This document shows positions 1 through 64,000 of a stretch of DNA of 64,000 nt, one piece after another. The stretch is from a virus. The notes beneath the pieces were generated by a model. That model was not told where the DNA came from. It worked only from the letters and a program-made list of their open reading frames with translations, and did not search any database. The position numbers and the translations under genes were made by a program. Each line of letters opens with the position of its first letter. Position 1 is the first letter of the stretch. The stretch is taken from the IMG/VR virus record IMGVR_UViG_3300002460_000027; one strand, given 5' to 3'.

Positions 1-705
1 CATCCCGGGGCGGAGCGCTTCGGCCAAGTCAAGCATCCGGGCGGCGGGCAGGTGCGGGACGAAGATCTCCCCGCCCTGCATGTCCTGGATCGCGTCCGTC
101 ACGAACTGGACTGCTTGGGGCATGGTGATGATGAAACGGGTGGCGAGGGGGTCCGTGATGGTCAGCGGCAGCGGCTGGGCCCGCCACGTGTGGACGACCG
201 AGCCGCGTGACCCCAGCACGTTGCCGTACCGGAGCACGCTGGAGAGGGTGCCGCTCGGGGCTCCGTAGGTGTTGTAGGCCACTGTCATCCACTCGGCTTG
301 GGCTTTGGAGACGCCGTAAGCGTTCGTAGCATAGCACGCTTTGTCCGACGATATAAGCAGCACACGGCGGACATCAGCGAGGTGTGCGGCTCTGAGCACG
401 TTGCGAGTTCCGAGTACATTAGTCTGAAATACCTCGTCAGGGTCACGGGCCACGCTGTCAACACGCTTGAGAGCCGCCGCGTGTACCACCGCATCAACTG
501 GAGCAAATGCCAATGTGAGCCGGTCTTGGTCACGGACATCTCCTAGGAAGAAGTCCACACGCGGGTCGGGGATCGCCGCCCGCATCTGGGCTTGCTTCAG
601 TTCGTCTCGGGACAGCACGACCACGCGCCAGTCGGTTGTGGCGAGCACGTGGCGGGTGAGCGCGTGGCCGAGAGAGCCGGTGCCGCCCGTGATGAGGAGT
701 CTCAT
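1..705 (-). CDS. pseB: PseB/FlaA1-like UDP-GlcNAc 4,6-dehydratase, 5' part (complete copy at 51238-52200)
   Basis: Identical to 51496-52200; starts MRLLITGGTGSLG (ATG at 705). Confidence 0.85.
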   Translation of the reverse strand, partial: MRLLITGGTGSLGHALTRHVLATTDWRVVVLSRDELKQAQMRAAIPDPRVDFFLGDVRDQDRLTLAFAPVDAVVHAAALKRVDSVARDPDEVFQTNVLGTRNVLRAAHLADVRRVLLISSDKACYATNAYGVSKAQAEWMTVAYNTYGAPSGTLSSVLRYGNVLGSRGSVVHTWRAQPLPLTITDPLATRFIITMPQAVQFVTDAIQDMQGGEIFVPHLPAARMLDLAEALRPGM

Positions 706-971
706 CTGGATACGCTGAACCAACATGGAGAAAGTCCCCATACTCTTATAGTATTCCGTACGTTCTCACACTCTGCTTGTGTGTCAAATGGACCCACAAC
801 CGTAGCTGGCGCTCCCCCACCAAACAGCCCTCCTGAGTTGCCAGGGATAAGAAACCACCAAGCCAAGACGATAATTAGTCTGAGCCTCATCACAGCCACA
901 CATGCCCCCCATCCGGCAGCACCTGCCCCCACGTTGCCGGGCAGGTGAACGGATGCCCCCAAAACGTCCAC
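702..971 (-). CDS. small hypothetical membrane/secreted protein (likely start near MRLRLIIVLAWW)
   Basis: Hydrophobic N-terminal stretch; fills the gap between polymerase and dehydratase. Confidence 0.5.
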   Translation of the reverse strand: MDVLGASVHLPGNVGAGAAGWGACVAVMRLRLIIVLAWWFLIPGNSGGLFGGGAPATVVGPFDTQAECENVRNTIRVWGLSPCWFSVSR

Positions 972-1903
972 TCCCGTTCAACCAGCCCCCGGAGGGTCGC
1001 GTGTGCGAGGTCCGGGGAGATACGGTCTGGAAACCCGACCTCCGCCCCGTCATGCCGGTTGACCACCAGCCAGCACTCGGGGAGGACCGCTGTCAGCCCG
1101 ATCAGCGTGAGGTTCATCATGTCTGAGACCGTGGCAGAGATGGTGTGCGACCAGCCTTCCTTGGCGCGGGCACGACGATCACCAGACAGCCTTCTAAGTC
1201 GCCCGAACCCGGAACGAGCCAGACCCGTGTCAGCGCAAGACTGCTGCGCGGCCATTTTGGCGGCCACGAACCGTGGCTTAGCGCGGAGATAGGCCTTACC
1301 AAAGTCCTCAAGCTCTCGCCGGGTATAGCCAAGTTTCTCTACCCCCTTGGCATTGAGGATACCACGGTGGTCCTCCGCATACAAGAGGGCGTAGCGGGCC
1401 GTCTTGGCCATGTGACGCTGGGCGTCGGTCACGGGCGGCTCGACGTTGAACATGCGGCAGGCCGTCAGCGTGTGGACGTCGGCCCCGGAGGCGAAGGCGT
1501 CCAAGTCTTCCTGGTCTTGGCAGTAGGTGGCGGCGAGTCGGGCTTCGACGGCTTGCCAGTCGAACGTGAGCCAGTAGGTTCCGGGATCTGGCACGAGCAC
1601 GCCCCGAACATCTCGCGGGCACCAGGTATCCTCCACGTGCGGCAACTGGCACACGGACAGATCATGCCGTGGGAAGTTGGTAAGGGGGGGACTAGTAGTA
1701 CTCCACCGTCCTGAAGCCTGGGCAGTAGGGAGCATGAGTGGGTAGATACGGTCCCGTTCGGCCAGATCAGCAACATAGCGTCGTATCCCCTCTAGTTCTG
1801 TGTGGGCCAGCCTAGCGTCCAGCACGTCCGAGATGACCCCATGCCGCCGGAGGGCCTCAAGGGTGTCGGCCTCAACGCTGTGGGGCGGGCGGCGCTTGGG
1901 CAT
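890..1903 (-). CDS. polA: DNA polymerase family A, polymerase (thumb/palm/fingers) part
   Basis: GRWSTTSPPLTNFP, motif A DWQAVEARLAA, DVHTLTA, motif B RHMAKTARYALLY, motif C NRHDG; start could be 1903 or 1969. Confidence 0.9.
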   Translation of the reverse strand: MPKRRPPHSVEADTLEALRRHGVISDVLDARLAHTELEGIRRYVADLAERDRIYPLMLPTAQASGRWSTTSPPLTNFPRHDLSVCQLPHVEDTWCPRDVRGVLVPDPGTYWLTFDWQAVEARLAATYCQDQEDLDAFASGADVHTLTACRMFNVEPPVTDAQRHMAKTARYALLYAEDHRGILNAKGVEKLGYTRRELEDFGKAYLRAKPRFVAAKMAAQQSCADTGLARSGFGRLRRLSGDRRARAKEGWSHTISATVSDMMNLTLIGLTAVLPECWLVVNRHDGAEVGFPDRISPDLAHATLRGLVEREWTFWGHPFTCPATWGQVLPDGGHVWL

Positions 1904-2048
1904 GGACGGTCTGTTGGGTACAGTTCCAGCATGTAGCAGCGGTTTCTGGCTTGATGAGTACCCACCCATATGGCCACGAGTTCCACTCCCGGCCGAGCGG
2001 TATCACGTGCCCACAAGCATACACGTTCCCGGCCAGGGTCACCGCCAT
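1872..2048 (-). CDS. 58-aa Cys/His micro-protein (CGHV...CWNC), divergent family member lying between the two polymerase ORFs
   Basis: MAVTLAGNVYACGHVIPLGREWNSWPYGWVLIKPETAATCWNCTQQTVHAQAPPAPQR; ATG overlaps the upstream TGA. Confidence 0.6.
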   Translation of the reverse strand: MAVTLAGNVYACGHVIPLGREWNSWPYGWVLIKPETAATCWNCTQQTVHAQAPPAPQR

Positions 2049-3412
2049 CGTTCTACCCCATACCCCTGCGCGGCCACCTGCGGACCAGAGCGGAGGTTCA
2101 ACGGCCAGCCGGCCGCTGCTTGAGCTTCCAGTGCAATCGTATGCTGGGCATCCCGCAAAGAGAGCACAGCCCGTTTGGCTCGTAGGGCATCCACTCGTAT
2201 GCCCACCCTGCGCGCCATAGCAACGATACGCAGAAGCGGCAGTAGCGCGTGTCTGTAGACCCACTCGCTGGCTGGGTCTCGGGCCAGCTCGTCTCGGAGT
2301 CCCTGCCAGACGTCCCACGTTCCGAGCGCGTCCCCTGCCGCGTACTCGACCGGGTTGGCTTGGGAGAGGTGCTTCCAGCGGTTCGTACGGGCATAGAGGC
2401 TCCCCAGGAAGTCCAGGTCGTGAGCCAGTTCCGAATAGAGCGCGTGATGGGCATACATGGTGTCCTCGTGTGTCACCGGAACGGTGCCGAAGAACTCCTC
2501 TAGGCGGTCAATGTCCGCGTCGGCTTGGTGGAAGATAACGTGCGGCATCTGGGCTGAGGTGCCAAGCATCCTTGGCAGAGGCTCGTCCGCGTCCACTACC
2601 CAGACTTTCTCCCCGTCCGACGCAGACCATCTGACGAGGTGCCGTTCCTGCCCCTGCTCCCAGAACTCCGTGTCAAACGCAAACTCAGCCGGCCACGCCG
2701 CCATCGCCCGCCGGATCGGCGGCATCGGCTGGGGCCAGCGCCCCGCCAGCAGCTCGCCGAGCTTCTGCCAGTCCCGAAGCGCGGCTGGCTTGAGCCACGG
2801 GGCCTCGTAGATCGCGGCTGGGTGAAGGGTAGCGTACACCACCATCCCGCCTCCCGGCGGCGTCCATACGTGCGAGGCCGTCTGACGCTTGAAGGGGGAC
2901 CACGGTAGCACCCACCCGCGCCACCCGGCTATCTTTCGTGAGATGCCGTAGGGGGGCGGGTCGCCGCCGTCTTCCCCTGTGGTGGCCCAGAGTGCGTAAC
3001 CGCCGAGGGCGACGACAACCATACACGCCGCCGGGGGTCGAAAGTATGCCTGCTGGCAGTGCTGGATCGCGTTTCTGACCTCCACTCGTTCCAATGTAGG
3101 TAGCTGGTTAGAGCCACCAACGCGGCATCGGACGACATTGGCGAGGGAAACGTCTTCTCGCACCAAGCCAGCAAGCGGGAGGTACGTTCGTCCCAGGTCA
3201 TAGCCGGAGTCTCCGATGAAGGGGGCGGGCTCGCCCGGCTCCCACTTCTTGAGCCGGCCCGCCCGGCCGACGAGCCGCTCCCCACGTTCTTCGTGCTCAC
3301 CGGGGGCCTGCCCTAAGACCAAGACGGGGACGGGCCGGTACTCGTCCGGCACCATCCACCGCCCTTTGGTCTCGAAGGGGCAGCCGCGACATCCGGGGCC
3401 CTTTGGGATCAC
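2039..3412 (-). CDS. family-4 uracil-DNA-glycosylase-like domain fused to PolA 3'-5' exonuclease (N-terminal half of DNA polymerase)
   Basis: CRGCP, VLGQAPG, PFIGDSG, NVVRCR, ALG, TLHPAA (UDG4); FDTE, FHQADAD, EDTM, YAAGDA (Exo I-III); PLNLRSGPQV (thumb start). GTG start at 3412 inferred. Confidence 0.85.
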   Translation of the reverse strand: MIPKGPGCRGCPFETKGRWMVPDEYRPVPVLVLGQAPGEHEERGERLVGRAGRLKKWEPGEPAPFIGDSGYDLGRTYLPLAGLVREDVSLANVVRCRVGGSNQLPTLERVEVRNAIQHCQQAYFRPPAACMVVVALGGYALWATTGEDGGDPPPYGISRKIAGWRGWVLPWSPFKRQTASHVWTPPGGGMVVYATLHPAAIYEAPWLKPAALRDWQKLGELLAGRWPQPMPPIRRAMAAWPAEFAFDTEFWEQGQERHLVRWSASDGEKVWVVDADEPLPRMLGTSAQMPHVIFHQADADIDRLEEFFGTVPVTHEDTMYAHHALYSELAHDLDFLGSLYARTNRWKHLSQANPVEYAAGDALGTWDVWQGLRDELARDPASEWVYRHALLPLLRIVAMARRVGIRVDALRAKRAVLSLRDAQHTIALEAQAAAGWPLNLRSGPQVAAQGYGVERWR

Positions 3413-3417
3413 CCAAC

Positions 3418-3909
3418 CTAGTCCCGCACAGGACTCAGCGCCACGACGAAGTTGCTGGGCTCTGGGAACCGCTCGTTGCCTTCCAGCCGCCGGATACGGA
3501 GCCGGACGGGGTAGTCCCGCACGTACCCAGCCACCTCGGCCAGGGTGTCCGGGTCGCGGCCGTTCGCCGTCTTGAAGGCGGTCACGGCCTGTGTCCACCG
3601 CTGGGAACTGGCATCCGGCCGCCCGGAGTCGTTCGTCACCCGGTCGGGGGACATCGTGAGCCCGATCCCACCCTTCTCGCCCGTGACCTCGTGCTGCACC
3701 TGCGCGAAGAAGCGGTACTCAATCCGGCCGCGCTCGCCCCCGCCGTTGTCCTGCACCTTCGTCCGGTCGGAGACTCGCGCCGTCAGCGTCAGGGCGGGCA
3801 GCGTCCGATACGTCCCCTCGGTGAGAAGCAGCGCAGTCTGCGTCTCCTTGTCCTGCTCGGCCTGCTCCTGCGTGTACGCTCGTGCCAACAGTTCGTCCAT
3901 GCCTTCCAT
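3418..3909 (-). CDS. hypothetical protein, possible ssDNA-binding protein by position
   Basis: Follows the Sak4-like and exonuclease genes; no diagnostic motif. Confidence 0.45.
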   Translation of the reverse strand: MEGMDELLARAYTQEQAEQDKETQTALLLTEGTYRTLPALTLTARVSDRTKVQDNGGGERGRIEYRFFAQVQHEVTGEKGGIGLTMSPDRVTNDSGRPDASSQRWTQAVTAFKTANGRDPDTLAEVAGYVRDYPVRLRIRRLEGNERFPEPSNFVVALSPVRD

Positions 3910-3910
3910 T

Positions 3911-4078
3911 TTATCTTCCCCCTTGGCTCAAACAGGGCCTGTGATGAATTATCGGCAGACTGCACCTGCAACATCCCGTTTTGGTTAGTGGCATTACTAC
4001 GTGAGTGGGCCAAATCCCTACAGCGTTCCAGACACACACATGCCCGCAACTCTCGACATACGTTTGCAGCGTTCTCAT
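3911..4078 (-). CDS. 55-aa CGHVC...CCRC micro-protein
   Basis: MRTLQTYVESCGHVCVWNAVGIWPTHVVMPLTKTGCCRCSLPIIHHRPCLSQGGR; ATGA overlap with upstream stop. Confidence 0.7.
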   Translation of the reverse strand: MRTLQTYVESCGHVCVWNAVGIWPTHVVMPLTKTGCCRCSLPIIHHRPCLSQGGR

Positions 4079-4839
4079 GGTTTCAGCAACGGTTCCAGCT
4101 TGCGGAAGTCCGGCGGCTCCAGCTTGTTCGGGAGTCGCGCCGCCATCTCGGGCGGGAGCTTGACCCCGACCCCCCAGACCTTCCCCGCCGGCCGGATCTG
4201 CCAGCGTGCGGTGACCTTCCCCTGCGGGGTGGGCGGGTCCACTTCCGCGTACAGCACGACCGAGAACTCGCCCACGATCCGTGACGCCATCATGCCCGGC
4301 AGGTCGGGGAAGATGTGGCTCGGCGCGTTCTTGGACTTGTCGGTCGGGTCGTCCTTCGTGCGGCCTTCCCATGCCGTCATTACAACATACGGCACCTGGG
4401 ATTGCAAGACTTTGTTGAGGTACGCCCCGAAGTCCCGGTGGGCCTTCCCGTAGGCTTGCCCGACCGTCTCCTCCCGCTGCCCAAGGTCGAGCCACGCCCG
4501 CTCGAAGTACCACGTGTAGAGTTTGTGGACGCCGTCCCCCACGAACGTCATGCACTCGCCGTGCTTGCCGGCCAAGAGTTCCGTCGTGAGCGTTTCGACC
4601 TCGGTCACGACGGCGTGTGGGGAGAGTTTCGCGGGGTCGGCCACCTCCCAGATCCAGGCGGTGTGGTCCGGATTGTCACGCGGGATCGTCTCGTAGCCCT
4701 TCTCGCCCGGGTAGGAGACATGCTGCCGATGGGCCGGCCACGTGAAGCACGCCGTTGTCTTGAGCGTGTTGGGGGGGCCGGAGATGAGCACCCGGCGACC
4801 GTAGTGGGGCGTGGCGTCTTGCCAGCGTTTAAAGGGCAT
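4075..4839 (-). CDS. Sak4/AAA_24-like phage NTP-binding recombination protein
   Basis: Walker-A-like ISGPPNTLKTT, Walker-B-like FVGDG, VVMTAWE, PDLPG; next to the exonuclease. Confidence 0.7.
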   Translation of the reverse strand: MPFKRWQDATPHYGRRVLISGPPNTLKTTACFTWPAHRQHVSYPGEKGYETIPRDNPDHTAWIWEVADPAKLSPHAVVTEVETLTTELLAGKHGECMTFVGDGVHKLYTWYFERAWLDLGQREETVGQAYGKAHRDFGAYLNKVLQSQVPYVVMTAWEGRTKDDPTDKSKNAPSHIFPDLPGMMASRIVGEFSVVLYAEVDPPTPQGKVTARWQIRPAGKVWGVGVKLPPEMAARLPNKLEPPDFRKLEPLLKP

Positions 4840-5080
4840 GAAGGTTTCCTTGTCGAATGTAATACGAGGTTAGCCCGTAGTATGTGTTACTGCTTGTTTC
4901 TCTCAGCCCCACTGGGGCAAACTTTATTACAGCCCCAAGCGGTCCGTCGTAACCCTCACACGCCTCTAGAAATGCTGCTAGCAGTGTGGTAGCGCAGACT
5001 TGTTTGTTTTCGATTCCACCAGAACTTACGATCCACCCTTCCGCGCACATTGGTTCAGTTAGGGCGTCTCTCAAGGGCAT
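4829..5080 (-). CDS. hypothetical protein
   Basis: Open frame overlapping neighbours at both ends; lower GC. Confidence 0.45.
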   Translation of the reverse strand: MPLRDALTEPMCAEGWIVSSGGIENKQVCATTLLAAFLEACEGYDGPLGAVIKFAPVGLRETSSNTYYGLTSYYIRQGNLHAL

Positions 5081-5277
5081 CAGGTGTCCTTTCGAGAGTT
5101 ACACGATTGACAACCCCAACCATGAGGACGCGCCTGTGGCGTACACCGGCAACACCCCTCTTTGAGTATAACAATCACCTTACCATTTAGGTTTGTGAGT
5201 GGTGGCATCAACACATGCCCACACTCAGGCACCTCAACAAACCATGTTCCATCAAACCTTCCGTTCCAGCCGGCCAT
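5080..5277 (-). CDS. 65-aa CGHV...CCRC micro-protein
   Basis: MAGWNGRFDGTWFVEVPECGHVLMPPLTNLNGKVIVILKEGCCRCTPQARPHGWGCQSCNSRKDT. Confidence 0.65.
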   Translation of the reverse strand: MAGWNGRFDGTWFVEVPECGHVLMPPLTNLNGKVIVILKEGCCRCTPQARPHGWGCQSCNSRKDT

Positions 5278-6046
5278 AAGCACTCTCCATCTGGTCTGGG
5301 TCCAAGTGTAGCACATGACAAGCTGGGATATACTCACACGGGCCGTACTTGCCGTAACAGGCCGTGAAGTTCGGGGTGGAGTCTCGACACCACGGCTCGT
5401 CTTCATCAAACGTTTTGTCCATGTCAAACCATGCCTGCTCAGCCCCTTTTAGCCAAAACGTGAGCCGGGCGGGGGTCACCTCGACAGGGTGGAGGAACGT
5501 CTGCACACGCGGGGCCAGTTGGATCATGTGAACCCGGGCCCACGAGACAGGCTCCCGCAACACCTCACCGACCTCCCACGCATAATGGAAGAGCTGGTGA
5601 CTGGTGAAGTATTCGGTCAGTTTGTCCTCACCGGCCCGCATCGTGACCTTCGTGTCCGTCACCACGAGCCCTTGACCGGGGATGCGCTGCACGAGGTCCG
5701 GGCGGGCGGTGCTCGGCAGGGGCTCATCCACCATCAACACCTCGCCGTGGTCTCGCAGGTTGTCCCCGCGTCCGGCCTCGTACCCCTTCTGGGCCAGCTT
5801 GACCAGCGCCTCCCGCGTCCAGGTGTCGTTGTCCCGGAAGCCCTCCAGGATGACGCGGCGCAGCGTGTCCTCGGGAACTGGGGTTGGGTGGCCCCGATAG
5901 TGTTCGGAGAGCGCGTCCCCGATGGCGGACCCCAAGAGCATGTTCGGGGTCCATACCCTACCCAGCGGCTCCCAAGAACGCTTTAGAGTCGCGTACATAG
6001 GACACCGGAGCCAGTCAGCGGTACGGCTTGGGCTGTAGGATGGCAT
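5252..6046 (-). CDS. PD-(D/E)xK exonuclease, Cas4/RecB-like with probable Fe-S cluster
   Basis: SPSRTADWLRCP, RPDLV, VVTDTK, QLFHY, C-terminal C...C.Y...C. Confidence 0.8.
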   Translation of the reverse strand: MPSYSPSRTADWLRCPMYATLKRSWEPLGRVWTPNMLLGSAIGDALSEHYRGHPTPVPEDTLRRVILEGFRDNDTWTREALVKLAQKGYEAGRGDNLRDHGEVLMVDEPLPSTARPDLVQRIPGQGLVVTDTKVTMRAGEDKLTEYFTSHQLFHYAWEVGEVLREPVSWARVHMIQLAPRVQTFLHPVEVTPARLTFWLKGAEQAWFDMDKTFDEDEPWCRDSTPNFTACYGKYGPCEYIPACHVLHLDPDQMESAYGRLERKV

Positions 6047-6051
6047 TCTAG

Positions 6052-6258
6052 TCAGCGCTTACCGCCTAGGGGAGGGCTTCCTTTGGGCCGGAGACGTCTG
6101 CCGGCCTCGCGCCGAGCGGCCCCCACACCACTCACGCACCGTGAGCAGGTGTATATAGCTGGTTTCTCAGGCAAATACGGCCATCGAAGCTCTCCACATC
6201 TGGCGCAGGAGACCTCGTATGTCTGATGATGCTTCAAGTGGGTGCAGATGGTGGCCAT
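6052..6258 (-). CDS. small zinc-finger protein (CARC...CSRC)
   Basis: Two CxxC pairs; upstream SD-like GGAG. Confidence 0.55.
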   Translation of the reverse strand: MATICTHLKHHQTYEVSCARCGELRWPYLPEKPAIYTCSRCVSGVGAARREAGRRLRPKGSPPLGGKR

Positions 6259-6269
6259 GCTCGTGTCTC

Positions 6270-6443
6270 CTAGCCTCTTCTACGACAGGCACAGAGGGCA
6301 CTATAGTCGTCTGTGATTCCATTCCCCGATGTTTCTCCCCGGCACCGGCAACACATACTTATTGTCCTTGGGTAGACCCACGCAGCCTCTGTCCTCTCAA
6401 CACACACATGCGGGCATTTTGTGTGGTAGTACACACTAAGCAA
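6270..6443 (-). CDS. about 57-aa CPHVC...CCRC micro-protein
   Basis: LSVYYHTKCPHVCVERTEAAWVYPRTISMCCRCRGETSG...LCAC; TTG start inferred from overlap with upstream TAG, alternative start 6488. Confidence 0.65.
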   Translation of the reverse strand: MLSVYYHTKCPHVCVERTEAAWVYPRTISMCCRCRGETSGNGITDDYSALCACRRRG

Positions 6444-6666
6444 AACTCTGCCGTGTGGTGACACGCCGCCGTTTGAGTTCATCGACACTCACCACTCTAC
6501 ACAGATTGCCGTTCTTGTCAAGCACCCTGACGGGCCCGTACGGTCGCTCGGGTGGCTCGGGGAGTCGGACTTCGTGGAGGGCTGACAACCCGACCAGCGA
6601 GTGTTCAAGCATCCGAGAGTCTACCTTCTCGGTCTCAGGCTTCTTGTGATGCGAGCGTCTTGGCAT
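6436..6666 (-). CDS. hypothetical protein (MPRRSHHKK...)
   Basis: GGGAGG SD upstream of ATG 6666. Confidence 0.55.
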   Translation of the reverse strand: MPRRSHHKKPETEKVDSRMLEHSLVGLSALHEVRLPEPPERPYGPVRVLDKNGNLCRVVSVDELKRRRVTTRQSFA

Positions 6667-6688
6667 ACGCGCCTCCCTTTGGTAGAAT
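6660..6688 (+). promoter_or_regulatory. sigma70-type promoter with extended -10; probably leaderless for the helicase
   Basis: TTGGCA(6660-65)-17 bp-TAGAAT(6683-88) with TGG before -10; GTG start 7 nt downstream. Confidence 0.6.
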
Positions 6689-6695
6689 GTGAATC

Positions 6696-7481
6696 GTGCC
6701 CCTCGACCTCTCGCGCCTGCTGACCGAAACCCCGCAAGAACCACACTGGGTGGCGAACGGGATGCTGCCGCGTGGTACGCTCGTGGTGCTGGCCGGCGAC
6801 GCAGGAGTCGGCAAGAGTTTCCTGAGCTACACGCTGGCGTTCTCGGTGGCGGCCGGGCTGCCGTTCCTCGGGCGACGGGTGGAGCAGACCCGGGTGCTCT
6901 ACGTGGATGAGGAAAACTCCCTGCCAGACTTGCAAGCCTACCTGCGCTGGGTCTGGCTGGGGGTGGGGAGGCCGGACATCACGCGGCTGTCCCAGTTTCT
7001 CCACGTGGAGCACTTCACCCTTGGCCGTCAGTGGCAAGATCAGCTCACCCGCGAGTGTCTGGCGTTCCGGCCCGGGCTCATCATCGTAGACACGGCCACG
7101 TCCGCCCTCAAGATCCAGGACGAGAACGACAACGCCGAGGCCGCCCGCGTCATCTCGGGGTTGCACCAAGCCCGGGCGGCCAGCCACAACGACGCCACGG
7201 TGCTCGTGCTCAAGCACGCCAAGGTGTTGGAAGACACCCAGCACCGCCGGACGGTTCGCGGGGCAAAAGTCTGGCTTGGGCAGGCCGATGCCGTCTGGTT
7301 CCACCACGCCAAGTCCGGGCGACCACGGAAGGACGGCCTCCGACCGACCGTGCTGGAACCCGACAAAGTGCGGGCCTGGGGGCTCCGAGAGGGGGTCTCG
7401 ATTACCCCCGAGTGGACGACTGAGGAACCCCGTGGGATTAAACTCATTGGGCAGTCGCTCATTTCCCAACCCGCCAAGTAG
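6696..7481 (+). CDS. RecA-fold AAA_25/RepA-type helicase
   Basis: LVVLAGDAGVGKSFL Walker A, VLYVDEEN, LIIVDT Walker B, LKHAK, RGAKVW. Confidence 0.8.
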   Translation: MPLDLSRLLTETPQEPHWVANGMLPRGTLVVLAGDAGVGKSFLSYTLAFSVAAGLPFLGRRVEQTRVLYVDEENSLPDLQAYLRWVWLGVGRPDITRLSQFLHVEHFTLGRQWQDQLTRECLAFRPGLIIVDTATSALKIQDENDNAEAARVISGLHQARAASHNDATVLVLKHAKVLEDTQHRRTVRGAKVWLGQADAVWFHHAKSGRPRKDGLRPTVLEPDKVRAWGLREGVSITPEWTTEEPRGIKLIGQSLISQPAK

Positions 7482-7549
7482 TTGAAAAGGCGTCGATCTG
7501 ACATGCCATTAATTGGCTACCCTTATACAGAAGGGGAAGCCCTCACGAG

Positions 7550-7891
7550 GTGGCCATGAGACGTTGCCTTTGCTCCCACAAGATGCTGAAGACGAAGTGC
7601 CGAATCTGCCTACAAAAGAGGCAATCCACTCGCCAATACTGGAAGAGAGCGGCCAAGTTGAAGCGACTCGGTTTGACCCCGGCAGATTATGAGATTTTCC
7701 TAGAAGTCCAAGGCGGTCTGTGTGCATTTTGCGGGCGCGTGCCAACACACCGAAGGCTGGCGGTTGACCACAATCACAAGACAGGGAAGGTTCGTGGTCT
7801 TCTCTGCTATCGTTGCAACCGTTTCCTTGTTGGCTTTCATACCATCTCAACAGCCAAGCGATTGTTGGCATATCTACTTACCAGAGATTGA
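7550..7891 (+). CDS. endonuclease VII-like HNH nuclease
   Basis: QGGLCAFCG...LAVDHNHKTGKVRGLLCYRCN. Confidence 0.85.
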   Translation: MAMRRCLCSHKMLKTKCRICLQKRQSTRQYWKRAAKLKRLGLTPADYEIFLEVQGGLCAFCGRVPTHRRLAVDHNHKTGKVRGLLCYRCNRFLVGFHTISTAKRLLAYLLTRD

Positions 7892-8098
7892 AGCATCCTC
7901 CCCCCAATCCCAGCCCCGAACGAAGGTGCCGGTGGCGTAGGGGCAGTAGTTTCCATCTAGTTTCCTACCATCGCAGCGACAGCAGTCATACCCATCAACT
8001 CGGGTGACTATGGCCTGATCCACTTTTTTTGCATGCTCGTCTCGTCTATGTGGACACACATGCCCGCAGTTCCCTACCAGGAGCCAGATTCTAAGCAC
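7874..8098 (-). CDS. 74-aa CGHVC...CCRC micro-protein
   Basis: MLRIWLLVGNCGHVCPH...DGYDCCRCDGRKLDGNYC; GTG overlaps upstream TAG. Confidence 0.7.
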   Translation of the reverse strand: MLRIWLLVGNCGHVCPHRRDEHAKKVDQAIVTRVDGYDCCRCDGRKLDGNYCPYATGTFVRGWDWGEDASISGK

Positions 8099-9230
8099 GC
8101 CGCACCACCTGAGCCCCAGCCGGGACGGGCTCCCCAGCTCCGACCACCCACAGGTCAGCCTCAGCCCCCACCGGCCATCCGTCAGCCGTGCCCCCGTCTG
8201 TCAGCCACACTGTTTGCTTGTCAGGATCGCGGTGCTCGCCAGCCGCCCGGATGAGGGTGCCGCCGCCCGCCGACCGGCACATGGCCAGGACTGCCCCCAC
8301 GTCCGAGGCGTCCACGGGCTCCCGACACAGGTGGTCGAACACCACCACGTCCGAGCTGGCTAGCTCAGGGGTCGAGCACACCGCCGCTAAGAGTTGCCCC
8401 AACAGCTCGTCCCCAATGCTTCCCGAGGCGTCCAGCATGAACCGGGCTGCGCGGGCTTCCCCACGGGCCGAGCCCGGCAGGAGGTCCGGGTTGACGCGGT
8501 GTGCCCGCCGCCAAGACCGCAACCGCTCCTCTCTGGCCACGACCCGCGTCACCAACCAGTCCAGCACCTCTTGTATCCACGGGGGGCATGCGGGGAGCGT
8601 AGGAGTTGGCCGCATCCCGTTCCCGTTTGGCCCAGCGTCTCCCAGCACCGCCCGCCCCACCGCCGAGGCTTTCATCCGGCTGGCCAACGTGGAATCGGCC
8701 AAGGAATGGCCAGCAGCCCCGCATGTATGCCCTTGGAACGGTTTGGCTTCCTTCACAATGATGTCATAGAGGCGCTCAGACGGCATTAGCGTCAGAGGGC
8801 GTTTGAGACTCTTGGAAAGACGTTCGTAGGTTACAGACTCCCAGTCACATTCCCGATCTACTACTTCCCAGTCAGACTCTTTGAGCCCATGAATATTGGC
8901 GTCGGTCGCAATGTTCCACGCCAAGACTGGATTTTGGCCACTGGGGTCTGTCAGCACGACGTTTCGATCACCGTGCCGAGCCCAGCATCCGTGGGCCACG
9001 TGGCTGGCTTCGTGGCGCAGGATTTCTACACGAGCGGCGTGCGGCGCTCGCTCCCAGAGCTTCCCGAGCAGGAGCGTCAGCCGCCCATCCTCCAACAGAC
9101 TCCCGACTGTCGGCACCTCAGGCGCGTGGCGTACCTCGTCGACGAGAGCGAGGAAGTTTGTCACGTCGGGCGGCCACGGAGAGGCATCGGGTAGAGCAAC
9201 TGTCCAGTCTACAACGGCAGCAGGGTTCAC
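8091..9230 (-). CDS. HEXXH metallopeptidase-like domain + vWA domain protein (DUF2201-type)
   Basis: ILRHEASHVAHG, WNIATDANI, MLDASGSI (MIDAS), GGGT, WLTDG; SD GGGAGG before GTG. Confidence 0.8.
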   Translation of the reverse strand: MNPAAVVDWTVALPDASPWPPDVTNFLALVDEVRHAPEVPTVGSLLEDGRLTLLLGKLWERAPHAARVEILRHEASHVAHGCWARHGDRNVVLTDPSGQNPVLAWNIATDANIHGLKESDWEVVDRECDWESVTYERLSKSLKRPLTLMPSERLYDIIVKEAKPFQGHTCGAAGHSLADSTLASRMKASAVGRAVLGDAGPNGNGMRPTPTLPACPPWIQEVLDWLVTRVVAREERLRSWRRAHRVNPDLLPGSARGEARAARFMLDASGSIGDELLGQLLAAVCSTPELASSDVVVFDHLCREPVDASDVGAVLAMCRSAGGGTLIRAAGEHRDPDKQTVWLTDGGTADGWPVGAEADLWVVGAGEPVPAGAQVVRRA

Positions 9231-9336
9231 TGTGTACCTCCCTAAAGACCGCTAAGTCGTGAATGCCAGGGTATACACACACGTGTCCACACACCGAGAC
9301 AAACAGGTAATCTGTTATCGGCTTTTCTTTAGCCAC
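9118..9336 (-). CDS. 72-aa CGHVC...CCRC micro-protein
   Basis: MAKEKPITDYLFVSVCGHVCVYPG...EPCCRCRLDSC; overlaps the start of the vWA gene. Confidence 0.65.
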   Translation of the reverse strand: MAKEKPITDYLFVSVCGHVCVYPGIHDLAVFREVHSEPCCRCRLDSCSTRCLSVAARRDKLPRSRRRGTPRA

Positions 9337-9506
9337 GTCTGGACCCCATGCTCAGACACTCTCTGTCGTGGGTGGGAAGACTAGGATCAGTATCACACCG
9401 GCAACACTCAACATACTTTCCGTTCCCGGCCAAACTGTATTGGCCTACCCAGACACAGATATGTCCACACCGCCTTACTTGGACCCAGAGCTTTTCTTTA
9501 GCCACG
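9321..9506. repeat. 17-bp direct repeat GCTTTTCTTTAGCCACG at 9321-9337 and 9490-9506
   Basis: Seen directly; each copy encodes the MAKEK start of a micro-protein. Confidence 0.85.
9329..9505 (-). CDS. 58-aa CGHIC...CCRC micro-protein (not in the supplied ORF track)
   Basis: Hand translation from GTG 9505: MAKEKLWVQVRRCGHICVWVGQYSLAGNGKYVECCRCDTDPSLPTHDRECLSMGSRRG. Confidence 0.7.
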   Translation of the reverse strand: MAKEKLWVQVRRCGHICVWVGQYSLAGNGKYVECCRCDTDPSLPTHDRECLSMGSRRG

Positions 9507-10488
9507 CCCGAATCTCCTTCATGGCCGCGTCCCGCTTCTCCGGGGCTCCGATGCCCTCGAACACGACTGGGTTGCCAAACACCGCCTCATACGCTCGCTG
9601 CCACTCGCCCGAGGTGTCCTCGTTGACGCGGTTGACAATCGTTTGGAGCGCTAGTCGCTTGGGCTCAGGCCCAGGCCCGGTCAGCACGTCGATGGCTGAC
9701 TCCACAAACTGGCGTGGGGTGCAGGACGTGGCCCACTCTTCAGGGCTCACCGTCACCCGATGCTGGGCCAGCCTGGACAGCACCACGTCCCGCATGGCCG
9801 TGTCACACAGCCCTTGAATGACGAGGGTGCGGACGACCTCTCGCTCCTGTCCCCAGAAGTCGGCATCCTCGACCCACGGCGTCAGGCGATGAGCGGCCCG
9901 TGGGGAGCGTTCCCGCTCCGGCAACCGAATGGGCGGCGGGGCGTCGTAGAGCCCGTCCCAGAGCCACGTGTTCCGCTTGAGGTCGTCCCGTTCGAGGATG
10001 CGCGTATCCGGCCCCGGGTAGGGGAGCAGCAGCAGCCGGGAGAGCAGCTCGGGCCGCAGGGGGCGCTTGGGCTCGTTCATGGCCGCCACGAGCGCGACCG
10101 TAGGGTGGAGCGTTGTGAAGCGTATTCTCCGCTCCTCAAGGAGCGAGAGCAGCCCAGACTGGTTGTCCTCTCGGGCCTTGTCCAACTCATCGATCACCAG
10201 TGCCCACCCACCCCTGCCTATCAGCTCCGGCGGGATCATGCTGGGTTGGGTAAAGCGCAGGAAGCCCTCGCTATCCTTGAACGGGTGACCCCCTTCATCT
10301 TCGGGCAGGTCAACTTGCGGGTTGTAGAACACTACGGGGTCATATCCAGCCCCGCGCAGCACCATTCCGATTGAGCGCGTCTTTCCCCACCCAGTCGGCC
10401 CGACGAGACAGGGGACACCCCGAACCGGGTCCTTTGAGGCTTTCACGATGATCCACTCGATGCCGGCTCCGATCCCTGCGTTTGCCAT
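9475..10488 (-). CDS. MoxR/dynein-related AAA+ ATPase
   Basis: LVGPTGWGKT Walker A, LVIDELDKA Walker B, VAAMN sensor I, LLSR; TAATG coupling at 10488. Confidence 0.8.
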   Translation of the reverse strand: MANAGIGAGIEWIIVKASKDPVRGVPCLVGPTGWGKTRSIGMVLRGAGYDPVVFYNPQVDLPEDEGGHPFKDSEGFLRFTQPSMIPPELIGRGGWALVIDELDKAREDNQSGLLSLLEERRIRFTTLHPTVALVAAMNEPKRPLRPELLSRLLLLPYPGPDTRILERDDLKRNTWLWDGLYDAPPPIRLPERERSPRAAHRLTPWVEDADFWGQEREVVRTLVIQGLCDTAMRDVVLSRLAQHRVTVSPEEWATSCTPRQFVESAIDVLTGPGPEPKRLALQTIVNRVNEDTSGEWQRAYEAVFGNPVVFEGIGAPEKRDAAMKEIRAWLKKSSGSK

Positions 10489-10775
10489 TAGTGGGCCTCC
10501 AACCATGCGTTGATGAGAGGAAGGGCTTTCTTTCGCTCGGTTGTCCTATCGGAGCCCAGCGCAGCCACAATTTCGTCAGTGTCAAACACGAAGTTGTATG
10601 CGGTGGGCCACCCCGTTCGCCCAAAGTGCTGATCCACGCTCACCCGCTCGATGATTACTCGCAAAGCGTTCCTCGTGTCGTTTGGGTCGGCCCGCTCCAA
10701 CTTGTCCAGCACCGTGGCCACAAACTCCTTTGGCGTGCAGCGTGTTGCCCAGTTGACGAGTTCAGAGTTTGCCAT
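10488..10775 (-). CDS. 95-aa stand-alone paralogue of the AAA+ ATPase C-terminal domain
   Basis: WATRCTPKEFV...RNALRVIIERV...WPTAYNFVF...INAWL aligns with the ATPase tail. Confidence 0.75.
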   Translation of the reverse strand: MANSELVNWATRCTPKEFVATVLDKLERADPNDTRNALRVIIERVSVDQHFGRTGWPTAYNFVFDTDEIVAALGSDRTTERKKALPLINAWLEAH

Positions 10776-10818
10776 CGCTCCCCCTGTGTGGTATACTACA
10801 CTTGTCGGAGTCTGACCG

Positions 10819-11094
10819 CTAGCGGTCCTGCACACCCCCACCCGCGCGTTCCTCCAACACTTTGATCTCCGTCTCCATCCCCACCGCTACCTCATCCAGG
10901 GTGCGCGTGATCGCGTCCCTCGGCCCCCCGGGCGGTTGCCGGAGCCGGGCCCAGTCGTGCCGGAGGGCCAGCAGCTCCCGCAGCAGGTAGCGGAGCACGT
11001 CGGTTGGCGGTTCTGAGTGTCCCTGCACCCGGCACGTCACAGGACACCGATCCAGCGTAGGGTAAGCAGCGTCGTGACCCCCCACAACATCCAC
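10819..11094 (-). CDS. hypothetical protein
   Basis: Co-oriented ORF in the small early-gene array. Confidence 0.4.
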   Translation of the reverse strand: MDVVGGHDAAYPTLDRCPVTCRVQGHSEPPTDVLRYLLRELLALRHDWARLRQPPGGPRDAITRTLDEVAVGMETEIKVLEERAGGGVQDR

Positions 11095-11103
11095 TCGGTC
11101 AGA

Positions 11104-11316
11104 CTAGGCTTCGTCATGGTCTTTCTCCAACAGCGGATGCTTTCCAGTCTTATCAAACAGCCGGTGAGCTGCTTGGACTTTCCTGAGTGCCGCCTGATAG
11201 CACCCCTTCCGTGGAAGATTCGCCAAGTGTCCACTCTCAGACTCGATAAGGTACTGGAAGAGCGTTACGACTGACAACTGGTTACGCTTCACGTCTTGCA
11301 TGCGGATCTTACTCAT
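11104..11316 (-). CDS. hypothetical protein
   Basis: ATGA-coupled small ORF. Confidence 0.5.
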   Translation of the reverse strand: MSKIRMQDVKRNQLSVVTLFQYLIESESGHLANLPRKGCYQAALRKVQAAHRLFDKTGKHPLLEKDHDEA

Positions 11317-11521
11317 GTCGCACCGTCTCTTTCATGGCTTGCCTGAGCTGTTGCACCTCAGCCCGAAGTTGTGCCCGTTCGAGGATCAACCTGAGCATAT
11401 ACACCCGTGTCGAGCAGCGGTCAAGCGTTTCTTTGTCCATGTCAGCCTCCCAAGAGCCCCAACACAATCGACCATGTGGCGATGGCAGCGCTCAGGGCGG
11501 CGATGGCAAGGATGTCTTGGG

Positions 11522-11872
11522 TCATGTCGTCTCTCCTGACAATTCGTTTTCAATTGAGGTTAACCCATCAGCCAATGCTGTTAGCATTACCTCATTGGCT
11601 GTACCATATCCCTTGTTGGCATCTACAATGGCCACAATCCTATTGTAAAGAGATTTCCCTACTTGATTATTTGTGACAATTGTAAACCGCTTTATACCAT
11701 CTCCCCCCTTGCCTTTGGCGGTTGGCATTTCAGGTTTGCTCGGGCCAAGTTCACGATTGGTTGCCGCTTTCGCGGTGGCAGGCTTTGGTTTAGGGGTCGG
11801 GACACGGGGGATCTTCTCTGGGACTAGTCGCGTCCATCCCCCAGACGGTGGATACTTGCCGGTTGATGACAT
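11522..11872 (-). CDS. hypothetical protein, Pro/Lys-rich N-terminus
   Basis: Coupled to neighbours; lower GC. Confidence 0.55.
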   Translation of the reverse strand: MSSTGKYPPSGGWTRLVPEKIPRVPTPKPKPATAKAATNRELGPSKPEMPTAKGKGGDGIKRFTIVTNNQVGKSLYNRIVAIVDANKGYGTANEVMLTALADGLTSIENELSGETT

Positions 11873-11874
11873 GG

Positions 11875-12159
11875 TTAAACGCGGACCTTGGTGAGGGCGG
11901 CGCGGGCTTCGTCCACATGGTTCGCCATTGCGAGCAACGCTCCTGCGCCCAGCTTGCCATCACGCTGCCACTTCTCAACCCATGCTGTCATTGTTTCCAG
12001 CGCTGCCAGCAGGTCCGGCGCGGCGGCAATGAGGGGGGCGTTGGCTCTGAGTTCTCCGGTTTCATCCACCGCCTCGGCAATCAGAGAGTCTCGGGCCATG
12101 ATCCAAGCACTCTTTCCGTCTATCAACACGGTCCACGGTCCCGGCGTGTGGGCGGTCAT
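11875..12159 (-). CDS. phage hypothetical protein (HTPGPW...LIAAAPDLLAALE family)
   Basis: Recognisable motif common in phage early regions; start MTAHTPGPW. Confidence 0.65.
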   Translation of the reverse strand: MTAHTPGPWTVLIDGKSAWIMARDSLIAEAVDETGELRANAPLIAAAPDLLAALETMTAWVEKWQRDGKLGAGALLAMANHVDEARAALTKVRV

Positions 12160-12422
12160 GCCGTCCCCCCCCTCGCCTTGGCGATGGCGGCGCGGGCCTT
12201 GAGGTAAGCTACGAACCCATCTCCGTGTTGATTCCATTCTGGTGTATCGCCAGCCCGTTCAGCCAAGTCATGCAACACAGTTTCTGCCCCTTCCAGCGCC
12301 GCCAGCAGGTCCGCGTTGATGGCCTTGAGGCGGTCATATCCGGCACGGCCCCAACACTTCGGACAGGCCCCAATGCCGAAACAGTATCTACAGCCATAGG
12401 TTTCCGGCGTGTGGGCGGTCAT
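12156..12422 (-). CDS. hypothetical protein partly paralogous to the downstream gene
   Basis: MTAHTP start, CxxCxGxGxCxxC, ADLLAALE, ARAAIAKA. Confidence 0.6.
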   Translation of the reverse strand: MTAHTPETYGCRYCFGIGACPKCWGRAGYDRLKAINADLLAALEGAETVLHDLAERAGDTPEWNQHGDGFVAYLKARAAIAKARGGTA

Positions 12423-12628
12423 GGCGTCACCTCCACCCCGCACGCAGCGAGGAACCGGGCACGGTCGAAGTTGGGGTTGAAGTTAGCACATGTCGCGCTG
12501 ATCCTAGTGGCGGTCTGGTTGATAACCGCCCGAGCGTAGGCCCGCCCATCAGGGTTGTCAATCAGTCTCACATCCTCCCGCGCTTGCCTGATTGCCGCTG
12601 CCAGCGCCTCAAAGTGCTTCTTAGTCAT
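12419..12628 (-). CDS. phage hypothetical protein (MTKKHFEALA...NPNFDRARFLAACG family)
   Basis: Recognisable phage motif; GAGGTG SD. Confidence 0.7.
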   Translation of the reverse strand: MTKKHFEALAAAIRQAREDVRLIDNPDGRAYARAVINQTATRISATCANFNPNFDRARFLAACGVEVTP

Positions 12629-12943
12629 GGCGTCACCTCTCTCGGTTTGGGTGATCGGCTCGCACGCCCCGTTAGGCATGCACGTCTGATGCCACACCCG
12701 CCCCTCACACAATCACGCACTTAGCCCACGTTGCCGCGCTGCGTGGGGACACAAAGCCCGGCCCTGAACTGCCGTTCACCAGGACAAGTTGTCCAAGATG
12801 CGCAAGTGTGCGGTAGGATTGATACCCGTGGGGGGTGTACCTAGGCACCACGCCGCCCGGGTCCTGCTCTTAGTGTAAGGGCTATAAAGGTGTACGGTAT
12901 GTGACGTGAGGTAAACAATTATGGACCCACTCCTCGCCACCCC

Positions 12944-13001
12944 GTGTCAGCCACGTGACGCCTACCGGCAGGGTGTCACCACGCTGACGCCTGCCGGCCG
13001 G
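12944..13001. repeat. imperfect tandem 29-bp duplication in the divergent intergenic region
   Basis: gtgtcagccacgtgacgcctaccggcagg / gtgtcaccacgctgacgcctgccggccgg. Confidence 0.65.
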
Positions 13002-13233
13002 GGCTCGCAGGCTGTATCGCTCGGCCACGGAGCTGCGCTCCGGGCCTCGCTCAGCTTGGCACGAGACTTGCATTAGCACACACCATGCCAACGCTCGGCA
13101 CGCTGGGCCACCCCCCCCCCAGGGCCGGTACGGATGGAAAGGGCCGGGCTGTGCTTATACCCCGCCCCACATACTCTACCTTTCTCCTTCTCCCACTCCA
13201 TGGCTGTGGTAAAAACTACACACGTGCGAGCCC

Positions 13234-13262
13234 TTGACACGGTGCAAAGAACGTGCCATAAT
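13234..13262 (+). promoter_or_regulatory. sigma70-type promoter for the morphogenesis arm; probably leaderless
   Basis: TTGACA(13234-39)-17 bp-CATAAT(13257-62); ATG 7 nt downstream at 13270. Confidence 0.75.
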
Positions 13263-13269
13263 GGGGTCC

Positions 13270-13740
13270 ATGCAGATCCCGTTCATTGACACTTTTAGAC
13301 ACCGGGGTGGCGCGCCGCGCAAGTTGAAGCCGGCCCAGGTCGAGGAGGTCATCAAGCTCACGGCGTCCGGCGTGGATTGTCGCGCAGTTGGGCGCGTGTT
13401 CGACGTCAGCCACCAGACGGTTCGGAACTACCTCAAGTCCCCGGAGGCCCAGGAGAAGCTCCACCTGCTTCGGGAAGCCATCAAGCAGACGATCATGGAG
13501 CGGACGGCTGACGAGCTGATCGGCGGGGCGGCGAACGTCGCGCGTGCGAAGATCGACGACAACGATGCCAAGGGGTTGGACGCCGCTACCCGGGCCATCC
13601 TCAACCTGGAGAAGGCGTCGGCGTCGGCGGCAGGGGAGAACCGGAAGATGGAGGTCACGGGCCCTGCGGGAGCCCCGCTCCAGATCGACGTCCGGGCCCT
13701 CATCGGGCAGATCCTGGCCCATCACACGGAAGGGGGATAG
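13270..13740 (+). CDS. terS: terminase small subunit (HTH)
   Basis: HTH-like VGRVFDVSHQTVRNYL; C-terminal EVTGPAGAPLQ; first gene of the packaging arm. Confidence 0.65.
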   Translation: MQIPFIDTFRHRGGAPRKLKPAQVEEVIKLTASGVDCRAVGRVFDVSHQTVRNYLKSPEAQEKLHLLREAIKQTIMERTADELIGGAANVARAKIDDNDAKGLDAATRAILNLEKASASAAGENRKMEVTGPAGAPLQIDVRALIGQILAHHTEGG

Positions 13741-13871
13741 ATGAAACGTTCGGTTCCGTGGAACCAGTCTACGTGGAAACTTTCTGGCCGATATGGGAGT
13801 CGTGGAAAGCGCTGGGAAAGAGTAGCCAAGCGTGAAGCCATTCGGGATGTAGGCTGGTCCATCGAGCGGAT

Positions 13872-14087
13872 GTGCCTAGCACTCAGGACCAGCAATTAGC
13901 TGTGTGGCTCCATCTCACGTGGCCGTGGTTATGCCGGGTGGGACTTCACGAGTGGGAGATCAGGGTCCGGTTCGTGAACCGCCGCATGGTAGAGGACAGG
14001 GTATACCACTGTGCAGCCTGTGACAAGGTGAAACCCTACCGTGCCCACTGTAGGGGGGAAAATGAGCGCACCAGAAGAAACGGCTGA
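13872..14087 (+). CDS. small Cys/His hypothetical protein
   Basis: CRVGLHEW...HCAACD. Confidence 0.45.
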   Translation: MPSTQDQQLAVWLHLTWPWLCRVGLHEWEIRVRFVNRRMVEDRVYHCAACDKVKPYRAHCRGENERTRRNG

Positions 14088-14239
14088 AGACGTTTTACTC
14101 CGAGTACGTAAAATCCTCAAAGTCCCAGAGGCTGCATCTATTACTGAGTGGGCAGAGATGCTTATAGAACTCTTTGACCCAATTCTTCTCTATCACATGC
14201 GGCAAGACGTGCAGCGACATCCGGTGCCATCTGTTTGGT

Positions 14240-14956
14240 ATGCCAACCATCCTGACCCGCGCTGAAGCCGCCTCGCTCCAGGCTACCCTCGACCGGATCA
14301 CCCCGGCTGAGGCGCTGGCCCTCGCGCAGGCCCAGTGTGCAGCCGACGGCTGGTTCTGGCTTCAGTACGTGCAGACCAGGGACGAGGCCGACCCCGAGGT
14401 GCCCGTGAAGATGTTTCCGCGCCACTTGAGCTACATCCGGGGGCTCTGGGACGTGCTGACGAACAAGCCCCGGGTCGTCGTCGCCAAGTCCCGGCAGATG
14501 ATGGTCTCGTGGGAGGTCGTGGCCTTCTGCGTCTGGTGGGCCCGGTTCAAGCCCAACCAGGTCATCCTCTGGCAGACGAAAGCCTGGGAGGACGCCGTGC
14601 GGATGGTGGCCATGCCGGAAGGCGGGTTCGAGGGGCGGGCCCAGTTCATCGAGTCCCACCTGCCGGACTGGCTGCGGCTGCCGGCCAAGATCTCGGAGGG
14701 CCGCATCCAGTACCCGAACGGCAGCATGATCCAGGCCCTCGCCGGGGGCGCAGACAAGGTACGCGGGCTGGTGCCGTCCGTGTTCGTCGGGGACGAGTTT
14801 GCACACCAGGAGGAGCAGGACGGGGTGTACACCGCCGTCGCCCCCCTGATGCAGAAGGGGGCGAAGGTCGTCTTCGTGAGCACGCCTAACGGAGCTTCCA
14901 ACGTGTTCGCCACGCTCTACCACGGCCGGCCGGTGGGGACAGACCCGACGATATGA
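14240..14956 (+). CDS. terL: terminase large subunit, ATPase domain
   Basis: VVAKSRQMMVSW, VRG, VFVGDEFAH Walker B, VFVSTPNG coupling motif. Confidence 0.85.
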   Translation: MPTILTRAEAASLQATLDRITPAEALALAQAQCAADGWFWLQYVQTRDEADPEVPVKMFPRHLSYIRGLWDVLTNKPRVVVAKSRQMMVSWEVVAFCVWWARFKPNQVILWQTKAWEDAVRMVAMPEGGFEGRAQFIESHLPDWLRLPAKISEGRIQYPNGSMIQALAGGADKVRGLVPSVFVGDEFAHQEEQDGVYTAVAPLMQKGAKVVFVSTPNGASNVFATLYHGRPVGTDPTI

Positions 14957-15846
14957 ACGGCTTTACCGTCTCCGAGAACGCGATGGGGTTCACCGCCGTC
15001 CGGCTGCACTACAGCGCCGACCCCGCCAAGTCTCAGGACAACGAGGACGGAGCCAAGTGGCTGGAGAACGCCCGTCGGTTGTTCCCCGACGAGAACCGCT
15101 GGAACCAGGAGATGGAGCTGTCCTTCTGGATCGCGGCAGGCCAGCGGGTCTACCCCGAGTTCCGGGAGACGCTTCACTGTGACGCCCTGGAACACCGAGC
15201 CCGGAAGGTCATCTATCGGGCATGGGACTTCGGGTGGCATGCTCCTGCGTGTCTCGTTGCTCAGATCGACACCAAGGACCGCTTGCTGGTCCTGCGCGAG
15301 GTAGTGGGGCATGAGCAAACCACCCGCCAGTTCGCCGAGTCTGTGCTGGAACGCTGCGCCGGGTGGTATCCCCAGCACGCGGCAGGCTTCCAGGACTTCT
15401 GTGACCCGGCCGGGCAGCAGCGGAACTCAACCGCTGAGGCCAGCGAGATCCGAGACGTGGAGATCCTGAACACCCTCGGCATCTACCCACGCTGGGACTA
15501 CGGCTGGTCTCGCAAAGACGGCCGGAGCCTCGTACATCAACTGCTGGTCCAGCGGATAGACGGGACGCCCTCGATGCTCATGGACGGGTCGAAGTCGCCC
15601 ATCTTGCTCCAAGGCTTCCTCGGCAAGTACGTCTACCCGCCCCGCAAGGACGGCCGGGCGCATGATGAGCCGGACGAAGGCAACCACCCGTGGGCAGACG
15701 CGCAGGCGTGCTTGCGCTACCTCGCCACGGGGCTCTACTCGGCACTCGGGTTGCGGCGAGAGTTCGCCCGCCCCGTGCCCGAGCGAGAATTGGACTATCA
15801 CGGCTATGGCAGCCCCCTACAGGGGAAGAAAGCGGTGTCTCGATGA
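14953..15846 (+). CDS. terL: terminase large subunit, RNase H-fold nuclease domain
   Basis: RLHYSADP, RAWDFGWHAPA, FCDPAG, HPWADAQACLRY; ATGA overlap with the ATPase ORF. Confidence 0.85.
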   Translation: MNGFTVSENAMGFTAVRLHYSADPAKSQDNEDGAKWLENARRLFPDENRWNQEMELSFWIAAGQRVYPEFRETLHCDALEHRARKVIYRAWDFGWHAPACLVAQIDTKDRLLVLREVVGHEQTTRQFAESVLERCAGWYPQHAAGFQDFCDPAGQQRNSTAEASEIRDVEILNTLGIYPRWDYGWSRKDGRSLVHQLLVQRIDGTPSMLMDGSKSPILLQGFLGKYVYPPRKDGRAHDEPDEGNHPWADAQACLRYLATGLYSALGLRREFARPVPERELDYHGYGSPLQGKKAVSR

Positions 15847-16247
15847 AAGCGTTTCTCGGTCTCGCCCTTGTGCTCGCTCTCGTACTGGCTCCCTACGAGG
15901 TCGTGTTTGTCGCCCCCAACGCCGCCGTCTCGTTCCCGTACAAGTCGCTGAGTGACGCGGCCAAGGATGCGGACGGGGTTGCTCCTGGGACCTGTGCCGG
16001 AGAATACGGTGCGCTCATGTCCGTCGAGATCCCCATCCGGTACTTCGTCCTCTACATCGGAGACGGCAAGTTGCTGGTGGGGGAGTGGGCCAACGCCGAA
16101 ACGTTCAACAAGCGCCCGCCCGCGTTCCTCTGGATTGGCACCATAGACAAGGACGGCGGGATCGTCATGCAGAGCCGGGAGCCCTTTGACCCGGCCAAAC
16201 ACGGCGACGGCCCGTGCCGGCTCCTCTACCCGGAACGCTACATCTGA
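15843..16247 (+). CDS. hypothetical protein with signal peptide/TM
   Basis: MKAFLGLALVLALVLA N-terminus; ATGA coupling. Confidence 0.6.
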   Translation: MKAFLGLALVLALVLAPYEVVFVAPNAAVSFPYKSLSDAAKDADGVAPGTCAGEYGALMSVEIPIRYFVLYIGDGKLLVGEWANAETFNKRPPAFLWIGTIDKDGGIVMQSREPFDPAKHGDGPCRLLYPERYI

Positions 16248-16663
16248 CCGTGACGCTCCGTGACCAACTCAAGCGGGATGAGGGGAAGTCGGCGGAGATG
16301 TATCTGGACTCGCGTGGGTTCCTCACTATCGGCTACGGCCATCTCCTGCGTGGCGGGCCTCCTCTGTCTGATGCTGCAATGGAGCAGATACTGGGGGACG
16401 ACCTCCTGGCCACAACCCAGGCGCTCAGGGACCGGCTCCCGTGGGTCGTCACGCTCTCGTCGGCCCGGGAAGGGGCGCTCGTGAACATGGCGTTCAACAT
16501 GGGGGTCGGGGGCGTGGCCGGGTTCAAGAAGATGCTGGCCGCGCTCCAAGCCCAGGAATGGGACACGGCGGCCCGAGAGTTGCTCGACTCCAAGTACGCG
16601 ACCCAGGTTGGGGAACGGGCCACGCGACTGGCCCAGCAACTCATTACGGACACGTGGGTCTAG
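16214..16663 (+). CDS. T4-type lysozyme (GH24) endolysin
   Basis: LKRDEG...YLDSRGFLTIGYGH (E-D-T triad), LVNMAFNMG, SKYATQVGERATRL. Confidence 0.9.
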   Translation: MPAPLPGTLHLTVTLRDQLKRDEGKSAEMYLDSRGFLTIGYGHLLRGGPPLSDAAMEQILGDDLLATTQALRDRLPWVVTLSSAREGALVNMAFNMGVGGVAGFKKMLAALQAQEWDTAARELLDSKYATQVGERATRLAQQLITDTWV

Positions 16664-16672
16664 GGGGACACC

Positions 16673-16960
16673 ATGAAGGTGGGGCGGCACTACATCGGCA
16701 AGATGTGTCAGATCCGGTGGTTCGACCCGATCAACGGTAACCATGAGTGTGACAAGTCTGAACTCCCGAAAGGGAAGGTAGCCCTCGGGGTTTGGAGGTC
16801 AAACGGGGTGATTGACGACCTGACGGATGGGGTGGTGCGGCTGATTCAGGCCGATACGGGCTTGTCTCCAGTCGGCATCCTTCAAGAAGCCGACGCCTGT
16901 TGGATTCCAGAAGACCTGATTGACGCGATCATCAGTTACGTGCCAGAGGTGTCGCCGTGA
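16673..16960 (+). CDS. hypothetical protein
   Basis: SD GGGG upstream; coupled to the next ORF. Confidence 0.6.
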   Translation: MKVGRHYIGKMCQIRWFDPINGNHECDKSELPKGKVALGVWRSNGVIDDLTDGVVRLIQADTGLSPVGILQEADACWIPEDLIDAIISYVPEVSP

Positions 16961-17274
16961 CTTTTGGAGTGTTCCCGTGGGGGGCCCCGGCACCAGTTCC
17001 CACACGCCCGACGTTCGTAGCCGACTGGGTACCGACAGAGACCCCAAAAGTGACCCGAGACTACTGCCCCAAGTGCGAGCCCAAGACCGACCCGACGGTC
17101 GAGTGCTTGCAGGTGTCATGGTGTGACACCCACCGGCCGTCTGTGAAGGGCAAAGACGACGGGAAACTCAACGACATCCTGAACGGGGCCGCACTCCACT
17201 ATTCGTTCAACGAGGCCGGCGGGGCTGACAACCGGGCCGCGTGCGCGTTCTTCCACCGCCGAGAGGATACGTGA
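16957..17274 (+). CDS. hypothetical Cys-containing protein
   Basis: GTGA coupling; CPKC...WC. Confidence 0.55.
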   Translation: MTFGVFPWGAPAPVPTRPTFVADWVPTETPKVTRDYCPKCEPKTDPTVECLQVSWCDTHRPSVKGKDDGKLNDILNGAALHYSFNEAGGADNRAACAFFHRREDT

Positions 17275-17513
17275 TGACCAAGAAGCGCGACATCTCTCTT
17301 GGTCTGCTCATCGCCCTGCGGGTGTTTGCCCCCATCGTGTTCGGAGCTGCCCTCTGGCTCTACCTCCCCCATCAGGAGGCAACCGTCGTCATCGCCACAA
17401 GCCGAGTCCAGACCCCAGCCAAGCCTCGGGCCACGCTCAACGACGTCCGGCGCGACTGGGGTATCGAGGGCCGTTTGGACTGCCGTGTCATCCCACAAGG
17501 AGGTCTCCCGTGA
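17274..17513 (+). CDS. membrane protein
   Basis: Hydrophobic N-half. Confidence 0.5.
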   Translation: MTKKRDISLGLLIALRVFAPIVFGAALWLYLPHQEATVVIATSRVQTPAKPRATLNDVRRDWGIEGRLDCRVIPQGGLP

Positions 17514-17644
17514 GCACGATCAAAGGTCTGATTGCCAAGTACCCTGTCATCTCGATGCTGGCCGTCGCCGCCGCGACCTATTACGGAGGCCCGAAAGGGG
17601 CTGACATGCTGGCCGCGATTGCCAAGGCGCTGGGGTTGGTCTAG
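17510..17644 (+). CDS. 44-aa membrane peptide, holin candidate
   Basis: MSTIKGLIAKYPVISMLAVAAATYYGGPKGADMLAAIAKALGLV; AGGAGG SD. Confidence 0.5.
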   Translation: MSTIKGLIAKYPVISMLAVAAATYYGGPKGADMLAAIAKALGLV

Positions 17645-17655
17645 CGAGGTGTTCC

Positions 17656-17895
17656 ATGTCGCTCAGGAAGCGGATCTGGAGCGTACTGTACAACCTGGAT
17701 CGCACCGTGGCGAGCCTGTTCGGCGCACCCCCGCAGGCCACCGTGTCGGCTGAGGCCGCGCGGGCAAACCAGCGTGGAGCGTGGTGGGGCCGAACGTTGT
17801 GCTGGCTGCTGGACAAGATCGACCCTGGGCATTGTGATGATGCCGACGCGCACGCTGACAAACTGGAGTCTGCCGACAATGGAAAGTTGCTCTAG
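17656..17895 (+). CDS. conserved phage hypothetical protein
   Basis: LYNLDRTVASLFG...TVSAEA...LCWLLDKIDPGHC pattern. Confidence 0.65.
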   Translation: MSLRKRIWSVLYNLDRTVASLFGAPPQATVSAEAARANQRGAWWGRTLCWLLDKIDPGHCDDADAHADKLESADNGKLL

Positions 17896-18064
17896 ATGAC
17901 CTGGTTCTTCATCCTCCTGTTCCCCGTGCTGCTGGGCGGCCCCGTCTCCGTTAAGGTCGAAGCTACCAGTGAAGACCACTGTACCCGCGTGCGGAAGCTC
18001 CTCGTGCAGCAACTGGACGACCACCGAAGCAACGCCACCGTGTCGGCGTGTGAGAGGATTGTGA

Positions 18065-20389
18065 ATGGAAGCTGAAAGCAAGCCGGGCCAGGACAAGCCG
18101 GACATCCCGGTTGAGGGGCCGGCCCCAGACCCCAACACTGAGTTGATTCAGAGCCTGACCCCTCGGCTCGATCCAGATGACGAGCGGGACCTTCGCAACC
18201 TCGTCCTCACCGAATATCACGCAGCCCTCTCGGATCGCTCCGAGTGGGAGTCCCGGCTGGTGGAGTGGGAAGACCAGTACTACAACCGCGTAGGGGACAA
18301 GACCTTCCCGTGGCCCGGGGCCAGCAACTTCCACGTGCCGCTCACGATGATGGGGGTGGAAACCTACAAACCCAGGCTCGTGGACTCCATCCTCGGCCAG
18401 CAGCCGCCGATCATCGTGGTGCCGACGACCGCTGCCGGGGAAGACCGGCGTGTGACCGTCGAGACCGTGCTGAACTGGCAGGTGCAGTCCAAGCTCAAGC
18501 TGGAGCCGGTCATCACCCAGTCCGCCCATCTCTTTCTCCAGCCCGGGCTCGCTGTCGCCAAGACGTACTGGAAGGTGGAACGCACCCGCCGCAAGATGGT
18601 GCGTGAGTTCCCGCCCGGCACCGCCATCGAAGCCATTTTCGAGGCGCTGTTTGGTGCGGACAAGCCCCAAGACCTGAAAACGACTGGAGACCTTAAGTGG
18701 CGGGGCGAGATTCGCACGTCTCCGCAGGGCGGCCCTCCGCTCGAAGCCATCATCGAGATGCGGGTGCTGGAGGACGGCATCCAAGTCCTCGTGGACCGCG
18801 AAGAGGTGACCGAAGGTCCGCAGGTAGACCTGATTGACCCCACTGACCTCATCGCGCCCGCGAGGGGCGGGCACGAGGTCAAGGACTTGCCATGGATTAA
18901 GCACCGGCTCTGGATGACCGAGGACGCGTTGCGCTTGAAGGTGCTCCAGGGTCGGTTCTACGAGGACTCGGTGCAGACCCTCGTGACGTCGGGCCCTGTG
19001 GGGGATGAGGAAACCGACTCTGGCGGCTACAAAGCCTCCCAAGATCAGGCGGAGGGGCTTGTCAGTGACGGGTCGAGCGATGCCCGGGCTGGGGAGTGGC
19101 CCATCCTGGAAGACTACCGTCGCTACGACATTGACGATGATGGGCTGGAGGAGGAGATCATCGTCTGGGTGTCCGAAGACCTACCGGACAAGATCCTCGG
19201 CTGGGACTACCTCGACAACGTGTACGCGCACGGTCGCCGGCCCCTTCGCGTGTCCCGGTTCTTCCCCATCCCGTTCCGGTTCTACGGGCTGTCGTTTGCC
19301 GAGATGGTCAAGGGCATCCAGGACGAGATCAACGCCATCCACAACCAGCGCGTGGACTCAGGCACCCTCGCCAACCTGCCGTTCGGGTTCAAGCGAGCGT
19401 CCTCCACGATCCCGCCCATCCAGCAGCGTATCCGCCCCGGCGAGTTCCTGGATGTGGACAACCCGCAGCAGGACGTGATGATCCCGAAGTTCAACTTCTC
19501 CCCGGCGTTCGGGTCACAGGAAGAGGCCACGCTGCATCAGTATTTCGAGCGCCTCACAGGCTTGAGCGACCTCTCGATGGGCCGGATGCCCAACCGGGTC
19601 GGGGCCACCCGCACGGCCAAGGGCACCCAGACGCTCCTCAGCGAGGGCGGGCTGCGCTTTAAGACGGCGATGCAGGCGTTCCAGCAGTTTTGGGTCGGCA
19701 TCTTCGAGGACATTCTGGCGCTGGACCAGGAGTACCTGCCCCCGAGGCAGGAGTTTCGGGTCACCGGGCGTCGGCCGGCTGTCATCCGGGTGAAGGACCG
19801 CACGGAGATCCGGGGGGCCTACGACCTTCGGCTGGCGGCCACCTCCGACACGATGAACCGGGAGCAGATGCGGCAGGACGCTTCCATCATCATCCAGGCC
19901 CTGATGAACCCGGCCGCCGTCCAAGTCGGGCTGGTTGGCAAGAAGGGCATCCGCCGGGCCTACCAGGACCTCCTGAAAGCCTACGGGAAGGACCCGGACT
20001 TCTATCTGGAGGACGACGCCCCCGTGCGCTCCCCCATCGAGGAGTTGATGCTGTTCACGACTGGCCAGTACATCGCTCCGGTCATGGGGGAGAACTTCCA
20101 GGCCCACATCATGGCCCACCAGGAGGCGATGCGGGACCCCTTGGTGCCGCCCGAAGCCAAACAGCTCCTCCGACGCCATCTTCAGGAGACCCACCAGCTC
20201 ATGCAGGCCGCGCAGATGGCTCAGATGCTCCAGGGACCGTCTGGGAGGGCGCCGATGGGCCCACAGGCCACAAACGCCGCCACGGGGGCAGCTCCACAGG
20301 GCGCTGGAGCCGGCCCAGGGGGCCCCGCGAGTCCTGCTGGGGCCGGAATGCCGTCACCAATGGCCCAAATGGGCCCACAAAGGGGATAA
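18065..20389 (+). CDS. portal protein (podovirus P22/SU10-like)
   Basis: 774 aa; WPGASNFHVPL, FYGLSFAEMVKGIQDEINAIHNQRVD, TGLSD..MG, Gln/Pro/Gly-rich tail; between terminase and capsid. Confidence 0.85.
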   Translation: MEAESKPGQDKPDIPVEGPAPDPNTELIQSLTPRLDPDDERDLRNLVLTEYHAALSDRSEWESRLVEWEDQYYNRVGDKTFPWPGASNFHVPLTMMGVETYKPRLVDSILGQQPPIIVVPTTAAGEDRRVTVETVLNWQVQSKLKLEPVITQSAHLFLQPGLAVAKTYWKVERTRRKMVREFPPGTAIEAIFEALFGADKPQDLKTTGDLKWRGEIRTSPQGGPPLEAIIEMRVLEDGIQVLVDREEVTEGPQVDLIDPTDLIAPARGGHEVKDLPWIKHRLWMTEDALRLKVLQGRFYEDSVQTLVTSGPVGDEETDSGGYKASQDQAEGLVSDGSSDARAGEWPILEDYRRYDIDDDGLEEEIIVWVSEDLPDKILGWDYLDNVYAHGRRPLRVSRFFPIPFRFYGLSFAEMVKGIQDEINAIHNQRVDSGTLANLPFGFKRASSTIPPIQQRIRPGEFLDVDNPQQDVMIPKFNFSPAFGSQEEATLHQYFERLTGLSDLSMGRMPNRVGATRTAKGTQTLLSEGGLRFKTAMQAFQQFWVGIFEDILALDQEYLPPRQEFRVTGRRPAVIRVKDRTEIRGAYDLRLAATSDTMNREQMRQDASIIIQALMNPAAVQVGLVGKKGIRRAYQDLLKAYGKDPDFYLEDDAPVRSPIEELMLFTTGQYIAPVMGENFQAHIMAHQEAMRDPLVPPEAKQLLRRHLQETHQLMQAAQMAQMLQGPSGRAPMGPQATNAATGAAPQGAGAGPGGPASPAGAGMPSPMAQMGPQRG

Positions 20390-20392
20390 ACC

Positions 20393-20704
20393 ATGCCGAC
20401 CGAGCTTGAAAAGCGTCTCGCGCACCGAACGGGGGCCGAAGCCGCGAAAGAGATGGAAACTCGCGCCTTTTGGGCCACTGTGGCCGCTCACATGCGGGAT
20501 CTGGTCACCTATCCGTCCTGGGAGGTCTACAGCGAGCAACTGGCCGGTTTGGAGGCCAACTGGGTCGAGAAAATGGTCACCGCGACCGAATCCAAGGACT
20601 TCGGGTACGCCCAGGGCTTCATTTCGGGCCTGAGAACGGCCCACAACCTCCCGCAGGCCATCGTCCGCAAGACGGAGCAGTCTCAGACTGGGGTGAGCAA
20701 GTAA
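20393..20704 (+). CDS. small portal-adjacent hypothetical protein
   Basis: YAQGFISGLR helix; position after portal. Confidence 0.6.
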   Translation: MPTELEKRLAHRTGAEAAKEMETRAFWATVAAHMRDLVTYPSWEVYSEQLAGLEANWVEKMVTATESKDFGYAQGFISGLRTAHNLPQAIVRKTEQSQTGVSK

Positions 20705-20707
20705 CGA

Positions 20708-20736
20708 TTGACTAGATGCAAGAAGTGTGCCATAAT
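20708..20736 (+). promoter_or_regulatory. sigma70-type promoter for the scaffold/capsid genes
   Basis: TTGACT-17 bp-CATAAT; SD GGGAGG and ATG at 20758. Confidence 0.75.
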
Positions 20737-20757
20737 GTACCGTGTCGGGAGGCTGAC

Positions 20758-21081
20758 ATGCCAATAAAGGGCTACTTTGGTGGCCACGGAGAAGAAGTCA
20801 TGCGTTCTATGCGGAAAGCACACTCGGGGGCCTCGTCCAAGCGGGTCAAGTCCGAGTTCTACGCGACTGCTAACAAAATGGGCATGAAACCGATGGAGCA
20901 CATGCCGGCTGGGGCCAAGCAGAGCCCGGCAGGCGACATCGGGGCCCACCGGGGCGCGGAGGGAAACACCGTGTTCCCCAAGCTGCGGCCCGGGCGCACG
21001 GGCTCATGTGCCAAGCCCCTGACGTACCGGAAGCCCGCCTCGGCCAACGACAGCGGCGGGTCTTCGGGCGGGCACGCATGA
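20758..21081 (+). CDS. basic hypothetical protein
   Basis: SD + ATG; ATGA-coupled. Confidence 0.55.
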   Translation: MPIKGYFGGHGEEVMRSMRKAHSGASSKRVKSEFYATANKMGMKPMEHMPAGAKQSPAGDIGAHRGAEGNTVFPKLRPGRTGSCAKPLTYRKPASANDSGGSSGGHA

Positions 21082-21332
21082 AAGCCCACACCGGCCCCTT
21101 CCCCCGCTCACCCAAAGACCCGCTGGAGTTCCGCAAGATGGAGATGGGCCGCCAGAAGGGCTTCAAGCCGTACTCGCGCCTTCGGAACGGGGGCGGCCCC
21201 ACCGTAGACGTGAACGTCGGCTCCGGGCTTGCCCCAAAGAAGGCTCGGCCGTTCGGTGAGGAAGTCGGCAACACGAAGCCACCGAAGGGCCGCACCAAGC
21301 CCGTCCGTGGCGAAGGCCCACCCGCACGCTAA
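21078..21332 (+). CDS. basic Pro/Lys-rich hypothetical protein
   Basis: ATGA coupling. Confidence 0.5.
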   Translation: MKAHTGPFPRSPKDPLEFRKMEMGRQKGFKPYSRLRNGGGPTVDVNVGSGLAPKKARPFGEEVGNTKPPKGRTKPVRGEGPPAR

Positions 21333-21355
21333 CGATCTGACAAGGGAGACTTGAC

Positions 21356-22216
21356 ATGGCGGAAGTTGAACCGGGCGTGAACGACGCGGGCTCGCCCCCC
21401 GAAGGGGTTGTTTCCGAGGACGTTACCCCGGCGGCTTCGTCCACCGCCGAGCCGGGCGTCACCGCAGACTCGCCCCCTGCTGGCCGTACCCTGGAAAACG
21501 TCGTGGCAGAGATGCACCGACGCGACTCAGAGCGGCAGAAACAGCTCGACTCCGTGCTGGCTTGGATTGGGAGCCAAGGCGCAGTCCGCCAGGCCCCTCC
21601 TCAGGCCGCTCCCCAGCCCTCCCAGGAACCGTCTAACGACGACTTGTGGGCGCTGGCGCAGAACGGGGACCGACAGGCGTTTGAGGCGTTACAGCGTCGG
21701 ATTGCCCGCCAAGAAGTAGCCCAGCAGTACGGCCAGCAGTCCCGCGCCACCCTGGTATCCAGCCAGTTGAACGCGCTCGTCACCAAGTACGCAGCCCTCC
21801 GCGACACGTCCCATCCCCTCACGCAGACGGCCCAGCAAGCCTATGCCCTGCTGTTACAGGCCGGGCACCCGGCTGGCGCTGAGACTCTGTTGGAGGCGAC
21901 GTTGACGGCCATCGCCGACCGCCCGGACTTGATTGTCGAGTTGTACAACCAGGCTCCCCAGGCCCGTGAGCAGACCCGCCAGAGCGCGACCACTCGCGCC
22001 CAGGCCGGTGTCACCGGGAGTACGGTACGTCAGACCCCCACGCAGGCCCCACAGGCCCGAATCTCTACCGACGAGGCGAAGTTGGCTTCCCGAATGGGGA
22101 CCAAGGACCCGAAGGGCGCGAAGGAGCGGTTCCTCAAACGTCAGGAGTCCGGCCAGTCCAACTTGGGCGCGGTCGGCGGCTTCCCGTCTGTGATCAAAGA
22201 GATGGAGGGCATGTAA
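21356..22216 (+). CDS. capsid scaffolding protein (putative)
   Basis: Acidic disordered N-terminus, helical core; position upstream of capsid. Confidence 0.6.
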   Translation: MAEVEPGVNDAGSPPEGVVSEDVTPAASSTAEPGVTADSPPAGRTLENVVAEMHRRDSERQKQLDSVLAWIGSQGAVRQAPPQAAPQPSQEPSNDDLWALAQNGDRQAFEALQRRIARQEVAQQYGQQSRATLVSSQLNALVTKYAALRDTSHPLTQTAQQAYALLLQAGHPAGAETLLEATLTAIADRPDLIVELYNQAPQAREQTRQSATTRAQAGVTGSTVRQTPTQAPQARISTDEAKLASRMGTKDPKGAKERFLKRQESGQSNLGAVGGFPSVIKEMEGM

Positions 22217-22815
22217 TGCCGAGTGGAACCCCCAGAATTGGCAGCCACGCGGGAGAAAACCCGCAACCGGAAGTCCTCGGAACGATCAACCCACGCATCA
22301 CCGACCCAGAGCCCCAGGGAGCGTATAACATCAGCGAGTTCGCTGGTGTCACCGTGGAAATCACGGAACCGCCCCCGCCGTGGGAGCTGGAAGGTGGCGA
22401 CTACGCCCTGTCTGACGCTCGCCGCTATGTAGACGTGCCGGATAACTGGGAGTTGCGCTGGATCAATCCTAAGCTCCTCGACCAGTTCGGATGGCGCTAC
22501 TGGCAGCCCGTCATGAAGTCCGACCCACACGTCAAGGTCAAGGTGGACACGATGGTCTCGCCCGAGGGCAACATTCGCCGGGGCGGGTTCACCGGAGACA
22601 TCCTGGCCTGGATGTACAAGTCCTGGGTGGAGGCCCGCCGCAAGGAACAGCAGCGTGACACCGCCAAGCTCACCGAGTCGGCCGTGCGCCGTCAGGAGCA
22701 GCTCCGCGAGGAGTTCGCCCGTGGCCAGTACGGTCCCAACGTGCGCTTGGAGGAAGCCACGCACCCCCGGCAGACACAGGCCGACGGTCGGGAGATGCGC
22801 TCAAGAGGCGACTAA
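22216..22815 (+). CDS. conserved head-module hypothetical protein
   Basis: ELRWINP...RYWQPV...IRRGG; TAATG coupling on both sides. Confidence 0.6.
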   Translation: MPSGTPRIGSHAGENPQPEVLGTINPRITDPEPQGAYNISEFAGVTVEITEPPPPWELEGGDYALSDARRYVDVPDNWELRWINPKLLDQFGWRYWQPVMKSDPHVKVKVDTMVSPEGNIRRGGFTGDILAWMYKSWVEARRKEQQRDTAKLTESAVRRQEQLREEFARGQYGPNVRLEEATHPRQTQADGREMRSRGD

Positions 22816-23468
22816 TGCCATTCCTGCAACCCGCTACGAACAATTACTTTGGCTTCATGCCGGCAACGGCGAACGCCCAGGTAAACTACTACAACGTCAG
22901 TTCATCCGAAGCCGGTGACATCAACATGGGCGACGTGGTGGTGCTGACGTCCATCGGTACGGTGAAGGTTGCCCCCACGGGTGGCCTCGCATCGCTGATG
23001 GCCGGAGTCGCCGCCAACTTCTTGGCGAACGGCACCGGGTCTCTAACCGCCAAGCCCAACTCCGAGACGTCGCGTCTCCTGTTGGTCTACGATGACCCCC
23101 ACCAGTTGTTTGTGGGGTGTGATACCACGTCGGGGGCGGCCATCGCCAGTACGGCGTATGCCTCCACGTCTACGGAGAACGAGTGGGTCGGCCACACGGT
23201 CACGGTGCTGACCACCGGAGCCGTCGGCAGCACAGGCCCCAGCGGCACGCTACACCGCTCGGTGATGGCCGTCAGTGGCGTGGTCAGCACGCACGGCGCT
23301 GACACGGGGGTCTTCAAGATCCTCGGGATGCACCCCATCGAGGCGGGGATCATGTCTACGGCGGCGCTGTTTGCTGCCGGAGCCGCAGGCAACGTCCGAA
23401 AGCTGCTCCTGCGGCCGTCTACTCACCAGTTGTTCGGGCCGACCGTCGTGCCGGTCTCGACTGGTTAA
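22815..23468 (+). CDS. capsid decoration/cement-like protein (putative)
   Basis: FGFMP, INMGDVVVL, LVYDDP; immediately before the major capsid gene. Confidence 0.6.
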   Translation: MPFLQPATNNYFGFMPATANAQVNYYNVSSSEAGDINMGDVVVLTSIGTVKVAPTGGLASLMAGVAANFLANGTGSLTAKPNSETSRLLLVYDDPHQLFVGCDTTSGAAIASTAYASTSTENEWVGHTVTVLTTGAVGSTGPSGTLHRSVMAVSGVVSTHGADTGVFKILGMHPIEAGIMSTAALFAAGAAGNVRKLLLRPSTHQLFGPTVVPVSTG

Positions 23469-23480
23469 GGAGACCAGACT

Positions 23481-24395
23481 ATGGCTACCCTACGGACGAC
23501 GCTTCCCTCGCTGTACCTCAGCCGCCTGGCGTTTCTCGAAGATGTCCTGTTCGACGAGATGCCCATCGAGGCTGGGGTGTTTCAGCGCATCCTCAAGGTG
23601 CGCGACATGGGCAACAAGCCCTTCGTCAAGACCACGACCGTCGCCTCGTTCGGCTCCGTGCCGATCAAGGCGGAAGGCGCGGCCGTCACGTATGACGACC
23701 TCGCCAGCGGCTACGATGTGACGTATACGGCCGACACCTACGAGCTGGCGTTCCGGGCCTCCAAGGAAGCCCTGGACGACGAGCAAGAGGAAGTCGTGTC
23801 GGACGCCGCTCGGGCCCTCGGGCAGAGCATGAATTACACGTACGACGTGGATCATGCCAACCTGTTCAACAACGGCTTTACGACCACGACGGGCTCTCCA
23901 GACGGCGTGGTACTCTTCAGCACGGTCCATCCGCTGGTCGGGGGCGGCACCAACGCCAACCGGCCGGCCACCGACGGGGACCTCTCCGTCGCCCAGCTTC
24001 GCACGGCCCTGAACGACATCGCCAACACCAAGGACGATTCGGGCAAGATCGTGCATTGGCGGGCCAAGGTGCTCCTGGTGTCGTACAACCAGAAGTGGCT
24101 GGCATCGGAACTGCTCGGCAGCTCACTCAGGGCGGACACGGCGGACAACGCCATCAACGCCTTCAAGGACGACGGCCTCGTGGTCGTCTCTACTCCGTAC
24201 CTCACCGACACGAACGCGTTCTTCCTGCTGTCCGAACCCTCAAGGCACAACGTCCGCACGTACTGGCGTGAAAAGCCCAACGTGCTCCACGATTGGGACT
24301 TCGAGACGTCCAGCATGAAGGTCAAGATTCGGGCCCGGTGGCGGCGCGGTTGGAGCGACTATCGCGGGGTCTACGGCACCAGCGGCTCCTCGTAG
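23481..24395 (+). CDS. major capsid protein (HK97 fold, Mu gpT-like)
   Basis: FGSVPIKAEGAAVTYDD, YELAFRASKEALDD, FFLL, DFETSSMKVKIRARW..GWSDYRGVYG. Confidence 0.85.
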   Translation: MATLRTTLPSLYLSRLAFLEDVLFDEMPIEAGVFQRILKVRDMGNKPFVKTTTVASFGSVPIKAEGAAVTYDDLASGYDVTYTADTYELAFRASKEALDDEQEEVVSDAARALGQSMNYTYDVDHANLFNNGFTTTTGSPDGVVLFSTVHPLVGGGTNANRPATDGDLSVAQLRTALNDIANTKDDSGKIVHWRAKVLLVSYNQKWLASELLGSSLRADTADNAINAFKDDGLVVVSTPYLTDTNAFFLLSEPSRHNVRTYWREKPNVLHDWDFETSSMKVKIRARWRRGWSDYRGVYGTSGSS

Positions 24396-24476
24396 TCTAG
24401 AGTCGCGTCAGATGGCCGCCCGTTAGGGCCGCCTCCGGTTCTGCCTGGCTCCGGGCAAAAGCCAGGCTTCACCCCT

Positions 24477-24677
24477 ATGAGTCTCGCTGGGATTGGCCCG
24501 CTCGTTGAAGTGGTGCGGAAGTCTATCTTGCCTGGGCCCCAGGGCCCGGCAGGAGCCCCAGGGCCGTCAGGACCTCCTGGCCCCCGGGGACAGATAGGCC
24601 CGCCAACCGACTCAGCCCGCCTTGACGCGCTCGAAGCTCGGATTGCCGCGCTCGAAGCGCGTGTTGTCAGCACCTAG
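24477..24677 (+). CDS. 66-aa collagen-like (Gly-X-Y) + coiled-coil protein
   Basis: GPQGPAGAPGPSGPPGPRGQIGP then LDALEARIAALEARV. Confidence 0.7.
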   Translation: MSLAGIGPLVEVVRKSILPGPQGPAGAPGPSGPPGPRGQIGPPTDSARLDALEARIAALEARVVST

Positions 24678-24723
24678 TCACATCCTCTAGTCGCTGGGGC
24701 TGACCCCAGCAAAGGATTCTCAC

Positions 24724-25230
24724 ATGCCTCTCGGATTTGGTGGTGCCGTCTTCACGTCGTCTTCCGGTGGTGACATCGGAGGCGGCAAGTATTACACCCG
24801 GCTGCGTGGCCCGGTGTTGGTCGGAGCCCCGTCCAACTCGGACGCCCCGGGCGGCTCGTACTCAGGGAAGAACTTCCCCCCACACATCGTCAACGTCTCC
24901 ACGATGCGTGGGGACATGCTGGTGTCTGTCGTGTCCTCGTTTGCCCAGGCGATCACGCTGACCAGTTCGGCCCTGAACGTCAGTACGGGGACTCCTACCG
25001 GGCTCGTGTACATCTCGATGAGCACAGGGGCGGGCGGGATGATTGCGGCGGCATCCACCGCCAATGCTCCGACTGGTCTTCCCGGTGGGTTCAACGGAGC
25101 CGCTCTCGTATGGGATGCGGCGGCTCAGACCCTCGCGCTCTACGACCCACTCTCCAGCGCCTGGACGTACCCGCACACCACGTCAAGCGGTGCGGGAACC
25201 GTCATCACCTGGACCGCCTCTAGCTCCTAA
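24724..25230 (+). CDS. Ser/Thr/Gly-rich putative virion protein
   Basis: Composition and position. Confidence 0.6.
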   Translation: MPLGFGGAVFTSSSGGDIGGGKYYTRLRGPVLVGAPSNSDAPGGSYSGKNFPPHIVNVSTMRGDMLVSVVSSFAQAITLTSSALNVSTGTPTGLVYISMSTGAGGMIAAASTANAPTGLPGGFNGAALVWDAAAQTLALYDPLSSAWTYPHTTSSGAGTVITWTASSS

Positions 25231-25250
25231 CCAGACCGAAAGGGGACGCG

Positions 25251-26216
25251 ATGGCAGACGAACAGAAGCCGAAACTGTGGCAGGTCACGCCGGTCTGCGC
25301 CGACGTGGAGATTCGAGACCGGAGCGGGGCGCAGGTGGTCGTTACCCCCCGGCGCAAGAAGGTGGCCTTGGTCGGGTTCGCCACGAACACGCTGCATCAG
25401 GTGCCGTGGGACGACCCGACGTTCGAGGTGTGGGGGATGAACCAGGGCCACATGAACTTCCCCCGCCGGGCTGACCGCTGGTTCGAGATGCATAGCCCGG
25501 AGTTCACGGCCGACATGCGGGACCCGAACTACATCCCGTGGCTGTCGGCGCTCGACATCCCGGTGTACATGATCGAGGTGCGGGACGAGTACCCGACCTC
25601 TTGCCGGTATCCCATCGAGGATGCCATCCGGTACGCGGGCCGGGACTACTTCACCAGCACGGTCGCGTTCATGCTGGCCCTGGCCGCGATGGAAGACTTC
25701 GAGGAGATCCACCTGTACGGGATCAACCTCGCCATCGCTGACGAATACTTCTACGAGAAGCCCTGCGCGGAGTGGTGGCTGGGGTTCCTCGCCGGCCGTG
25801 GCATCAAGATCTTCGTGCCGCACGCCTCCTCGCTGCTCAAACAGTACCTGCGCTACGGGTATTTCGTGGACGCCCGGCCGAACGCGAACTTGCGGACGCT
25901 GCTTCACTCCCGGGTCGCGTCCTACCGACATCAGTGCGAGCAGGACACGGCGAACGTGAACTACTGGAACGGCCGGGCCCAGTTGTGTGTTGAGATCGAC
26001 AAGGAACGGGATGACAAAGACTTGGCCGAGTACCTCCAGCCCAAGATGACCGATGCCGAGGGCAAGCGGGCGGAGGCGACCAATAACTTCCACATCCACC
26101 GGGGCCAGTGGGCGGAGGCCGAGAGCCTCGTGCAGATTGCGGAAGGGATCGAGCACGGGGCCGATCTCGTGCTGATGCCGAACCCGACACCTCCGGCGGC
26201 CACGTCGTCCACATGA
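25251..26216 (+). CDS. CstII (GT42)/Maf-like putative CMP-nonulosonate glycosyltransferase
   Basis: KKVALVG, EVWGMNQ, FTSTVAFMLALA, EEIHLYGINL, IKIFVPHASSLL follow the CstII motif order as recalled from memory; not searched. Confidence 0.55.
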   Translation: MADEQKPKLWQVTPVCADVEIRDRSGAQVVVTPRRKKVALVGFATNTLHQVPWDDPTFEVWGMNQGHMNFPRRADRWFEMHSPEFTADMRDPNYIPWLSALDIPVYMIEVRDEYPTSCRYPIEDAIRYAGRDYFTSTVAFMLALAAMEDFEEIHLYGINLAIADEYFYEKPCAEWWLGFLAGRGIKIFVPHASSLLKQYLRYGYFVDARPNANLRTLLHSRVASYRHQCEQDTANVNYWNGRAQLCVEIDKERDDKDLAEYLQPKMTDAEGKRAEATNNFHIHRGQWAEAESLVQIAEGIEHGADLVLMPNPTPPAATSST

Positions 26217-26395
26217 CCGAAGACCAAGCGGTCGAGCAGTACGAAACGGTAGACGAGGAGGTCAACACCATCCACACCTGCTGGTGGTGCAGCCGCCCGG
26301 ACATGATCCTGCGCGACCCGCGCCAGCTCCCCAACGGCTCCGTCTTCTCGTACTGTCCCGAATGCGGCGGGACGTACATCGTCCGCACGCTTTGA
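26213..26395 (+). CDS. small zinc-ribbon protein
   Basis: CWWC...CPECG; ATGA coupling. Confidence 0.6.
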   Translation: MTEDQAVEQYETVDEEVNTIHTCWWCSRPDMILRDPRQLPNGSVFSYCPECGGTYIVRTL

Positions 26396-26499
26396 TGCTT
26401 CCACGACTCGCCGTGTCGGGTGGTGACCCGCCGGCGGTGGCCTCCCCTTCCATCGCCACGCTGCCCGGCCCGGCGGGATTTTCCCCCAAGGAGACGTAG

Positions 26500-26895
26500 A
26501 TGCCGTATCAAGTGCGCGACCTGAACATCCTCACCAACTCAAGCGGGAGTTCGGTTACAACCATTGGGATTGGTAATTTGGACGATGCCCACGCCATCAC
26601 AATCTACTTGTCAACGGCAAATAACATCCTGTCCTCCCTCGTCAGCGTTGAGGTGTCTCAGTTCGACCCGGCGGTGGCGTTTCCGGTGACTGGCGTGGGG
26701 ACACAATCCAGCGCATGGTATCCGCTTCACTTCGACGTCAACATCGGCTCAACGATCTTCCCAGTTCTAACATCTGGGCTTGGGGCCGTGACGATCTACC
26801 CCGTCGGCTTCCGTGGTATCCGGCTGCGGACCTCAGCCAACTCGATCACAACCGGAACGACCATCGCGTTCGCCACCAAGCAGATCCTCGTCTAA
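26500..26895 (+). CDS. Ser/Thr-rich putative virion protein
   Basis: SD AAGGAG; beta-rich composition. Confidence 0.6.
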   Translation: MPYQVRDLNILTNSSGSSVTTIGIGNLDDAHAITIYLSTANNILSSLVSVEVSQFDPAVAFPVTGVGTQSSAWYPLHFDVNIGSTIFPVLTSGLGAVTIYPVGFRGIRLRTSANSITTGTTIAFATKQILV

Positions 26896-26905
26896 AGGAG
26901 CCCTG

Positions 26906-27214
26906 ATGGCCACCTACACCACCGACATCGCCTACCAAGACCTTACCCTCCCCCCAGGCTCTCCGGGGGTGTCGCGGTACGTCTTCACCCTCACGGACGC
27001 GGCGGGGCAGGCGGTGGGTGAGCCTATCGCGGCTGATCCGCCGGGCCCGGCCTCGCTGGAGTTCTCCCTGGGCCCGGGGATGTACACCCTGCACGGACAG
27101 GCGCTTGACGCCTCGGGTGGGCACGTCGGCCCGCAAATAGACTCCGACGTGCTGACGATCCTTCCTGACATGATCGTCCGTGTCGTGGCCACTATCACCT
27201 GGAGAAAGGTCTAA
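26906..27214 (+). CDS. putative virion protein (Ig/FN3-like)
   Basis: SD AAGGAG; beta-strand pattern. Confidence 0.5.
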   Translation: MATYTTDIAYQDLTLPPGSPGVSRYVFTLTDAAGQAVGEPIAADPPGPASLEFSLGPGMYTLHGQALDASGGHVGPQIDSDVLTILPDMIVRVVATITWRKV

Positions 27215-27215
27215 C

Positions 27216-27683
27216 ATGGCGTTCTTCTACGACCTCAACTTCGCCTTCACCTCGAATGGCACCGCGAACACCGAAACGGACCACATGCGGCTGCTGACCG
27301 TGGCCAACCAGGAGACGTGCCGGATCGTGGGGCTCTACGGCGCGTCCCGGTTTGGCACGGCGGGCGGCGCGCAGCTCCGCGTCAAGACTTTCGCCACGGC
27401 CTCGACGGCCGGGTCTTCACAGACGCCGGCCAAGCGGCACCCCTCGTACCCGGCGGCCGGCACGACCGCGCTGACGGGCCCGACGGTCGGGGCCACGCCC
27501 ACGGTTCGGCTGACGGTCGGCATGGCGCAGACCGGCGGCATGGGCGGCTGGGTTGCGCTAGAGCCCAGCGCGGCCATCGCGCTCCTCGCTAACGCGGGGG
27601 CTAACGGCAACGCGGACGTGTTCAGCATCGCCACCTCCACATCGGTCACAGGCGACTTCACGGTCGAGATCACCGAAGGCTAG
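27216..27683 (+). CDS. Thr/Ala/Gly-rich putative virion protein
   Basis: Composition and position. Confidence 0.6.
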   Translation: MAFFYDLNFAFTSNGTANTETDHMRLLTVANQETCRIVGLYGASRFGTAGGAQLRVKTFATASTAGSSQTPAKRHPSYPAAGTTALTGPTVGATPTVRLTVGMAQTGGMGGWVALEPSAAIALLANAGANGNADVFSIATSTSVTGDFTVEITEG

Positions 27684-27689
27684 GCTCCC

Positions 27690-27956
27690 ATGTCGGGCGA
27701 CCCGGAAGCGCCGGGTTTCCTCTGGGAGGGAATCCCCGACAGTCGCGTCAAGGGACCACTCCGCTCGCGAACGACCTTCACGGGCCCTGGTGGCAAGCTG
27801 TTCGAGCGGGTCTACTGCGCGAACTGTGGCGGGGACGGGGGCGCGATCCTCGCCTCGTGGTCTCCCCACGTGTTCTACCTCTGTGACCCGTGCGCCCAAA
27901 CGCACGGGAACCTGCCCCTCCCGCAACTCCCCGACGAACTCGTCCGAGGCCTGTAA
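27690..27956 (+). CDS. small zinc-finger protein
   Basis: YCANCG...LCDPC. Confidence 0.55.
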   Translation: MSGDPEAPGFLWEGIPDSRVKGPLRSRTTFTGPGGKLFERVYCANCGGDGGAILASWSPHVFYLCDPCAQTHGNLPLPQLPDELVRGL

Positions 27957-30650
27957 ATGCCGTACCTCGTCGCTGACAACCTGTACACGGCCCAGAGTGC
28001 TCTTGCCGACGCGGCCAACCCAGGCGGTCAGGGCGGCCGGCCACCCAACTCTGGGTTTGGGCGTTCAACGGTCTACATGCCGAACGTAGATCGGGTCTAC
28101 ATGACGCCGATAGACGGGACGTTCGGCTACGAGAACTCTTCGTGGTCGTATGACATCGACAACCGCCAGTGGACCCGCAAGCGCCCGAACCCTGGGGCCG
28201 GAATCCAGGCGGACCTCAACAACATCCACGACTACTTCGGCCCGGCGTGGGGTGACAACCAGATGGTGGTCTACAACCCTGACACGGGTACTGTCTGGCG
28301 CTGGGGTGGGAACTTTGGGGATAACTCAAACCCTGGTTCTCAGATTGACGGCGCGTGGTTCTTCTACGGGAACTCTGTCAACACCCCAGCCGGGGTGTAC
28401 ATCTACGAGCCCGTTGGGAACACGTGGACCAAGCCGGGCACGACTGGGATGCAAAGCGACTCCAACGCACGGTTCCTGTCCTCTGGTTGTGGCTGGGACC
28501 CGACCATCAGCAAGTTCCTCCAAGTGCTTGGAGAAAAGGGGAACGGAGGGATGCCGTGCGTCGTGGGGGAGATTGATCCCTCCACAGGTCCTGGGGGCAC
28601 GTATACGGCGTTCAGTTTTGCTGGCGATGGGGTCACCAGCCCAGTCGGCCGAAACAACATCTCCTACCAGTTCGTCTACCATACCCGAGCCAAGAAGTGG
28701 ATTCTCTTCGGGGGATGCTTCAGCAACTACACGCAGTATTTCAGCGATACGTGGATGTACGACGCCCCCACCCGGACGTGGACAAACCTGAACCCAACCG
28801 GAAGCCCGCCCGCTCGCGCCTTCGGGCTCATGTGGTACGACTCCAATAACAATGTGATCCTCATCACGGCCGGAGAAAGCCCGCCCGGCCACATCATGCG
28901 GACAGACACGTGGGAGTATTCCCTGGAGTACAACACGTGGAAGCTGCATCCTGGGGTCTTCGACCGTGGGTGTGCCAACGGGACGCCAGGGAACAACTCT
29001 GGGGGAGTCATCTTCGATGCCACGCGTAACATCGCGGTGTTCACCCCGCCTATCGGGACCGCAACCGGACGCGACGTCTACACCTTCCGGTACGCGATCC
29101 CCCGCTTGACCGCGACCAAGAACCAGTGGTACGGGATCAAGATGCCGACCAACTGGGCCGTCGGGATTGCCCACTCGGACAAGCACGCGACCATCGCGTA
29201 CAGTCCGGTGCATCGGCGCTGCTACGTGAACGGGGGCGACTTCTACGGGCAGGGTTCGTATCTCCAGTTCACGCACTCTCTGGACCTGCTGGCTAGGTTT
29301 GCAGACCCAACCAACCTCACGGCGGGGTGGGTGCTGGAACACGATAAGTGTGCGCTGACGAGTGAAGCGATCCCCAAGAAGCCCGACTTCGTGGGCTGGA
29401 CGTGGGACCCGTCTCGAAACAAGTTCTGGTTTGTGCCCGGAGAGCAGGTGCCAGGCACTGTCAATGACTGCTCTGGAGAGACTGGCGCATTCGGTGATGA
29501 CCCGCAGTATTACTACCACCACCACATGCTCTTTGACCCCGCCACCAAGCGGTGGTCTGATGTGGTGCTCAACCCGTCCATCGACTTTCCCGGCAATGAG
29601 GGCCCCTGGATGTCGGTCGTGGACCCCATCCGGCAAAAGATCATCCGGCTAGAGCACAATAGCCCGACGTTTCGGATTGAGGAGTTTGACATCAACCCGG
29701 CCTCAGCAGGCTACCTGACGTGGACGAAGTTCAATGCGTCGGGAGCCACGATGAGCAGCACGGGGATTCAGAAGCAACCGTGGACGTTTGACCCGACCCG
29801 GCGGGTGATCTACGGTGGCAATCGCTTCAACATGGGCTTTGTGAAGATCGACTACGTGGCCCACACAGCGATAAGTTTGGGCACGTTGCCTGGAACCTCA
29901 TTCGGTGGGCCAGAAGACAACGCCTATATGTGCTTCGACTGGAATGCTCGGATGCTGTACTACGTCGAGCGGCGAACGGGCGCAAACCCGCTGGGGGGTT
30001 CCGACATCGCCGGGCGCGTGTGGCGGTGGGACGTGGACGCCACGAGCCCCACGTGGGTCGAGATCACCGCGCTCCCGATGGTATCGGTGGGGGGAGAGGC
30101 GATCCCGAACATCCCCTACGACCCGGCCCGCCCCGACCCGAACCTGGGTAGCGACGACTCGATCCCGCACGCTACGTCGCTCTGCTTCGACCCGGACAAC
30201 AACGGAGTCTGGTTCTTCGGAGCCAAGCAGGAAGGCACGCTCTACTACGCCGATCAGTACAGTTACTTTCTGCGCGGGATTGATATGGGGGCTGGGTCGG
30301 TCAGCGGAGACACGACACCCCCGACCGTCACAATCACCTCTCCGACCAGTGACCCAACCTACCCAACCGACCTCTCGTCCATCGTTCTTGGCGGCTCCGC
30401 TACCGACAACGTGGGAGTCACGTCGGTCGTGTGGCAGAACCAGACGACGGGGACCAACGGGTCAGCGACGGGAACGACCAGTTGGACCACATCGGCCATC
30501 TCGCTCAACGACGGGCCAAACGTGTTGATTGTGACCGCGTTCGACGCGGCGGGGAACTCTGGGACTGACACGATCACAGTCACCCTCAGCGTTGGTACAG
30601 GCGCTCGGGGCCCTGGGATCTTCCAGATTCGCTGGCAGGTGTGGGGTTAG
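27957..30650 (+). CDS. large Kelch-like beta-propeller protein with C-terminal Ig-like domain (putative receptor-binding/tailspike)
   Basis: WILFGG...DTWMYDAPTRTWTNL, DTWEYSLEYNTWK, FDPATKRWS; DTTPPTVTITSPT...LNDGPNVLIVTAFDAAGNSGTDTITV. Confidence 0.7.
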   Translation: MPYLVADNLYTAQSALADAANPGGQGGRPPNSGFGRSTVYMPNVDRVYMTPIDGTFGYENSSWSYDIDNRQWTRKRPNPGAGIQADLNNIHDYFGPAWGDNQMVVYNPDTGTVWRWGGNFGDNSNPGSQIDGAWFFYGNSVNTPAGVYIYEPVGNTWTKPGTTGMQSDSNARFLSSGCGWDPTISKFLQVLGEKGNGGMPCVVGEIDPSTGPGGTYTAFSFAGDGVTSPVGRNNISYQFVYHTRAKKWILFGGCFSNYTQYFSDTWMYDAPTRTWTNLNPTGSPPARAFGLMWYDSNNNVILITAGESPPGHIMRTDTWEYSLEYNTWKLHPGVFDRGCANGTPGNNSGGVIFDATRNIAVFTPPIGTATGRDVYTFRYAIPRLTATKNQWYGIKMPTNWAVGIAHSDKHATIAYSPVHRRCYVNGGDFYGQGSYLQFTHSLDLLARFADPTNLTAGWVLEHDKCALTSEAIPKKPDFVGWTWDPSRNKFWFVPGEQVPGTVNDCSGETGAFGDDPQYYYHHHMLFDPATKRWSDVVLNPSIDFPGNEGPWMSVVDPIRQKIIRLEHNSPTFRIEEFDINPASAGYLTWTKFNASGATMSSTGIQKQPWTFDPTRRVIYGGNRFNMGFVKIDYVAHTAISLGTLPGTSFGGPEDNAYMCFDWNARMLYYVERRTGANPLGGSDIAGRVWRWDVDATSPTWVEITALPMVSVGGEAIPNIPYDPARPDPNLGSDDSIPHATSLCFDPDNNGVWFFGAKQEGTLYYADQYSYFLRGIDMGAGSVSGDTTPPTVTITSPTSDPTYPTDLSSIVLGGSATDNVGVTSVVWQNQTTGTNGSATGTTSWTTSAISLNDGPNVLIVTAFDAAGNSGTDTITVTLSVGTGARGPGIFQIRWQVWG

Positions 30651-30653
30651 GTA

Positions 30654-31373
30654 ATGGCAATTACCCAATTCTCCCTCACGACCGGGCAAAGTGGTGTAGA
30701 TGTCAACAGCGCGACGACGGCCTCCTTCACCCCAACAGCCAATCGGCTCGTCCTTGTTGCGGTGTCGAATCGGGCTACCTCTGGAACGACAAACGCGGCG
30801 TCGTTGAGCGGGAACGGATTGACGTGGGTGCAGGTACTTGGGTCAAACTGGGCTGATAGCCCAAGCCATCGGATTTCCGTGTTTCGGGCGATGGGAGACC
30901 CGCCGTCAAGCGGCACGCTCTCGATCACGTTCGCTGGGCAGACGCAATCCAGGATCGCGTGGTCCATTATGGAGTTTGCTGGTATTGACACTAGCGGCAC
31001 GAATGGGTCTGGGGCAATTGTCCAAAGCAACGCGACTGGCACGTACCCCGGTACAGCGGCCTCGACAACATTGGGAGTTGCGCCGGATACGAGTAGTGCA
31101 ACCTACGGGGTCTCGTCGTATGTAACCACTGCCTCGACCACTACGGCGGGTTCGGGATTTACGGAAATTGACGAGCAATCGTCGGCTCAGGGCGTAGGTT
31201 TGTCAACTGAATGGCGAGCGGACGCCGTTCAAACAATCAACGCCACGAATACCGCCAACGTGAACAACATCATGGCTGGGATTGAAATCAAAGTGGCCGG
31301 GGCTGCTGCCACTGGTGTTTCTGGCGCTGGGCACTCCGTCTTCCGCCTCCCGAGACGTCAATGGAGTTACTAG
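30654..31373 (+). CDS. Ser/Thr-rich putative virion/fibre protein
   Basis: TASFTPTANRLVLVAV pattern; composition. Confidence 0.6.
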   Translation: MAITQFSLTTGQSGVDVNSATTASFTPTANRLVLVAVSNRATSGTTNAASLSGNGLTWVQVLGSNWADSPSHRISVFRAMGDPPSSGTLSITFAGQTQSRIAWSIMEFAGIDTSGTNGSGAIVQSNATGTYPGTAASTTLGVAPDTSSATYGVSSYVTTASTTTAGSGFTEIDEQSSAQGVGLSTEWRADAVQTINATNTANVNNIMAGIEIKVAGAAATGVSGAGHSVFRLPRRQWSY

Positions 31374-32177
31374 GTGCCGACAGATGAGATCTCCGTTGGC
31401 GGCTATCACCCCGTTGGCTGGCAGGACCGAACGGCTGGGGTGGCTCATGTCCAGGGGCTTCGGTATCGGGCTGCTCATGACACGGACACGGTGGTTACGT
31501 CATCTTCGGCCGAGGTTGACGAGTCGTTGGCCAGCCGGTCTGTGTCACCGTGGAAGGACCGACGCGCTGGGTGGGTCCACGTTCGCTTGGGATGGCATAC
31601 CGCTTATGACGACAATGTGGTGGTCACGACATCCGAGGCTGCCGCAGAAGACAACCGGGAGTGGCGGGTGCAAGCCCGGCCGATTCGGGGGTGGCGTGGG
31701 CCATACCTCTTCCACCCAGCCTACGACACCGATACGGTGGTCACAACGTCTGGAACAGCGTTGGACGAGTCTCTGGCTGGCTATCAGTTTGTGGGTTGGC
31801 AGGACCGGGTGGTTGGACGGGCTCAGACCATGTACAACTTGGCTTCGGGCGCTCTGGACGAGACCTCTGCAGTCATCCCGAGTCCCGACCCGTCGATCTG
31901 GGTGGTGGCCTACCACGTGCCCAAGCCGCCCATCCGGTCCATCACCCAGACACTGTTCGGCTATGACCAAGCCCAGACCTTTGAGGCCCCAGCAGAGACC
32001 AACCCCCACAGCAACATCGCGGGTGTGTGGCATCCTGGGCAGTTTGACCCGCGTGCCGGCATGATCCAGTACCTCTCCCCGACGATGCCGAGCACCTCGG
32101 GGGCCGGTAAGGGTGCGTTCCGCAAGCTCATCAACGTCGTTGATGGTCGGGAGATCGTGGATGTGGATCTGGGTTAG
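31374..32177 (+). CDS. putative virion protein with internal repeats
   Basis: AHDTDTVVTSS / AYDDNVVVTTS / AYDTDTVVTTS; VGWQDR twice. Confidence 0.6.
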   Translation: MPTDEISVGGYHPVGWQDRTAGVAHVQGLRYRAAHDTDTVVTSSSAEVDESLASRSVSPWKDRRAGWVHVRLGWHTAYDDNVVVTTSEAAAEDNREWRVQARPIRGWRGPYLFHPAYDTDTVVTTSGTALDESLAGYQFVGWQDRVVGRAQTMYNLASGALDETSAVIPSPDPSIWVVAYHVPKPPIRSITQTLFGYDQAQTFEAPAETNPHSNIAGVWHPGQFDPRAGMIQYLSPTMPSTSGAGKGAFRKLINVVDGREIVDVDLG

Positions 32178-32333
32178 GCTGCTCTGGAGCCGGCTGCGGG
32201 CGTGGTGGGCCCCGGTTCCGGTCGTGACCGCTGAGATCGTTGCCGACGCGGTGGTGGAAGTGGCATACATCTCCCCCACCCGCGCCATGCACGAGATCAC
32301 CCGCTGTGACATCTGCGTCCGTGAGGTTCGGTA

Positions 32334-32666
32334 ATGTCTGGTTACCATACGCTCAACTGCCAAGCCATCCTGATGACCACGGGCGGCACACCGAGCACGG
32401 GAAACGCCGTCTTCACGCTGGAGGACACCTACGCCCTTGGCATCACGGCCCCTGCGGCGCTCAACGGCACGATGACGGTCTATGTCGAGCCCACGTCCAG
32501 CGGGACGGGGTACACCTCGCTCCTGTCTGGGGGCGCGGTCATCACGCTGACGGCGGGCCAAGCCATCGTGGTGAGCCCGTTTCCGTATAAGCAGTTGACG
32601 CTGGTAGGGTCGGTAGAGGAAGCCACCCCGCGCACGTTCCTCGTGACTCGGACGGTCTTGGTATGA
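32334..32666 (+). CDS. Thr-rich putative virion protein
   Basis: TAATG coupling; composition. Confidence 0.55.
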   Translation: MSGYHTLNCQAILMTTGGTPSTGNAVFTLEDTYALGITAPAALNGTMTVYVEPTSSGTGYTSLLSGGAVITLTAGQAIVVSPFPYKQLTLVGSVEEATPRTFLVTRTVLV

Positions 32667-34147
32667 GTACCCACGAAACCCAGTTCACCGTTCACCCGGC
32701 GCTCGGCGGGCTGGATATCGCCAGCGACCCGACGGTGCTTGACCCCAACTTCCTGACTATCGCAGACAACATCGAATACCGGGAAGGCGGGCAGCGGAAG
32801 AAGCGGCCAGGGTTCCGCGTGTACTCCACGGCGATGGTGACTAACTCAGCGTCCACGGCAGCCGGGTCGATCATGGTCAGCACGGGGGCGACGGTGCGGG
32901 CTGTCACAGACTACTGGCGGTACGGAGCCTCGCTCACACCCACACAGGAGTACGTGTCAGTCACCGGGGCCAGCATCTTCAAGTCCACGGGGCCGTCTGG
33001 GACGTGGGCAGCGATCACCGCCACCTCCTCGTTCGGCTCGGACAGTAACGTCACCACGAATCTCGTTCGGGCTGGGGACAAGATCGTCGTGTCAGACGCT
33101 GTGACTCAGCCCATCGCGTATGATGGCACCTCGCTCGTCGCCGCGACGACCGGGTCACTCTGGCCCGTGTTCACCGCCGGGAAGTACCACTTGAACCGGC
33201 TGTTCTTCTACGGGCTCTCGACCGCTCCGTCCCAGATCAACTACACCGCCGCCAACAACATCTTCGACAGCACGGGAACGGACTCTGGCTCGTTCACCGT
33301 GAACGTGGGCGACGGGGACCAGATCGTGGGGGTCAGTCAGCCGTTCTACGCCTCACTCTACGTCTTCAAGGGCCCGCAGTTCGGGAGCGTCTACCAACTC
33401 TCAGGAGCCACGCCGTCCACATTTGCGATGGCCCAGGTGGCGACGGGTGCGCCGCTCCTCAACAACAACGCGCTCATCACGACACCCACGGACGTCTACT
33501 GGCTCTCGGCCTACGGGGTCCACTCGCTCCAGACTACGGTGAAGTTCGGCAACGTGGAGGAGGCGTTCCTGTCACTCCCCATCCAGCGGCTGTGGCGGGA
33601 CGGCGTGATCCGGCGTTCCCATCTCGACCATGCGTGGGGGTTCTGGCACCCGACTCGGAACATCGTGGGGTGGTGTGTGCATCCGACGGGGGAGCTGACC
33701 CATCACTGGCTCCTCTGCTACAACTACGCGCTCTCTGACCCCAAGCCTGGCGGCAAGAAGTTCTGGTCCATCTGGAAGACGACGGGTGGGGATCATATCT
33801 CCGGTGCGGTCATGCTGATGGGGGCTGCTGACACGGCACACACGGGTGACCCGCATCTCTTCCTCGGGACGTCCGTAGGGCAGGTCTGGGACGGAGACCA
33901 GGACGCGAGCGATTCGGGGCTGAACGACGCTGGGGCTGCCTACACGGCAACGATCCGCACCCCGATCATCACCCGGTTCAAGAGTGACCGTGGCGTGGCG
34001 GCGGAGACCGCTGAGAAGTCCTTTGCCGGGGTCGTCACATACTTCAACCCCAAGGGGGCCTACTCGGCCAACCTGACGGCCATCATCGACCGGCGCTCAC
34101 AGGCGACCACCGTGTCGCTGGCTGGCAAGGGAGATCCTCTTGGCTGA
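32663..34147 (+). CDS. tail nozzle/head-stabilisation protein (P22 gp10/T7 gp12-like), C-terminus in a separate frame
   Basis: LGGLD...ADNIEY...KRPG, HLNRLF, GDGDQIVG, LYVFK, propeller-like repeats. Confidence 0.7.
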   Translation: MSTHETQFTVHPALGGLDIASDPTVLDPNFLTIADNIEYREGGQRKKRPGFRVYSTAMVTNSASTAAGSIMVSTGATVRAVTDYWRYGASLTPTQEYVSVTGASIFKSTGPSGTWAAITATSSFGSDSNVTTNLVRAGDKIVVSDAVTQPIAYDGTSLVAATTGSLWPVFTAGKYHLNRLFFYGLSTAPSQINYTAANNIFDSTGTDSGSFTVNVGDGDQIVGVSQPFYASLYVFKGPQFGSVYQLSGATPSTFAMAQVATGAPLLNNNALITTPTDVYWLSAYGVHSLQTTVKFGNVEEAFLSLPIQRLWRDGVIRRSHLDHAWGFWHPTRNIVGWCVHPTGELTHHWLLCYNYALSDPKPGGKKFWSIWKTTGGDHISGAVMLMGAADTAHTGDPHLFLGTSVGQVWDGDQDASDSGLNDAGAAYTATIRTPIITRFKSDRGVAAETAEKSFAGVVTYFNPKGAYSANLTAIIDRRSQATTVSLAGKGDPLG

Positions 34148-34334
34148 TTTCACCCTTGATACCTCGACACTCGGCGGCTCGGACTTCGACTACGCCGAGA
34201 ACCCGGAGCTGACCGACCGGGGGCGCAGCATCCAACTCCAGTGGGATCAGGGCGGGGCAAACCAGGACTTGGAGTTGTTCGGGTACAGCGTGCGGTATAC
34301 GCCGGCTGAAGAAACCCCGAAGGAGAACGTGTAA
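34140..34334 (+). CDS. probable C-terminal segment of the nozzle protein (+1 frame)
   Basis: FTLDTSTLGG...GRSIQLQW...DLELFGYSVRY resembles a nozzle C-terminus; TTG start with AAGGGAG SD. Confidence 0.55.
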   Translation: MADFTLDTSTLGGSDFDYAENPELTDRGRSIQLQWDQGGANQDLELFGYSVRYTPAEETPKENV

Positions 34335-35356
34335 TGGCACTCGGACGGGTGACGGTATGGAACTCGGGCCAAGTGTTGACCGCCGCCGCACAGAACGGTG
34401 AGTTCAACAACATCCTGAACAACCCCATCGCCCTCATCTCACCCACGACGGGGGCGATCAACTTCAACCTTCAGACGCACACCAACCTGCTCCCGTCGGC
34501 CCTCACCGGCACGTCGGGATCGAGCGGCAACGTGCTCACGCTGTCGGCCGGGCTGATCCCGGGGTGGGGCGCGGGGGCCAGCGGGTCGAGCAACTCGAAC
34601 CCGCCGGTTGGGAGCTATGTCACCGGACTGGTTGGGCTCATCTCGTCCCAGTTGGCCACGTTCGCGGCCGATCAGTACCTGCTCCGTACCACGCAGGCGG
34701 CCCCCACGGCATCCTTCTCAATGGTGGCCACGTCCTCGTTTGGGGTCAACATCGCCACGGCGGGGATCACGGCCGGGGGCCGGGACGTGGTGGCCGCGTT
34801 CTCCAGCACGGAAGTCCACTGGTACGTCATCAGCACGGGGCTGAACAGCACGGTGGCAGCGGGGCTCGTGAGCAGTCAGCGGCCGCCGACCGGGCCGGTG
34901 ATGCCGACCTCGTACTCGGCGTGGACGTATCTTGGGGCGTCCCCGTACACCTCGGCGTCCACGACAGTCGTGGCTGACCATTACGTGCGCGGACCCAAAG
35001 CCATCTTCGCGCCGTTCCAGCCCACGACAGTCATCAGCACGAACCCGATCACTGAAGTCACGCTCTCCCTGTCAAGCCAAGTCCCCTCCAACGCAGAAAC
35101 GATCAGCCTTCGTGTTGGGTCGGCCCAAACCGGAGGGGGCACAATCCTCGATCCGATGCACATTCGGATAACAAGCAGTGTCGATGTGTGGACACAAACG
35201 GTTGAGAGCAACACTACGACGGTCATGGTGATGACTCCGATTGAGGTGCCCAATGTGGGCCAGGCCATCATCTATCAGTCGGCGTCGTCTGCTGGGGCCA
35301 ATGCACCAGGGATCACCATCGAAGTGCTGGGCTGGAAGAACCCAATCGGAAGGTAG
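34334..35356 (+). CDS. tail fibre/needle-like protein, Ser/Thr-rich
   Basis: WNSGQVLTAAAQNGEFNNI N-terminal motif. Confidence 0.6.
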   Translation: MALGRVTVWNSGQVLTAAAQNGEFNNILNNPIALISPTTGAINFNLQTHTNLLPSALTGTSGSSGNVLTLSAGLIPGWGAGASGSSNSNPPVGSYVTGLVGLISSQLATFAADQYLLRTTQAAPTASFSMVATSSFGVNIATAGITAGGRDVVAAFSSTEVHWYVISTGLNSTVAAGLVSSQRPPTGPVMPTSYSAWTYLGASPYTSASTTVVADHYVRGPKAIFAPFQPTTVISTNPITEVTLSLSSQVPSNAETISLRVGSAQTGGGTILDPMHIRITSSVDVWTQTVESNTTTVMVMTPIEVPNVGQAIIYQSASSAGANAPGITIEVLGWKNPIGR

Positions 35357-37101
35357 TGATGCCAGACCAGAGCCTCTACGCCCAAGGCCAGACACTCGCG
35401 GGAGCCCCCAACCCGCCCCCGCCACTCAGCGGACTCCTGTTTGGCAACGACATGGGCTTCTCTGGGGCCAGCGCCGGAGACATGGGCGGAAGCCTGATTG
35501 GTGGCGGCAAGCCTGGGATGCCGCCAGGCCCCGGGTTGGACATCCTGAGCCTCCTGGCCCAGTTGACGCAGGGTGGGGATGGGGGCGTAAGCGCGGGGGT
35601 GTCACCCCTCTCACTTGGGCAGCAGCAGGGTGGGTTTGGTGCGGGGGCCCTAGGCCAGCAGGGGGGTATCCAGAGCCCCTTCTTCCAGACAGTCGGCCAG
35701 CAAGGGGTTGCTGGCCAGACAACCGATCAGGCCCAGCGTGGGCAAGGGACGTCTGGGGACCTCCTCGGGCTTATCAAGCAGCTCTTGTCGGTCGGGCAGA
35801 AGGGCGCAGACCTCTTCCAGGCGTTCCAGACCCCGGAGGCGGCCGCCGGGAACACGAGTGGGGTGTCGCTGTCAGACCAGGTTCGGAGTGGAGTCCAAGC
35901 CCCGGCGCAGGGCGGGATCGCGTCTCCGACCGTGGACAATATCTCAGGGCTCCCAGGAACCGATCCATTTCCTGGGATGCCGGCAGACATCCTTGGGGCC
36001 TTGGGGGCTGGCCCGTCATTCCGGCCCGACATCCTATCCCCTGAAGTCCAGCAGTTGCTAGGCTCCCAGATCTTCGGTGACGAGTTCGGTGGGTACGGAA
36101 CCCCAGACCTCGGCGGTGGCGGCGGTGGGGGAGGCCCAGACACCGGGTTTGGGGCCGGCGACCTCTCGGGGATCTTGGGACTTCTCCGCTCAGGCGCGGG
36201 ATTGGGCCAGGGCATCCAGCAAGGTGACCCGTCCTCAATCCTTCAGAACCTGTACGGGCTCTATTCCCAGTCGGCTCCGGCCCTTTCCAGCGCCCTTGGG
36301 CAGGAACTCCCGACCGTCGGCTCGGCGCTGGGCGGTCTCGTGCCGGACTTTGCGGCGGCGTTCCCGGCCTCAGCCGGGGCGGGGGCGGGCAGCGCGACCG
36401 GGGCTGGGGCGTCCTTCGCCGGCAACCTGGCAGCGGCTGGGGGTGGGGCAGCCGGCGGGGCGGTACTGGGAGCCGGTCTGAGCGCGATGGCCTACCCCTA
36501 CATCCAAGCCATCATGAACGGGGTATCCCAGATGTTCGGGATGGGCTTCAGCGAGCAGGAACAGAACCAACTGATGAACCAGATGCGGGAGATCCGTGGC
36601 ATCCAGAAAGACTTTGGCACCGTCTCGGAGGTGCTCCGTGGGGCCGCCGACCTTCCGCAGCGGGCGGCTCCTGCGCTGGCTGGAACAGACCCGACCGCGT
36701 TGGCAGACATTGTGCGACAAGCCGTCTACGCGGTGAACCAAGGTCCGGCGCTGTCCAGGGCCTACAGCCAGTCGAAGGCTGGCCCATTCCGTAGTGGCAT
36801 CCCGTCAAGCGTCCCGTGGATTGACCAAGCCTTCTCGGGGGCCGTGGACACCTACCTGCAAGCTATGACCCGGTTGCAGCAGTTGGGGTCGATCACAGAG
36901 GTTCCGGGGGCCCCAGTCGCCGGCCCAGGTCCATTTCTTGAGGGATACGGAGAGGGTGCACCCACGCCCGCATCGTACTGGGCTGGGGGTCAACGCCTTC
37001 CGTGGCTCGCCACACCCGGCCAGTTTACCAACACGGCGAATCCCCAGATTCTCCAGCAGTATGCACAACTACTCGCGCCGTACTTTCCCAAGGAACCGTA
37101 G
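35356..37101 (+). CDS. Gly/Ala-rich internal virion (ejection) protein
   Basis: Low-complexity Gly-rich sequence; position. Confidence 0.55.
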   Translation: MMPDQSLYAQGQTLAGAPNPPPPLSGLLFGNDMGFSGASAGDMGGSLIGGGKPGMPPGPGLDILSLLAQLTQGGDGGVSAGVSPLSLGQQQGGFGAGALGQQGGIQSPFFQTVGQQGVAGQTTDQAQRGQGTSGDLLGLIKQLLSVGQKGADLFQAFQTPEAAAGNTSGVSLSDQVRSGVQAPAQGGIASPTVDNISGLPGTDPFPGMPADILGALGAGPSFRPDILSPEVQQLLGSQIFGDEFGGYGTPDLGGGGGGGGPDTGFGAGDLSGILGLLRSGAGLGQGIQQGDPSSILQNLYGLYSQSAPALSSALGQELPTVGSALGGLVPDFAAAFPASAGAGAGSATGAGASFAGNLAAAGGGAAGGAVLGAGLSAMAYPYIQAIMNGVSQMFGMGFSEQEQNQLMNQMREIRGIQKDFGTVSEVLRGAADLPQRAAPALAGTDPTALADIVRQAVYAVNQGPALSRAYSQSKAGPFRSGIPSSVPWIDQAFSGAVDTYLQAMTRLQQLGSITEVPGAPVAGPGPFLEGYGEGAPTPASYWAGGQRLPWLATPGQFTNTANPQILQQYAQLLAPYFPKEP

Positions 37102-37114
37102 GAGGTGAGCGTCC

Positions 37115-38071
37115 GTGGCGTATGACGACTGGAGTGACTGGGGAGACTTCTCCCTGTGGGGCGGCGATACGCCCGACATCGGTTCCTCGTTTGACTTCGG
37201 GACGGCCTCCCAGTATGGCGGGCTGTACGGCGGCGGGTTCTCCCCGCAGATAGACGCTGGGGGCTGGGGGGCTGGAACCCCACAGATGCCCATCGGCCAG
37301 GGGTCAGCCAGCCCGTGGATCGGAGCCGGGCTGGGGGCGCTCGGACCGCTGGCGGGCCTGATCGGAGGACTTGCTGGGGGTGGCGTGACCGGCCAGTCAC
37401 AGCCGCAGATGACCACGCAGCAGAAGGCGCTCCAAGGCCAGGGCACGCAGGCACTCGGGGGGATGACCCAGTTCGCTCAGGGCACCTCTCCACTTCAGCA
37501 GCAGCAGGCGGGCGTCCTCGGACCGCTCGGCCAGTACCTTCAGCAGATGATGTCTGGACAGGGAATGCAGGGGCTCATCAACACGCTTTCCCCGATGATC
37601 CAGCAGGCGTATGCCCCGTTCGCCCAGGGCCTCATGCAGCAGGCGACGGAGGCCGGCCGGCGCTCGGGCTTCTACGACGCCCCCGGCACGAGTCCGCCGG
37701 GTGGGGCCATCCTAGGACCCGGACTCGCCCAGTTGCAGGGCCAGCAGGCGCAGTCGCTCCTCCAGGCGCTGCTCCAGCAGGTTCCGCAGGCCGCGATGCA
37801 GGGCGCAGGGGCCTTCAACCAGCCCGTGAACCAGCAGATCGGTGCAGCAGGGACACAGGCGGCCGGGTATGGCGGTCTGATGGGACCGGTCGGTACGCAG
37901 CAGTCCCAGCCGATGGGGAACCTGGTCGGCCAAGGGCTCGCCAGCCTAGGAGGCGGGATCGCGCAGGGTTACGGGGCCGTTGAGGGACGAAACCAGCAAC
38001 AGGCCAACTGGAACGCACTTCTCAACATGATCGCAAACCAGCCGCAACGTGGCGGCCTGAGTTACACCTAG
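37115..38071 (+). CDS. Gly/Gln-rich DNA pilot/ejection protein
   Basis: GAGLGALGPLAGLIGG TM-like segment; composition. Confidence 0.55.
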   Translation: MAYDDWSDWGDFSLWGGDTPDIGSSFDFGTASQYGGLYGGGFSPQIDAGGWGAGTPQMPIGQGSASPWIGAGLGALGPLAGLIGGLAGGGVTGQSQPQMTTQQKALQGQGTQALGGMTQFAQGTSPLQQQQAGVLGPLGQYLQQMMSGQGMQGLINTLSPMIQQAYAPFAQGLMQQATEAGRRSGFYDAPGTSPPGGAILGPGLAQLQGQQAQSLLQALLQQVPQAAMQGAGAFNQPVNQQIGAAGTQAAGYGGLMGPVGTQQSQPMGNLVGQGLASLGGGIAQGYGAVEGRNQQQANWNALLNMIANQPQRGGLSYT

Positions 38072-38079
38072 GACTCCCT

Positions 38080-39342
38080 ATGGCAGACGGCATCGTCCAG
38101 CTCCCGTTCACGAACACCACGTCCGGCAAGATCATGGACGCCTCCGAGCTGACCGTCGGAGCGAACACGGTTGAGCGCGAGCGTCTGGTCGTGGCTGACA
38201 GCACGTCTGCCACCGGGCTCGCCACGGTCACGTCCAGCGCCGGGCTCACGGTGAACATCTCCAGCGGGACCATCGTGAGTGCGAGTTCCGGGTTGGTCCA
38301 GGCCCTGTCTACCGGCCCCTTGCAGGTGCTCACGTCCGGCCCGCTGACGCTCTCTGGGACTGTGACCGTCCTGTCCGCGTCGTCTGGCGTCGTGCAGACT
38401 CTGACGACCGGGGCGTACCAGATCCTGACCTCAGGCCCGCTGGAAGTCCTCTCGACCGGCCCCTATCTGCTGTCCAGCGCCGGCATCACGCAGGTCATCC
38501 CCGTCACGTCCTCGGGGATCAACCTCTACACGACAGCCGGGATCAACACGGTCTCAGCAAGCTCCGGCTTGGTCCAGACGTTGACAACCGGAGCGGCCGT
38601 GCTCTCGTCAGCCGGGATGACTCAGGTTATCCCCGTGACATCCTCCGGTGTGAACTTGTACACCACCGCTGGGGTCAACGTCGTATCAGCGAGCAGCGGG
38701 CTTGTCCAAACACTCACGACGGGTGCGACGGTGCTGTCTTCGGTGGGGATTACCCAGACCATCCCAGTCACCTCGTCTGGGGTCAATCTGTACACCACAG
38801 CGGGCATCAACGTGGTCTCGGCCAGTAGCGGGTTTGTCCAGACGCTCACGACCGGGGCGACGGTGTTGTCCTCAGCCGGGATCACACAGGCCCTGCTCGT
38901 CACCTCGTCCGGCGTGAACCTCTACACCACTGGCGGAGTGAACACCGTCTCGGCCTCGTCGGGGTACGTGCAAATCGTCATGCAGTCCTCGCTGGCGATG
39001 AGTGTGTTCGCCTATGTGTCCAGTTCCTCGGCCAACTCGAACAACATCCAAGCCGGGAACACGGCGATGTTCGGGTATGGGGTGTTCAACACGACGGTTG
39101 CCCCCCGCTACGTCCACTTCTATGCCGCGTCGTCTGCCCCCCTCATCGGGTCTACGGCACTGTTCCTCAAGACCGTGATGGCCCCAGGGAGCACAGGCGG
39201 CGGCGGGGCCAACCTCATCAGCCCAGTCCCGTTGTCCTTTTCCACAAAGGGACTGGCGTTCACGATCACAGGCAGCCCCCTGACGACCAGCACGGGGTCG
39301 ATTGGGGATAGTGACATCGTGCTAAACGTGTACTACATCTGA
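38080..39342 (+). CDS. Ser/Thr-rich fibre-like protein with 44-aa tandem repeats
   Basis: Repeats of VSASSGLVQTLTTGA.VLSSAG.TQ.IPVTSSGVNLYTTAG.N. Confidence 0.7.
   Translation: MADGIVQLPFTNTTSGKIMDASELTVGANTVERERLVVADSTSATGLATVTSSAGLTVNISSGTIVSASSGLVQALSTGPLQVLTSGPLTLSGTVTVLSASSGVVQTLTTGAYQILTSGPLEVLSTGPYLLSSAGITQVIPVTSSGINLYTTAGINTVSASSGLVQTLTTGAAVLSSAGMTQVIPVTSSGVNLYTTAGVNVVSASSGLVQTLTTGATVLSSVGITQTIPVTSSGVNLYTTAGINVVSASSGFVQTLTTGATVLSSAGITQALLVTSSGVNLYTTGGVNTVSASSGYVQIVMQSSLAMSVFAYVSSSSANSNNIQAGNTAMFGYGVFNTTVAPRYVHFYAASSAPLIGSTALFLKTVMAPGSTGGGGANLISPVPLSFSTKGLAFTITGSPLTTSTGSIGDSDIVLNVYYI
38551..38964 (+). repeat. 132-bp (44-aa) coding tandem repeat, three full units plus a partial
   Basis: Unit starts at 38551, 38683, 38815, 38947. 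Confidence 0.85.
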
Positions 39343-40370
39343 TGGCCTATTACATTGCCCCCTACATCGGTGCTGGAACGTTCCTTGATCCCTTTCGCCC
39401 ACGTGGGAGTGACCAGCCGGGATGGTCTGCAATCGATCTCCGCGCCGATGGGGGGGCGACCCTCGGCGGGGGTGGGCTCAATGCCTGTCTGCTTCATCTA
39501 CCCGTCGCTGATCCCGACCCGCAACTCCGTCTCGTCGCGCTCGACCGTGCTGATACCGTCGGTGTAGGACTTCGTCAGGCTATAGTTTCGCGGCTTAAGC
39601 TCTTGGACACCCCAGCCTCGACCCGCTGGGATGATCTGACCATAGAGCTTCTCCTTGGCCCCCCCCCTGGGGGCTGGAAGGCACTGCGCTCAAATCTTGC
39701 TGGCGCGTTTGAGATTTGGTTGGGCGGCCTCCTCAAGCGGCTTCCGGTCGTGCGCGGCGGCACCTCGATCAGCGAGAACTGGGACTGCGCCGACTCCGCG
39801 AGTCTGACCTGTCAGTTGACATGGACGGAGTATGTTGGAACGGCGTGGGGGATTACCAGCAATGAGGCGAAGATTACGGGCAATGTCAACGGCAACGCGG
39901 CGCGGGCAGATTCTGATCTAGCGTCTGATGACCACTTTGCCCAGGTGACGATAGTCTCTCTTGTAGAGGCCATTACGGCCGGATCAGCAGTATGCCGGAA
40001 GGATGCCACCGCAACGGATACGGCCTATGAGTTTGATGATCGCCAAACCCCAACAGTCAGTCATGTCTTGCGAAAGATCATTGCTGGGAGCACAACGACC
40101 CTCGCGACGGGCTCCAGCACGCACGCTGCCAATGATGTCATTCGTATTGAGGCTGATGGTAGCACGATCACGGGAAAGAAAAACGGCACTACGGATGCCG
40201 GTCCCACTACGGACACAGAAATTACAGGCAATGTGCGTTGTGGGATTCGTGGTTTTAGCAATTCGGGTGGTGGGATCGTTCGGTTAGACACCTGGTCGGC
40301 AGGGGATCTGGCGGTCGCGGGCGGTGTGGTCACCCCGCGCCTCCTCGGGCTCCTCGGAGTGGGCTCCTGA
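39342..40370 (+). CDS. putative tail fibre/lectin-like virion protein
   Basis: Beta-sandwich-like C-half (DVIRIEADGSTITGKKNG); lower GC in the 3' half. Confidence 0.55.
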   Translation: MAYYIAPYIGAGTFLDPFRPRGSDQPGWSAIDLRADGGATLGGGGLNACLLHLPVADPDPQLRLVALDRADTVGVGLRQAIVSRLKLLDTPASTRWDDLTIELLLGPPPGGWKALRSNLAGAFEIWLGGLLKRLPVVRGGTSISENWDCADSASLTCQLTWTEYVGTAWGITSNEAKITGNVNGNAARADSDLASDDHFAQVTIVSLVEAITAGSAVCRKDATATDTAYEFDDRQTPTVSHVLRKIIAGSTTTLATGSSTHAANDVIRIEADGSTITGKKNGTTDAGPTTDTEITGNVRCGIRGFSNSGGGIVRLDTWSAGDLAVAGGVVTPRLLGLLGVGS

Positions 40371-40582
40371 TGCTGTCCATCAAGTTCAACATGCTGACGT
40401 CGTGGGCCACGTTCACTTCGACCGACGTGTCCCTGCTTACCGGCTGTGTGCCTGCCAGCCCGGCCTACGGCGCGTTCACCGTGCCGAGCGGGGCTACGTA
40501 TGGCGCGTTTACCGTCGTTGCGGCCCCCACCTATGGGAGTTTCACCGTGCCCTCAACTACTGCGTACTCGACAGGCTGCTAG
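40370..40582 (+). CDS. 70-aa peptide with three YG(A/S)FTV repeats
   Basis: Seen in translation; TGATG coupling. Confidence 0.55.
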   Translation: MLSIKFNMLTSWATFTSTDVSLLTGCVPASPAYGAFTVPSGATYGAFTVVAAPTYGSFTVPSTTAYSTGC

Positions 40583-41554
40583 ATGAGTACCCCCGCGAAC
40601 CTGACATACTCAGCCATCGAGACCCGGGTGATGAACTCGCTCCGGCTCTCCACCAGCAACACGACTGAGCAGGCGAAGGTCCAGAACCTCATCAACGAGG
40701 TATACCGGGACATCGCCGCCAAGTCGGACTGGTGGTGGCTCCTCAAGCGGACGGTCATCAACACGCTAGCCAAGATTGAGGCTGGAACGGTCACCGCCAC
40801 GCTGGGCAGCACGGCGCTCACGTTCACGTCGGCCCCGGCCGTCGAGGTCACCGGGTATGCGTTCATCACGCCCGGGGACGCGAACGACTCGGACGCGGTG
40901 TACCGAATCGCGTCCCACACAGCGGCGGCTGCGGCGGCCACGCTGGACGCCAAGTACACGGGCGCGGGTGGGGCCGGGCTCTCCTACAAGCTCTACCGGG
41001 ACGTCTACACGCTCCCCGCCGACACTGGGAAGGTGCTGAACGTCAAGCGGTACGGGTATCTCCTGCCGCTCAACCGTGTGGGAATCGAGGAGCTGTCCGA
41101 GGCCAAGCTGACCGATCAGTCCGAAGGCAAGCCGCAAGCCTATTCCGTGTTCGACCTTGCGACGACCGGGGACCCCACGAGCGCCCGCTTGCTTCAGATC
41201 CACCCGTACCCGGACCTGGCGTACCGGCTGGAGATCTTCTACAAGCAGAACCTGAACACGGAGCTGACGGGCTCGACCCGGCCGCTCATCCCAGACGACT
41301 ACGCGCAGGTGCTGGTGTATGGGGCGCTGGCCCGGGGGTACGCGATCTTCCTCAACGACACGGAGCGCAGCAAGTTCTTCCAGAGCCTGTTCAACGACGT
41401 GCTGGCCTTGATGGCCGCCCAGCAGAAGGAGTATGCCTCGGACAAGAGCGGGATCGCGCCTGACATGACCGGCTACCGGAAGCCGACCCGGCTCCGGCGA
41501 GGTGGGAACGTGACGCTGGGCAGCCTCTTTGACCGCTGGCCAATGAGCCCCTAA
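40583..41554 (+). CDS. head-tail adaptor / tail tubular protein A-like
   Basis: NLINEVYRDIA..DWWWL, GKPQAY, IHPYPD, LIPDDYAQVLVYGALARGY. Confidence 0.7.
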   Translation: MSTPANLTYSAIETRVMNSLRLSTSNTTEQAKVQNLINEVYRDIAAKSDWWWLLKRTVINTLAKIEAGTVTATLGSTALTFTSAPAVEVTGYAFITPGDANDSDAVYRIASHTAAAAAATLDAKYTGAGGAGLSYKLYRDVYTLPADTGKVLNVKRYGYLLPLNRVGIEELSEAKLTDQSEGKPQAYSVFDLATTGDPTSARLLQIHPYPDLAYRLEIFYKQNLNTELTGSTRPLIPDDYAQVLVYGALARGYAIFLNDTERSKFFQSLFNDVLALMAAQQKEYASDKSGIAPDMTGYRKPTRLRRGGNVTLGSLFDRWPMSP

Positions 41555-43035
41555 TGGCTGACGACACCATCCGACCCCCTGACATGGTAGGCGCTGGGGC
41601 CTACTCCCAGCCGCAGAACCCGTCTACCCTCATCGACCTCCTCCGGTCACAGGGCTCGATGCCCACCGAGGCGCTGGCGATGCTGGGAGGCCCGCCCGCA
41701 TCTCCTGGGCAGGCGTATGCGTCCGCGCTGGCCGGCGGGGTATCCCAGATGCGTGGGCAGCCAAACCCGGTCCAGCAGCAGATGGCTCAGCAGCAACAGC
41801 AGCAGATGCAGCAGATGGTGCTGATGCAGCGGGTTCAAGAGCACCGACAGAAGATGGCCATGCAGCAGGAGCAGCGGTATCTGGACATGGCCGACACGTT
41901 CCTCAAATCTGATGACGAGCGGACACGGACCTATGGGGCCAAGATGCGCGTCAGCGCCGCCAAGCGGATGGGGGTCAACGTTCCTGAGAGCCTGGCCGAA
42001 GGGCTCGCTACCCGTCGCTTGACTGACAAAGCCTCCAGTGACATCCTCGTACGGATGGGGATGGGTTACGATGACACGATGTTGTCTCGGATATACCCAG
42101 ACCTCAAGGCTGAAGACTTGGCTGCATACCGGGGGCTTGCTCAGGACCCGAAGGCGCTCCGAGCAGCCGGATTCGACCCCGATCAGGTTCGCAAGGGCCA
42201 ACTCGACATGCGGATCAAGGAGGGGCAGGCGGCTGAGGCTGGACACCCTGAGTTGCGTGGGGATGCCCGCCGGGTTCAGGCCGCGATCATCGCCCACCAG
42301 AAGACAACAGGGAAATCGTACTTGGAGGGAGATGCCGGCTCCCAGACGAAGGCGTTGGAGGCGGCTAACCAGCAGGTACAAGATGAGGATGAACGGCGGG
42401 CAAAACTCCAGAACCAGCTCACATTCGACCGGGCGTTGCTACTCGCCCAGATACGGGCTGATATGGCGGCGAAGAAACCGCTGACCCCTATCCAGAAGCA
42501 GAAGCTCCTAGAACCCGTCCTCAAGTCCCGAGATGTGCTCCGAAGTCTTGACACCCTCGATGAGCAGATTGACTCGATGGATAAGCTGGGAGCGTTGCCG
42601 ACCGGTGAGGACTGGTTCTCCCAGCAGAAGTCTCGTATCTACCGGGAGACGGTCCTGCGCGGTAACCAAGCTGTGTTCAACTTCAAGCAGCTCTGGGGCC
42701 CCATCAGCATTGGGCAGATCGACCGAGGGATGTTCGACGAGAAAGGCATCCGGGCCATCCAGGCGTTCAGCAAGCAGTTGGACGCGGTGGACAACATCGT
42801 GCCGGCCAAGGCCATGAAGGACTACACCCGCACCGTTCGGGAGCAGATCAACCGGAAAGTGCGAGACAGCGTGGCAGACTGGGAAGACTTGGGCTACCCC
42901 GAGGACGTAATCGGAGTGGCCAAGCGGGTGCTCCCCGGGGCCCCACAGACACTCCCGAAAAGCCCCTTGACCCCGCCCGCTGACCTCGTGTGGGACTCCA
43001 AGAAGGGATGGGTGACACCCAATGCCCCGCGTTAG
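41554..43035 (+). CDS. helical internal virion (ejection) protein
   Basis: Gln-rich coiled coil; position at the end of the structural arm. Confidence 0.55.
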   Translation: MADDTIRPPDMVGAGAYSQPQNPSTLIDLLRSQGSMPTEALAMLGGPPASPGQAYASALAGGVSQMRGQPNPVQQQMAQQQQQQMQQMVLMQRVQEHRQKMAMQQEQRYLDMADTFLKSDDERTRTYGAKMRVSAAKRMGVNVPESLAEGLATRRLTDKASSDILVRMGMGYDDTMLSRIYPDLKAEDLAAYRGLAQDPKALRAAGFDPDQVRKGQLDMRIKEGQAAEAGHPELRGDARRVQAAIIAHQKTTGKSYLEGDAGSQTKALEAANQQVQDEDERRAKLQNQLTFDRALLLAQIRADMAAKKPLTPIQKQKLLEPVLKSRDVLRSLDTLDEQIDSMDKLGALPTGEDWFSQQKSRIYRETVLRGNQAVFNFKQLWGPISIGQIDRGMFDEKGIRAIQAFSKQLDAVDNIVPAKAMKDYTRTVREQINRKVRDSVADWEDLGYPEDVIGVAKRVLPGAPQTLPKSPLTPPADLVWDSKKGWVTPNAPR

Positions 43036-44773
43036 GCTGACTGACGGTCGGGTGGCCGAGTTTCCTGAAGGGATGTCAGCCGAGAGCATGGCTGACGCTC
43101 TCAGGCAGGTGCCATCGGCCCCCCAGCAGGCTCCAGAAGGCCCCCAGGCGGCTCCAGGAGCTGCTGGGATGGCTCCACGAGTGGGAGGGCAGGGGCCCCT
43201 CTTCTCGTCCCCCAAGGGCTTCTTTGGGCCTGGGGTGCTGGCTGGTCTAGAGTCTCGGATGACCGGCAAGACTCCCGAGGAAGCCTACGCCAAACGGGTG
43301 CCTCAACTGGCGAAGACAGCCGGGGCCTTGGGTACCGTACTGGCCCCTGGGTCAACGTTCCTCCGTCGTCTCGGGGGACAGACAGCCATCTCTGGAGCCG
43401 AGTCCCTCCTGGCTGGTGAGAGCCCAACCACCGCGCTGGGCCGTGCCGGCATCGGAGGGGCACTCCAGACGGCCCTAGAGGCCCCGTTCCAGGGGGCCAA
43501 ACTGTTTGCCGGGGCTCGTAAGGCCGCTCAAGCCGAACGTGGGCTTGCGGCTGGGACGAAGGCGTGGGAACAGAAGACAGCCGATATCAAGGCTGCTGAC
43601 ATTGGACGAAAGGCAGTCGAGAAGTCTGCATACGAACAGCAGGTCAGGGGGATGCGAGGCAAGTACGCCGAAGACATACGCACAGGCCGGGCCCAGTATG
43701 CAACACAGAAGCAGCAGGCGGACTTGGCCCACGAGGCGGCAGTGGCCAAGCAGGAGTCAGACATAGCAACCAAGATGCGGGCCCACGCTGAGAAATCGGC
43801 TGGCAGCATCGCGGAAGACATCAAGGCCGTCGTGGCTCCACTCAAAGGGACGTTCTCTTCAGACGAGCGCGGTCTGATCTCTATGCTGTATGGGCGCGGC
43901 CGGCAAGCCGTAAGCAAAGAGTTTGATACCGCCATGAAAGAGGTCGCTGAGAAGGCGCGCGGGATCAAGCCGATCACGATCCCTGCCCGAGACGCTGAGG
44001 CGCTCGGCATTTCAATCCAGGGTCGGACTCCAGCCGGTGAAGACTTGCTGGGAAACGCAGTCGTAGACGCGGGAGAGGTGGCCAAAGCCGCCGTTGGACG
44101 GTGGACAAAAGACCCCGGGCTCTACCGCCGGGTCGTGGATGCCCTTGATACCGCTGGGGTTGGCAACCCAGAGGCTCGGGCCATGTACAAGGCGTGGGCC
44201 GGGTACAAGGACTTCGCAGACAAGACTGGAATGATCCGGTTTGACACTGACATTGGTAAGTTCGTGTTCGACTACAACAAAGGACTGGCGGGGCTCGTGT
44301 CTCCAAAGGCCAGCGCCGCGCTTGGGCGTCGTGGGCTTGGCAACGTGGACGAGAGTGCTATCCTCGCTGGGTTAGGTGGGCCACTCAAACTGCAGCCACC
44401 GCAGAAGCCTGTCCTGTCCCCCTATGGCAAGCCCAAGGCTCCAACCTACCCACCATCCCCGGTGTTCAAGCCGACCGCGCTCCCACCCAAGCCGCCCTCA
44501 GAACTTGGTGAGCTGTCGGGCTTCAAGACCCGTAAGAACCCGTTTGCCGGGCACCCGTTTGTGACTGGAATGGGAGCTGAGGCCGCGACCTACGGACTCA
44601 CGGGAGCCCACGGGTATGGCGTTCCATTCTTGTTGGGTGCAGCGGCCGGTGAGGTGTTGCCGAAGCGGCTGGTCACCCAGGCCCCACTCGACCCTCGCGT
44701 CATCGAAGTCCTCAAGCGGTCTCCTGGTCTTCTCAACGTGCTACTTCGCGCCACAACCCCAGCAGGCCCCTGA
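43022..44773 (+). CDS. internal virion (ejection) protein
   Basis: MPRVRLTDGRVAEFPEGMS N-terminus typical of ejection proteins. Confidence 0.6.
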   Translation: MPRVRLTDGRVAEFPEGMSAESMADALRQVPSAPQQAPEGPQAAPGAAGMAPRVGGQGPLFSSPKGFFGPGVLAGLESRMTGKTPEEAYAKRVPQLAKTAGALGTVLAPGSTFLRRLGGQTAISGAESLLAGESPTTALGRAGIGGALQTALEAPFQGAKLFAGARKAAQAERGLAAGTKAWEQKTADIKAADIGRKAVEKSAYEQQVRGMRGKYAEDIRTGRAQYATQKQQADLAHEAAVAKQESDIATKMRAHAEKSAGSIAEDIKAVVAPLKGTFSSDERGLISMLYGRGRQAVSKEFDTAMKEVAEKARGIKPITIPARDAEALGISIQGRTPAGEDLLGNAVVDAGEVAKAAVGRWTKDPGLYRRVVDALDTAGVGNPEARAMYKAWAGYKDFADKTGMIRFDTDIGKFVFDYNKGLAGLVSPKASAALGRRGLGNVDESAILAGLGGPLKLQPPQKPVLSPYGKPKAPTYPPSPVFKPTALPPKPPSELGELSGFKTRKNPFAGHPFVTGMGAEAATYGLTGAHGYGVPFLLGAAAGEVLPKRLVTQAPLDPRVIEVLKRSPGLLNVLLRATTPAGP

Positions 44774-44982
44774 TGAGCCCCGACACGCTCTACCTGTGGC
44801 TCCAGGTCGTGTATGCGATTGGAACCCTCACGCTGTTTCCAATGGCCTACCTCGTCTGGCAGATCCGCCGGAACGACCTGCGGCATATCGACGGGAAGCT
44901 GGACGACCTCCGAGAGGGGCTGTCTCGGATTGAGAAGAAGCTGGACGAACACATCCAGTGGCACATGATGCACCGCTCGTAA
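44773..44982 (+). CDS. small TM + coiled-coil protein (holin/XhlA-like candidate)
   Basis: One TM then LRHIDGKLDDLREGLSRIEKKLDEH. Confidence 0.55.
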   Translation: MSPDTLYLWLQVVYAIGTLTLFPMAYLVWQIRRNDLRHIDGKLDDLREGLSRIEKKLDEHIQWHMMHRS

Positions 44983-45047
44983 CGTCCTGACACAGCGGCC
45001 ACCAGCACGTCAGGAAGCTCAGGCCGCAATCGCACTCGTCGCCGTAG

Positions 45048-45197
45048 TCACGCACTTTCATCCCCCGCCTCCTCGATGGGCCGGACCGCGTTCGGCGGCG
45101 CGCCGTGTCCTCGCAAGTCCTCATCGGTCATTGTGCAGTAGGGCCACGTACACGCGAGCAACGTTCGGTGGCACGCGCAGGTTTCAGACTCCGGCAT
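45048..45197 (-). CDS. 49-aa CxCx6CxWPxC peptide
   Basis: Hand translation MPESETCACHRTLLACTWPYCTMTDED...; overlaps the aminotransferase stop. Confidence 0.45.
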   Translation of the reverse strand: MPESETCACHRTLLACTWPYCTMTDEDLRGHGAPPNAVRPIEEAGDESA

Positions 45198-46242
45198 TGA
45201 TCGCCTCCGCCAAGTTGTCCACGTCAGCCTCCGTGTGCGCCGCCATGATGTTGAAGCCCGCCGGGTGGATCAAGTGCCCCCGCGCGGCCGCCGCCTGTAC
45301 GGTGGGGATGTTGGCGTCTGAGGTGGTGTAGTCCCCCACCCCCATGAACCGGGGATGCACCGGCCAGCCCGTGAGGGCTGGGCAGGCTTTCATCAGCCGC
45401 GTTCCCAGCGCCCACATCTTCTCACAGACCCGCTCCGTCCGGTAGACCCGCATCACCTCTTCCGCCGCCGCCAGTCCCGCGCACTCCCCTCCAAATGTGC
45501 TGGACACGTCTACCGCGTACTTCATCAACCGACGCGGCCCCACCACGCACGCGATGGGCCAGCCGTTCCCGAGCGCCTTCCCGTAGCAGGCGAGGTCGGG
45601 CACGAGCTTGTAGTATTCACACGCCCCCCCGATGGCCCACCGGAACCCCGTGACCATCTCGTCCATGATGAGCAGTGCTCCCACGTCCCGGCACCGAGAC
45701 TGGATGCCAAACAAGTAGTCCTCGGGTGGGTGAGAGTCCCGCATCGGCTCAAGCAGGACCGCCGCGACCCGCCCATCAAGATGCCGCCGCCACTCGGGCG
45801 ACCCCCACGGGATGTCGATGAGGTCTGGGCCGGGCAGGTGGGCCTCGTGCCAGCCGTGGTAGCCAATGGAAAGGACCCGCCGCCGGCCGGTCGCGCGACG
45901 GGCGATCAGCATGGCGGCGACCGTCGCCTCCGAGCCGGTCTTGACCCAGCGCACCTGCTCGGGCCAGTGGAGGAGCTGGCAGAGGTCGTCAGCGACCTTT
46001 TCCTCCAGCCGCGTCGGAAGGGGAAACGTCACTCCGAGGTCTATCTGCTCCAGGACCCTATGGTCCACCGCCCCATAGCCCAACCCCACCGCTCCCAGCC
46101 CAGCGATCCAGTCTGTCCATGAGTTCTCTTCGTTTCCGACTATAGTGCCCATCGCCCAGGTGAGCGTCTTGGGGAACGGGGCCCCGCCAAACACATGGTG
46201 GGCTTTGGAGCGGGTTTGGGAGCCGCCTGGGGTGCGCTCCAT
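45184..46242 (-). CDS. class III PLP aminotransferase (GSA-aminomutase-like, nonulosonate/sps-cluster type)
   Basis: PGGSQTRSK, DWIAGLGAVGLGY, VKTGSEAT, GYHGWH, MDEMVTGFR, YGKALGNG (PLP Lys); TAATG start. Confidence 0.85.
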   Translation of the reverse strand: MERTPGGSQTRSKAHHVFGGAPFPKTLTWAMGTIVGNEENSWTDWIAGLGAVGLGYGAVDHRVLEQIDLGVTFPLPTRLEEKVADDLCQLLHWPEQVRWVKTGSEATVAAMLIARRATGRRRVLSIGYHGWHEAHLPGPDLIDIPWGSPEWRRHLDGRVAAVLLEPMRDSHPPEDYLFGIQSRCRDVGALLIMDEMVTGFRWAIGGACEYYKLVPDLACYGKALGNGWPIACVVGPRRLMKYAVDVSSTFGGECAGLAAAEEVMRVYRTERVCEKMWALGTRLMKACPALTGWPVHPRFMGVGDYTTSDANIPTVQAAAARGHLIHPAGFNIMAAHTEADVDNLAEAINAGV

Positions 46243-46511
46243 TACGGTGTCCAGCAGATTTCCTCCACGCGCTGACGGAGCCATTTGACTTCGTCAGTGA
46301 TTGGAATCGGTGCCAGAGATGGCTGCTGAAGCCCCATCGAAGCTATATTCCAGTTAGTCGTTGTACACGTTTGAGGTCCCTGTGTCATACTCATTCCGTA
46401 AAACTGACCCATGCTCATACCATTTAGCCCGCCTAGACTACTGATGGTCTGCTGAAGGCCCACTTGCGATCCATCAAACTCAACAAACTGTCCTGGCTGG
46501 AAGGAAGGCAT
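46242..46511 (-). CDS. hypothetical protein
   Basis: Coupled at both ends; lower GC. Confidence 0.5.
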   Translation of the reverse strand: MPSFQPGQFVEFDGSQVGLQQTISSLGGLNGMSMGQFYGMSMTQGPQTCTTTNWNIASMGLQQPSLAPIPITDEVKWLRQRVEEICWTP

Positions 46512-46512
46512 C

Positions 46513-46932
46513 CTACCGCCCCTTCTTCGAAATCGCCATGTTCACGTTTGGCAGCCGAGCCAGGATATCGGCCATCATTTCCTTGAGGTAGGCCACTTCC
46601 TTCTCGAAGCGGTCCTGCTGGAACTTCATCTGTCCCTCAAACCGCAACTTATCGGCGGCCAGGTTCTCCTGCCGTACCGTCAACGACGTTTCATCTTTTG
46701 CCTGTTTGATCTCAAACTCCTGCCGCTTCTTCTCCAGCCCGATCATGTGCCGGAGTTCCCGCTCCTCCCGTTCGTGTGACTCCGTCTTCTTGGACTTCTC
46801 AATCTCCAGCGTGACGATCTGCTTCTTGAGCGCCACCACTTCGTCAGTCAGTGGCGATACCTTGTCCATGCCACCAAGCTTCCGAAGCGAGTCGATAAAC
46901 GCCTTTTCTTCTTTGCTGGCAATCAGAATCAT
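46513..46932 (-). CDS. coiled-coil hypothetical protein
   Basis: Glu/Lys-rich; SD upstream. Confidence 0.65.
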   Translation of the reverse strand: MILIASKEEKAFIDSLRKLGGMDKVSPLTDEVVALKKQIVTLEIEKSKKTESHEREERELRHMIGLEKKRQEFEIKQAKDETSLTVRQENLAADKLRFEGQMKFQQDRFEKEVAYLKEMMADILARLPNVNMAISKKGR

Positions 46933-47654
46933 GTGGTCCCCCTTTCAAGAGAATTATACACAGGTCCCCCCACCTTGGCCATACGGATGTCATAGGCGCG
47001 GCACTCCACCAACCCGCCCCGGTTCGTCGCCTCGTCTACTTGGTGGAGATCCCACCGGGGCGTCCGGCCCGGACCCGCAATGGACCCCGCCGAGTTCTGG
47101 TGGTGTGGTGTTCCGCGTCGGCACCACTCACACGCCGCCATCACCGCCCGCACGAAGTCTAGCCCCGTCTGGTCGTCCACCGACCAGCGGTAGGTGCCCG
47201 GGAGGTGGTAGGGCTCTCTCAGCGCCCGGTTGGCTCGCATCCAGACCGTCACGTGTTCCCGCTTGATGCCGGTCTCGGCCTCGTCTGCCTCCATCAGCGT
47301 CTCCCGGTCGAAGACCTCTGTGTCCAGCCCGTCCATGCTGAGACAGGTTCCGTAGTAGCCGTGCCGCCATCCAGCCAAGACCTGCCGTCCGACCTCTGCG
47401 TCCCAGAGGGGGCAGTCCGCTGTCACCCGGATGAACCGAGTCACGTCCGGGTGCCGGTTAGCCACCCGCACGAACCGGGTCAGCACGTCCCACTCGGGCT
47501 CCAGTTCGGGCCATGCGACGACAAGCGGGTATCCGAGCTGGGCCACCCGCTTCACGACATGAGCCAGCATTGGCTCACCGTCGATGTCCTTCATCACCTT
47601 TCCCGGGAGCCGCGTCCCCCCGTGGCGTGCTTGGATGACGGCTAGTGTTTGCAT
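46929..47654 (-). CDS. SpsF/PseF-type acylneuraminate cytidylyltransferase
   Basis: VIQARHGGTRLPGKV, DVLTRF, IRVTADCPL, GLDTEVF, REHVT, RWSVDD. Confidence 0.85.
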   Translation of the reverse strand: MQTLAVIQARHGGTRLPGKVMKDIDGEPMLAHVVKRVAQLGYPLVVAWPELEPEWDVLTRFVRVANRHPDVTRFIRVTADCPLWDAEVGRQVLAGWRHGYYGTCLSMDGLDTEVFDRETLMEADEAETGIKREHVTVWMRANRALREPYHLPGTYRWSVDDQTGLDFVRAVMAACEWCRRGTPHHQNSAGSIAGPGRTPRWDLHQVDEATNRGGLVECRAYDIRMAKVGGPVYNSLERGTT

Positions 47655-47809
47655 AGGGATTGTAGACTGTGCGTCCTGTTAGTCGCCTCTGAGCATCGGC
47701 AACACTTACCCCCAACTTGGTTATAGAGATGGCCTTGCCCAGAAGAGGGCCGCCACACACAAACATGTGGGCACTCAGTCCACACAGCAATCTCTAGTTT
47801 GGACTTCAC
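47642..47809 (-). CDS. 55-aa CPHVC...CCRC micro-protein (not in the supplied ORF track)
   Basis: Hand translation from GTG 47809: MKSKLEIAVWTECPHVCVWRPSSGQGHLYNQVGGKCCRCSEATNRTHSLQSLCKH; GTGA coupling upstream. Confidence 0.7.
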   Translation of the reverse strand: MKSKLEIAVWTECPHVCVWRPSSGQGHLYNQVGGKCCRCSEATNRTHSLQSLCKH

Positions 47810-47969
47810 AAGTACAACCCCGTATACACCTTCGCCGTCTTCACCATCTCCTCACACTCGGCTTTCTTCTCCGCCACACCAGGGGACTTCTTCTCAATGA
47901 CAGACGAGTCGCTGAGCGGCTCCGGCGTGGCCGTCGTCACCGTGATGGTCCAGCGCCACACGCGGAAGG

Positions 47970-48365
47970 TCACAACCCCAACTCGAACAGCACGGGGCTG
48001 AACCCCGCCGCCTGAAACGCCTTCTGACTTCGCACGTTCTCGGGAGCAATCTCCGCGAAGATACGAGTGTAGCCAAGCCGCCGGGCTTCCTTAGCCAGCA
48101 GCATGAGGGCCTGTTCCCCGAAGCCCAAGCCCCGAGACGTGGGCGCGATCACGATGGACACCATCCCCTCCCAACTGAGCCGAAGCGTGCCGATCTGGTT
48201 CTCGTTGGCCTCACACACCCAGCGGTGGTCAGACGTCTTGGACCACCAGCGGACGTGTTCCTCCTCCGTGAGTAGCGGGCGACGGCTGGCCCGCCGAGCC
48301 GAGGGCTCGTTCCTGAGCAGGAGGAAGTAGTCTCGGTCGGCGTCGGTGGCGATGCGGAGGTTCAT
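47970..48365 (-). CDS. GNAT N-acetyltransferase, PseH-like
   Basis: LLLRNEP, EHVRWW, IGTLRL, VSIVIAPTSRGLGFG, ENVRSQKAFQAAGF. Confidence 0.8.
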   Translation of the reverse strand: MNLRIATDADRDYFLLLRNEPSARRASRRPLLTEEEHVRWWSKTSDHRWVCEANENQIGTLRLSWEGMVSIVIAPTSRGLGFGEQALMLLAKEARRLGYTRIFAEIAPENVRSQKAFQAAGFSPVLFELGL

Positions 48366-49138
48366 CCAGTCACCCGGTATGGCATCATGGCCGCCTCTAC
48401 CGGCTGGGGCCGCTTGACCCCATCCCCCATCATGGTCTCAGCCAGCCGCACGAGCCGCACGTAGCGTATCAAGTCCTTGGGTCGGAGTGCCGTCGCGTAG
48501 TCTGGGTTCGCCGGGTCAGTGTCGTCCAGCCGGAAGTGGACCTCCAGGATGCTTGCTCCAGCCGCGACCGCCAATGCTCCCGTCAGCACGTTAGCCGTGT
48601 GGTCGGAGTAGCCGTCGAAGCCCAGAGCGATAGCCCGGAGGTTCGCCTGTCCTATCGGGCATGGATAGGCGGAGACGCAATGGAGGTAGGATACCTCTGA
48701 CACGTCTCCCCACATGTACTGCTGGCCCCCGCCCGCCATCCCCGTGCTGATGATGAGCGGCTTGTTATACGTCCTGTATGCCTCCACGAACGCGGTGTCC
48801 CCCGCCTCGAAACTCGCCACCTTGAACCGCTTGACGAGCGGGGCCACGACCTCTATGTCCTCGGGGAGGTACACCGTACACATGAACTCGATCCCCACCG
48901 CGTCACAGTGGGCCTTGAGAAGCGGGAGCTGCTTCTTGTGGACCCGGTAGCGTTCGTAGACCTTCCGGTACGCTGGGGCGTGCCGGCGCTTGGCCACCTT
49001 GCGCGGGCTGGACATGAACTGGAACTTGCAGGCGTCCGCCCCCGCTCGGGCTGCCGCTTCAATAAGCAGGAAGGCTTGCTCCAGGTACCCATCGTGGCAA
49101 GAACCCGCCTCAGCGATGACAAAGGTGTGCAGGCTCAT
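48362..49138 (-). CDS. neuB: NeuB/PseI-family nonulosonic acid synthase (no SAF domain)
   Basis: FVIAEAGSCHDG, GADACKFQ, FKVASFE, KPLIISTGMA, LHCVSAYP, GYSDHT, GASILEVHF. Confidence 0.9.
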   Translation of the reverse strand: MSLHTFVIAEAGSCHDGYLEQAFLLIEAAARAGADACKFQFMSSPRKVAKRRHAPAYRKVYERYRVHKKQLPLLKAHCDAVGIEFMCTVYLPEDIEVVAPLVKRFKVASFEAGDTAFVEAYRTYNKPLIISTGMAGGGQQYMWGDVSEVSYLHCVSAYPCPIGQANLRAIALGFDGYSDHTANVLTGALAVAAGASILEVHFRLDDTDPANPDYATALRPKDLIRYVRLVRLAETMMGDGVKRPQPVEAAMMPYRVTG

Positions 49139-49845
49139 ACCACCCCCGGCTTCTGTGTGTCCCACATGCCACACTTCTGGCATTGGAGCCGCTGGGCCCG
49201 CCCGCCCGCCTTCGTGATGGTGAACCCGCGCCGCTGGAACGCCGTCCCGCCGCACGCCCGGCACGACCCCCCCAGCCCCACCCGTGGGTGCTGGCGGACG
49301 AACGCCCGGAGCTTGAGATAGCACCACTCCAGGATGTCCACGTCCAGCCGGCAATGGTCGATGACGTACCGCATAGACTTGGGGTCCCCGCGCTGGGCCC
49401 GTCGCCACGTGTCAGCCCGCACGGGGGTCTTGGAGTAGGGGCAACCCAGCGACTCACTCACGGCTTGGAGTCGGTTACTGTGCAGCTTGAGGTTGCCACG
49501 CGCCGTGTAGTAGAGGTCCACGTGCTCGTGAGACAGCGGGGGGAGCGGGGAGAGCCCGCACATCAACATCCGCGTGTTGAGGAACTTGCGGTCAAACTCT
49601 TTACCATAGTACGTGACAATGATGTCCGCTCGGTTGGTCAGCAGGTCGTTCACCCGCACGAGGAGGTGGGCGTCTGGCTCCTCTTCTTTGGGTGGCTCCG
49701 GGAAGTCCCGGAGACTCAGGACTCGTGTTTGCTTGTCCCCGAGGTACTTGTAACCGAAGCACAGGGTATGCCCGAACGAGGCTTCGAGATCCGAACTCTC
49801 GATGTCGAAGAGCATGACACGAACCGGGTCGAGAAGGTTTCTCAA
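49135..49845 (-). CDS. DnaQ/PolB-type 3'-5' exonuclease (RNase_H_2-like) with C-terminal zinc ribbon
   Basis: LFDIES, VTYYGKEFD, HVDLY, HCRLDV, CRACG...QCQKCG. Confidence 0.85.
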   Translation of the reverse strand: MRNLLDPVRVMLFDIESSDLEASFGHTLCFGYKYLGDKQTRVLSLRDFPEPPKEEEPDAHLLVRVNDLLTNRADIIVTYYGKEFDRKFLNTRMLMCGLSPLPPLSHEHVDLYYTARGNLKLHSNRLQAVSESLGCPYSKTPVRADTWRRAQRGDPKSMRYVIDHCRLDVDILEWCYLKLRAFVRQHPRVGLGGSCRACGGTAFQRRGFTITKAGGRAQRLQCQKCGMWDTQKPGVV

Positions 49846-50063
49846 CGGTCTCCCTTCGCCTTACGGGCGTTCTTGATCGCGAGTTCCAGGTACGGCTTTA
49901 ACTCTCCTACCATGCGGAAGCACTTGGGCCCGAGGATCACGTCTGCCTCCGACAACTCCAAGCGTATCACAACGTGCCCTTGGGCTTCCAGGTCGGCCAA
50001 CTCCGGCCACTCGGACACGGGCGGGTAGGCCACGATGGTCAGCGGCTTGGGCGTCTTACCCAC
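49842..50063 (-). CDS. hypothetical protein
   Basis: Coupled to the exonuclease; DVILGPKCFRM. Confidence 0.55.
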   Translation of the reverse strand: MGKTPKPLTIVAYPPVSEWPELADLEAQGHVVIRLELSEADVILGPKCFRMVGELKPYLELAIKNARKAKGDR

Positions 50064-50147
50064 AGAGGGCCCGCACGGCGGCGTTCCATTCGTCTGGATG
50101 GAGAGTCTCGTACCAGATCACTTCGTAGAGATAGGCACACCAGAGGG

Positions 50148-50729
50148 TCATGGTGTCTCCGTGAGGGCCGCCTTGACGACGGGGTAGCCCCACACATCTG
50201 CACTGTGGCAAACGTCACCAGTTGTTTTGGCGAGCAGCCGAATCGCCTCCTGCGCCGAGGTGAGGTCGGCCTTATACTTCTCAATGACATGACGAAATTG
50301 TCGAGCTGACGCCGGGCCAACTGCAACAGCCACAGCAGACTCAATCTTCTCGGCATCGAATATGGGCGCGCACACAGGACATGGCTCCGTCCTCTCCTCC
50401 CGCAGCGCGGCGGCGGCGAGGGCGCACTCAATCGTCAGATCGTTGAGCACGTCGTCTAAACACGCGAGCGCATACCGCTGTTTGTCATCTCCGACGCCGG
50501 GTGACAGCTCAACGTGCCGACTGTGTCGCATGACAATCTGGCGGCTATGTTCCCACATCGCCGCCTCGCGGGCGGAGAGGGCGCGGGCGACTTTCTGAAG
50601 CGCAGGGAAGTAGTATTGAGAGTCCCTGCTGGCCGCAGACATCGTTGTCCCGATGTGACATCCAAAGATGTAGGCACTGAACGCCACCCCATCATCGGTA
50701 CGGGTGACGTATTCCTTGGCCTTCTTCAT
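50148..50729 (-). CDS. hypothetical protein
   Basis: ATGA coupling at 50729. Confidence 0.5.
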   Translation of the reverse strand: MKKAKEYVTRTDDGVAFSAYIFGCHIGTTMSAASRDSQYYFPALQKVARALSAREAAMWEHSRQIVMRHSRHVELSPGVGDDKQRYALACLDDVLNDLTIECALAAAALREERTEPCPVCAPIFDAEKIESAVAVAVGPASARQFRHVIEKYKADLTSAQEAIRLLAKTTGDVCHSADVWGYPVVKAALTETP

Positions 50730-51211
50730 CGCAGCGACTCCAGCATGAGTTCGAGGATCATGTTTTGGGCAGCCCTCGCGGTGGTCCACGCGGCGTCCCT
50801 CGCGGCGACCCTCGCGGCGGCCCTCGCGGTGGTCCACGCGGTGGTCCACGCGGTGGCCAGTTCCTGGTCTGTCGCCTCACCACGAAGCCACCACTGTCCC
50901 AATGCCGCCTCGCCGCACACTAGCGCGAACTCGTGCAGGATCGCCGTCGCGTCCGCCATCCAGAGGACCGTGCGGTGCCGCGCCACGCTTTTGTCGATGT
51001 CATGCTGAATCTCGCCATACAGCCGCACGCGGCAGATCACCGGCCCCGGCGCGTACTCGAGCGCGTCAATCGCCCGACGCGAGGCGTGCATGCCGTTCCG
51101 GCACATCCTGAGCGGCCCCTCGGCGGTGTAGGTTTCGCCGGCTTTGACGACTTCCTTCGTGCCGAACCTCAGCCGCTGATCTTCCGCCAGCCAATGCCAC
51201 CCGAGCATCAT
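50726..51211 (-). CDS. conserved phage hypothetical protein (C..GMHAS...AL.YA type) with AW/AAR repeats
   Basis: MCRNGMHASRRAIDALEYAPG; TAWTTAWTTARAAAR repeats. Confidence 0.65.
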   Translation of the reverse strand: MMLGWHWLAEDQRLRFGTKEVVKAGETYTAEGPLRMCRNGMHASRRAIDALEYAPGPVICRVRLYGEIQHDIDKSVARHRTVLWMADATAILHEFALVCGEAALGQWWLRGEATDQELATAWTTAWTTARAAARVAARDAAWTTARAAQNMILELMLESLR

Positions 51212-51237
51212 CTTCCCTCGCCCGACGCGCGGGGGTG

Positions 51238-52200
51238 TCATACGCCCTCCTCCGGCACACTCTCACACAGGTTCCGCAACGTCGCCACGTCCAATCCCGG
51301 CGCGGCATCAGACGTGCGAGCCCCGGGGGTCACCAAGGGCTCGTTCGCCCACGCCGGCTTGTCCGTCCACGGGTGGAAGAAGGGCGGCACGATGCTGACC
51401 CGGCCGACGTCCACGGCCCGCTCGGACTCCTCAGCGGTCAAGAGCGTCTCGTGCCGTTTCTCCCCACCCGGGCGCGGGCCGGTGTCTACCCACGACATCC
51501 CGGGGCGGAGCGCTTCGGCCAAGTCAAGCATCCGGGCGGCGGGCAGGTGCGGGACGAAGATCTCCCCGCCCTGCATGTCCTGGATCGCGTCCGTCACGAA
51601 CTGGACTGCTTGGGGCATGGTGATGATGAAACGGGTGGCGAGGGGGTCCGTGATGGTCAGCGGCAGCGGCTGGGCCCGCCACGTGTGGACGACCGAGCCG
51701 CGTGACCCCAGCACGTTGCCGTACCGGAGCACGCTGGAGAGGGTGCCGCTCGGGGCTCCGTAGGTGTTGTAGGCCACTGTCATCCACTCGGCTTGGGCTT
51801 TGGAGACGCCGTAAGCGTTCGTAGCATAGCACGCTTTGTCCGACGATATAAGCAGCACACGGCGGACATCAGCGAGGTGTGCGGCTCTGAGCACGTTGCG
51901 AGTTCCGAGTACATTAGTCTGAAATACCTCGTCAGGGTCACGGGCCACGCTGTCAACACGCTTGAGAGCCGCCGCGTGTACCACCGCATCAACTGGAGCA
52001 AATGCCAATGTGAGCCGGTCTTGGTCACGGACATCTCCTAGGAAGAAGTCCACACGCGGGTCGGGGATCGCCGCCCGCATCTGGGCTTGCTTCAGTTCGT
52101 CTCGGGACAGCACGACCACGCGCCAGTCGGTTGTGGCGAGCACGTGGCGGGTGAGCGCGTGGCCGAGAGAGCCGGTGCCGCCCGTGATGAGGAGTCTCAT
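51238..52200 (-). CDS. pseB: UDP-N-acetylglucosamine 4,6-dehydratase, PseB/FlaA1-like
   Basis: ITGGTGSLG, GDVRD, HAAALKRV, SSDKA, YGVSK, RYGNVLGSRGSV, ITDPLATRF, GGEIFVP, RPGGEKRHE. Confidence 0.9.
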   Translation of the reverse strand: MRLLITGGTGSLGHALTRHVLATTDWRVVVLSRDELKQAQMRAAIPDPRVDFFLGDVRDQDRLTLAFAPVDAVVHAAALKRVDSVARDPDEVFQTNVLGTRNVLRAAHLADVRRVLLISSDKACYATNAYGVSKAQAEWMTVAYNTYGAPSGTLSSVLRYGNVLGSRGSVVHTWRAQPLPLTITDPLATRFIITMPQAVQFVTDAIQDMQGGEIFVPHLPAARMLDLAEALRPGMSWVDTGPRPGGEKRHETLLTAEESERAVDVGRVSIVPPFFHPWTDKPAWANEPLVTPGARTSDAAPGLDVATLRNLCESVPEEGV

Positions 52201-52384
52201 CTGGATACGCTGAACCAACATGGAGAAAGTCCCCATACTCTTATAGTATTCCGTACGTTCTCACACTCTGCTTGTGTGTCAAATGGACCCACAACCGTAG
52301 CTGGCGCTCCCCCACCAAACAGCCCTCCTGAGTTGCCAGGGATAAGAAACCACCAAGCCAAGACGATAATTAGTCTGAGCCTCA

Positions 52385-53398
52385 TCACAGCCACACATGC
52401 CCCCCATCCGGCAGCACCTGCCCCCACGTTGCCGGGCAGGTGAACGGATGCCCCCAAAACGTCCACTCCCGTTCAACCAGCCCCCGGAGGGTCGCGTGTG
52501 CGAGGTCCGGGGAGATACGGTCTGGAAACCCGACCTCCGCCCCGTCATGCCGGTTGACCACCAGCCAGCACTCGGGGAGGACCGCTGTCAGCCCGATCAG
52601 CGTGAGGTTCATCATGTCTGAGACCGTGGCAGAGATGGTGTGCGACCAGCCTTCCTTGGCGCGGGCACGACGATCACCAGACAGCCTTCTAAGTCGCCCG
52701 AACCCGGAACGAGCCAGACCCGTGTCAGCGCAAGACTGCTGCGCGGCCATTTTGGCGGCCACGAACCGTGGCTTAGCGCGGAGATAGGCCTTACCAAAGT
52801 CCTCAAGCTCTCGCCGGGTATAGCCAAGTTTCTCTACCCCCTTGGCATTGAGGATACCACGGTGGTCCTCCGCATACAAGAGGGCGTAGCGGGCCGTCTT
52901 GGCCATGTGACGCTGGGCGTCGGTCACGGGCGGCTCGACGTTGAACATGCGGCAGGCCGTCAGCGTGTGGACGTCGGCCCCGGAGGCGAAGGCGTCCAAG
53001 TCTTCCTGGTCTTGGCAGTAGGTGGCGGCGAGTCGGGCTTCGACGGCTTGCCAGTCGAACGTGAGCCAGTAGGTTCCGGGATCTGGCACGAGCACGCCCC
53101 GAACATCTCGCGGGCACCAGGTATCCTCCACGTGCGGCAACTGGCACACGGACAGATCATGCCGTGGGAAGTTGGTAAGGGGGGGACTAGTAGTACTCCA
53201 CCGTCCTGAAGCCTGGGCAGTAGGGAGCATGAGTGGGTAGATACGGTCCCGTTCGGCCAGATCAGCAACATAGCGTCGTATCCCCTCTAGTTCTGTGTGG
53301 GCCAGCCTAGCGTCCAGCACGTCCGAGATGACCCCATGCCGCCGGAGGGCCTCAAGGGTGTCGGCCTCAACGCTGTGGGGCGGGCGGCGCTTGGGCAT
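52385..53398 (-). CDS. polA: DNA polymerase family A, polymerase part (repeat copy)
   Basis: Same as 890-1903. Confidence 0.9.
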   Translation of the reverse strand: MPKRRPPHSVEADTLEALRRHGVISDVLDARLAHTELEGIRRYVADLAERDRIYPLMLPTAQASGRWSTTSPPLTNFPRHDLSVCQLPHVEDTWCPRDVRGVLVPDPGTYWLTFDWQAVEARLAATYCQDQEDLDAFASGADVHTLTACRMFNVEPPVTDAQRHMAKTARYALLYAEDHRGILNAKGVEKLGYTRRELEDFGKAYLRAKPRFVAAKMAAQQSCADTGLARSGFGRLRRLSGDRRARAKEGWSHTISATVSDMMNLTLIGLTAVLPECWLVVNRHDGAEVGFPDRISPDLAHATLRGLVEREWTFWGHPFTCPATWGQVLPDGGHVWL

Positions 53399-53533
53399 GG
53401 ACGGTCTGTTGGGTACAGTTCCAGCATGTAGCAGCGGTTTCTGGCTTGATGAGTACCCACCCATATGGCCACGAGTTCCACTCCCGGCCGAGCGGTATCA
53501 CGTGCCCACAAGCATACACGTTCCCGGCCAGGG

Positions 53534-54907
53534 TCACCGCCATCGTTCTACCCCATACCCCTGCGCGGCCACCTGCGGACCAGAGCGGAGGTTCAACGGC
53601 CAGCCGGCCGCTGCTTGAGCTTCCAGTGCAATCGTATGCTGGGCATCCCGCAAAGAGAGCACAGCCCGTTTGGCTCGTAGGGCATCCACTCGTATGCCCA
53701 CCCTGCGCGCCATAGCAACGATACGCAGAAGCGGCAGTAGCGCGTGTCTGTAGACCCACTCGCTGGCTGGGTCTCGGGCCAGCTCGTCTCGGAGTCCCTG
53801 CCAGACGTCCCACGTTCCGAGCGCGTCCCCTGCCGCGTACTCGACCGGGTTGGCTTGGGAGAGGTGCTTCCAGCGGTTCGTACGGGCATAGAGGCTCCCC
53901 AGGAAGTCCAGGTCGTGAGCCAGTTCCGAATAGAGCGCGTGATGGGCATACATGGTGTCCTCGTGTGTCACCGGAACGGTGCCGAAGAACTCCTCTAGGC
54001 GGTCAATGTCCGCGTCGGCTTGGTGGAAGATAACGTGCGGCATCTGGGCTGAGGTGCCAAGCATCCTTGGCAGAGGCTCGTCCGCGTCCACTACCCAGAC
54101 TTTCTCCCCGTCCGACGCAGACCATCTGACGAGGTGCCGTTCCTGCCCCTGCTCCCAGAACTCCGTGTCAAACGCAAACTCAGCCGGCCACGCCGCCATC
54201 GCCCGCCGGATCGGCGGCATCGGCTGGGGCCAGCGCCCCGCCAGCAGCTCGCCGAGCTTCTGCCAGTCCCGAAGCGCGGCTGGCTTGAGCCACGGGGCCT
54301 CGTAGATCGCGGCTGGGTGAAGGGTAGCGTACACCACCATCCCGCCTCCCGGCGGCGTCCATACGTGCGAGGCCGTCTGACGCTTGAAGGGGGACCACGG
54401 TAGCACCCACCCGCGCCACCCGGCTATCTTTCGTGAGATGCCGTAGGGGGGCGGGTCGCCGCCGTCTTCCCCTGTGGTGGCCCAGAGTGCGTAACCGCCG
54501 AGGGCGACGACAACCATACACGCCGCCGGGGGTCGAAAGTATGCCTGCTGGCAGTGCTGGATCGCGTTTCTGACCTCCACTCGTTCCAATGTAGGTAGCT
54601 GGTTAGAGCCACCAACGCGGCATCGGACGACATTGGCGAGGGAAACGTCTTCTCGCACCAAGCCAGCAAGCGGGAGGTACGTTCGTCCCAGGTCATAGCC
54701 GGAGTCTCCGATGAAGGGGGCGGGCTCGCCCGGCTCCCACTTCTTGAGCCGGCCCGCCCGGCCGACGAGCCGCTCCCCACGTTCTTCGTGCTCACCGGGG
54801 GCCTGCCCTAAGACCAAGACGGGGACGGGCCGGTACTCGTCCGGCACCATCCACCGCCCTTTGGTCTCGAAGGGGCAGCCGCGACATCCGGGGCCCTTTG
54901 GGATCAC
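53534..54907 (-). CDS. UDG-like + 3'-5' exonuclease half of DNA polymerase (repeat copy)
   Basis: Same as 2039-3412. Confidence 0.85.
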   Translation of the reverse strand: MIPKGPGCRGCPFETKGRWMVPDEYRPVPVLVLGQAPGEHEERGERLVGRAGRLKKWEPGEPAPFIGDSGYDLGRTYLPLAGLVREDVSLANVVRCRVGGSNQLPTLERVEVRNAIQHCQQAYFRPPAACMVVVALGGYALWATTGEDGGDPPPYGISRKIAGWRGWVLPWSPFKRQTASHVWTPPGGGMVVYATLHPAAIYEAPWLKPAALRDWQKLGELLAGRWPQPMPPIRRAMAAWPAEFAFDTEFWEQGQERHLVRWSASDGEKVWVVDADEPLPRMLGTSAQMPHVIFHQADADIDRLEEFFGTVPVTHEDTMYAHHALYSELAHDLDFLGSLYARTNRWKHLSQANPVEYAAGDALGTWDVWQGLRDELARDPASEWVYRHALLPLLRIVAMARRVGIRVDALRAKRAVLSLRDAQHTIALEAQAAAGWPLNLRSGPQVAAQGYGVERWR

Positions 54908-54912
54908 CCAAC

Positions 54913-55404
54913 CTAGTCCCGCACAGGACTCAGCGCCACGACGAAGTTGCTGGGCTCTGGGAACCGCTCGTTGCCTTCCAGCCGCCGGATACGGAGCCGG
55001 ACGGGGTAGTCCCGCACGTACCCAGCCACCTCGGCCAGGGTGTCCGGGTCGCGGCCGTTCGCCGTCTTGAAGGCGGTCACGGCCTGTGTCCACCGCTGGG
55101 AACTGGCATCCGGCCGCCCGGAGTCGTTCGTCACCCGGTCGGGGGACATCGTGAGCCCGATCCCACCCTTCTCGCCCGTGACCTCGTGCTGCACCTGCGC
55201 GAAGAAGCGGTACTCAATCCGGCCGCGCTCGCCCCCGCCGTTGTCCTGCACCTTCGTCCGGTCGGAGACTCGCGCCGTCAGCGTCAGGGCGGGCAGCGTC
55301 CGATACGTCCCCTCGGTGAGAAGCAGCGCAGTCTGCGTCTCCTTGTCCTGCTCGGCCTGCTCCTGCGTGTACGCTCGTGCCAACAGTTCGTCCATGCCTT
55401 CCAT
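54913..55404 (-). CDS. hypothetical, possible SSB (repeat copy)
   Basis: Same as 3418-3909. Confidence 0.45.
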   Translation of the reverse strand: MEGMDELLARAYTQEQAEQDKETQTALLLTEGTYRTLPALTLTARVSDRTKVQDNGGGERGRIEYRFFAQVQHEVTGEKGGIGLTMSPDRVTNDSGRPDASSQRWTQAVTAFKTANGRDPDTLAEVAGYVRDYPVRLRIRRLEGNERFPEPSNFVVALSPVRD

Positions 55405-55569
55405 TTTATCTTCCCCCTTGGCTCAAACAGGGCCTGTGATGAATTATCGGCAGACTGCACCTGCAACATCCCGTTTTGGTTAGTGGCATTACTACGTGAG
55501 TGGGCCAAATCCCTACAGCGTTCCAGACACACACATGCCCGCAACTCTCGACATACGTTTGCAGCGTTC

Positions 55570-56334
55570 TCATGGTTTCAGCAACGGTTCCAGCTTGCGG
55601 AAGTCCGGCGGCTCCAGCTTGTTCGGGAGTCGCGCCGCCATCTCGGGCGGGAGCTTGACCCCGACCCCCCAGACCTTCCCCGCCGGCCGGATCTGCCAGC
55701 GTGCGGTGACCTTCCCCTGCGGGGTGGGCGGGTCCACTTCCGCGTACAGCACGACCGAGAACTCGCCCACGATCCGTGACGCCATCATGCCCGGCAGGTC
55801 GGGGAAGATGTGGCTCGGCGCGTTCTTGGACTTGTCGGTCGGGTCGTCCTTCGTGCGGCCTTCCCATGCCGTCATTACAACATACGGCACCTGGGATTGC
55901 AAGACTTTGTTGAGGTACGCCCCGAAGTCCCGGTGGGCCTTCCCGTAGGCTTGCCCGACCGTCTCCTCCCGCTGCCCAAGGTCGAGCCACGCCCGCTCGA
56001 AGTACCACGTGTAGAGTTTGTGGACGCCGTCCCCCACGAACGTCATGCACTCGCCGTGCTTGCCGGCCAAGAGTTCCGTCGTGAGCGTTTCGACCTCGGT
56101 CACGACGGCGTGTGGGGAGAGTTTCGCGGGGTCGGCCACCTCCCAGATCCAGGCGGTGTGGTCCGGATTGTCACGCGGGATCGTCTCGTAGCCCTTCTCG
56201 CCCGGGTAGGAGACATGCTGCCGATGGGCCGGCCACGTGAAGCACGCCGTTGTCTTGAGCGTGTTGGGGGGGCCGGAGATGAGCACCCGGCGACCGTAGT
56301 GGGGCGTGGCGTCTTGCCAGCGTTTAAAGGGCAT
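55570..56334 (-). CDS. Sak4/AAA_24-like ATPase (repeat copy)
   Basis: Same as 4075-4839. Confidence 0.7.
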   Translation of the reverse strand: MPFKRWQDATPHYGRRVLISGPPNTLKTTACFTWPAHRQHVSYPGEKGYETIPRDNPDHTAWIWEVADPAKLSPHAVVTEVETLTTELLAGKHGECMTFVGDGVHKLYTWYFERAWLDLGQREETVGQAYGKAHRDFGAYLNKVLQSQVPYVVMTAWEGRTKDDPTDKSKNAPSHIFPDLPGMMASRIVGEFSVVLYAEVDPPTPQGKVTARWQIRPAGKVWGVGVKLPPEMAARLPNKLEPPDFRKLEPLLKP

Positions 56335-56746
56335 GAAGGTTTCCTTGTCGAATGTAATACGAGGTTAGCCCGTAGTATGTGTTACTGCTTGTTTCTCTCA
56401 GCCCCACTGGGGCAAACTTTATTACAGCCCCAAGCGGTCCGTCGTAACCCTCACACGCCTCTAGAAATGCTGCTAGCAGTGTGGTAGCGCAGACTTGTTT
56501 GTTTTCGATTCCACCAGAACTTACGATCCACCCTTCCGCGCACATTGGTTCAGTTAGGGCGTCTCTCAAGGGCATCAGGTGTCCTTTCGAGAGTTACACG
56601 ATTGACAACCCCAACCATGAGGACGCGCCTGTGGCGTACACCGGCAACACCCCTCTTTGAGTATAACAATCACCTTACCATTTAGGTTTGTGAGTGGTGG
56701 CATCAACACATGCCCACACTCAGGCACCTCAACAAACCATGTTCCA

Positions 56747-57541
56747 TCAAACCTTCCGTTCCAGCCGGCCATAAGCACTCTCCATCTGGTCTGGGTCCAA
56801 GTGTAGCACATGACAAGCTGGGATATACTCACACGGGCCGTACTTGCCGTAACAGGCCGTGAAGTTCGGGGTGGAGTCTCGACACCACGGCTCGTCTTCA
56901 TCAAACGTTTTGTCCATGTCAAACCATGCCTGCTCAGCCCCTTTTAGCCAAAACGTGAGCCGGGCGGGGGTCACCTCGACAGGGTGGAGGAACGTCTGCA
57001 CACGCGGGGCCAGTTGGATCATGTGAACCCGGGCCCACGAGACAGGCTCCCGCAACACCTCACCGACCTCCCACGCATAATGGAAGAGCTGGTGACTGGT
57101 GAAGTATTCGGTCAGTTTGTCCTCACCGGCCCGCATCGTGACCTTCGTGTCCGTCACCACGAGCCCTTGACCGGGGATGCGCTGCACGAGGTCCGGGCGG
57201 GCGGTGCTCGGCAGGGGCTCATCCACCATCAACACCTCGCCGTGGTCTCGCAGGTTGTCCCCGCGTCCGGCCTCGTACCCCTTCTGGGCCAGCTTGACCA
57301 GCGCCTCCCGCGTCCAGGTGTCGTTGTCCCGGAAGCCCTCCAGGATGACGCGGCGCAGCGTGTCCTCGGGAACTGGGGTTGGGTGGCCCCGATAGTGTTC
57401 GGAGAGCGCGTCCCCGATGGCGGACCCCAAGAGCATGTTCGGGGTCCATACCCTACCCAGCGGCTCCCAAGAACGCTTTAGAGTCGCGTACATAGGACAC
57501 CGGAGCCAGTCAGCGGTACGGCTTGGGCTGTAGGATGGCAT
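56747..57541 (-). CDS. Cas4/RecB-like exonuclease (repeat copy)
   Basis: Same as 5252-6046. Confidence 0.8.
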   Translation of the reverse strand: MPSYSPSRTADWLRCPMYATLKRSWEPLGRVWTPNMLLGSAIGDALSEHYRGHPTPVPEDTLRRVILEGFRDNDTWTREALVKLAQKGYEAGRGDNLRDHGEVLMVDEPLPSTARPDLVQRIPGQGLVVTDTKVTMRAGEDKLTEYFTSHQLFHYAWEVGEVLREPVSWARVHMIQLAPRVQTFLHPVEVTPARLTFWLKGAEQAWFDMDKTFDEDEPWCRDSTPNFTACYGKYGPCEYIPACHVLHLDPDQMESAYGRLERKV

Positions 57542-58190
57542 TCTAGTCAGCGCTTACCGCCTAGGGGAGGGCTTCCTTTGGGCCGGAGACGTCTGCCGGC
57601 CTCGCGCCGAGCGGCCCCCACACCACTCACGCACCGTGAGCAGGTGTATATAGCTGGTTTCTCAGGCAAATACGGCCATCGAAGCTCTCCACATCTGGCG
57701 CAGGAGACCTCGTATGTCTGATGATGCTTCAAGTGGGTGCAGATGGTGGCCATGCTCGTGTCTCCTAGCCTCTTCTACGACAGGCACAGAGGGCACTATA
57801 GTCGTCTGTGATTCCATTCCCCGATGTTTCTCCCCGGCACCGGCAACACATACTTATTGTCCTTGGGTAGACCCACGCAGCCTCTGTCCTCTCAACACAC
57901 ACATGCGGGCATTTTGTGTGGTAGTACACACTAAGCAAAACTCTGCCGTGTGGTGACACGCCGCCGTTTGAGTTCATCGACACTCACCACTCTACACAGA
58001 TTGCCGTTCTTGTCAAGCACCCTGACGGGCCCGTACGGTCGCTCGGGTGGCTCGGGGAGTCGGACTTCGTGGAGGGCTGACAACCCGACCAGCGAGTGTT
58101 CAAGCATCCGAGAGTCTACCTTCTCGGTCTCAGGCTTCTTGTGATGCGAGCGTCTTGGCATACGCGCCTCCCTTTGGTAGAATGTGAATC

Positions 58191-58976
58191 GTGCCCCTCG
58201 ACCTCTCGCGCCTGCTGACCGAAACCCCGCAAGAACCACACTGGGTGGCGAACGGGATGCTGCCGCGTGGTACGCTCGTGGTGCTGGCCGGCGACGCAGG
58301 AGTCGGCAAGAGTTTCCTGAGCTACACGCTGGCGTTCTCGGTGGCGGCCGGGCTGCCGTTCCTCGGGCGACGGGTGGAGCAGACCCGGGTGCTCTACGTG
58401 GATGAGGAAAACTCCCTGCCAGACTTGCAAGCCTACCTGCGCTGGGTCTGGCTGGGGGTGGGGAGGCCGGACATCACGCGGCTGTCCCAGTTTCTCCACG
58501 TGGAGCACTTCACCCTTGGCCGTCAGTGGCAAGATCAGCTCACCCGCGAGTGTCTGGCGTTCCGGCCCGGGCTCATCATCGTAGACACGGCCACGTCCGC
58601 CCTCAAGATCCAGGACGAGAACGACAACGCCGAGGCCGCCCGCGTCATCTCGGGGTTGCACCAAGCCCGGGCGGCCAGCCACAACGACGCCACGGTGCTC
58701 GTGCTCAAGCACGCCAAGGTGTTGGAAGACACCCAGCACCGCCGGACGGTTCGCGGGGCAAAAGTCTGGCTTGGGCAGGCCGATGCCGTCTGGTTCCACC
58801 ACGCCAAGTCCGGGCGACCACGGAAGGACGGCCTCCGACCGACCGTGCTGGAACCCGACAAAGTGCGGGCCTGGGGGCTCCGAGAGGGGGTCTCGATTAC
58901 CCCCGAGTGGACGACTGAGGAACCCCGTGGGATTAAACTCATTGGGCAGTCGCTCATTTCCCAACCCGCCAAGTAG
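58191..58976 (+). CDS. AAA_25/RepA-type helicase (repeat copy)
   Basis: Same as 6696-7481. Confidence 0.8.
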   Translation: MPLDLSRLLTETPQEPHWVANGMLPRGTLVVLAGDAGVGKSFLSYTLAFSVAAGLPFLGRRVEQTRVLYVDEENSLPDLQAYLRWVWLGVGRPDITRLSQFLHVEHFTLGRQWQDQLTRECLAFRPGLIIVDTATSALKIQDENDNAEAARVISGLHQARAASHNDATVLVLKHAKVLEDTQHRRTVRGAKVWLGQADAVWFHHAKSGRPRKDGLRPTVLEPDKVRAWGLREGVSITPEWTTEEPRGIKLIGQSLISQPAK

Positions 58977-59044
58977 TTGAAAAGGCGTCGATCTGACATG
59001 CCATTAATTGGCTACCCTTATACAGAAGGGGAAGCCCTCACGAG

Positions 59045-59386
59045 GTGGCCATGAGACGTTGCCTTTGCTCCCACAAGATGCTGAAGACGAAGTGCCGAAT
59101 CTGCCTACAAAAGAGGCAATCCACTCGCCAATACTGGAAGAGAGCGGCCAAGTTGAAGCGACTCGGTTTGACCCCGGCAGATTATGAGATTTTCCTAGAA
59201 GTCCAAGGCGGTCTGTGTGCATTTTGCGGGCGCGTGCCAACACACCGAAGGCTGGCGGTTGACCACAATCACAAGACAGGGAAGGTTCGTGGTCTTCTCT
59301 GCTATCGTTGCAACCGTTTCCTTGTTGGCTTTCATACCATCTCAACAGCCAAGCGATTGTTGGCATATCTACTTACCAGAGATTGA
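59045..59386 (+). CDS. endonuclease VII-like (repeat copy)
   Basis: Same as 7550-7891. Confidence 0.85.
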   Translation: MAMRRCLCSHKMLKTKCRICLQKRQSTRQYWKRAAKLKRLGLTPADYEIFLEVQGGLCAFCGRVPTHRRLAVDHNHKTGKVRGLLCYRCNRFLVGFHTISTAKRLLAYLLTRD

Positions 59387-59585
59387 AGCATCCTCCCCCC
59401 AATCCCAGCCCCGAACGAAGGTGCCGGTGGCGTAGGGGCAGTAGTTTCCATCTAGTTTCCTACCATCGCAGCGACAGCAGTCATACCCATCAACTCGGGT
59501 GACTATGGCCTGATCCACTTTTTTTGCATGCTCGTCTCGTCTATGTGGACACACATGCCCGCAGTTCCCTACCAGGAGCCAGATT

Positions 59586-60725
59586 CTAAGCACGCCGCAC
59601 CACCTGAGCCCCAGCCGGGACGGGCTCCCCAGCTCCGACCACCCACAGGTCAGCCTCAGCCCCCACCGGCCATCCGTCAGCCGTGCCCCCGTCTGTCAGC
59701 CACACTGTTTGCTTGTCAGGATCGCGGTGCTCGCCAGCCGCCCGGATGAGGGTGCCGCCGCCCGCCGACCGGCACATGGCCAGGACTGCCCCCACGTCCG
59801 AGGCGTCCACGGGCTCCCGACACAGGTGGTCGAACACCACCACGTCCGAGCTGGCTAGCTCAGGGGTCGAGCACACCGCCGCTAAGAGTTGCCCCAACAG
59901 CTCGTCCCCAATGCTTCCCGAGGCGTCCAGCATGAACCGGGCTGCGCGGGCTTCCCCACGGGCCGAGCCCGGCAGGAGGTCCGGGTTGACGCGGTGTGCC
60001 CGCCGCCAAGACCGCAACCGCTCCTCTCTGGCCACGACCCGCGTCACCAACCAGTCCAGCACCTCTTGTATCCACGGGGGGCATGCGGGGAGCGTAGGAG
60101 TTGGCCGCATCCCGTTCCCGTTTGGCCCAGCGTCTCCCAGCACCGCCCGCCCCACCGCCGAGGCTTTCATCCGGCTGGCCAACGTGGAATCGGCCAAGGA
60201 ATGGCCAGCAGCCCCGCATGTATGCCCTTGGAACGGTTTGGCTTCCTTCACAATGATGTCATAGAGGCGCTCAGACGGCATTAGCGTCAGAGGGCGTTTG
60301 AGACTCTTGGAAAGACGTTCGTAGGTTACAGACTCCCAGTCACATTCCCGATCTACTACTTCCCAGTCAGACTCTTTGAGCCCATGAATATTGGCGTCGG
60401 TCGCAATGTTCCACGCCAAGACTGGATTTTGGCCACTGGGGTCTGTCAGCACGACGTTTCGATCACCGTGCCGAGCCCAGCATCCGTGGGCCACGTGGCT
60501 GGCTTCGTGGCGCAGGATTTCTACACGAGCGGCGTGCGGCGCTCGCTCCCAGAGCTTCCCGAGCAGGAGCGTCAGCCGCCCATCCTCCAACAGACTCCCG
60601 ACTGTCGGCACCTCAGGCGCGTGGCGTACCTCGTCGACGAGAGCGAGGAAGTTTGTCACGTCGGGCGGCCACGGAGAGGCATCGGGTAGAGCAACTGTCC
60701 AGTCTACAACGGCAGCAGGGTTCAC
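59586..60725 (-). CDS. metallopeptidase-like + vWA protein (repeat copy)
   Basis: Same as 8091-9230. Confidence 0.8.
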   Translation of the reverse strand: MNPAAVVDWTVALPDASPWPPDVTNFLALVDEVRHAPEVPTVGSLLEDGRLTLLLGKLWERAPHAARVEILRHEASHVAHGCWARHGDRNVVLTDPSGQNPVLAWNIATDANIHGLKESDWEVVDRECDWESVTYERLSKSLKRPLTLMPSERLYDIIVKEAKPFQGHTCGAAGHSLADSTLASRMKASAVGRAVLGDAGPNGNGMRPTPTLPACPPWIQEVLDWLVTRVVAREERLRSWRRAHRVNPDLLPGSARGEARAARFMLDASGSIGDELLGQLLAAVCSTPELASSDVVVFDHLCREPVDASDVGAVLAMCRSAGGGTLIRAAGEHRDPDKQTVWLTDGGTADGWPVGAEADLWVVGAGEPVPAGAQVVRRA

Positions 60726-60969
60726 TGTGTACCTCCCTAAAGACCGCTAAGTCGTGAATGCCAGGGTATACACACACGTGTCCACACACCGAGACAAACA
60801 GGTAATCTGTTATCGGCTTTTCTTTAGCCACGTCTGGACCCCATGCTCAGACACTCTCTGTCGTGGGTGGGAAGACTAGGATCAGTATCACACCGGCAAC
60901 ACTCAACATACTTTCCGTTCCCGGCCAAACTGTATTGGCCTACCCAGACACAGATATGTCCACACCGCC

Positions 60970-61983
60970 TTACTTGGACCCAGAGCTTTTCTTTAGCCAC
61001 GCCCGAATCTCCTTCATGGCCGCGTCCCGCTTCTCCGGGGCTCCGATGCCCTCGAACACGACTGGGTTGCCAAACACCGCCTCATACGCTCGCTGCCACT
61101 CGCCCGAGGTGTCCTCGTTGACGCGGTTGACAATCGTTTGGAGCGCTAGTCGCTTGGGCTCAGGCCCAGGCCCGGTCAGCACGTCGATGGCTGACTCCAC
61201 AAACTGGCGTGGGGTGCAGGACGTGGCCCACTCTTCAGGGCTCACCGTCACCCGATGCTGGGCCAGCCTGGACAGCACCACGTCCCGCATGGCCGTGTCA
61301 CACAGCCCTTGAATGACGAGGGTGCGGACGACCTCTCGCTCCTGTCCCCAGAAGTCGGCATCCTCGACCCACGGCGTCAGGCGATGAGCGGCCCGTGGGG
61401 AGCGTTCCCGCTCCGGCAACCGAATGGGCGGCGGGGCGTCGTAGAGCCCGTCCCAGAGCCACGTGTTCCGCTTGAGGTCGTCCCGTTCGAGGATGCGCGT
61501 ATCCGGCCCCGGGTAGGGGAGCAGCAGCAGCCGGGAGAGCAGCTCGGGCCGCAGGGGGCGCTTGGGCTCGTTCATGGCCGCCACGAGCGCGACCGTAGGG
61601 TGGAGCGTTGTGAAGCGTATTCTCCGCTCCTCAAGGAGCGAGAGCAGCCCAGACTGGTTGTCCTCTCGGGCCTTGTCCAACTCATCGATCACCAGTGCCC
61701 ACCCACCCCTGCCTATCAGCTCCGGCGGGATCATGCTGGGTTGGGTAAAGCGCAGGAAGCCCTCGCTATCCTTGAACGGGTGACCCCCTTCATCTTCGGG
61801 CAGGTCAACTTGCGGGTTGTAGAACACTACGGGGTCATATCCAGCCCCGCGCAGCACCATTCCGATTGAGCGCGTCTTTCCCCACCCAGTCGGCCCGACG
61901 AGACAGGGGACACCCCGAACCGGGTCCTTTGAGGCTTTCACGATGATCCACTCGATGCCGGCTCCGATCCCTGCGTTTGCCAT
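60970..61983 (-). CDS. MoxR-type AAA+ ATPase (repeat copy)
   Basis: Same as 9475-10488. Confidence 0.8.
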   Translation of the reverse strand: MANAGIGAGIEWIIVKASKDPVRGVPCLVGPTGWGKTRSIGMVLRGAGYDPVVFYNPQVDLPEDEGGHPFKDSEGFLRFTQPSMIPPELIGRGGWALVIDELDKAREDNQSGLLSLLEERRIRFTTLHPTVALVAAMNEPKRPLRPELLSRLLLLPYPGPDTRILERDDLKRNTWLWDGLYDAPPPIRLPERERSPRAAHRLTPWVEDADFWGQEREVVRTLVIQGLCDTAMRDVVLSRLAQHRVTVSPEEWATSCTPRQFVESAIDVLTGPGPEPKRLALQTIVNRVNEDTSGEWQRAYEAVFGNPVVFEGIGAPEKRDAAMKEIRAWLKKSSGSK

Positions 61984-62270
61984 TAGTGGGCCTCCAACCA
62001 TGCGTTGATGAGAGGAAGGGCTTTCTTTCGCTCGGTTGTCCTATCGGAGCCCAGCGCAGCCACAATTTCGTCAGTGTCAAACACGAAGTTGTATGCGGTG
62101 GGCCACCCCGTTCGCCCAAAGTGCTGATCCACGCTCACCCGCTCGATGATTACTCGCAAAGCGTTCCTCGTGTCGTTTGGGTCGGCCCGCTCCAACTTGT
62201 CCAGCACCGTGGCCACAAACTCCTTTGGCGTGCAGCGTGTTGCCCAGTTGACGAGTTCAGAGTTTGCCAT
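61983..62270 (-). CDS. stand-alone paralogue of the ATPase C-terminal domain (repeat copy)
   Basis: Same as 10488-10775. Confidence 0.75.
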   Translation of the reverse strand: MANSELVNWATRCTPKEFVATVLDKLERADPNDTRNALRVIIERVSVDQHFGRTGWPTAYNFVFDTDEIVAALGSDRTTERKKALPLINAWLEAH

Positions 62271-64000
62271 CGCTCCCCCTGTGTGGTATACTACACTTGT
62301 CGGAGTCTGACCGCTAGCGGTCCTGCACACCCCCACCCGCGCGTTCCTCCAACACTTTGATCTCCGTCTCCATCCCCACCGCTACCTCATCCAGGGTGCG
62401 CGTGATCGCGTCCCTCGGCCCCCCGGGCGGTTGCCGGAGCCGGGCCCAGTCGTGCCGGAGGGCCAGCAGCTCCCGCAGCAGGTAGCGGAGCACGTCGGTT
62501 GGCGGTTCTGAGTGTCCCTGCACCCGGCACGTCACAGGACACCGATCCAGCGTAGGGTAAGCAGCGTCGTGACCCCCCACAACATCCACTCGGTCAGACT
62601 AGGCTTCGTCATGGTCTTTCTCCAACAGCGGATGCTTTCCAGTCTTATCAAACAGCCGGTGAGCTGCTTGGACTTTCCTGAGTGCCGCCTGATAGCACCC
62701 CTTCCGTGGAAGATTCGCCAAGTGTCCACTCTCAGACTCGATAAGGTACTGGAAGAGCGTTACGACTGACAACTGGTTACGCTTCACGTCTTGCATGCGG
62801 ATCTTACTCATGTCGCACCGTCTCTTTCATGGCTTGCCTGAGCTGTTGCACCTCAGCCCGAAGTTGTGCCCGTTCGAGGATCAACCTGAGCATATACACC
62901 CGTGTCGAGCAGCGGTCAAGCGTTTCTTTGTCCATGTCAGCCTCCCAAGAGCCCCAACACAATCGACCATGTGGCGATGGCAGCGCTCAGGGCGGCGATG
63001 GCAAGGATGTCTTGGGTCATGTCGTCTCTCCTGACAATTCGTTTTCAATTGAGGTTAACCCATCAGCCAATGCTGTTAGCATTACCTCATTGGCTGTACC
63101 ATATCCCTTGTTGGCATCTACAATGGCCACAATCCTATTGTAAAGAGATTTCCCTACTTGATTATTTGTGACAATTGTAAACCGCTTTATACCATCTCCC
63201 CCCTTGCCTTTGGCGGTTGGCATTTCAGGTTTGCTCGGGCCAAGTTCACGATTGGTTGCCGCTTTCGCGGTGGCAGGCTTTGGTTTAGGGGTCGGGACAC
63301 GGGGGATCTTCTCTGGGACTAGTCGCGTCCATCCCCCAGACGGTGGATACTTGCCGGTTGATGACATGGTTAAACGCGGACCTTGGTGAGGGCGGCGCGG
63401 GCTTCGTCCACATGGTTCGCCATTGCGAGCAACGCTCCTGCGCCCAGCTTGCCATCACGCTGCCACTTCTCAACCCATGCTGTCATTGTTTCCAGCGCTG
63501 CCAGCAGGTCCGGCGCGGCGGCAATGAGGGGGGCGTTGGCTCTGAGTTCTCCGGTTTCATCCACCGCCTCGGCAATCAGAGAGTCTCGGGCCATGATCCA
63601 AGCACTCTTTCCGTCTATCAACACGGTCCACGGTCCCGGCGTGTGGGCGGTCATGCCGTCCCCCCCCTCGCCTTGGCGATGGCGGCGCGGGCCTTGAGGT
63701 AAGCTACGAACCCATCTCCGTGTTGATTCCATTCTGGTGTATCGCCAGCCCGTTCAGCCAAGTCATGCAACACAGTTTCTGCCCCTTCCAGCGCCGCCAG
63801 CAGGTCCGCGTTGATGGCCTTGAGGCGGTCATATCCGGCACGGCCCCAACACTTCGGACAGGCCCCAATGCCGAAACAGTATCTACAGCCATAGGTTTCC
63901 GGCGTGTGGGCGGTCATGGCGTCACCTCCACCCCGCACGCAGCGAGGAACCGGGCACGGTCGAAGTTGGGGTTGAAGTTAGCACATGTCGCGCTGATCCT

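Follow-up and report, generated by a model that had tools for sequence, protein, structure and literature searches.

Micro-protein genes on a circular phage genome

The DNA analyzed here (the window, 64,000 nucleotides) derives from an uncultivated groundwater or soil phage with a circular genome of 51,495 bp (51.5 kb), and reads past the end of that genome, such that positions 1-12505 are identical to 51496-64000. An earlier note on this DNA had described eight minus-strand ORFs encoding micro-proteins with a common cysteine- and histidine-containing motif. All eight are present with the translations given there, range from 55 to 74 amino acids in length, and carry the motif C[GP]H[VI](C)-x16-23-C[CW][RN]C. 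Because the window wraps around the circular genome, seven of these genes (m1-m7) occur in it twice, and the true number is eight micro-protein genes per genome (m1-m8) rather than fifteen. The genes and associated features are as follows.

1872..2048, minus strand: m1, 58 amino acids, separating the two halves of a split polymerase (UDG/3'-5' exonuclease and PolA)
3911..4078, minus strand: m2, 55 amino acids, between a Sak4-like (AAA_24) gene and an SSB-like gene, its start overlapping the Sak4 stop (ATGA)
5080..5277, minus strand: m3, 65 amino acids (CGHVL ... CCRC), directly downstream of a PD-(D/E)XK exonuclease and TGATG-coupled to the next ORF
6270..6443, minus strand: m4, 57 amino acids (CPHVC ... 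CCRC), between a 102-amino-acid ORF and a 68-amino-acid CxxC...CxxC ORF, upstream of the exonuclease
7874..8098, minus strand: m5, 74 amino acids, immediately after a vWA-like gene with an 8-nt overlap
9118..9336, minus strand: m6, 72 amino acids, at the AAA+ (MoxR-type)/vWA junction
9329..9505, minus strand: m7, 58 amino acids, tandem partner of m6, its start within the 3' end of the AAA+ gene
9321..9337 and 9490-9506, no strand: 17-bp perfect direct repeat, copies 169 bp apart
47642..47809, minus strand: m8, 55 amino acids (CPHVC ... CCRC), in a sugar-nucleotide operon
53367..61000, minus strand: second appearance of m1-m7, offset +51,495, with no extra genes

All eight genes are confined to the minus-strand arm, which by the gene map makes up about 36% of the genome, and m5 is the final minus-strand gene ahead of the convergent EndoVII and AAA_25 genes. 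Start codons are GTG (four genes), ATG (three) and TTG (one), and the starts are preceded by SD-like sequences or by ATGA, TGATG or GTGA overlaps. The overlaps with neighboring starts and stops that had been described earlier are found at m2 (ATGA), m3 (TGATG), m8 (GTGA) and m6. In particular, m8 is GTGA-coupled to an upstream 55-amino-acid ORF and overlaps the start of a cytidylyltransferase gene by 13 nt, while the C-terminal tail of m6 runs, in a different frame, over the opening 113 nt of the vWA-like gene. In m6 and m7 alike, the GTG start and the opening codons (V-A-K-E-K) fall within the 17-bp repeat.

The most diverged of the eight members, m1, reads CGHVI ... CWNC, and every CCRC in the six-frame translation falls inside these ORFs. 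The motif was found 0 times in 200 genome shuffles, the control named with the original description, against 8 times in the 51,495 bp. A local HMM separates the family cleanly, with all members at 45 bits or more (46 for m1 and 61 for m8) and all other six-frame ORFs at 13 bits or less. Gene callers miss most members, and three of the eight are in the protein collection (m7 as P0001, m3 as P0002 and m5 as P0003). The GC content is lower than that of the neighbors, as had been claimed, at 0.51-0.56 for seven ORFs and 0.62 for m1 in a genome of about 0.63. By codon position it is flat across the family (0.55/0.53/0.58, against 0.65/0.47/0.75 in neighboring genes), with no GC3 bias.

Family range and copy turnover

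Extension of the family brought it to about 37 distinct members, spread over 12 metagenomic loci (the window phage, L006/L007, L044-L048 and L097-L101). The window phage and its near relatives have eight or more copies. Membership is restricted to one phage clade: all known members occur in phages with Sak4 at least 70% identical, and approximately 300 kb of sequence from relatives whose Sak4 is no more than 54% identical yielded none. When IMG/VR was scanned once for both motifs with a strict DNA pattern, 33 stretches came back, all below 11 bits by HMM and none a member; tblastn of GenBank phages with the single member m7 gave no match; and no relatives were found with Sak4 and vWA as anchors in IMG/VR, GenBank phages and GTDB genome contigs. 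A profile search with the eight members against 1.84 billion protein representatives recovered no more than the three called proteins of the phage itself, because gene callers skipped most copies, and the called members of relatives are too short for significance in such a search. The same three came back from 5.8 billion proteins searched by word index, together with one spurious tandem-repeat protein. Contigs from four public runs match the window except for one base and thus hold no population signal; six contigs bearing m3 are 99.9-100% identical, and the phage is present in none of the RNA runs checked.

The earlier note did not recognize the family, and it has no match in Pfam, PHROGs, NCBIfam, PADLOC or the PDB. 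The eight members gave no Pfam match at E up to 10 (best E of 0.037 among 16 members) and a best E of 0.13 in a PHROGs profile search, while NCBIfam gave a best E of 0.006, for one member only and not significant, and a PDB profile search a best E of 1. PADLOC gave no match, and nothing ties the family to a host target or defense system. In the ESM Atlas, look-alikes at 0.90 were all unnamed clusters, and those at 0.85 were zinc-finger families at chance level; literature searches turned up neither the motif nor the family. Judged from sequence, the micro-ORFs are genuine protein-coding genes and make up an undescribed family limited to one phage clade.

Copies turn over at the junctions, where comparison among relatives, a check suggested with the original description, gave copy numbers of 0 to 3 at the same sites. 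The position equivalent to m4 holds two members in L007, that of m5 holds one to three in relatives, and the polymerase junction of L006 retains a decayed vestige with the first motif only. The Sak4/SSB-like junction is closed to 6 nt in L006, filled by an unrelated 63-amino-acid ORF in L044, and occupied by a family member in L098. The earlier view that the genes sit between normally adjacent partners therefore stands for this junction and for the two parts of the polymerase, which overlap by 4 nt in L009, but not for AAA+/vWA, where a member is present in 4/4 lineages examined. Positional orthologs of m6 occur in L097, L098 and L101, and in every lineage seen the m6 group overlaps the vWA-like gene by about 100 nt. 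In addition, m3 and mB of L007 are reciprocal best matches at 43% identity. Paralogs inside one genome are usually mutual best matches, with best pairs at about 46% identity or below. Crossover is an observed mechanism of this turnover: a clean 347-nt indel between L044 and L007, in which 5' codons from mA run in register into the body of mC, is an unequal crossover between tandem paralogs.

The filled and empty states of identical junctions among close relatives could also arise from a selfish mini-cassette, with units of about 150-200 bp spreading at gene boundaries via the phage recombination genes and encoding a peptide with no role for the phage. The atypical nucleotide composition of the units, the 17-bp direct repeat bracketing m7, the decayed vestige in L006, and the dispersal to non-adjacent junctions, one of them about 45 kb off, are all in keeping with such spread. 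However, the units lack flanking inverted repeats and an associated nuclease or transposase, target duplication is not repeated beyond the single 17-bp case, and the divergence of paralogs leaves no near-identical copies within a genome. The one resolved indel is an ordinary unequal crossover, the metal ligands are kept at the protein level (with a pN/pS of 0.27 in one pair, below), and the family was not found beyond one clade. A mobile mini-cassette in the strict sense, which the earlier note had offered as one of three functions, is thus not borne out, given the absence of terminal inverted repeats, convincing target duplications and near-identical copies, and selfish spread more broadly is considered unlikely.

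Protein-level selection and proposed role

Four residues are invariant in the family, C-x-H ... C-x2-C. Among 36 distinct members, the first Cys (C1) is encoded by TGT in 23 and TGC in 13, the His by CAT in 24 and CAC in 12, and the Cys residues of the second pair by TGC in 17 and TGT in 19 (Ca) and by TGT in 22 and TGC in 14 (Cc); the conserved Gly uses four codons and the Arg six, including AGG and AGA. This wobble and CGN/AGR variation at conserved residues upholds the earlier claim of protein-level selection. Furthermore, the L047/L048 orthologs have a pN/pS of 0.27, indicating purifying selection on the protein, and the reading frames are open in all of the approximately 37 members, with varying inter-motif spacing and a frame between the motifs that is never broken. 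A non-genic repeated RNA or DNA element that reads as Cys and His by chance would agree with the flat GC across codon positions, the skipping of most copies by gene callers, and the partial nucleotide-level similarity of motif 1. Against this stand the synonymous-site variation, the open frames despite variable spacing, the lack of a relevant Rfam match at E up to 1, and the lack of excess folding energy (mean z of -0.49 over 13 members, against mononucleotide shuffles). With wobble variation and neither an Rfam match nor a folding signal, such an element was rejected, and it is given almost no credence.

The start and stop overlaps, together with the consistent extension of the m6 group into the vWA-like gene, raise the further alternative of cis-acting coupling or leader peptides, in which translation of the micro-ORF tunes downstream initiation and possibly senses Cys, zinc or redox state. 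What is conserved, however, is the amino acid identity of C/H/C/C with free wobble, rather than nucleotides or length, and tandem runs of two or three members are ill-suited to couplers. Relatives also couple the same neighbor pairs directly without a member, and a single junction may hold 0 to 3 copies, making the Cys/Zn-sensing coupling peptides suggested earlier an unlikely explanation.

Outside the predicted metal ligands, the aligned members evolve far faster than the flanking core genes. The mC orthologs of L006 and L007 differ by 7 nonsynonymous and 0 synonymous changes, whereas 18/18 differences in the adjoining core genes are synonymous. Between L007 and L044, the pN/pS of mC is 1.04 versus 0.02 for Sak4, although a value of about 1 is equally expected from relaxed constraint. 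Positional orthologs are 42-43% identical, compared with 60-83% for most flanking genes and only 48% for AAA_25.

This rate also bears on whether the micro-proteins are zinc-finger accessory subunits of the phage replication, recombination or MoxR-vWA machinery, binding nucleic acid or a neighboring enzyme. Small zinc ribbons often bind nucleic acids, and the genes are interleaved with those for the PolA halves, UDG/exonuclease, Sak4, SSB-like, PD-(D/E)XK, AAA_25 and AAA_5/vWA proteins. The constant occupancy of the AAA+/vWA junction and the basic C-terminal tails point in the same direction. Yet the members evolve much faster than most of their supposed partners, junctions hold 0 to 3 copies while the neighboring genes of relatives function without a member, and one copy (m8) lies in a sugar operon. 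The basic tails, moreover, largely coincide with the SD or 5' coding region of the next gene and are therefore constrained by the other frame. An accessory role in this machinery is judged improbable.

Of the three functions proposed without preference in the earlier note, a diversified zinc-scaffold effector library appears to fit best, because every copy lies on the early arm and combines unvarying ligands with hypervariable loops, and because one ortholog set has a pN/pS of about 1 or higher. The reading tentatively favored, at somewhat less than an even chance, is that these are clade-specific zinc-knuckle proteins subject to birth and death, made with the early and replication genes and probably acting as binders directed at the host or its defenses. 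Each protein of about 55-75 residues would be built on a single invariant zinc-knuckle pair, with C-x-H at an N-terminal beta-hairpin turn and C-x2-C some 18-29 residues on, and a second metal could sit on four further Cys/His residues found in most members. The members probably bind zinc and are probably translated, and a host-directed function is likewise inferred. The genes would be transcribed as part of the early, replication and sugar operons of the minus strand and translated by coupling to neighboring genes. Copy number rises and falls through duplication in tandem and through in-register unequal recombination among paralogs. Acting in trans, the products probably serve as small zinc-stabilized binders of host or host-defense proteins, forming a diversified accessory repertoire.

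Most anti-defense and host-takeover functions have been found among small phage proteins. A stronger version of the binder reading, possible but doubtful, is that of a self-diversifying zinc-scaffold repertoire, in which hypervariable loops on the invariant C-x-H/C-x2-C core are under positive selection, in-register unequal recombination among tandem and dispersed paralogs yields new specificities, and the members neutralize different host defense or housekeeping proteins. The family illustrates how easily small phage proteins are overlooked, and it offers a natural compact scaffold with four fixed ligands, variable loops, dozens of variants and visible copy gain and loss. If members do bind host or defense proteins, this uncultivated groundwater phage clade would supply a ready-made collection of inhibitors, and the family would be a model for the diversification of a micro-gene family inside a conserved replication module.

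Comparison with known systems

The four invariant ligands are suitably spaced for a two-knuckle zinc ribbon. AF2 places C-G-H at a beta-hairpin turn and does not model the second half clearly, with low pLDDT values of 63 and 66 from alignments of 16 and 20 rows, respectively. These poor models gave no significant fold match, with a best Foldseek E of 0.8 against the PDB and no Z of 2 or more across VIA. The weak top Foldseek rows are chains of 46-69 residues from ribosome entries, presumably small ribosomal proteins such as bL31, judging from their length. The zinc form of bL31 carries C-x-C ... C-x2-C, and generic two-knuckle zinc ribbons of this sort are alike in layout, with a short first knuckle entered from a beta-strand and, about 20 residues on, another knuckle of C-x2-C. 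Unlike bL31, the micro-proteins have His as the second ligand and no Pfam, NCBIfam or PDB sequence match, and the structural similarity (E of 0.8-5, TM of about 0.3) comes from a low-confidence model. The resemblance is one of layout only, not membership.

Phage morons, reportedly described by Hendrix, Juhala and colleagues in 2000, are accessory genes inserted between core genes. The micro-genes likewise separate genes that lie side by side in relatives, and their composition is unlike that of their flanks. In contrast to morons, they lack dedicated promoters and terminators: a scan of 9.1 kb gave two promoter-like and six terminator-like sites, as in shuffles, and none brackets a member. The micro-genes are instead translationally coupled into the operons that host them, and they exist as a paralog family with multiple copies.

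The MPMEs, said to have been reported by Sampson et al. in 2009, are ultra-small mobile elements of mycobacteriophages with inverted-repeat ends and near-identical copies. Like these, the micro-genes are very small one-ORF units that are present or absent at given sites among related phages. However, no inverted repeat brackets any member, the 17-bp direct repeat is single, paralogs are at most about 46% identical, and copy number shifts by homologous unequal crossover.

The family and its genome

Positions 1-12505 of the window are identical to 51496-64000, and the window is thus a wrapped reading (1.24 times round) of a single circular 51,495-bp element. It belongs to a tailed phage whose portal is of SU10 type and whose major capsid protein is a Phage_capsid_4. 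Many studies have yielded identical or near-identical contigs from metagenomes of groundwater and of soil or sediment, with none in sequencing runs recorded as RNA. Comparison of its Sak4-like and vWA-like proteins with GenBank phages and IMG/VR contigs returned no look-alike.

The eight small ORFs described in an earlier note all translate as reported, encoding 55-74 residues on the minus strand, and all eight lie in the early/replication/sugar arm:

1872-2048, minus, micro-gene m1
3911-4078, minus, micro-gene m2
5080-5277, minus, micro-gene m3
6270-6443, minus, micro-gene m4
7874-8098, minus, micro-gene m5
9118-9336, minus, micro-gene m6
9329-9505, minus, micro-gene m7
47642-47809, minus, micro-gene m8

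All share C[GP]H[VI](C) ... C[CW][RN]C, with CGHVI/CWNC in m1 and CGHVL in m3. The motif is found eight times in the genome versus none in 200 shuffles, and no CCRC tetrapeptide occurs in the six-frame translation outside the eight ORFs. What never varies, here or in larger alignments, is a Cys, the His two residues on and the C-x2-C pair. The reported low GC content is likewise borne out, at 51-56% in seven of the eight against ~63% for the genome. The starts of m6 and m7 are covered by a perfect 17-bp repeat common to both, which, together with their homologous C-L-S tails, fits a tandem duplication.

Sequence searches of Pfam, PHROGs, NCBIfam, PADLOC and the PDB gave nothing significant. 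AF2 models (pLDDT 63 with 16 rows, 66 with 20) place C-G-H at the turn of a predicted N-terminal hairpin, with a predicted strand ahead of the second knuckle. Foldseek found no significant match, its best rows being short chains of ribosome entries (E 0.8-5, TM ~0.3), presumably small ribosomal proteins such as bL31; an exhaustive VIA search gave no match at Z of at least 2, and an Atlas feature search returned unnamed clusters only.

As the family could not be found via protein databases, relatives were sought through its neighbour genes: contigs of related phages were reached via Sak4-like and vWA-like homologs, and the six-frame translations of these contigs were searched with an HMM made from member sequences. 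In the first scan, members scored at least 45 bits and all else at most 13 bits, while members from more diverged lineages, found later, scored about 20-35 bits. After one iteration, 49 hits represented about 37 distinct sequences. There are eight members in the window, eight in contig L098, seven in L007, six in L097, three in L101 and one each in L044, L045, L047 and L048; the members seen in L006, L099 and L100 duplicate some of these. In all cases, the Sak4 of member-carrying phages is at least about 70%, or the vWA at least 64%, identical to that of the window. No members were detected in about 300 kb of relatives whose Sak4 is at most 54% identical, where small ORFs at the same junctions are unrelated and Cys-free. 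A subgroup positioned after the vWA gene has only the four core ligands (C-x-H ... C-P-x-C), suggesting that a single metal site is obligatory; a second could be formed by the extra Cys/His of the main group.

The same module also contains small ORFs of another motif, CxxC ... CxxC (window 6052-6258, minus; L045 18-221; L047 480-641), which do not match the family HMM. An unannotated 55-aa ORF lacking the Cys motif (47806-47973, minus) is GTGA-coupled between a PseH-like acetyltransferase gene and m8.

Coding character and evolutionary rates

The proposal of protein-level selection holds across 36 distinct members, in which conserved residues use mixed codons: the first Cys is TGT in 23 and TGC in 13, the His is CAT in 24 and CAC in 12, and the two C-x2-C Cys are split 17/19 (TGC/TGT) and 22/14 (TGT/TGC). 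All four Gly codons and all six Arg codons, AGG and AGA among them, are used. Given this synonymous mixing, the open reading frame kept in every member, the lack of any Rfam match and the lack of excess folding energy (mean z -0.49 versus mononucleotide shuffles), the alternative that these are RNA or DNA elements rather than genes is essentially excluded. The family is very probably real, protein-coding and built around a probable zinc site.

In one respect the micro-genes do not resemble normal coding sequence, their GC being flat across codon positions (0.54/0.53/0.54 in the window, 0.55/0.53/0.58 family-wide), versus 0.69/0.50/0.77 and 0.65/0.47/0.75, respectively, in neighbour genes. This is probably why gene callers skipped most copies; the protein collection contains only three of the eight window members, and those of L007 fall in stretches without a called gene.

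Sak4, the SSB-like gene and the UDG/exonuclease differ between L006 and L007 by 18 changes, every one synonymous, versus seven of seven nonsynonymous in micro-gene mC, with ligands untouched. For L007/L044, pN/pS is 1.04 in mC versus 0.02 in Sak4 at equal pS. The micro-gene pN/pS is 0.27 for L047/L048, where pS is 0.32 in the micro-gene versus 0.006 in the adjacent Sak4, indicating a recombination boundary beside the micro-gene. There (L047 1330-1497, L048 38-211), ~14% of micro-gene bases differ against 0.4% of the adjoining Sak4, a contrast marking a sharp mosaic boundary at the Sak4 start. Positional orthologs of the micro-genes are 42-43% identical, most neighbours 60-83% and AAA_25 48%.

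Turnover at gene junctions

Across the clade the same junctions are occupied, with varying contents.

Contents of three junctions in the window and related contigs
PD-(D/E)XK to Sak4: window, one member and an unrelated 83-aa ORF; L007, three members; L044, L045, L047 and L048, one member each
Sak4 to SSB-like: window, m2; L006, empty (6-nt gap); L044, unrelated 63-aa ORF; L098, family member
Polymerase split: window, m1; L006, vestige keeping the strand and C-G-H knuckle, with loop and second knuckle lost

The 83-aa ORF (4829-5080, minus), which has no family match, fills the slot before Sak4 where relatives have an extra micro-gene. At the AAA+ to vWA junction, at least one member is always present in the lineages examined, its tail running in another frame into the vWA-like gene at that gene's conserved 5' end. 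The vWA partner (8091-9230, minus) of the MoxR-type AAA_5 ATPase (9475-10506, minus) has an HExxH motif; homologs of this partner match DUF2201_N, a putative metallopeptidase domain, and weakly a VWA-like DUF2201 domain, and the C-C-R-C region of m6 overprints the partner's first 18 residues, a variable stretch.

In the window (890-1969 and 2039-3598, minus), L006 (2133-4772) and L009 (6844-9263), the family A polymerase is encoded as two halves, one with UDG plus 3'-5' exonuclease and the other the polymerase proper. The halves share a frame in the window (138 nt apart) and L006 (15 nt apart). Those of L009 lie in different frames with a 4-nt overlap, indicating that the split is ancestral rather than caused by micro-gene insertion.

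A single clean indel of 347 nt separates L044 from L007; its ends fall at equivalent codons of the paralogs mA and mC and it leaves a chimeric gene, the product of an in-register unequal crossover. Best matches are mostly between paralogs of one genome; m3 and L007 mB are reciprocal best matches. Inverted repeats flank no member. A purely selfish cassette, akin to the mobile mini-cassette of the earlier note, is unlikely, as mobile-element hallmarks are absent and the conserved ligands would be left unexplained. Between m5 and AAA_25, the opposite strand carries a free-standing gene for recombination endonuclease VII (PF02945; 7550-7891, plus), which appears to be an independent, lineage-specific insertion of a nuclease gene that may be mobile; no such gene is called at the matching position in L007, L097, L098 or L101.

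Function and comparison with known families

SD-like sequences or ATGA/TGATG/GTGA overlaps precede member starts, no private promoters or terminators were found for members, and the micro-genes would be expressed within minus-strand operons. That they serve as coupling peptides is quite improbable, as this leaves amino-acid-level conservation and tandem runs unexplained. Subunits of the replication machinery would fit the gene location, though poorly the variation from zero to three copies and the evolutionary rates, making this role unlikely too. The ligands never change, the loops are hypervariable, one lineage shows pN/pS of about 1 or more, paralogs are numerous, and copies come and go rapidly; this combination is the usual signature of host- or defence-directed phage accessory proteins. 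We infer that members may act in this way; this preferred reading of the whole, function included, is tentative and quite possibly correct.

The sequence family is undescribed, and is of a kind already seen in phages, whose early genes can include expanded families of tiny Cys-rich proteins. Particular to it are the C-x-H/C-x2-C ligand set, the dispersal into conserved replication-module junctions with neighbours overlapped out of frame, and an unequal-crossover mechanism that is directly visible.

Follow-up and report, generated by a model that had tools for sequence, protein, structure and literature searches.

A split, probably two-subunit family A DNA polymerase in an uncultured groundwater phage, and a micro-gene that probably entered the gene junction later

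Results

The window, by which we mean the whole 64,000-nt stretch of DNA analysed here, comes from an uncultured phage from groundwater. Its positions 1-12505 recur at 51496-64000 with 0 mismatches; the window thus wraps a genome of 51,495 bp, which is circular or terminally redundant and has a G+C content of approximately 63%. The replication genes are on the minus strand. A protein identical to the C half of the DNA polymerase described below is found in at least 24 metagenome contigs of this genome, 12 of which are 50 kb or longer (e.g., 51,636, 51,637, and 51,551 bp). The 261-nt stretch at 2110-1850, which spans the junction examined in this work, does not differ by a single letter among eight metagenome contigs that were assembled independently (L004-L011), indicating that the junction is not an assembly artefact. 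When the polymerase region (2.5 kb) was compared with phage records no DNA match was found, and the protein matches were all below 31% identity. A search of viral contigs with a single protein gave no match; an alignment-based search did.

Two genes at this locus carry the parts of a family A DNA polymerase. The first, the N-subunit gene (2039-3412, minus strand; repeated identically, together with the junction, at 53367-54907, minus strand, by the wrap of the window), was assigned by Pfam and alignment a family-4 UDG-like domain, a 3'-5' exonuclease and the first part of the thumb. Its ORF of 457 aa runs from a GTG at 3412 to ...GYGVERWR, followed by TGA at 2041-2039; this GTG is the likelier start, since the ATG chosen by gene callers would leave out a conserved CxGCP motif. 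Pfam matches were obtained to UDG (PF03167) and DNA_pol_A_exo1 (PF01612). The 3'-5' exonuclease domain is present with its Exo I-III acidic residues, and residues D247, T248, E249, A299, D300, Y357, and D361 (DTE, AD, Y..D) are invariant in alignment A4.

The second, the C-subunit gene (890-1903, minus strand), encodes thumb helix I, the palm and the fingers, as judged from Pfam and from homologues. Its ORF of 337 aa opens at ATG 1903 as MPKRRPPHSVEAD and ends at TGA 892-890, a stop which coincides with the ends of the homologues and shares the sequence TGATG with the ATG of a small downstream gene. Pfam identified DNA_pol_A (PF00476, E = 3e-27, positions 58-320 of 381). PolA motifs A (D...E), B (R...K...Y) and C (HD) are all present in this half, and D137, E142, R185, K189, H306, and D307 are invariant across 27 aligned sequences. 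In an alignment with the large fragment of Bacillus Pol I, residues 3-212 match from chain position 252 onward, the head of the C half falling on the KTKTGYSTSADVLEKL stretch. The C half of the window is without a 25-aa segment that most relatives carry.

Between the two genes lie 135 nt that belong to neither (1904-2038, minus strand; alignment A5). ATG 1903 is in frame with the N ORF, at a distance of 138 nt (46 codons) from the first base of TGA 2041-2039, and the intervening block reads in the polymerase frame as 45 codons with a second TGA at 2003-2005 (minus strand; stop at 2005-2003). No SD-like motif was found before ATG 1903; some neighbouring genes carry one. In another frame the insert is occupied by a 58-aa micro-ORF of the CGHV...CWNC type (2048-1872). 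The original prediction had described all of these features (the shared frame, the spacing, the second stop, the micro-ORF and the lack of an obvious SD), and each was found on reading the strand; the 457-aa and 337-aa products that it named fit the two ORFs as well. It had also drawn a nested hairpin just after the N stop. This hairpin is indeed part of the minimum-energy fold of the junction (191 nt), but the stability of the fold does not exceed that of shuffled sequence (z = +0.73 against dinucleotide shuffles, 151 of 200 of which fold at least as well), so that the hairpins are not a signal. No promoter-like or terminator-like sites were found in 800-3700, which fits a single operon.

The micro-gene, P0001 (1872-2048, minus strand), was delimited from its translation and from the columns of a family alignment. 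It begins at ATG 2048, overlapping the N stop by 10 nt, and its TGA (1874-1872) follows the C start by 29 nt, with an overlap of 32 nt at that end. Seven clear paralogues, all on the minus strand, are present in the genome at approximately 4078, 5277, 6482, 8098, 9336, 9505, and 47830, and have the motifs C-[GP]-H-[VI]-C and CCRC in common. P0001 differs from them in having no Cys after HV and in carrying CWNC where the others carry CCRC. Nevertheless, the four residues C12-x-H14 ... C40-x2-C43 are invariant across P0001 and the seven paralogues (alignment A2), and P0001 fits the family in its spacing of Cys, His, Cys, and Cys within an ORF wedged between genes (family ORFs are 55-75 aa). An HMM built from the seven paralogues ranked P0001 as the top non-family ORF of 808 six-frame ORFs, with E = 0.014 and 10.6 bits as compared with 62-83 bits for the seven other members. 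As the E-value is only 0.014, P0001 is best regarded as a divergent member of the C[GP]H[VI]C...CCRC family, and its membership as marginal by sequence. The conserved Cys and His residues suggest a CHCC zinc site, and the micro-protein is described here as putatively zinc-binding.

One possible explanation for the insert is that it is a non-coding spacer in which the micro-ORF is open by chance. The 10.6-bit score, a poor AlphaFold model (pLDDT 62, obtained with the family alignment) and the failure of P0001 to match any database family would agree with this. The top rank of P0001 among the non-family ORFs argues against it, as does codon usage. When the 132-135 nt unique to the insert were scored with a codon model that had 25 long ORFs as its training set, the log-likelihood was highest for the micro-ORF frame (-176.5), followed by the third frame (-186.4) and the polymerase frame (-195.6); GC3 over the insert was 0.68 in the micro-ORF frame, 0.55 in the third, and 0.56 in the polymerase frame. 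Moreover, the frame stays open with a CxH knuckle in three relatives (L028, L029, and L031), and in four out of four junction ORFs both the start and the stop overlap the flanking genes. A chance reading frame is, on this evidence, an unlikely account of the insert.

The family to which P0001 seems to belong is an orphan one, with eight Cys/His micro-protein copies in this genome and more in relatives, where members outside the junction were found in L028 (2817-3008) and L020 (4402-4539). Searches of Pfam and PHROGs with the micro-proteins matched no family. The family profile returned only this phage's own members from 1.84 billion representatives, and a 5.8-billion collection added one L020 protein to these; an Atlas feature search with the family yielded only unnamed clusters, at 0.90 or below. 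Repeats flanking the micro-genes, looked for as a sign of mobility, were not found; the repeats at the micro-genes were limited to the CGHVCV motif, which is coding, and to the 17 nt with which the members of a tandem pair (9321 and 9490) begin. A complex prediction of the N half and the C half with the micro-protein as partner scored 0.01, which speaks neither for nor against binding.

To fix the breakpoints, the original prediction had proposed an alignment of the halves to uninterrupted homologues, with which it held the joined halves to be colinear. Two unsplit polymerases upheld this colinearity. On the canonical cellular Pol I P0044 (864 aa), the alignment of the N tail ended at residue 551, 11 residues short of the end of N (which puts that end at approximately 562), and the head of C aligned from 564, so that the halves abut at ~562/564. 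On an unsplit UDG-exonuclease-PolA protein from a metagenome (P0047, 845 aa), N fell on residues 1-463 (30% identity, E = 4e-64) and C on 525-833. By these alignments, N and C are the halves of one former UDG-exonuclease-PolA gene, with no segment missing or duplicated. The ancestral single gene that had been proposed is thus supported by the abutting of the halves on unsplit polymerases, and also by the existence of an unsplit sister clade (L020-L023 and P0047).

The place of the cut was deduced from the same comparisons. The KTKTGYSTSADVLEKL stretch of Bacillus Pol I belongs to what we take, from Pol I structures, to be the thumb region, and the cut would accordingly be at the thumb tip, between the NL.S..Q helix and the SVEAD.LE.L helix. 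The thioredoxin-binding loop of T7 gp5 was reportedly placed at the thumb tip by Doublie and colleagues in 1998. The loop and the cut resemble each other in lying near the tip, as far as sequence mapping goes. They differ in that the T7 loop is an in-chain insertion recruiting a host protein, whereas here the chain itself is cut and binding of the micro-protein to the polymerase is hypothetical.

Homologues of the C half numbered 41 at E ≤ 2e-44 (36-72% identity) and were 260-498 aa long, mostly 333-387 aa. All 26 that were aligned (26/26) begin at the Met of ATG 1903 (MPKRRPP), and among longer proteins no fused form was found closer than 31% identity (E ≥ 4e-10). In a maximum-likelihood tree, a quick one with several open forks, 29 split C halves (34-76% identity) formed one clade (SH-aLRT 95), with the unsplit L020-L023 and P0047 as its sister and cellular Pol I as the outgroup; L020-L023 (25-30% identity) each have one uninterrupted ORF. 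This topology indicates that the split was a single ancient event. Both ORFs are full length in every relative, and such conservation of the split shows that it is neither a sequencing error nor a recent pseudogene.

According to the original prediction, the gene had been split by the micro-cassette. Homologues that lack the micro-ORF and are divided at the same place, which it had itself named as evidence to the contrary, were looked for and found. The 135-nt block present in the window, L028, L029, and L031 is absent from L001, L012, and L030 (alignment A5). In L001 (P0009; C half 67% identical) the N stop TAA overlaps a GTG start by 8 nt; the overlap is 26 nt in L012 (P0003; 72%), 20 nt in L030 (P0011; 67%), and 26 nt in the P0014 contig (65%). 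Among more distant relatives it is 1 nt, as TGATG, in L003/L015 (P0027; 42%), and 1 nt in L016/L017 (36%), while L019 (34%) has a 4-nt gap. None of these has an insert, and N and C are in different and varying frames. As seven distinct insert-free relatives (L001, L012, L030, the P0014 contig, L003, L016, and L019) are cut at the same residue, the split appears to be older than the micro-gene, and the claim that the cassette made the split is not supported. This order is a parsimony argument over the junctions of approximately 14 distinct relatives, the insert-bearing junctions of P0004, P0022, and L018 having been left out of it.

The distribution of the insert was consistent with the same order. 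All micro-gene junctions are held by a sub-clade of nine members (SH-aLRT 98) nested in the split clade. Four of these, the window, L028 (P0006), L029 (P0010), and L031 (P0008), have an extra junction block of 135-190 nt, and L001 and L012, of the same nine-member sub-clade, have none. Each of the four blocks is an open frame 58-68 aa long, bears a knuckle of the form ...C-[GD]-H-[VI]..., starts within the last codons of N and ends within the first codons of C. The L029 ORF retains the canonical CCRC, L028 and L031 have WYV..CGHIRPN in common, and the insert DNA of the four can be aligned only at the codons of the CxH knuckle. A gain at the base of the sub-clade followed by loss in the P0003 and P0009 lineages requires three events, and separate gains require four; under either count the insert would be younger than the split. 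Other occupants were found at the junction as well: an unrelated 68-aa ORF with no CxH...CxxC pattern in L013/L014 and, as known from gene coordinates, three small genes in the P0022 contig and a gap of ~150 nt in the P0004 contig. The junction thus seems to behave as a landing pad for small genes.

The opposite order would have the micro-cassette inserted into an intact polymerase gene, thereby creating the split, with the insert-free relatives having lost the cassette and kept two ORFs. Small ORFs do sit at the junction in the window, L028, L029, L031, L013/L014, the P0022 contig and probably the P0004 contig, and L020, a member of the unsplit sister clade, bears family-like micro-genes elsewhere, so that the micro-gene family may be as old as the split. 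Such a history nevertheless demands at least five independent and precise losses (in the P0011 and P0014 lineages, P0027/L003, L016, and L019) in addition to those in P0003 and P0009. The L013/L014 occupant, being without the CxH...CxxC pattern, further implies that occupants were gained more than once, and repeated gains point to a pre-existing intergenic junction as the landing site. We therefore consider an origin of the split by cassette insertion to be quite improbable.

An additional scenario, contained in the original prediction alongside expression as two subunits, is that the halves are rejoined, whether by readthrough or recoding of TGA, ribosomal bypass, or RNA or protein splicing. 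The halves are in frame in the window, L028, and L031, and the sequence right after the stop allows a hairpin. The shared frame, however, carries no weight when read from the sequence, since two stops intervene here and four in L031, and since the overlapping halves of insert-free relatives differ in frame. TGA is the commonest stop of the genome, ending 17 of its 37 long ORFs, and is thus not reassigned. Of the three frames of the insert, that of the polymerase scores worst by codon usage, and the insert has no counterpart in unsplit polymerases, on which the halves already abut. An Rfam search of 1700-2300 gave no match at E ≤ 1; the fold, as noted, does not exceed shuffles; 46 codons interrupted by stops cannot be an intein; and, for a hop of the gene-60 type, reading of the sequence showed no landing codon ahead of ATG 1903 that would match CGG, the codon preceding the stop. 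Rejoining of the halves is very improbable on these grounds, and of the two options originally offered the expression of two subunits is the better reading of the sequence. A self-splicing intron or intein was set aside as a candidate, as the insert-free L001, L012, L030, L003, L016, and L019 still have two ORFs.

It may also be asked whether the polymerase is a decaying pseudogene, the phage being replicated by its host, given that the gene is broken in two and that the C half is short of the 25-aa segment mentioned above. Against this, the catalytic and exonuclease residues are invariant down to relatives of 34% identity, N and C are both full length in every relative, and the C half is identical in the contigs counted above (at least 24). 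Decay of the gene is accordingly hardly credible.

Discussion

Taken together, the results are best accounted for by a naturally split family A polymerase of two subunits, in whose gene junction a micro-gene became lodged later. We put the probability of this reading, which includes the greater age of the split relative to the insert, at roughly 85%, on the strength of comparative sequence data. In the course of events that we envisage, an ancestral UDG-exonuclease-PolA gene was severed once, long ago, where it encodes the thumb tip, and its descendants have kept two genes ever since. One transcript would yield N (457 aa) and C (337 aa) as distinct chains. In the presumed ancestral layout, with the stop of N overlapping or abutting the start of C, ribosomes ending N could restart on C, and such termination-reinitiation would keep the subunits in step. 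The chains would then assemble non-covalently through thumb and palm interfaces, probably via antiparallel thumb helices, one from each chain. We infer the coupled translation of N and C from the layout of the junctions, and the assembly of the subunits by analogy.

In the sub-clade to which this phage belongs, a CxH...CxxC micro-gene would later have entered the stop/start junction. Because the micro-ORF overlaps its neighbours at both ends, translation in this phage may proceed as a relay, passing from N into the micro-ORF and on into C. To restart on C, a ribosome ending the micro-ORF would have to go back 29 nt, which is far for termination-reinitiation and counts against such a relay. The micro-protein would be a separate small product, putatively zinc-binding, which adds no residues to the polymerase. 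A bolder proposal, to which we assign a low probability, is that the micro-genes are undescribed tiny cassettes colonising translationally coupled stop/start junctions in the replication operons of phages, and that the copy at this junction, retained by four diverged phages, is no mere passenger but relays translation from N to C or is a third, thumb-associated subunit.

Interruptions of phage polymerase genes are familiar from group I introns of the SPO1 type in phage PolA genes and from the split gene 43 of the T4-like phage Aeh1. The present case resembles these in having foreign DNA within the polymerase coding region, and differs from them in having neither a ribozyme nor an ORF of endonuclease size, and in that relatives without the insert are still not single ORFs. 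Closer precedents exist. In the OM43 phages MEP401 and MEP402 (Zobellviridae), PolA is split into two ORFs with a small unknown ORF between them, one part comprising the exonuclease and the N-terminal portion of PolA and the other its C-terminal portion; the split is common to related metagenomic genomes, and the authors left an intron possible (PMC10580990). As here, a small ORF lies between the halves of a two-ORF family A polymerase. Those phages are of another lineage, for which no UDG-like domain was reported, whereas in the phage studied here relatives are split without the small ORF, no intron RNA was detected, and the small ORF comes from a multi-copy family.

T7-like family A polymerases of uncultured marine cyanophages, and of an island in Synechococcus WH8016, are likewise split clade-wide and monophyletically (bioRxiv 10.1101/325100). 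They have in common with the present clade a monophyletic two-gene split, but belong to an unrelated PolA clade in which no micro-gene was reported. For the family B polymerase of PhiKZ it was shown experimentally that DNAP-N and DNAP-C form a stable, active core of 1:1 stoichiometry (bioRxiv 10.64898/2026.09.30.755723). Such pairing of the N and C parts of a phage polymerase is the mechanism that we propose here, although that enzyme is of family B, is split at another site and belongs to a jumbo phage, and the present clade is known from sequence alone. A 2018 survey of PolA by Nasko makes no mention of split genes (PMC6302109). Split phage polymerases, including one with a small ORF between its halves, have thus already been published, and the present phage is a new lineage of them.

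What the comparative data add is a separation of the age of the split from that of the insert. An attractive story is thereby corrected: the small gene in all probability did not break the polymerase, and neither splicing nor recoding is needed to explain its expression. As a natural case of a break tolerated by a family A polymerase, the cut could serve the engineering of split enzymes. For the phages themselves, the analysis defines a sizeable clade from groundwater and soil whose UDG-exonuclease-PolA replicase would occur naturally as a heterodimer divided at the thumb tip, and it suggests that a coupled stop/start junction can be a recurrent landing pad for small genes.

Organization of the two polymerase genes

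The viral genome is 51,495 bp in length, and the longer window wraps round it, positions 1-12505 being identical to 51496-64000. The features of the first 12.5 kb, the split polymerase included, are therefore seen twice in the window; the second copy of the junction between the polymerase halves lies at 53367-53543.

The start of the N gene, which encodes the UDG-like and exonuclease parts, falls in the region 3354-3412. The ATG chosen by the gene callers yields a protein of 438 aa, but a conserved CxGCP motif common to all of the relatives is encoded upstream of this codon, and the GTG at 3412, yielding 457 aa, is thus the likelier start. The N half of one relative (L018, 1073-2929) is larger, at 618 aa, and carries an in-frame insertion of approximately 160 aa between its UDG-like and exonuclease parts.

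The C half of the window is missing a segment of approximately 25 aa between motifs A and B (at about 1400-1460), with the consensus ...LHT.P...AWR....WGG.EDRRRH. This segment is kept in the unsplit sister clade and in the other close relatives, with the sole exception of the homologous protein P0039. As the short form of the window C half is similar to canonical Pol I, a fingers insertion specific to the clade appears to have been lost in the window lineage. Another C-half homologue (P0015, 498 aa) bears, directly ahead of the fingers DIHT motif, an insertion of approximately 136 aa (columns 201-336 of the C-half alignment) that opens with CNVCLHC. This insertion lacks obvious intein end residues and may represent either a further inserted element or a frame artefact.

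Small ORFs at and around the polymerase genes

The small ORFs found at the polymerase junction differ between lineages. In two related loci, L013 (1367-1573) and L014, the junction is occupied by a 68-aa ORF that has no CxH motif, while the contig encoding the homologue P0022 has three genes there, of 67, 105 and 39 aa. In L018 (2919-3092) the junction gap is 65 nt, and a CPGC...CWC ORF extends into the C gene.

Downstream of the C half, an ORF of approximately 62 aa with a hydrophobic N-terminus is found on the minus strand (702-890), its ATG overlapping the C-half stop codon (TGATG). This ORF does not belong to the micro-gene family. Other small genes are found at this position in relatives, for example a CGHIC...CCRC gene in the related locus L028 (2817-3008).

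The seven canonical micro-genes, all on the minus strand (3911-4078, 5080-5277, 6270-6482, 7874-8098, 9118-9336, 9329-9505 and 47642-47830), have a G+C content of approximately 50-55%, compared to 63% genome-wide. They display no GC3 enrichment (the genome GC3 is 0.78), and most of them fail the genome codon model. Taken together, these properties suggest that the micro-genes were acquired recently, evolve fast or are under unusual constraints.

Follow-up and report, generated by a model that had tools for sequence, protein, structure and literature searches.

A predicted free paralogue of the C-terminal add-on domain of a MoxR-class ATPase in an uncultured phage

In the 64,000-nt stretch of viral DNA analysed here (hereafter, the window), a 95-aa open reading frame (ORF) upstream of a MoxR-class AAA+ ATPase gene is, as judged from sequence comparisons, a true and fast-evolving paralogue of the ATPase's own C-terminal add-on domain. 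Phage pairs of a MoxR ATPase and a metallopeptidase–vWA protein are already known; what is new here is a domain of orphan fold that occurs in both a fused and a free form. We refer to the fused domain as the tail and to the stand-alone protein as the free copy.

The window contains a 51,495-bp phage genome, which fills it 1.24 times: the two ends (1–12505 and 51496–64000) overlap by 12,505 bp with 0 mismatches. Because the window wraps round the genome, the locus is present twice (9475–10775 and again 60970–62270); the region 8091–10900 is repeated unchanged at +51,495, and everything below 12,505 occurs twice. On the minus strand, the order is the small gene at 10819–11094, the free copy, the ATPase, two Cys-rich micro-genes, and the metallopeptidase–vWA gene. 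The features are as follows.

10819..11094, minus strand: small upstream gene with counterparts recognised by eye in related loci (ORF list)
10488..10775, minus strand: free tail-like gene, 95 aa, P0001 (translation; BLASTP against the ATPase tail, E 1e−13; AF2 model)
9475..10488, minus strand: MoxR-class AAA+ ATPase, 337 aa, P0002 (Pfam AAA_5; phrog_1297; structural matches)
9475..9756, minus strand: predicted six-helix add-on at the C-terminus of the ATPase, residues ~249–335 (AF2 helices; kept in relatives)
9329..9505, minus strand: Cys-rich micro-gene of the CGHxC...CCRC type, between the ATPase and vWA genes (ORF list)
9118..9336, minus strand: second Cys-rich micro-gene of the CGHxC...CCRC type (ORF list)
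8091..9230, minus strand: putative metallopeptidase–vWA partner, 379 aa (HEASH and LDASGS motifs; phrog_1314; weak DUF2201 matches)
61983..62270, minus strand: second writing of the free tail-like gene (window wrap)

The free-copy and ATPase genes meet in the sequence CAC TAATG GCA, in which the stop and start codons overlap, so that the TAATG coupling reported in the preliminary description is present in the sequence. The Shine-Dalgarno sequence of the ATPase (GGAGG) lies 7 nt before its ATG, inside the free-copy gene, and a G-rich Shine-Dalgarno sequence precedes the free-copy ATG at 10775. A promoter and terminator scan gave no signal exceeding the shuffled expectation.

The relationship between the free copy and the tail was evident in a pairwise BLASTP comparison, in which residues 9–93 of P0001 aligned with residues 252–331 of P0002 (30/85 identical, 35%; 51.6 bits; E 1e−13 for the pair), a span covering nearly all of the 95-aa protein. 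Furthermore, a free-copy profile built from eight relatives, with no window sequence, retrieved ATPase tails at E 1e−18 to 1e−23, and a tail-only profile of 14 tails retrieved stand-alone proteins at E 1e−6 to 1e−17 (E-values computed with Z set to 1e6). Profiles made without the window sequences thus linked the two groups in each direction, and the homology is not based on a single pair. The end-to-end alignment claimed in the preliminary description was thus borne out, and its interpretation as a diverged domain duplicate is upheld by the significant sequence match, the same predicted six-helix layout, and the conserved gene order. The M-A-N start that it had pointed out is indeed present in both proteins, but must be a coincidence, because the starts differ in the relatives (MSVVEW and MTLTQW; MSKKE and MSELSS).

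The ATPase itself is a MoxR-class AAA+ protein. P0002 matched Pfam AAA_5 (PF07728) over residues 27–151 with 31.5 bits (cut-off 22) and phrog_1297, annotated as 'ATPase', at 5e−13, and its Walker A (GPTGWGKT), Walker B (VIDELD), and sensor 1 (MNEP) motifs were invariant across 12 relatives. The structures nearest to its AF2 model (pLDDT 80) were MoxR-class, namely cso-CbbQ (5c3c; Z 12.1, rmsd 3.5, 156 aligned) and NorQ (9qh7; Z 12.0, 174 aligned), whose matches covered ATPase residues 1–183; dynein, Mdn1, RavA, and BchI came next. All alignments to AAA+ structures fell within residues 1–247 of the model and none extended past 247, and the lid helices corresponded to 197–242. Because the AAA+ structures stop by 247 and the lid helices by 242, the duplicated segment (249–335) is an add-on and not the canonical lid. 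The description of the duplicated unit as the AAA+ C-terminal domain therefore has to be corrected: the part that was copied is an extra domain past the lid. This tail is modelled as a lineage-specific six-helix add-on domain, with predicted helices at 249–255, 258–269, 274–290, 295–304, 307–312, and 316–335 (pLDDT 85–94).

The AF2 model of P0001, obtained from a 28-row alignment, also contained six helices (5–12, 15–26, 31–50, 55–64, 67–71, and 78–94; pLDDT 94.9, pTM 0.86). When the predicted folds of the free copy and the tail were compared, as had been proposed, these helices corresponded one for one with those of the tail, although the two models are only partly independent, given that the alignments behind them overlap. 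Fold searches for relatives of the free copy gave nothing convincing: a best E of 2.8 in the PDB with Foldseek, a best Z of 5.2 among 48,161 chains with VIA-align, no better than the noise level of helical bundles, a best E of 1.7 in BFVD, and only unnamed clusters scoring ≤0.90 in the ESM Atlas. The free copy also matched no Pfam or PHROG family. For now, the modelled fold of the tail and the free copy appears to have no clear relative in the PDB or BFVD and belongs to no recognised family.

The 379-aa protein encoded 245 bp downstream of the ATPase on the same strand carries HEASH, a zinc-binding HExxH motif, and LDASGS, a MIDAS motif (DxSxS). It matched DUF2201_N (15.7 bits; cut-off 23.2) and DUF2201 (18.3 bits; cut-off 26.4), the families PF13203 and PF09967, weakly but in the right order, and matched phrog_1314 at 3.6e−13. 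Its HEASH and LDASGS motifs aligned with HEIAH and LDVSGS of a protein that exceeds the DUF2201_N cut-off and is encoded in L001, an IMG/VR locus from a more distant phage. The ATPase and vWA genes occur in the same order in L001 and in two related metagenomic loci, L051 and L052, in which the ATPase is followed by one or more micro-genes and then by the metallopeptidase–vWA gene. In L001 (5824–8487), a MoxR-like ATPase (431 aa) is followed by a small ORF and then by the DUF2201 metallopeptidase–vWA protein; the longer C-terminus of this ATPase did not match the tail domain profile.

The arrangement was compared across eight JGI metagenome contigs (L049–L056), whose ATPases are 42–78% identical to that of the window. 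Recurrence at other loci, which the preliminary description had proposed as a check, was found in part: 7/8 related loci (L049 and L051–L056) have a free copy upstream of the ATPase, and 0/48 other phage MoxR-like loci have an adjacent duplicate of their own tail. The free copy directly adjoins the ATPase gene in 5/7 and lies ~200–300 bp from it in L053 and L056, so that translational coupling is not general. In L053, the gap between the free copy and the ATPase is filled by a Cys-containing 66-aa ORF (4581–4781). A fused tail was present wherever the end of the ATPase was on the contig (in full in L051 and L052, in part in L049 and L053). The ATPases have diverged to below 50% identity, yet the pair has been kept, indicating that the free and fused copies coexisted across lineages; they appear to have done so since before the phage lineages split. 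Look-alikes of the 10819–11094 gene, which had no family match, were seen by eye upstream in L050–L056 (for example, at L050:130–312, L052:4274–4468, and L055:1–210), with the motif ..L(R/L)RDL..(L/I)RHD(V/W)A... All related lineages have Cys-rich micro-genes (C-G-H-x-C ... C-C-R-C), both between the ATPase and vWA genes and elsewhere (window 9118–9505; L051:2434–2637; L052:6044–6595 and 8180–8547; L049:911–1156).

The domain family is very small. Word-index searches recovered 12 ATPase relatives, all metagenomic, and the tail was kept in 12/12. A HMMER scan of 1.84 billion representatives added five further stand-alone proteins (87–105 aa) and two fused representatives, and the profile search yielded nine stand-alone clusters (90% identity) in all, from uncultured soil or groundwater phages. 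No ATPase relatives were found among INPHARED phages, in IMG/VR with single-protein queries, or in a set of one genome per prokaryotic species. When IMG/VR was scanned with the ATPase alignment, 48 loci were obtained, which matched the AAA+ core only. The tail domain was absent from these 48 phage MoxR-like loci, and none of them had an adjacent duplicate of its own tail, the only matches being four weak, non-adjacent ones. Six proteins with long repetitive matches in the representative search (P0016–P0018, P0020, P0025, and P0026) were discounted as spurious: on reading, P0020 and P0026 proved internally repetitive and did not visibly resemble the domain, and P0016–P0018 and P0025 were judged only by 4–12 short matched stretches.

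The free copy evolves several times faster than the ATPase. In the L051–L056 clade, its dN/dS was 0.08–0.44, compared with 0.03–0.08 for the ATPase in the same phages, and the former values indicate that the free copy is a gene maintained by purifying selection. Between the window and L049, the ATPase core is 78% identical and the free copy 39%; between L052 and L055, the respective values are 96% and 72%. The L051 and L052 tails share 94% identity. Residues W9, A10, T14, P15, L26, R44, and A84 are common to the free copies and the tails. Meanwhile, three residues of the loop preceding helix 4 (D291, G294, and E295) are invariant in 11/11 tail lineages and absent from 9/9 free-copy lineages, and Val268 of the tails is replaced by Arg in most free-copy lineages. 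The net charge of the free copies ranges from about −3 to about +12, being acidic in the window and L049 lineages and strongly basic (+7 to +12.5) in L051–L056, whereas 10/11 tails compared are acidic.

The position of the free copy also behaves as an exchangeable slot. L050, which is closely related to L049, has in this slot (2178–2462) an unrelated 69-aa ORF (MKGKIVVAG...), which matched no Pfam family, between flanks that are both homologous. Between L049 (947–1486) and L054, a block of ~540 nt is almost entirely identical; it comprises the whole free-copy gene, which is 100% identical, and part of the preceding CGHVC...CCRC micro-gene. The adjacent ATPase genes have a dS of 0.30 and the sequence farther upstream does not align, a pattern suggesting that the cassette was recently exchanged by recombination. 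The free copies resemble the tail of their own ATPase no more than they do other tails, so that recent re-duplication or gene conversion was rejected. A tree of 29 domain copies was unresolved at its base; the data were compatible with one origin for all free copies (AU p = 0.10) without establishing it.

We tentatively propose, as a reading that is plausible although short of probable, that the free copy acts as an exchangeable trans-acting modulator or adaptor of the phage MoxR/metallopeptidase–vWA machine, and not as a faithful decoy. In the window phage, the free copy would be made together with the ATPase through the overlapping stop and start codons and would act as an accessory trans-acting subunit of the ATPase/metallopeptidase–vWA machine. 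Its shared fold, conserved W-A-x-x-C-T-P-x-x-F start, and helix-3 Arg could allow it to dock where tail domains dock or pack, and the docked protein might then alter what the machine engages, or when. Such a protein would be a variable regulator or adaptor, in principle like the eukaryotic microProteins. Several points weaken this proposal. Adjacency alone is no proof of joint function, since phages often insert small accessory genes between core genes, and the Cys-rich micro-genes of this locus are just such insertions; the L050 phage has no free copy at the slot, so that the ATPase evidently can do without it, at least in cis; and most of the residues that the free copy has in common with the tail are hydrophobic, and their role may be no more than to stabilise the fold. 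A function independent of the ATPase is conceivable as well: the free copy may have been neofunctionalised into an ATPase-independent accessory derived from the tail, such as a host-takeover or anti-defence factor. Its fast evolution, charge reversal, and cassette replacement and exchange, at a place where further small accessory genes are gained and lost, would all suit such a factor. It is a serious rival, which we nevertheless regard as somewhat unlikely, given that the place upstream of the ATPase has been kept at 42–50% ATPase identity while the surrounding small genes vary, and that there is no third or dispersed copy of the domain elsewhere in the genome.

The preliminary description had listed an adaptor, a decoy or inhibitor, and an alternative specificity module as possible roles. 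As a dominant-negative decoy or inhibitor, the free domain would fill the partner site of the fused tails (on the substrate, the vWA protein, or neighbouring tails) and keep the machine off until the right time. The free copy shares the predicted fold and the N-terminal motif of the tail, its upstream, translationally coupled gene means that it would be present from the start, and microProteins offer a precedent (PMC5381583). A decoy, however, should retain the conserved surface of the tail, and here D291/G294/E295 are missing from the free copies, Arg mostly takes the place of Val268, and the net charge varies by as much as 15 units from lineage to lineage, against conserved tails. Because the tail-specific loop is missing and the charge flips, a faithful decoy is disfavoured and seems to us unlikely; an alternative specificity or regulatory module would fit the evolutionary data better. 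An obligate structural subunit, taking fixed positions in the ATPase ring or collar as part of a hetero-oligomer, would agree with the coupled translation, which suggests a set stoichiometry, and with the conserved arrangement. Paralogous non-catalytic subunits occur in AAA+ assemblies, as in clamp loaders and in BchD beside BchI, and provide a precedent. Yet L050 carries an unrelated gene in the slot, beside which its ATPase is still selected (dN/dS about 0.06), and an obligate interface would not tolerate the 4-fold higher dN/dS and the charge reversal, which leaves such a subunit improbable. Least credible of all is a decaying duplication remnant or spurious ORF; it could be entertained for a small protein without a Pfam or PHROG family, but dN/dS was well below 1 in ten pairwise comparisons, intact ORFs exist in at least nine clusters from different samples, and the fold is predicted very confidently.

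Known systems place the modulator or adaptor proposal in context. Phage MoxR and metallopeptidase–vWA pairs have been described in group 2.2 jumbo phages (Iyer et al. 2021), with a proposed role in virion assembly (PMC7824862), and the MoxR–vWA tail-assembly system of Acidianus two-tailed virus is cited in the same paper (PMC7824862). As in the jumbo phages, an AAA_5 MoxR ATPase is operonic here with a protein that has an N-terminal HExxH and a C-terminal vWA/MIDAS motif. Unlike those pairs, the present one belongs to a 51.5-kb phage, not a jumbo phage, its ATPase has the extra predicted six-helix tail with a free tail paralogue encoded upstream, and it sits among replication genes, so that a role in virion assembly is not evident here. 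In solved MoxR–vWA couples, a finger of the vWA protein enters the pore of the ring and the MIDAS binds carboxylates of the target (PMC13036017 and PMC9976466). The NorQ/NorD and CbbQ/CbbO couples (PMC13036017, PMC9976466, and PMC4660213) share with the phage pair the ATPase core (Z 12) and a vWA partner with a MIDAS, and by analogy the entry of the finger into the ring pore and the binding of carboxylates by the MIDAS would apply here. NorQ and CbbQ end after the lid (~255–270 aa), with neither a tail domain nor a free paralogue, and their partners have no metallopeptidase domain, unlike the ATPase and partner of this phage. By the same analogy, the invariant Glu295 of the tail might serve as a carboxylate ligand of the partner's MIDAS, which is only a lead; the ligand of the MIDAS in known MoxR–vWA couples belongs to the substrate and not to the ATPase (PMC13036017).

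A parallel in domain layout is RavA (PDB 3nbx), likewise of the MoxR class, in which the AAA+ module is followed by an additional domain (LARA) that recruits a specific partner. RavA differs in that it aligned only to residues 1–246 of the ATPase model, and no similarity between LARA and the tail was seen. We know of no free LARA paralogue. With the eukaryotic microProteins (PMC5381583 and PMC9638782), the free copy has in common that it is a small single-domain protein related to a domain of a larger multidomain protein: it is 95 aa long and predicted to fold as a single domain of six helices, and its match to the ATPase tail has an E of 1e−13. The definition of microProteins, however, requires that they have been shown to interact with their relatives and to regulate them, whereas the free copy is likened to them by sequence and predicted fold, and the concept has mostly been applied to plant and animal transcription factors (PMC5381583 and PMC9638782). 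That the free copy is a viral microProtein, retargeting or regulating the phage's own AAA+ machine through a diversifying free paralogue of a docking domain with a helical fold without known relatives, is the bolder version of our proposal, and one that we consider doubtful. If the free copy does modulate the ring, the microProtein principle would extend to viruses and to AAA+ machines. Phage MoxR/metallopeptidase–vWA pairs are widespread and the choice of targets by MoxR proteins is poorly understood, and this lineage offers a handle on the function of the pairs as well as on target choice; both forms of the domain, free and fused, are small, modelled with confidence, and easy to express, which would allow binding partners to be isolated directly. 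With only nine clusters in the family, its general impact would be limited unless the principle recurs elsewhere.

A side observation concerns the annotation of the partner protein. The best PHROG match of the metallopeptidase–vWA protein, phrog_1314, carries the label 'HNH endonuclease'; in view of the protein's HExxH and MIDAS motifs and its matches to DUF2201, this label seems to be a misannotation.

Follow-up and report, generated by a model that had tools for sequence, protein, structure and literature searches.

The gene at 25251-26216 (+ strand) in the 64,000-nucleotide stretch of viral DNA analysed here (IMG/VR record IMGVR_UViG_3300002460_000027, called the window below) encodes a soluble protein of 321 amino acids that we take, with a probability of about 0.6, to be a cytoplasmic transferase putting a CMP-activated nonulosonate onto a head protein of the phage. 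To read the product as a Maf-like protein O-glycosyltransferase is the simplest account of its fold, of the conservation of its family, of the linkage to NeuB and of the linkage to capsid genes. For the family as a whole, we consider the chances evenly balanced that a phage-restricted, capsid-linked superfamily has a head decoration protein as its acceptor and attaches phage-made CMP-activated sialic-acid-like sugars to the Ser/Thr-rich C-terminal region of this protein.

The window is a wrapped phage genome of 51,495 bp, circular or terminally redundant, with 63% G+C; shifted by 51,495 bp, the sequence agrees with itself at every one of the 12,505 positions that overlap. About 15 metagenome studies of groundwater and soil contain near-identical sequence, and no RNA run holding the window sequence was found. 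The ORF at 25251-26216 starts with an ATG 20 bases beyond the upstream gene's stop codon (25228-25230), and a Shine-Dalgarno-like AAGGGG (25240-25245, + strand) ends five bases before this ATG. The earlier note had claimed a sialyltransferase-fold gene at this place; the ORF is real, and all the strings that had been quoted from it (KKVALVG, FEVWGMNQ, FTSTVAFMLALA, EDFEEIHLYGINL and IKIFVPHASSLL) are found in its translation. Because it has many homologues and many invariant polar residues, the ORF is not a chance frame. The protein has no membrane segment (no 19-residue hydrophobic window above 1.0) and is closed by a Pro/Thr/Ser tail. The next ORF (26213-26395, + strand) encodes 60 amino acids that read as zinc-ribbon-like (CWWC...CPEC); its ATG overlaps the stop of the 25251-26216 gene (ATGA), to which it may be translationally coupled. 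This ORF shares its frame with a longer listed ORF at 26108-26395.

The gene had been placed inside the capsid operon, three ORFs past the major capsid gene, and it is indeed the third ORF after 23481-24395 (+ strand), whose product matches the PHROG major head protein families (E 2e-14 to 2e-11) and which lies 0.86 kb upstream. The portal gene is found at 18065-20389. Two ORFs separate the capsid gene from the gene under study. The one at 24477-24677 (+ strand) is translated into a mini-protein of 66 amino acids with collagen-like G-X-Y repeats and a coiled coil, which matches collagen-like tail-fibre segments in PHROG and is possibly a head fibre or decoration trimer. The second (24724-25230, + strand), directly upstream of the gene, encodes a Ser/Thr-rich protein of 168 amino acids (25% S+T). 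Neither a promoter-like site nor a + strand terminator-like site was found between the capsid gene and 25251-26216.

An AlphaFold2 model of the 321-residue protein, built on a 52-sequence family alignment, reached a mean pLDDT of 86. It consists of an N-terminal beta-hairpin (about residues 18-32), a Rossmann-like domain (about 35-205) and a helical hairpin (about 205-305) that is long and coiled-coil-like. The proposal was to count as refuted if the best structural match had another fold than GT42, GT29 or Maf; the searches did not give that outcome. Foldseek against the PDB placed CstII first (1ro8/1ro7, E 2e-4 to 5e-4, prob 1.0), followed by ST8SiaIII, ST6GalNAc2, Cst-I and a Pasteurella sialyltransferase, with the MptE kinase, thiamin pyrophosphokinase and SteA further down. 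In the wide VIA-align search, coiled-coil matches to the C-terminal hairpin drowned out the rest, and the second-look search was more useful. By VIA-align, Maf (5mu5) scored Z 10.3 over 161 residues, Cst-I Z 10.0-10.1 over 161-167 residues and CstII Z 9.0-9.1, the CstII/Cst-I matches having 150-167 aligned residues with an rmsd of 3.6-4.2; the MptE pyrophosphokinase (HPPK, 8sd5) scored Z 10.4, SteA 9.9 and thiamin pyrophosphokinase 9.7. The modelled protein clearly belongs to the sialyltransferase/Maf/MptE fold class; the Z values are tied and therefore the fold alone cannot separate a transferase from a pyrophosphokinase. In the structural alignments the identity is highest with CstII (18-21%) and is 9% with the MptE kinase. 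Model residues 35/36-197 pair with CstII residues 1/2-220, and this colinear alignment agrees with the motif order shared with CstII that had been proposed. Structural neighbours in AFDB, BFVD and the ESM Atlas fall in DUF115/MptE-like, GT29, CST-I and WaaZ Kdo-transferase clusters. Those in the Atlas include phage clusters in which the same domain is fused to a SAM methyltransferase.

Sequence searches place the protein outside the described families. Neither the protein nor the 52-sequence profile gave a significant match in Pfam, NCBIfam, PHROGs or PDB sequences; for the protein itself no Pfam match was found even at E<=1, and the gathering scores of PF01973 (Maf) and PF06002 (GT42) were not reached. 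The description of the gene as CstII/Maf-like thus stands for the fold and falls for sequence membership in GT42 or Maf, and MptE ties with both in structure. One search returned at least 198 homologues at E<=1e-3, all labelled hypothetical, and an exhaustive profile search returned 4,721 clusters at 50% identity (E<=1e-3), 3,461 of them at E<=1e-10. Among 185,579 cellular species there were four matches, on small MAG contigs, and a single one of 50,697 deposited phage genomes was matched. The family is very large, almost confined to phages and so far without annotation. When 39 diverse members were compared with Pfam, PF01973 (3 members) and PF06002 (2 members) were among the three most recurrent matches, all of them sub-threshold; the best E values were 0.0021 for PF06002 (CST-I) and 0.027 for PF01973. 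A PF01973 match of one member (E 0.0044) lies on the stretch DYFTS...YGIDL.

Across members of 27-61% identity, H81, P104, Y133, G157, E165, E174, Y202 and G285 are invariant, and G42, N64, F134, T135, D159 and Y166 are at least 90% conserved; the near-invariant D159 is replaced by Asn (N159) in the window clade. Such a pattern resembles that of an enzyme. Three members carry an intein at the identical point, right after E165-Y166 (DEY/C...HN/S); functionally critical motifs are the usual intein sites. CstII has a catalytic His base and two phosphate-binding Tyr after a G-I-D-F motif. G157-I-[D/N]159 and Y166 are conserved in the phage family, the invariant His (H81) is elsewhere in the sequence than that of CstII, and the lid and the catalytic His188 position of CstII have no obvious counterpart in the 321-residue protein. 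S136 and N159 are 23 residues apart. Mutagenesis has pointed, besides a catalytic acidic residue, to a catalytic Ser and Asp/Asn in two Maf proteins, S334/D357 in CbMaf of Clostridium and S356/N379 in GkMaf of Geobacillus (bioRxiv 10.1101/2020.06.03.131540). The Ser to Asp/Asn spacing of 23 residues is common to Maf and to the 321-residue protein, as a matter of spacing and not of alignment, and GkMaf has Asn at the Asp/Asn position as the window protein has at N159. This spacing, together with the conservation, suggests S136 and N159 as putative catalytic residues.

The other half of the proposed system is a nonulosonate cluster at 45-52 kb, which had been reported from the reading frames and which the Pfam matches bear out. 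On the - strand are found a PseB-like UDP-sugar 4,6-dehydratase (Polysacc_synt_2, 51238-52236, E 2e-72), a NeuB-family nonulosonate synthase of about 258 amino acids (48362-49138, E 2e-41), a GNAT N-acetyltransferase with a PseH-like role (47970-48365), a CMP-sugar synthetase (CTP_transf_3, 46929-47654, E 6e-14) and the class III aminotransferase of the sugar pathway (45184-46284, E 5e-27). The dehydratase, the acetyltransferase, the synthetase and the aminotransferase are kept in the cassettes of related phages. The Pfam NeuB match covers residues 115-332 of a long ORF of 348 amino acids and relatives align only from residue about 92; from these alignments the long ORF, which starts at 49408, looks over-extended, with a true gene of about 258 amino acids. 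No PseG-like hydrolase was recognised in the window. A NeuB like that of the window was found in 3 of the 50,697 deposited phage records by tblastn, and a single-protein search of viral contigs gave no close relatives, for which an alignment-based search was needed.

To relate the family to this pathway, the 18 longest IMG/VR records with a family member were examined, NeuB being scored above the Pfam cut-off. NeuB is encoded in 11 of the 18, and in all of the records that are at least 90% complete (7/7), in agreement with the co-occurrence of the family and neuB that had been proposed as a check. These seven complete records represent about seven phage lineages, with family members 30-53% identical and genomes of 46-91 kb, and most of them keep the cassette order of the window (PseB-like, NeuB, GNAT, CMP-transferase, class III aminotransferase). 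The complete records are few and their sugar cassettes are homologous, so that common descent may account for part of the co-occurrence. The family gene always falls outside the cassette, at a distance of 10-24 kb. No canonical PF01973 protein was found in the tested family-bearing records. The earlier note had made the product of 25251-26216 the transferase for the CMP-sugar of the 45-52 kb cluster; the fold and the 7/7 co-occurrence support this reading indirectly, and in it that sugar would be the donor. In the reverse direction, the family was present in 5 of 36 further NeuB-bearing viral records, and in 3 of the 6 of those that are at least 90% complete; the other NeuB-bearing phages presumably use other transferases. 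A 33%-identical homologue is located just upstream of terS in the cultured temperate Microcystis phage Mvi-Yong1342-1, in which no NeuB was found. This homologue bears the label 'type 11 methyltransferase', which we rejected, as no methyltransferase domain is detectable in it; the Atlas fusions of a family-like domain to a SAM methyltransferase probably explain how the label was transferred.

The linkage to capsid genes was counted in those loci, about 73, that have 1.3 kb or more of sequence upstream. In 69 of these, the distance from the end of a capsid gene to the family gene downstream of it is 0.44-2.1 kb. The linked capsid genes are of three types, the window type, the HK97 type (PF05065) and the lambda-E type. 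Capsid genes homologous to 23481-24395 precede the family gene in loci L002-L005, L056 and L063, and the window-type capsid protein occurs in only 6 of 81 loci at E<=1e-5; so few shared capsid proteins mean that the family sits on unrelated backbones. Five backbones have the same order: a capsid gene, a protein of 200-247 amino acids, sometimes a protein of 80 amino acids, the family gene, a head-tail adaptor and a tail terminator. The conserved position beside the capsid gene, as read from these gene orders, gives strong indirect support to a virion protein as the acceptor.

The protein encoded between the capsid and family genes has a median S+T content of 23% (53 distinct loci), compared with 14% for the capsid proteins and 10% for the enzyme family. 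Many of these intervening proteins end in Ser/Thr-rich stretches (STSTSTST, ATSTST, TTGCST, FSSS), and the family of the 24724-25230 product has a nearly invariant C-terminus, W-[ST]-A-S-S-S. PHROGs gave no function for the Ser/Thr-rich post-capsid proteins. The model of the 24724-25230 product was poor (pLDDT 52) and was left out of the fold search. From its composition and its place, this product would be the best candidate acceptor; that the acceptor is specifically the Ser/Thr-rich post-capsid protein we propose tentatively, leaning somewhat against it at present.

Among the closest characterized systems are the Maf flagellin nonulosonic-acid O-glycosyltransferases (PF01973, MptE-like/Maf_flag10), whose central domain shares the fold. 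Maf is described in published work as a cytoplasmic, soluble protein O-glycosyltransferase that modifies Ser/Thr of a self-assembling structural protein before assembly, with CMP-Pse, CMP-Leg, CMP-Neu5Ac or CMP-Kdo as donors. Both Maf and the phage family are encoded alongside a NeuB-type pathway. The 321-residue protein is half the size of Maf and is without the Maf flanking domains, having a beta-hairpin and a helical hairpin instead; the family is linked to phage capsid genes, whereas Maf is linked to flagellin genes in the flagellar glycosylation island, and unlike Maf the family is almost absent from cellular genomes. The Campylobacter jejuni enzymes Cst-I and Cst-II (GT42, PF06002; 1ro7, 1ro8, 2p2v, 2p56) gave the best Foldseek matches and the highest structural identity, and in the model the single Rossmann-like (modified GT-A) domain superposes on them. 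GT42 enzymes sialylate lipo-oligosaccharide and not proteins. The 321-residue protein probably works like Maf or CstII while being a member of neither family. Glycosylation of virions is reportedly known in mycobacteriophages, where Freeman and colleagues in 2023 are said to have described phage-encoded glycosyltransferases and to have proposed capsid proteins as acceptors. The mycobacteriophage enzymes are of the conventional GT-A/GT-B types and use host nucleotide-hexoses, and they are not known to come with a phage-encoded sugar pathway; here, in contrast, a sialyltransferase-like fold goes together with phage-borne genes for nonulosonate synthesis and CMP-activation. Among open-access papers and preprints, we found none that describes this family or the glycosylation of tailed-phage virions with nonulosonates.

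Three other explanations have to be weighed against the transfer of the sugar to a head protein. The protein could be a true CMP-nonulosonate transferase with a host structure as its acceptor (LPS, capsule, S-layer, flagellin or pilin), and the infecting phage would then remodel the surface of the cell, for instance so as to keep other phages out. All the characterized relatives (CstI/II, WaaZ and Maf) have bacterial surface components as their targets, the homologue of the Microcystis phage is not beside a capsid gene, and clusters of neuA/B/C in phages have been read in this way in metagenomic work (bioRxiv 10.1101/655167). We regard a host acceptor as unlikely nonetheless: it leaves unexplained the placement in the late head operon after the capsid gene (about 95% of the informative loci, with three capsid types), the enzyme has no membrane anchor, the family gene is always 10-24 kb from the sugar genes and not with them, and a Ser/Thr-rich phage protein accompanies it.

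The tie in Z values bears on another possibility, that of a nucleotide-binding protein like MptE, thiamin pyrophosphokinase or SteA that would serve head assembly in a different way, for instance as a kinase or as a regulator, and whose link to NeuB would be a coincidence or an indirect one. MptE 6-hydroxymethylpterin pyrophosphokinase and thiamin pyrophosphokinase (8sd5, 3lm8) have the core fold in common with the phage protein (Z 9.7-10.4), the former topping the VIA-align results and the latter tying, as SteA does, with the sialyltransferases; GTP cyclohydrolase I is found elsewhere on some related phage contigs. Identity to these enzymes is 9-14%, however, with the MptE kinase at half or less of the value for CstII, and the family co-occurs instead with NeuB and the CMP-synthetase, the 7/7 co-occurrence with NeuB cassettes being unexplained if the protein is a kinase. 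No pterin or thiamin genes were found among the 40 window ORFs scanned, and the Asn of the window clade at D159 would suit a metal-independent transferase better than a Mg-dependent kinase. We therefore give a kinase-like role a low probability. Least probable of all, in our judgement, is that the protein serves the structure or the assembly of the head (as a decoration, chaperone or scaffold-like protein) and has kept an enzyme-like fold with no catalysis. Decoration and connector proteins are usually encoded where this gene lies, after the capsid gene and before that of the head-tail adaptor, and the long coiled-coil-like hairpin would suit such a part; yet the invariant polar residues H81, E165, E174, D/N159, S136 and N64 cluster in what are nucleotide-sugar-site motifs in the relatives, the inteins are inserted at one conserved polar motif, and the link to a sugar pathway would have no explanation.

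The gene, its predicted fold, the size and conservation of the family and its linkages to NeuB cassettes and to capsid genes are what the analysis shows. If the product is a transferase acting on a head protein, the donor, catalytic residues, acceptor and biological effect that we infer could be arranged as follows. The products of early or middle genes, encoded on the opposite strand, would supply a 5,7-diamino-type nonulosonic acid (of the pseudaminic or legionaminic kind) in CMP-activated form, the PseB-like dehydratase catalyzing the first step of the donor pathway and CTP_transf_3 activating the sugar. The enzyme would be expressed together with the head genes, and its Rossmann-like domain could bind the donor through G42, N64-Q65, Y133-F-T-S136, G157-x-[D/N]159 and E165-Y166. 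Transfer would be metal-free, with H81 or E165/E174 as a possible base, and would take place in the cytoplasm, either ahead of assembly or while it proceeds, the Ser/Thr hydroxyls of a head protein receiving the sugar. The likeliest acceptor would be the Ser/Thr-rich 24724-25230 product or else the capsid protein; the helical hairpin at the C-terminus may dock the enzyme on the acceptor or oligomerise it. An acidic sugar would in this way come to coat the capsid.

Should this be true, O-glycosylation with sialic-acid-like sugars would not be solely a trait of the bacterial flagellum and S-layer; it would be a widespread property of tailed-phage capsids, brought about by an enzyme family without annotation (4,721 clusters at 50% identity). 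The neuB clusters of phages, at present interpreted as auxiliary genes that change the host surface, would become virion-building genes. The enzyme, the donor pathway and a candidate acceptor would form a ready experimental system within about 10 kb, and the enzymes, being small and soluble, could serve as tools with which to attach nonulosonic acids to proteins. If the reading holds for the superfamily, many tailed phages of soil, groundwater and aquatic environments would carry an acidic sugar coat on their capsids. Such a coat would raise questions on particle stability, aggregation and adsorption to soil or mucus, and on the recognition of the particles by hosts and grazers.

The gene for the sialyltransferase/Maf/MptE-fold protein (window 25251-26216, + strand) lies in the head operon. 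Its stop codon is overlapped, in an ATGA, by the start ATG of a 60-aa zinc-ribbon-like ORF (26213-26395, +; CWWC...CPEC), and in the other backbones examined, the region 3' of the family gene lacks a conserved counterpart of this ORF. Immediately 3' of the capsid gene comes an ORF for a 66-aa collagen-like protein (24477-24677, +), in which a G-X-Y run is followed by a short coiled coil, and this protein may form a trimeric head fibre. Upstream of the portal gene, none of the ORFs in window 14000-18065 (+) gave a Pfam match to a terminase family, and no large terminase gene was identified among the window ORFs scanned; a phage lysozyme is encoded at 16214-16663 (+).

In the sugar cassette of the window, the NeuB ORF (48362-49408, -) is 348 aa long and appears to be over-extended, because Pfam and the relatives match only its last ~255 residues. 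Its 5' part is overlapped by an RNase_H_2/exonuclease-like ORF (49135-49845, -). The NeuB synthase of the window has no SAF domain.

The sole homologue of the family gene in a cultured phage was that of Microcystis phage Mvi-Yong1342-1 (PP496355.1, 19905-20708), where it precedes terS in a genome that lacks NeuB. Its annotation reads 'type 11 methyltransferase', a label that probably derives from relatives that carry the domain as a fusion with a methyltransferase. Each of three family members (P0162, P0218, and P0261; 506-545 aa) is interrupted by an intein that contains a homing-endonuclease-like insert; the insertion point is shared and follows the invariant E-Y in the motif G-I-D-L-x4-E-Y.

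Just upstream of the head genes that include its family member, a 66-kb phage whose capsid protein is of the lambda-E type carries another kind of sugar gene set (L085, 1-3718; L085 is the IMG/VR record of L058). Encoded in this set are, among others, a UDP-GlcNAc 2-epimerase-like protein, a B12/radical-SAM enzyme, and a FemAB-like acyltransferase. Two related phage types have genes for GTP cyclohydrolase I and a phosphoribosyltransferase adjoining their terminase genes (L084, 1-620, and L087, 1-520), and these two enzymes may be parts of a 7-deazaguanine DNA-modification pathway.
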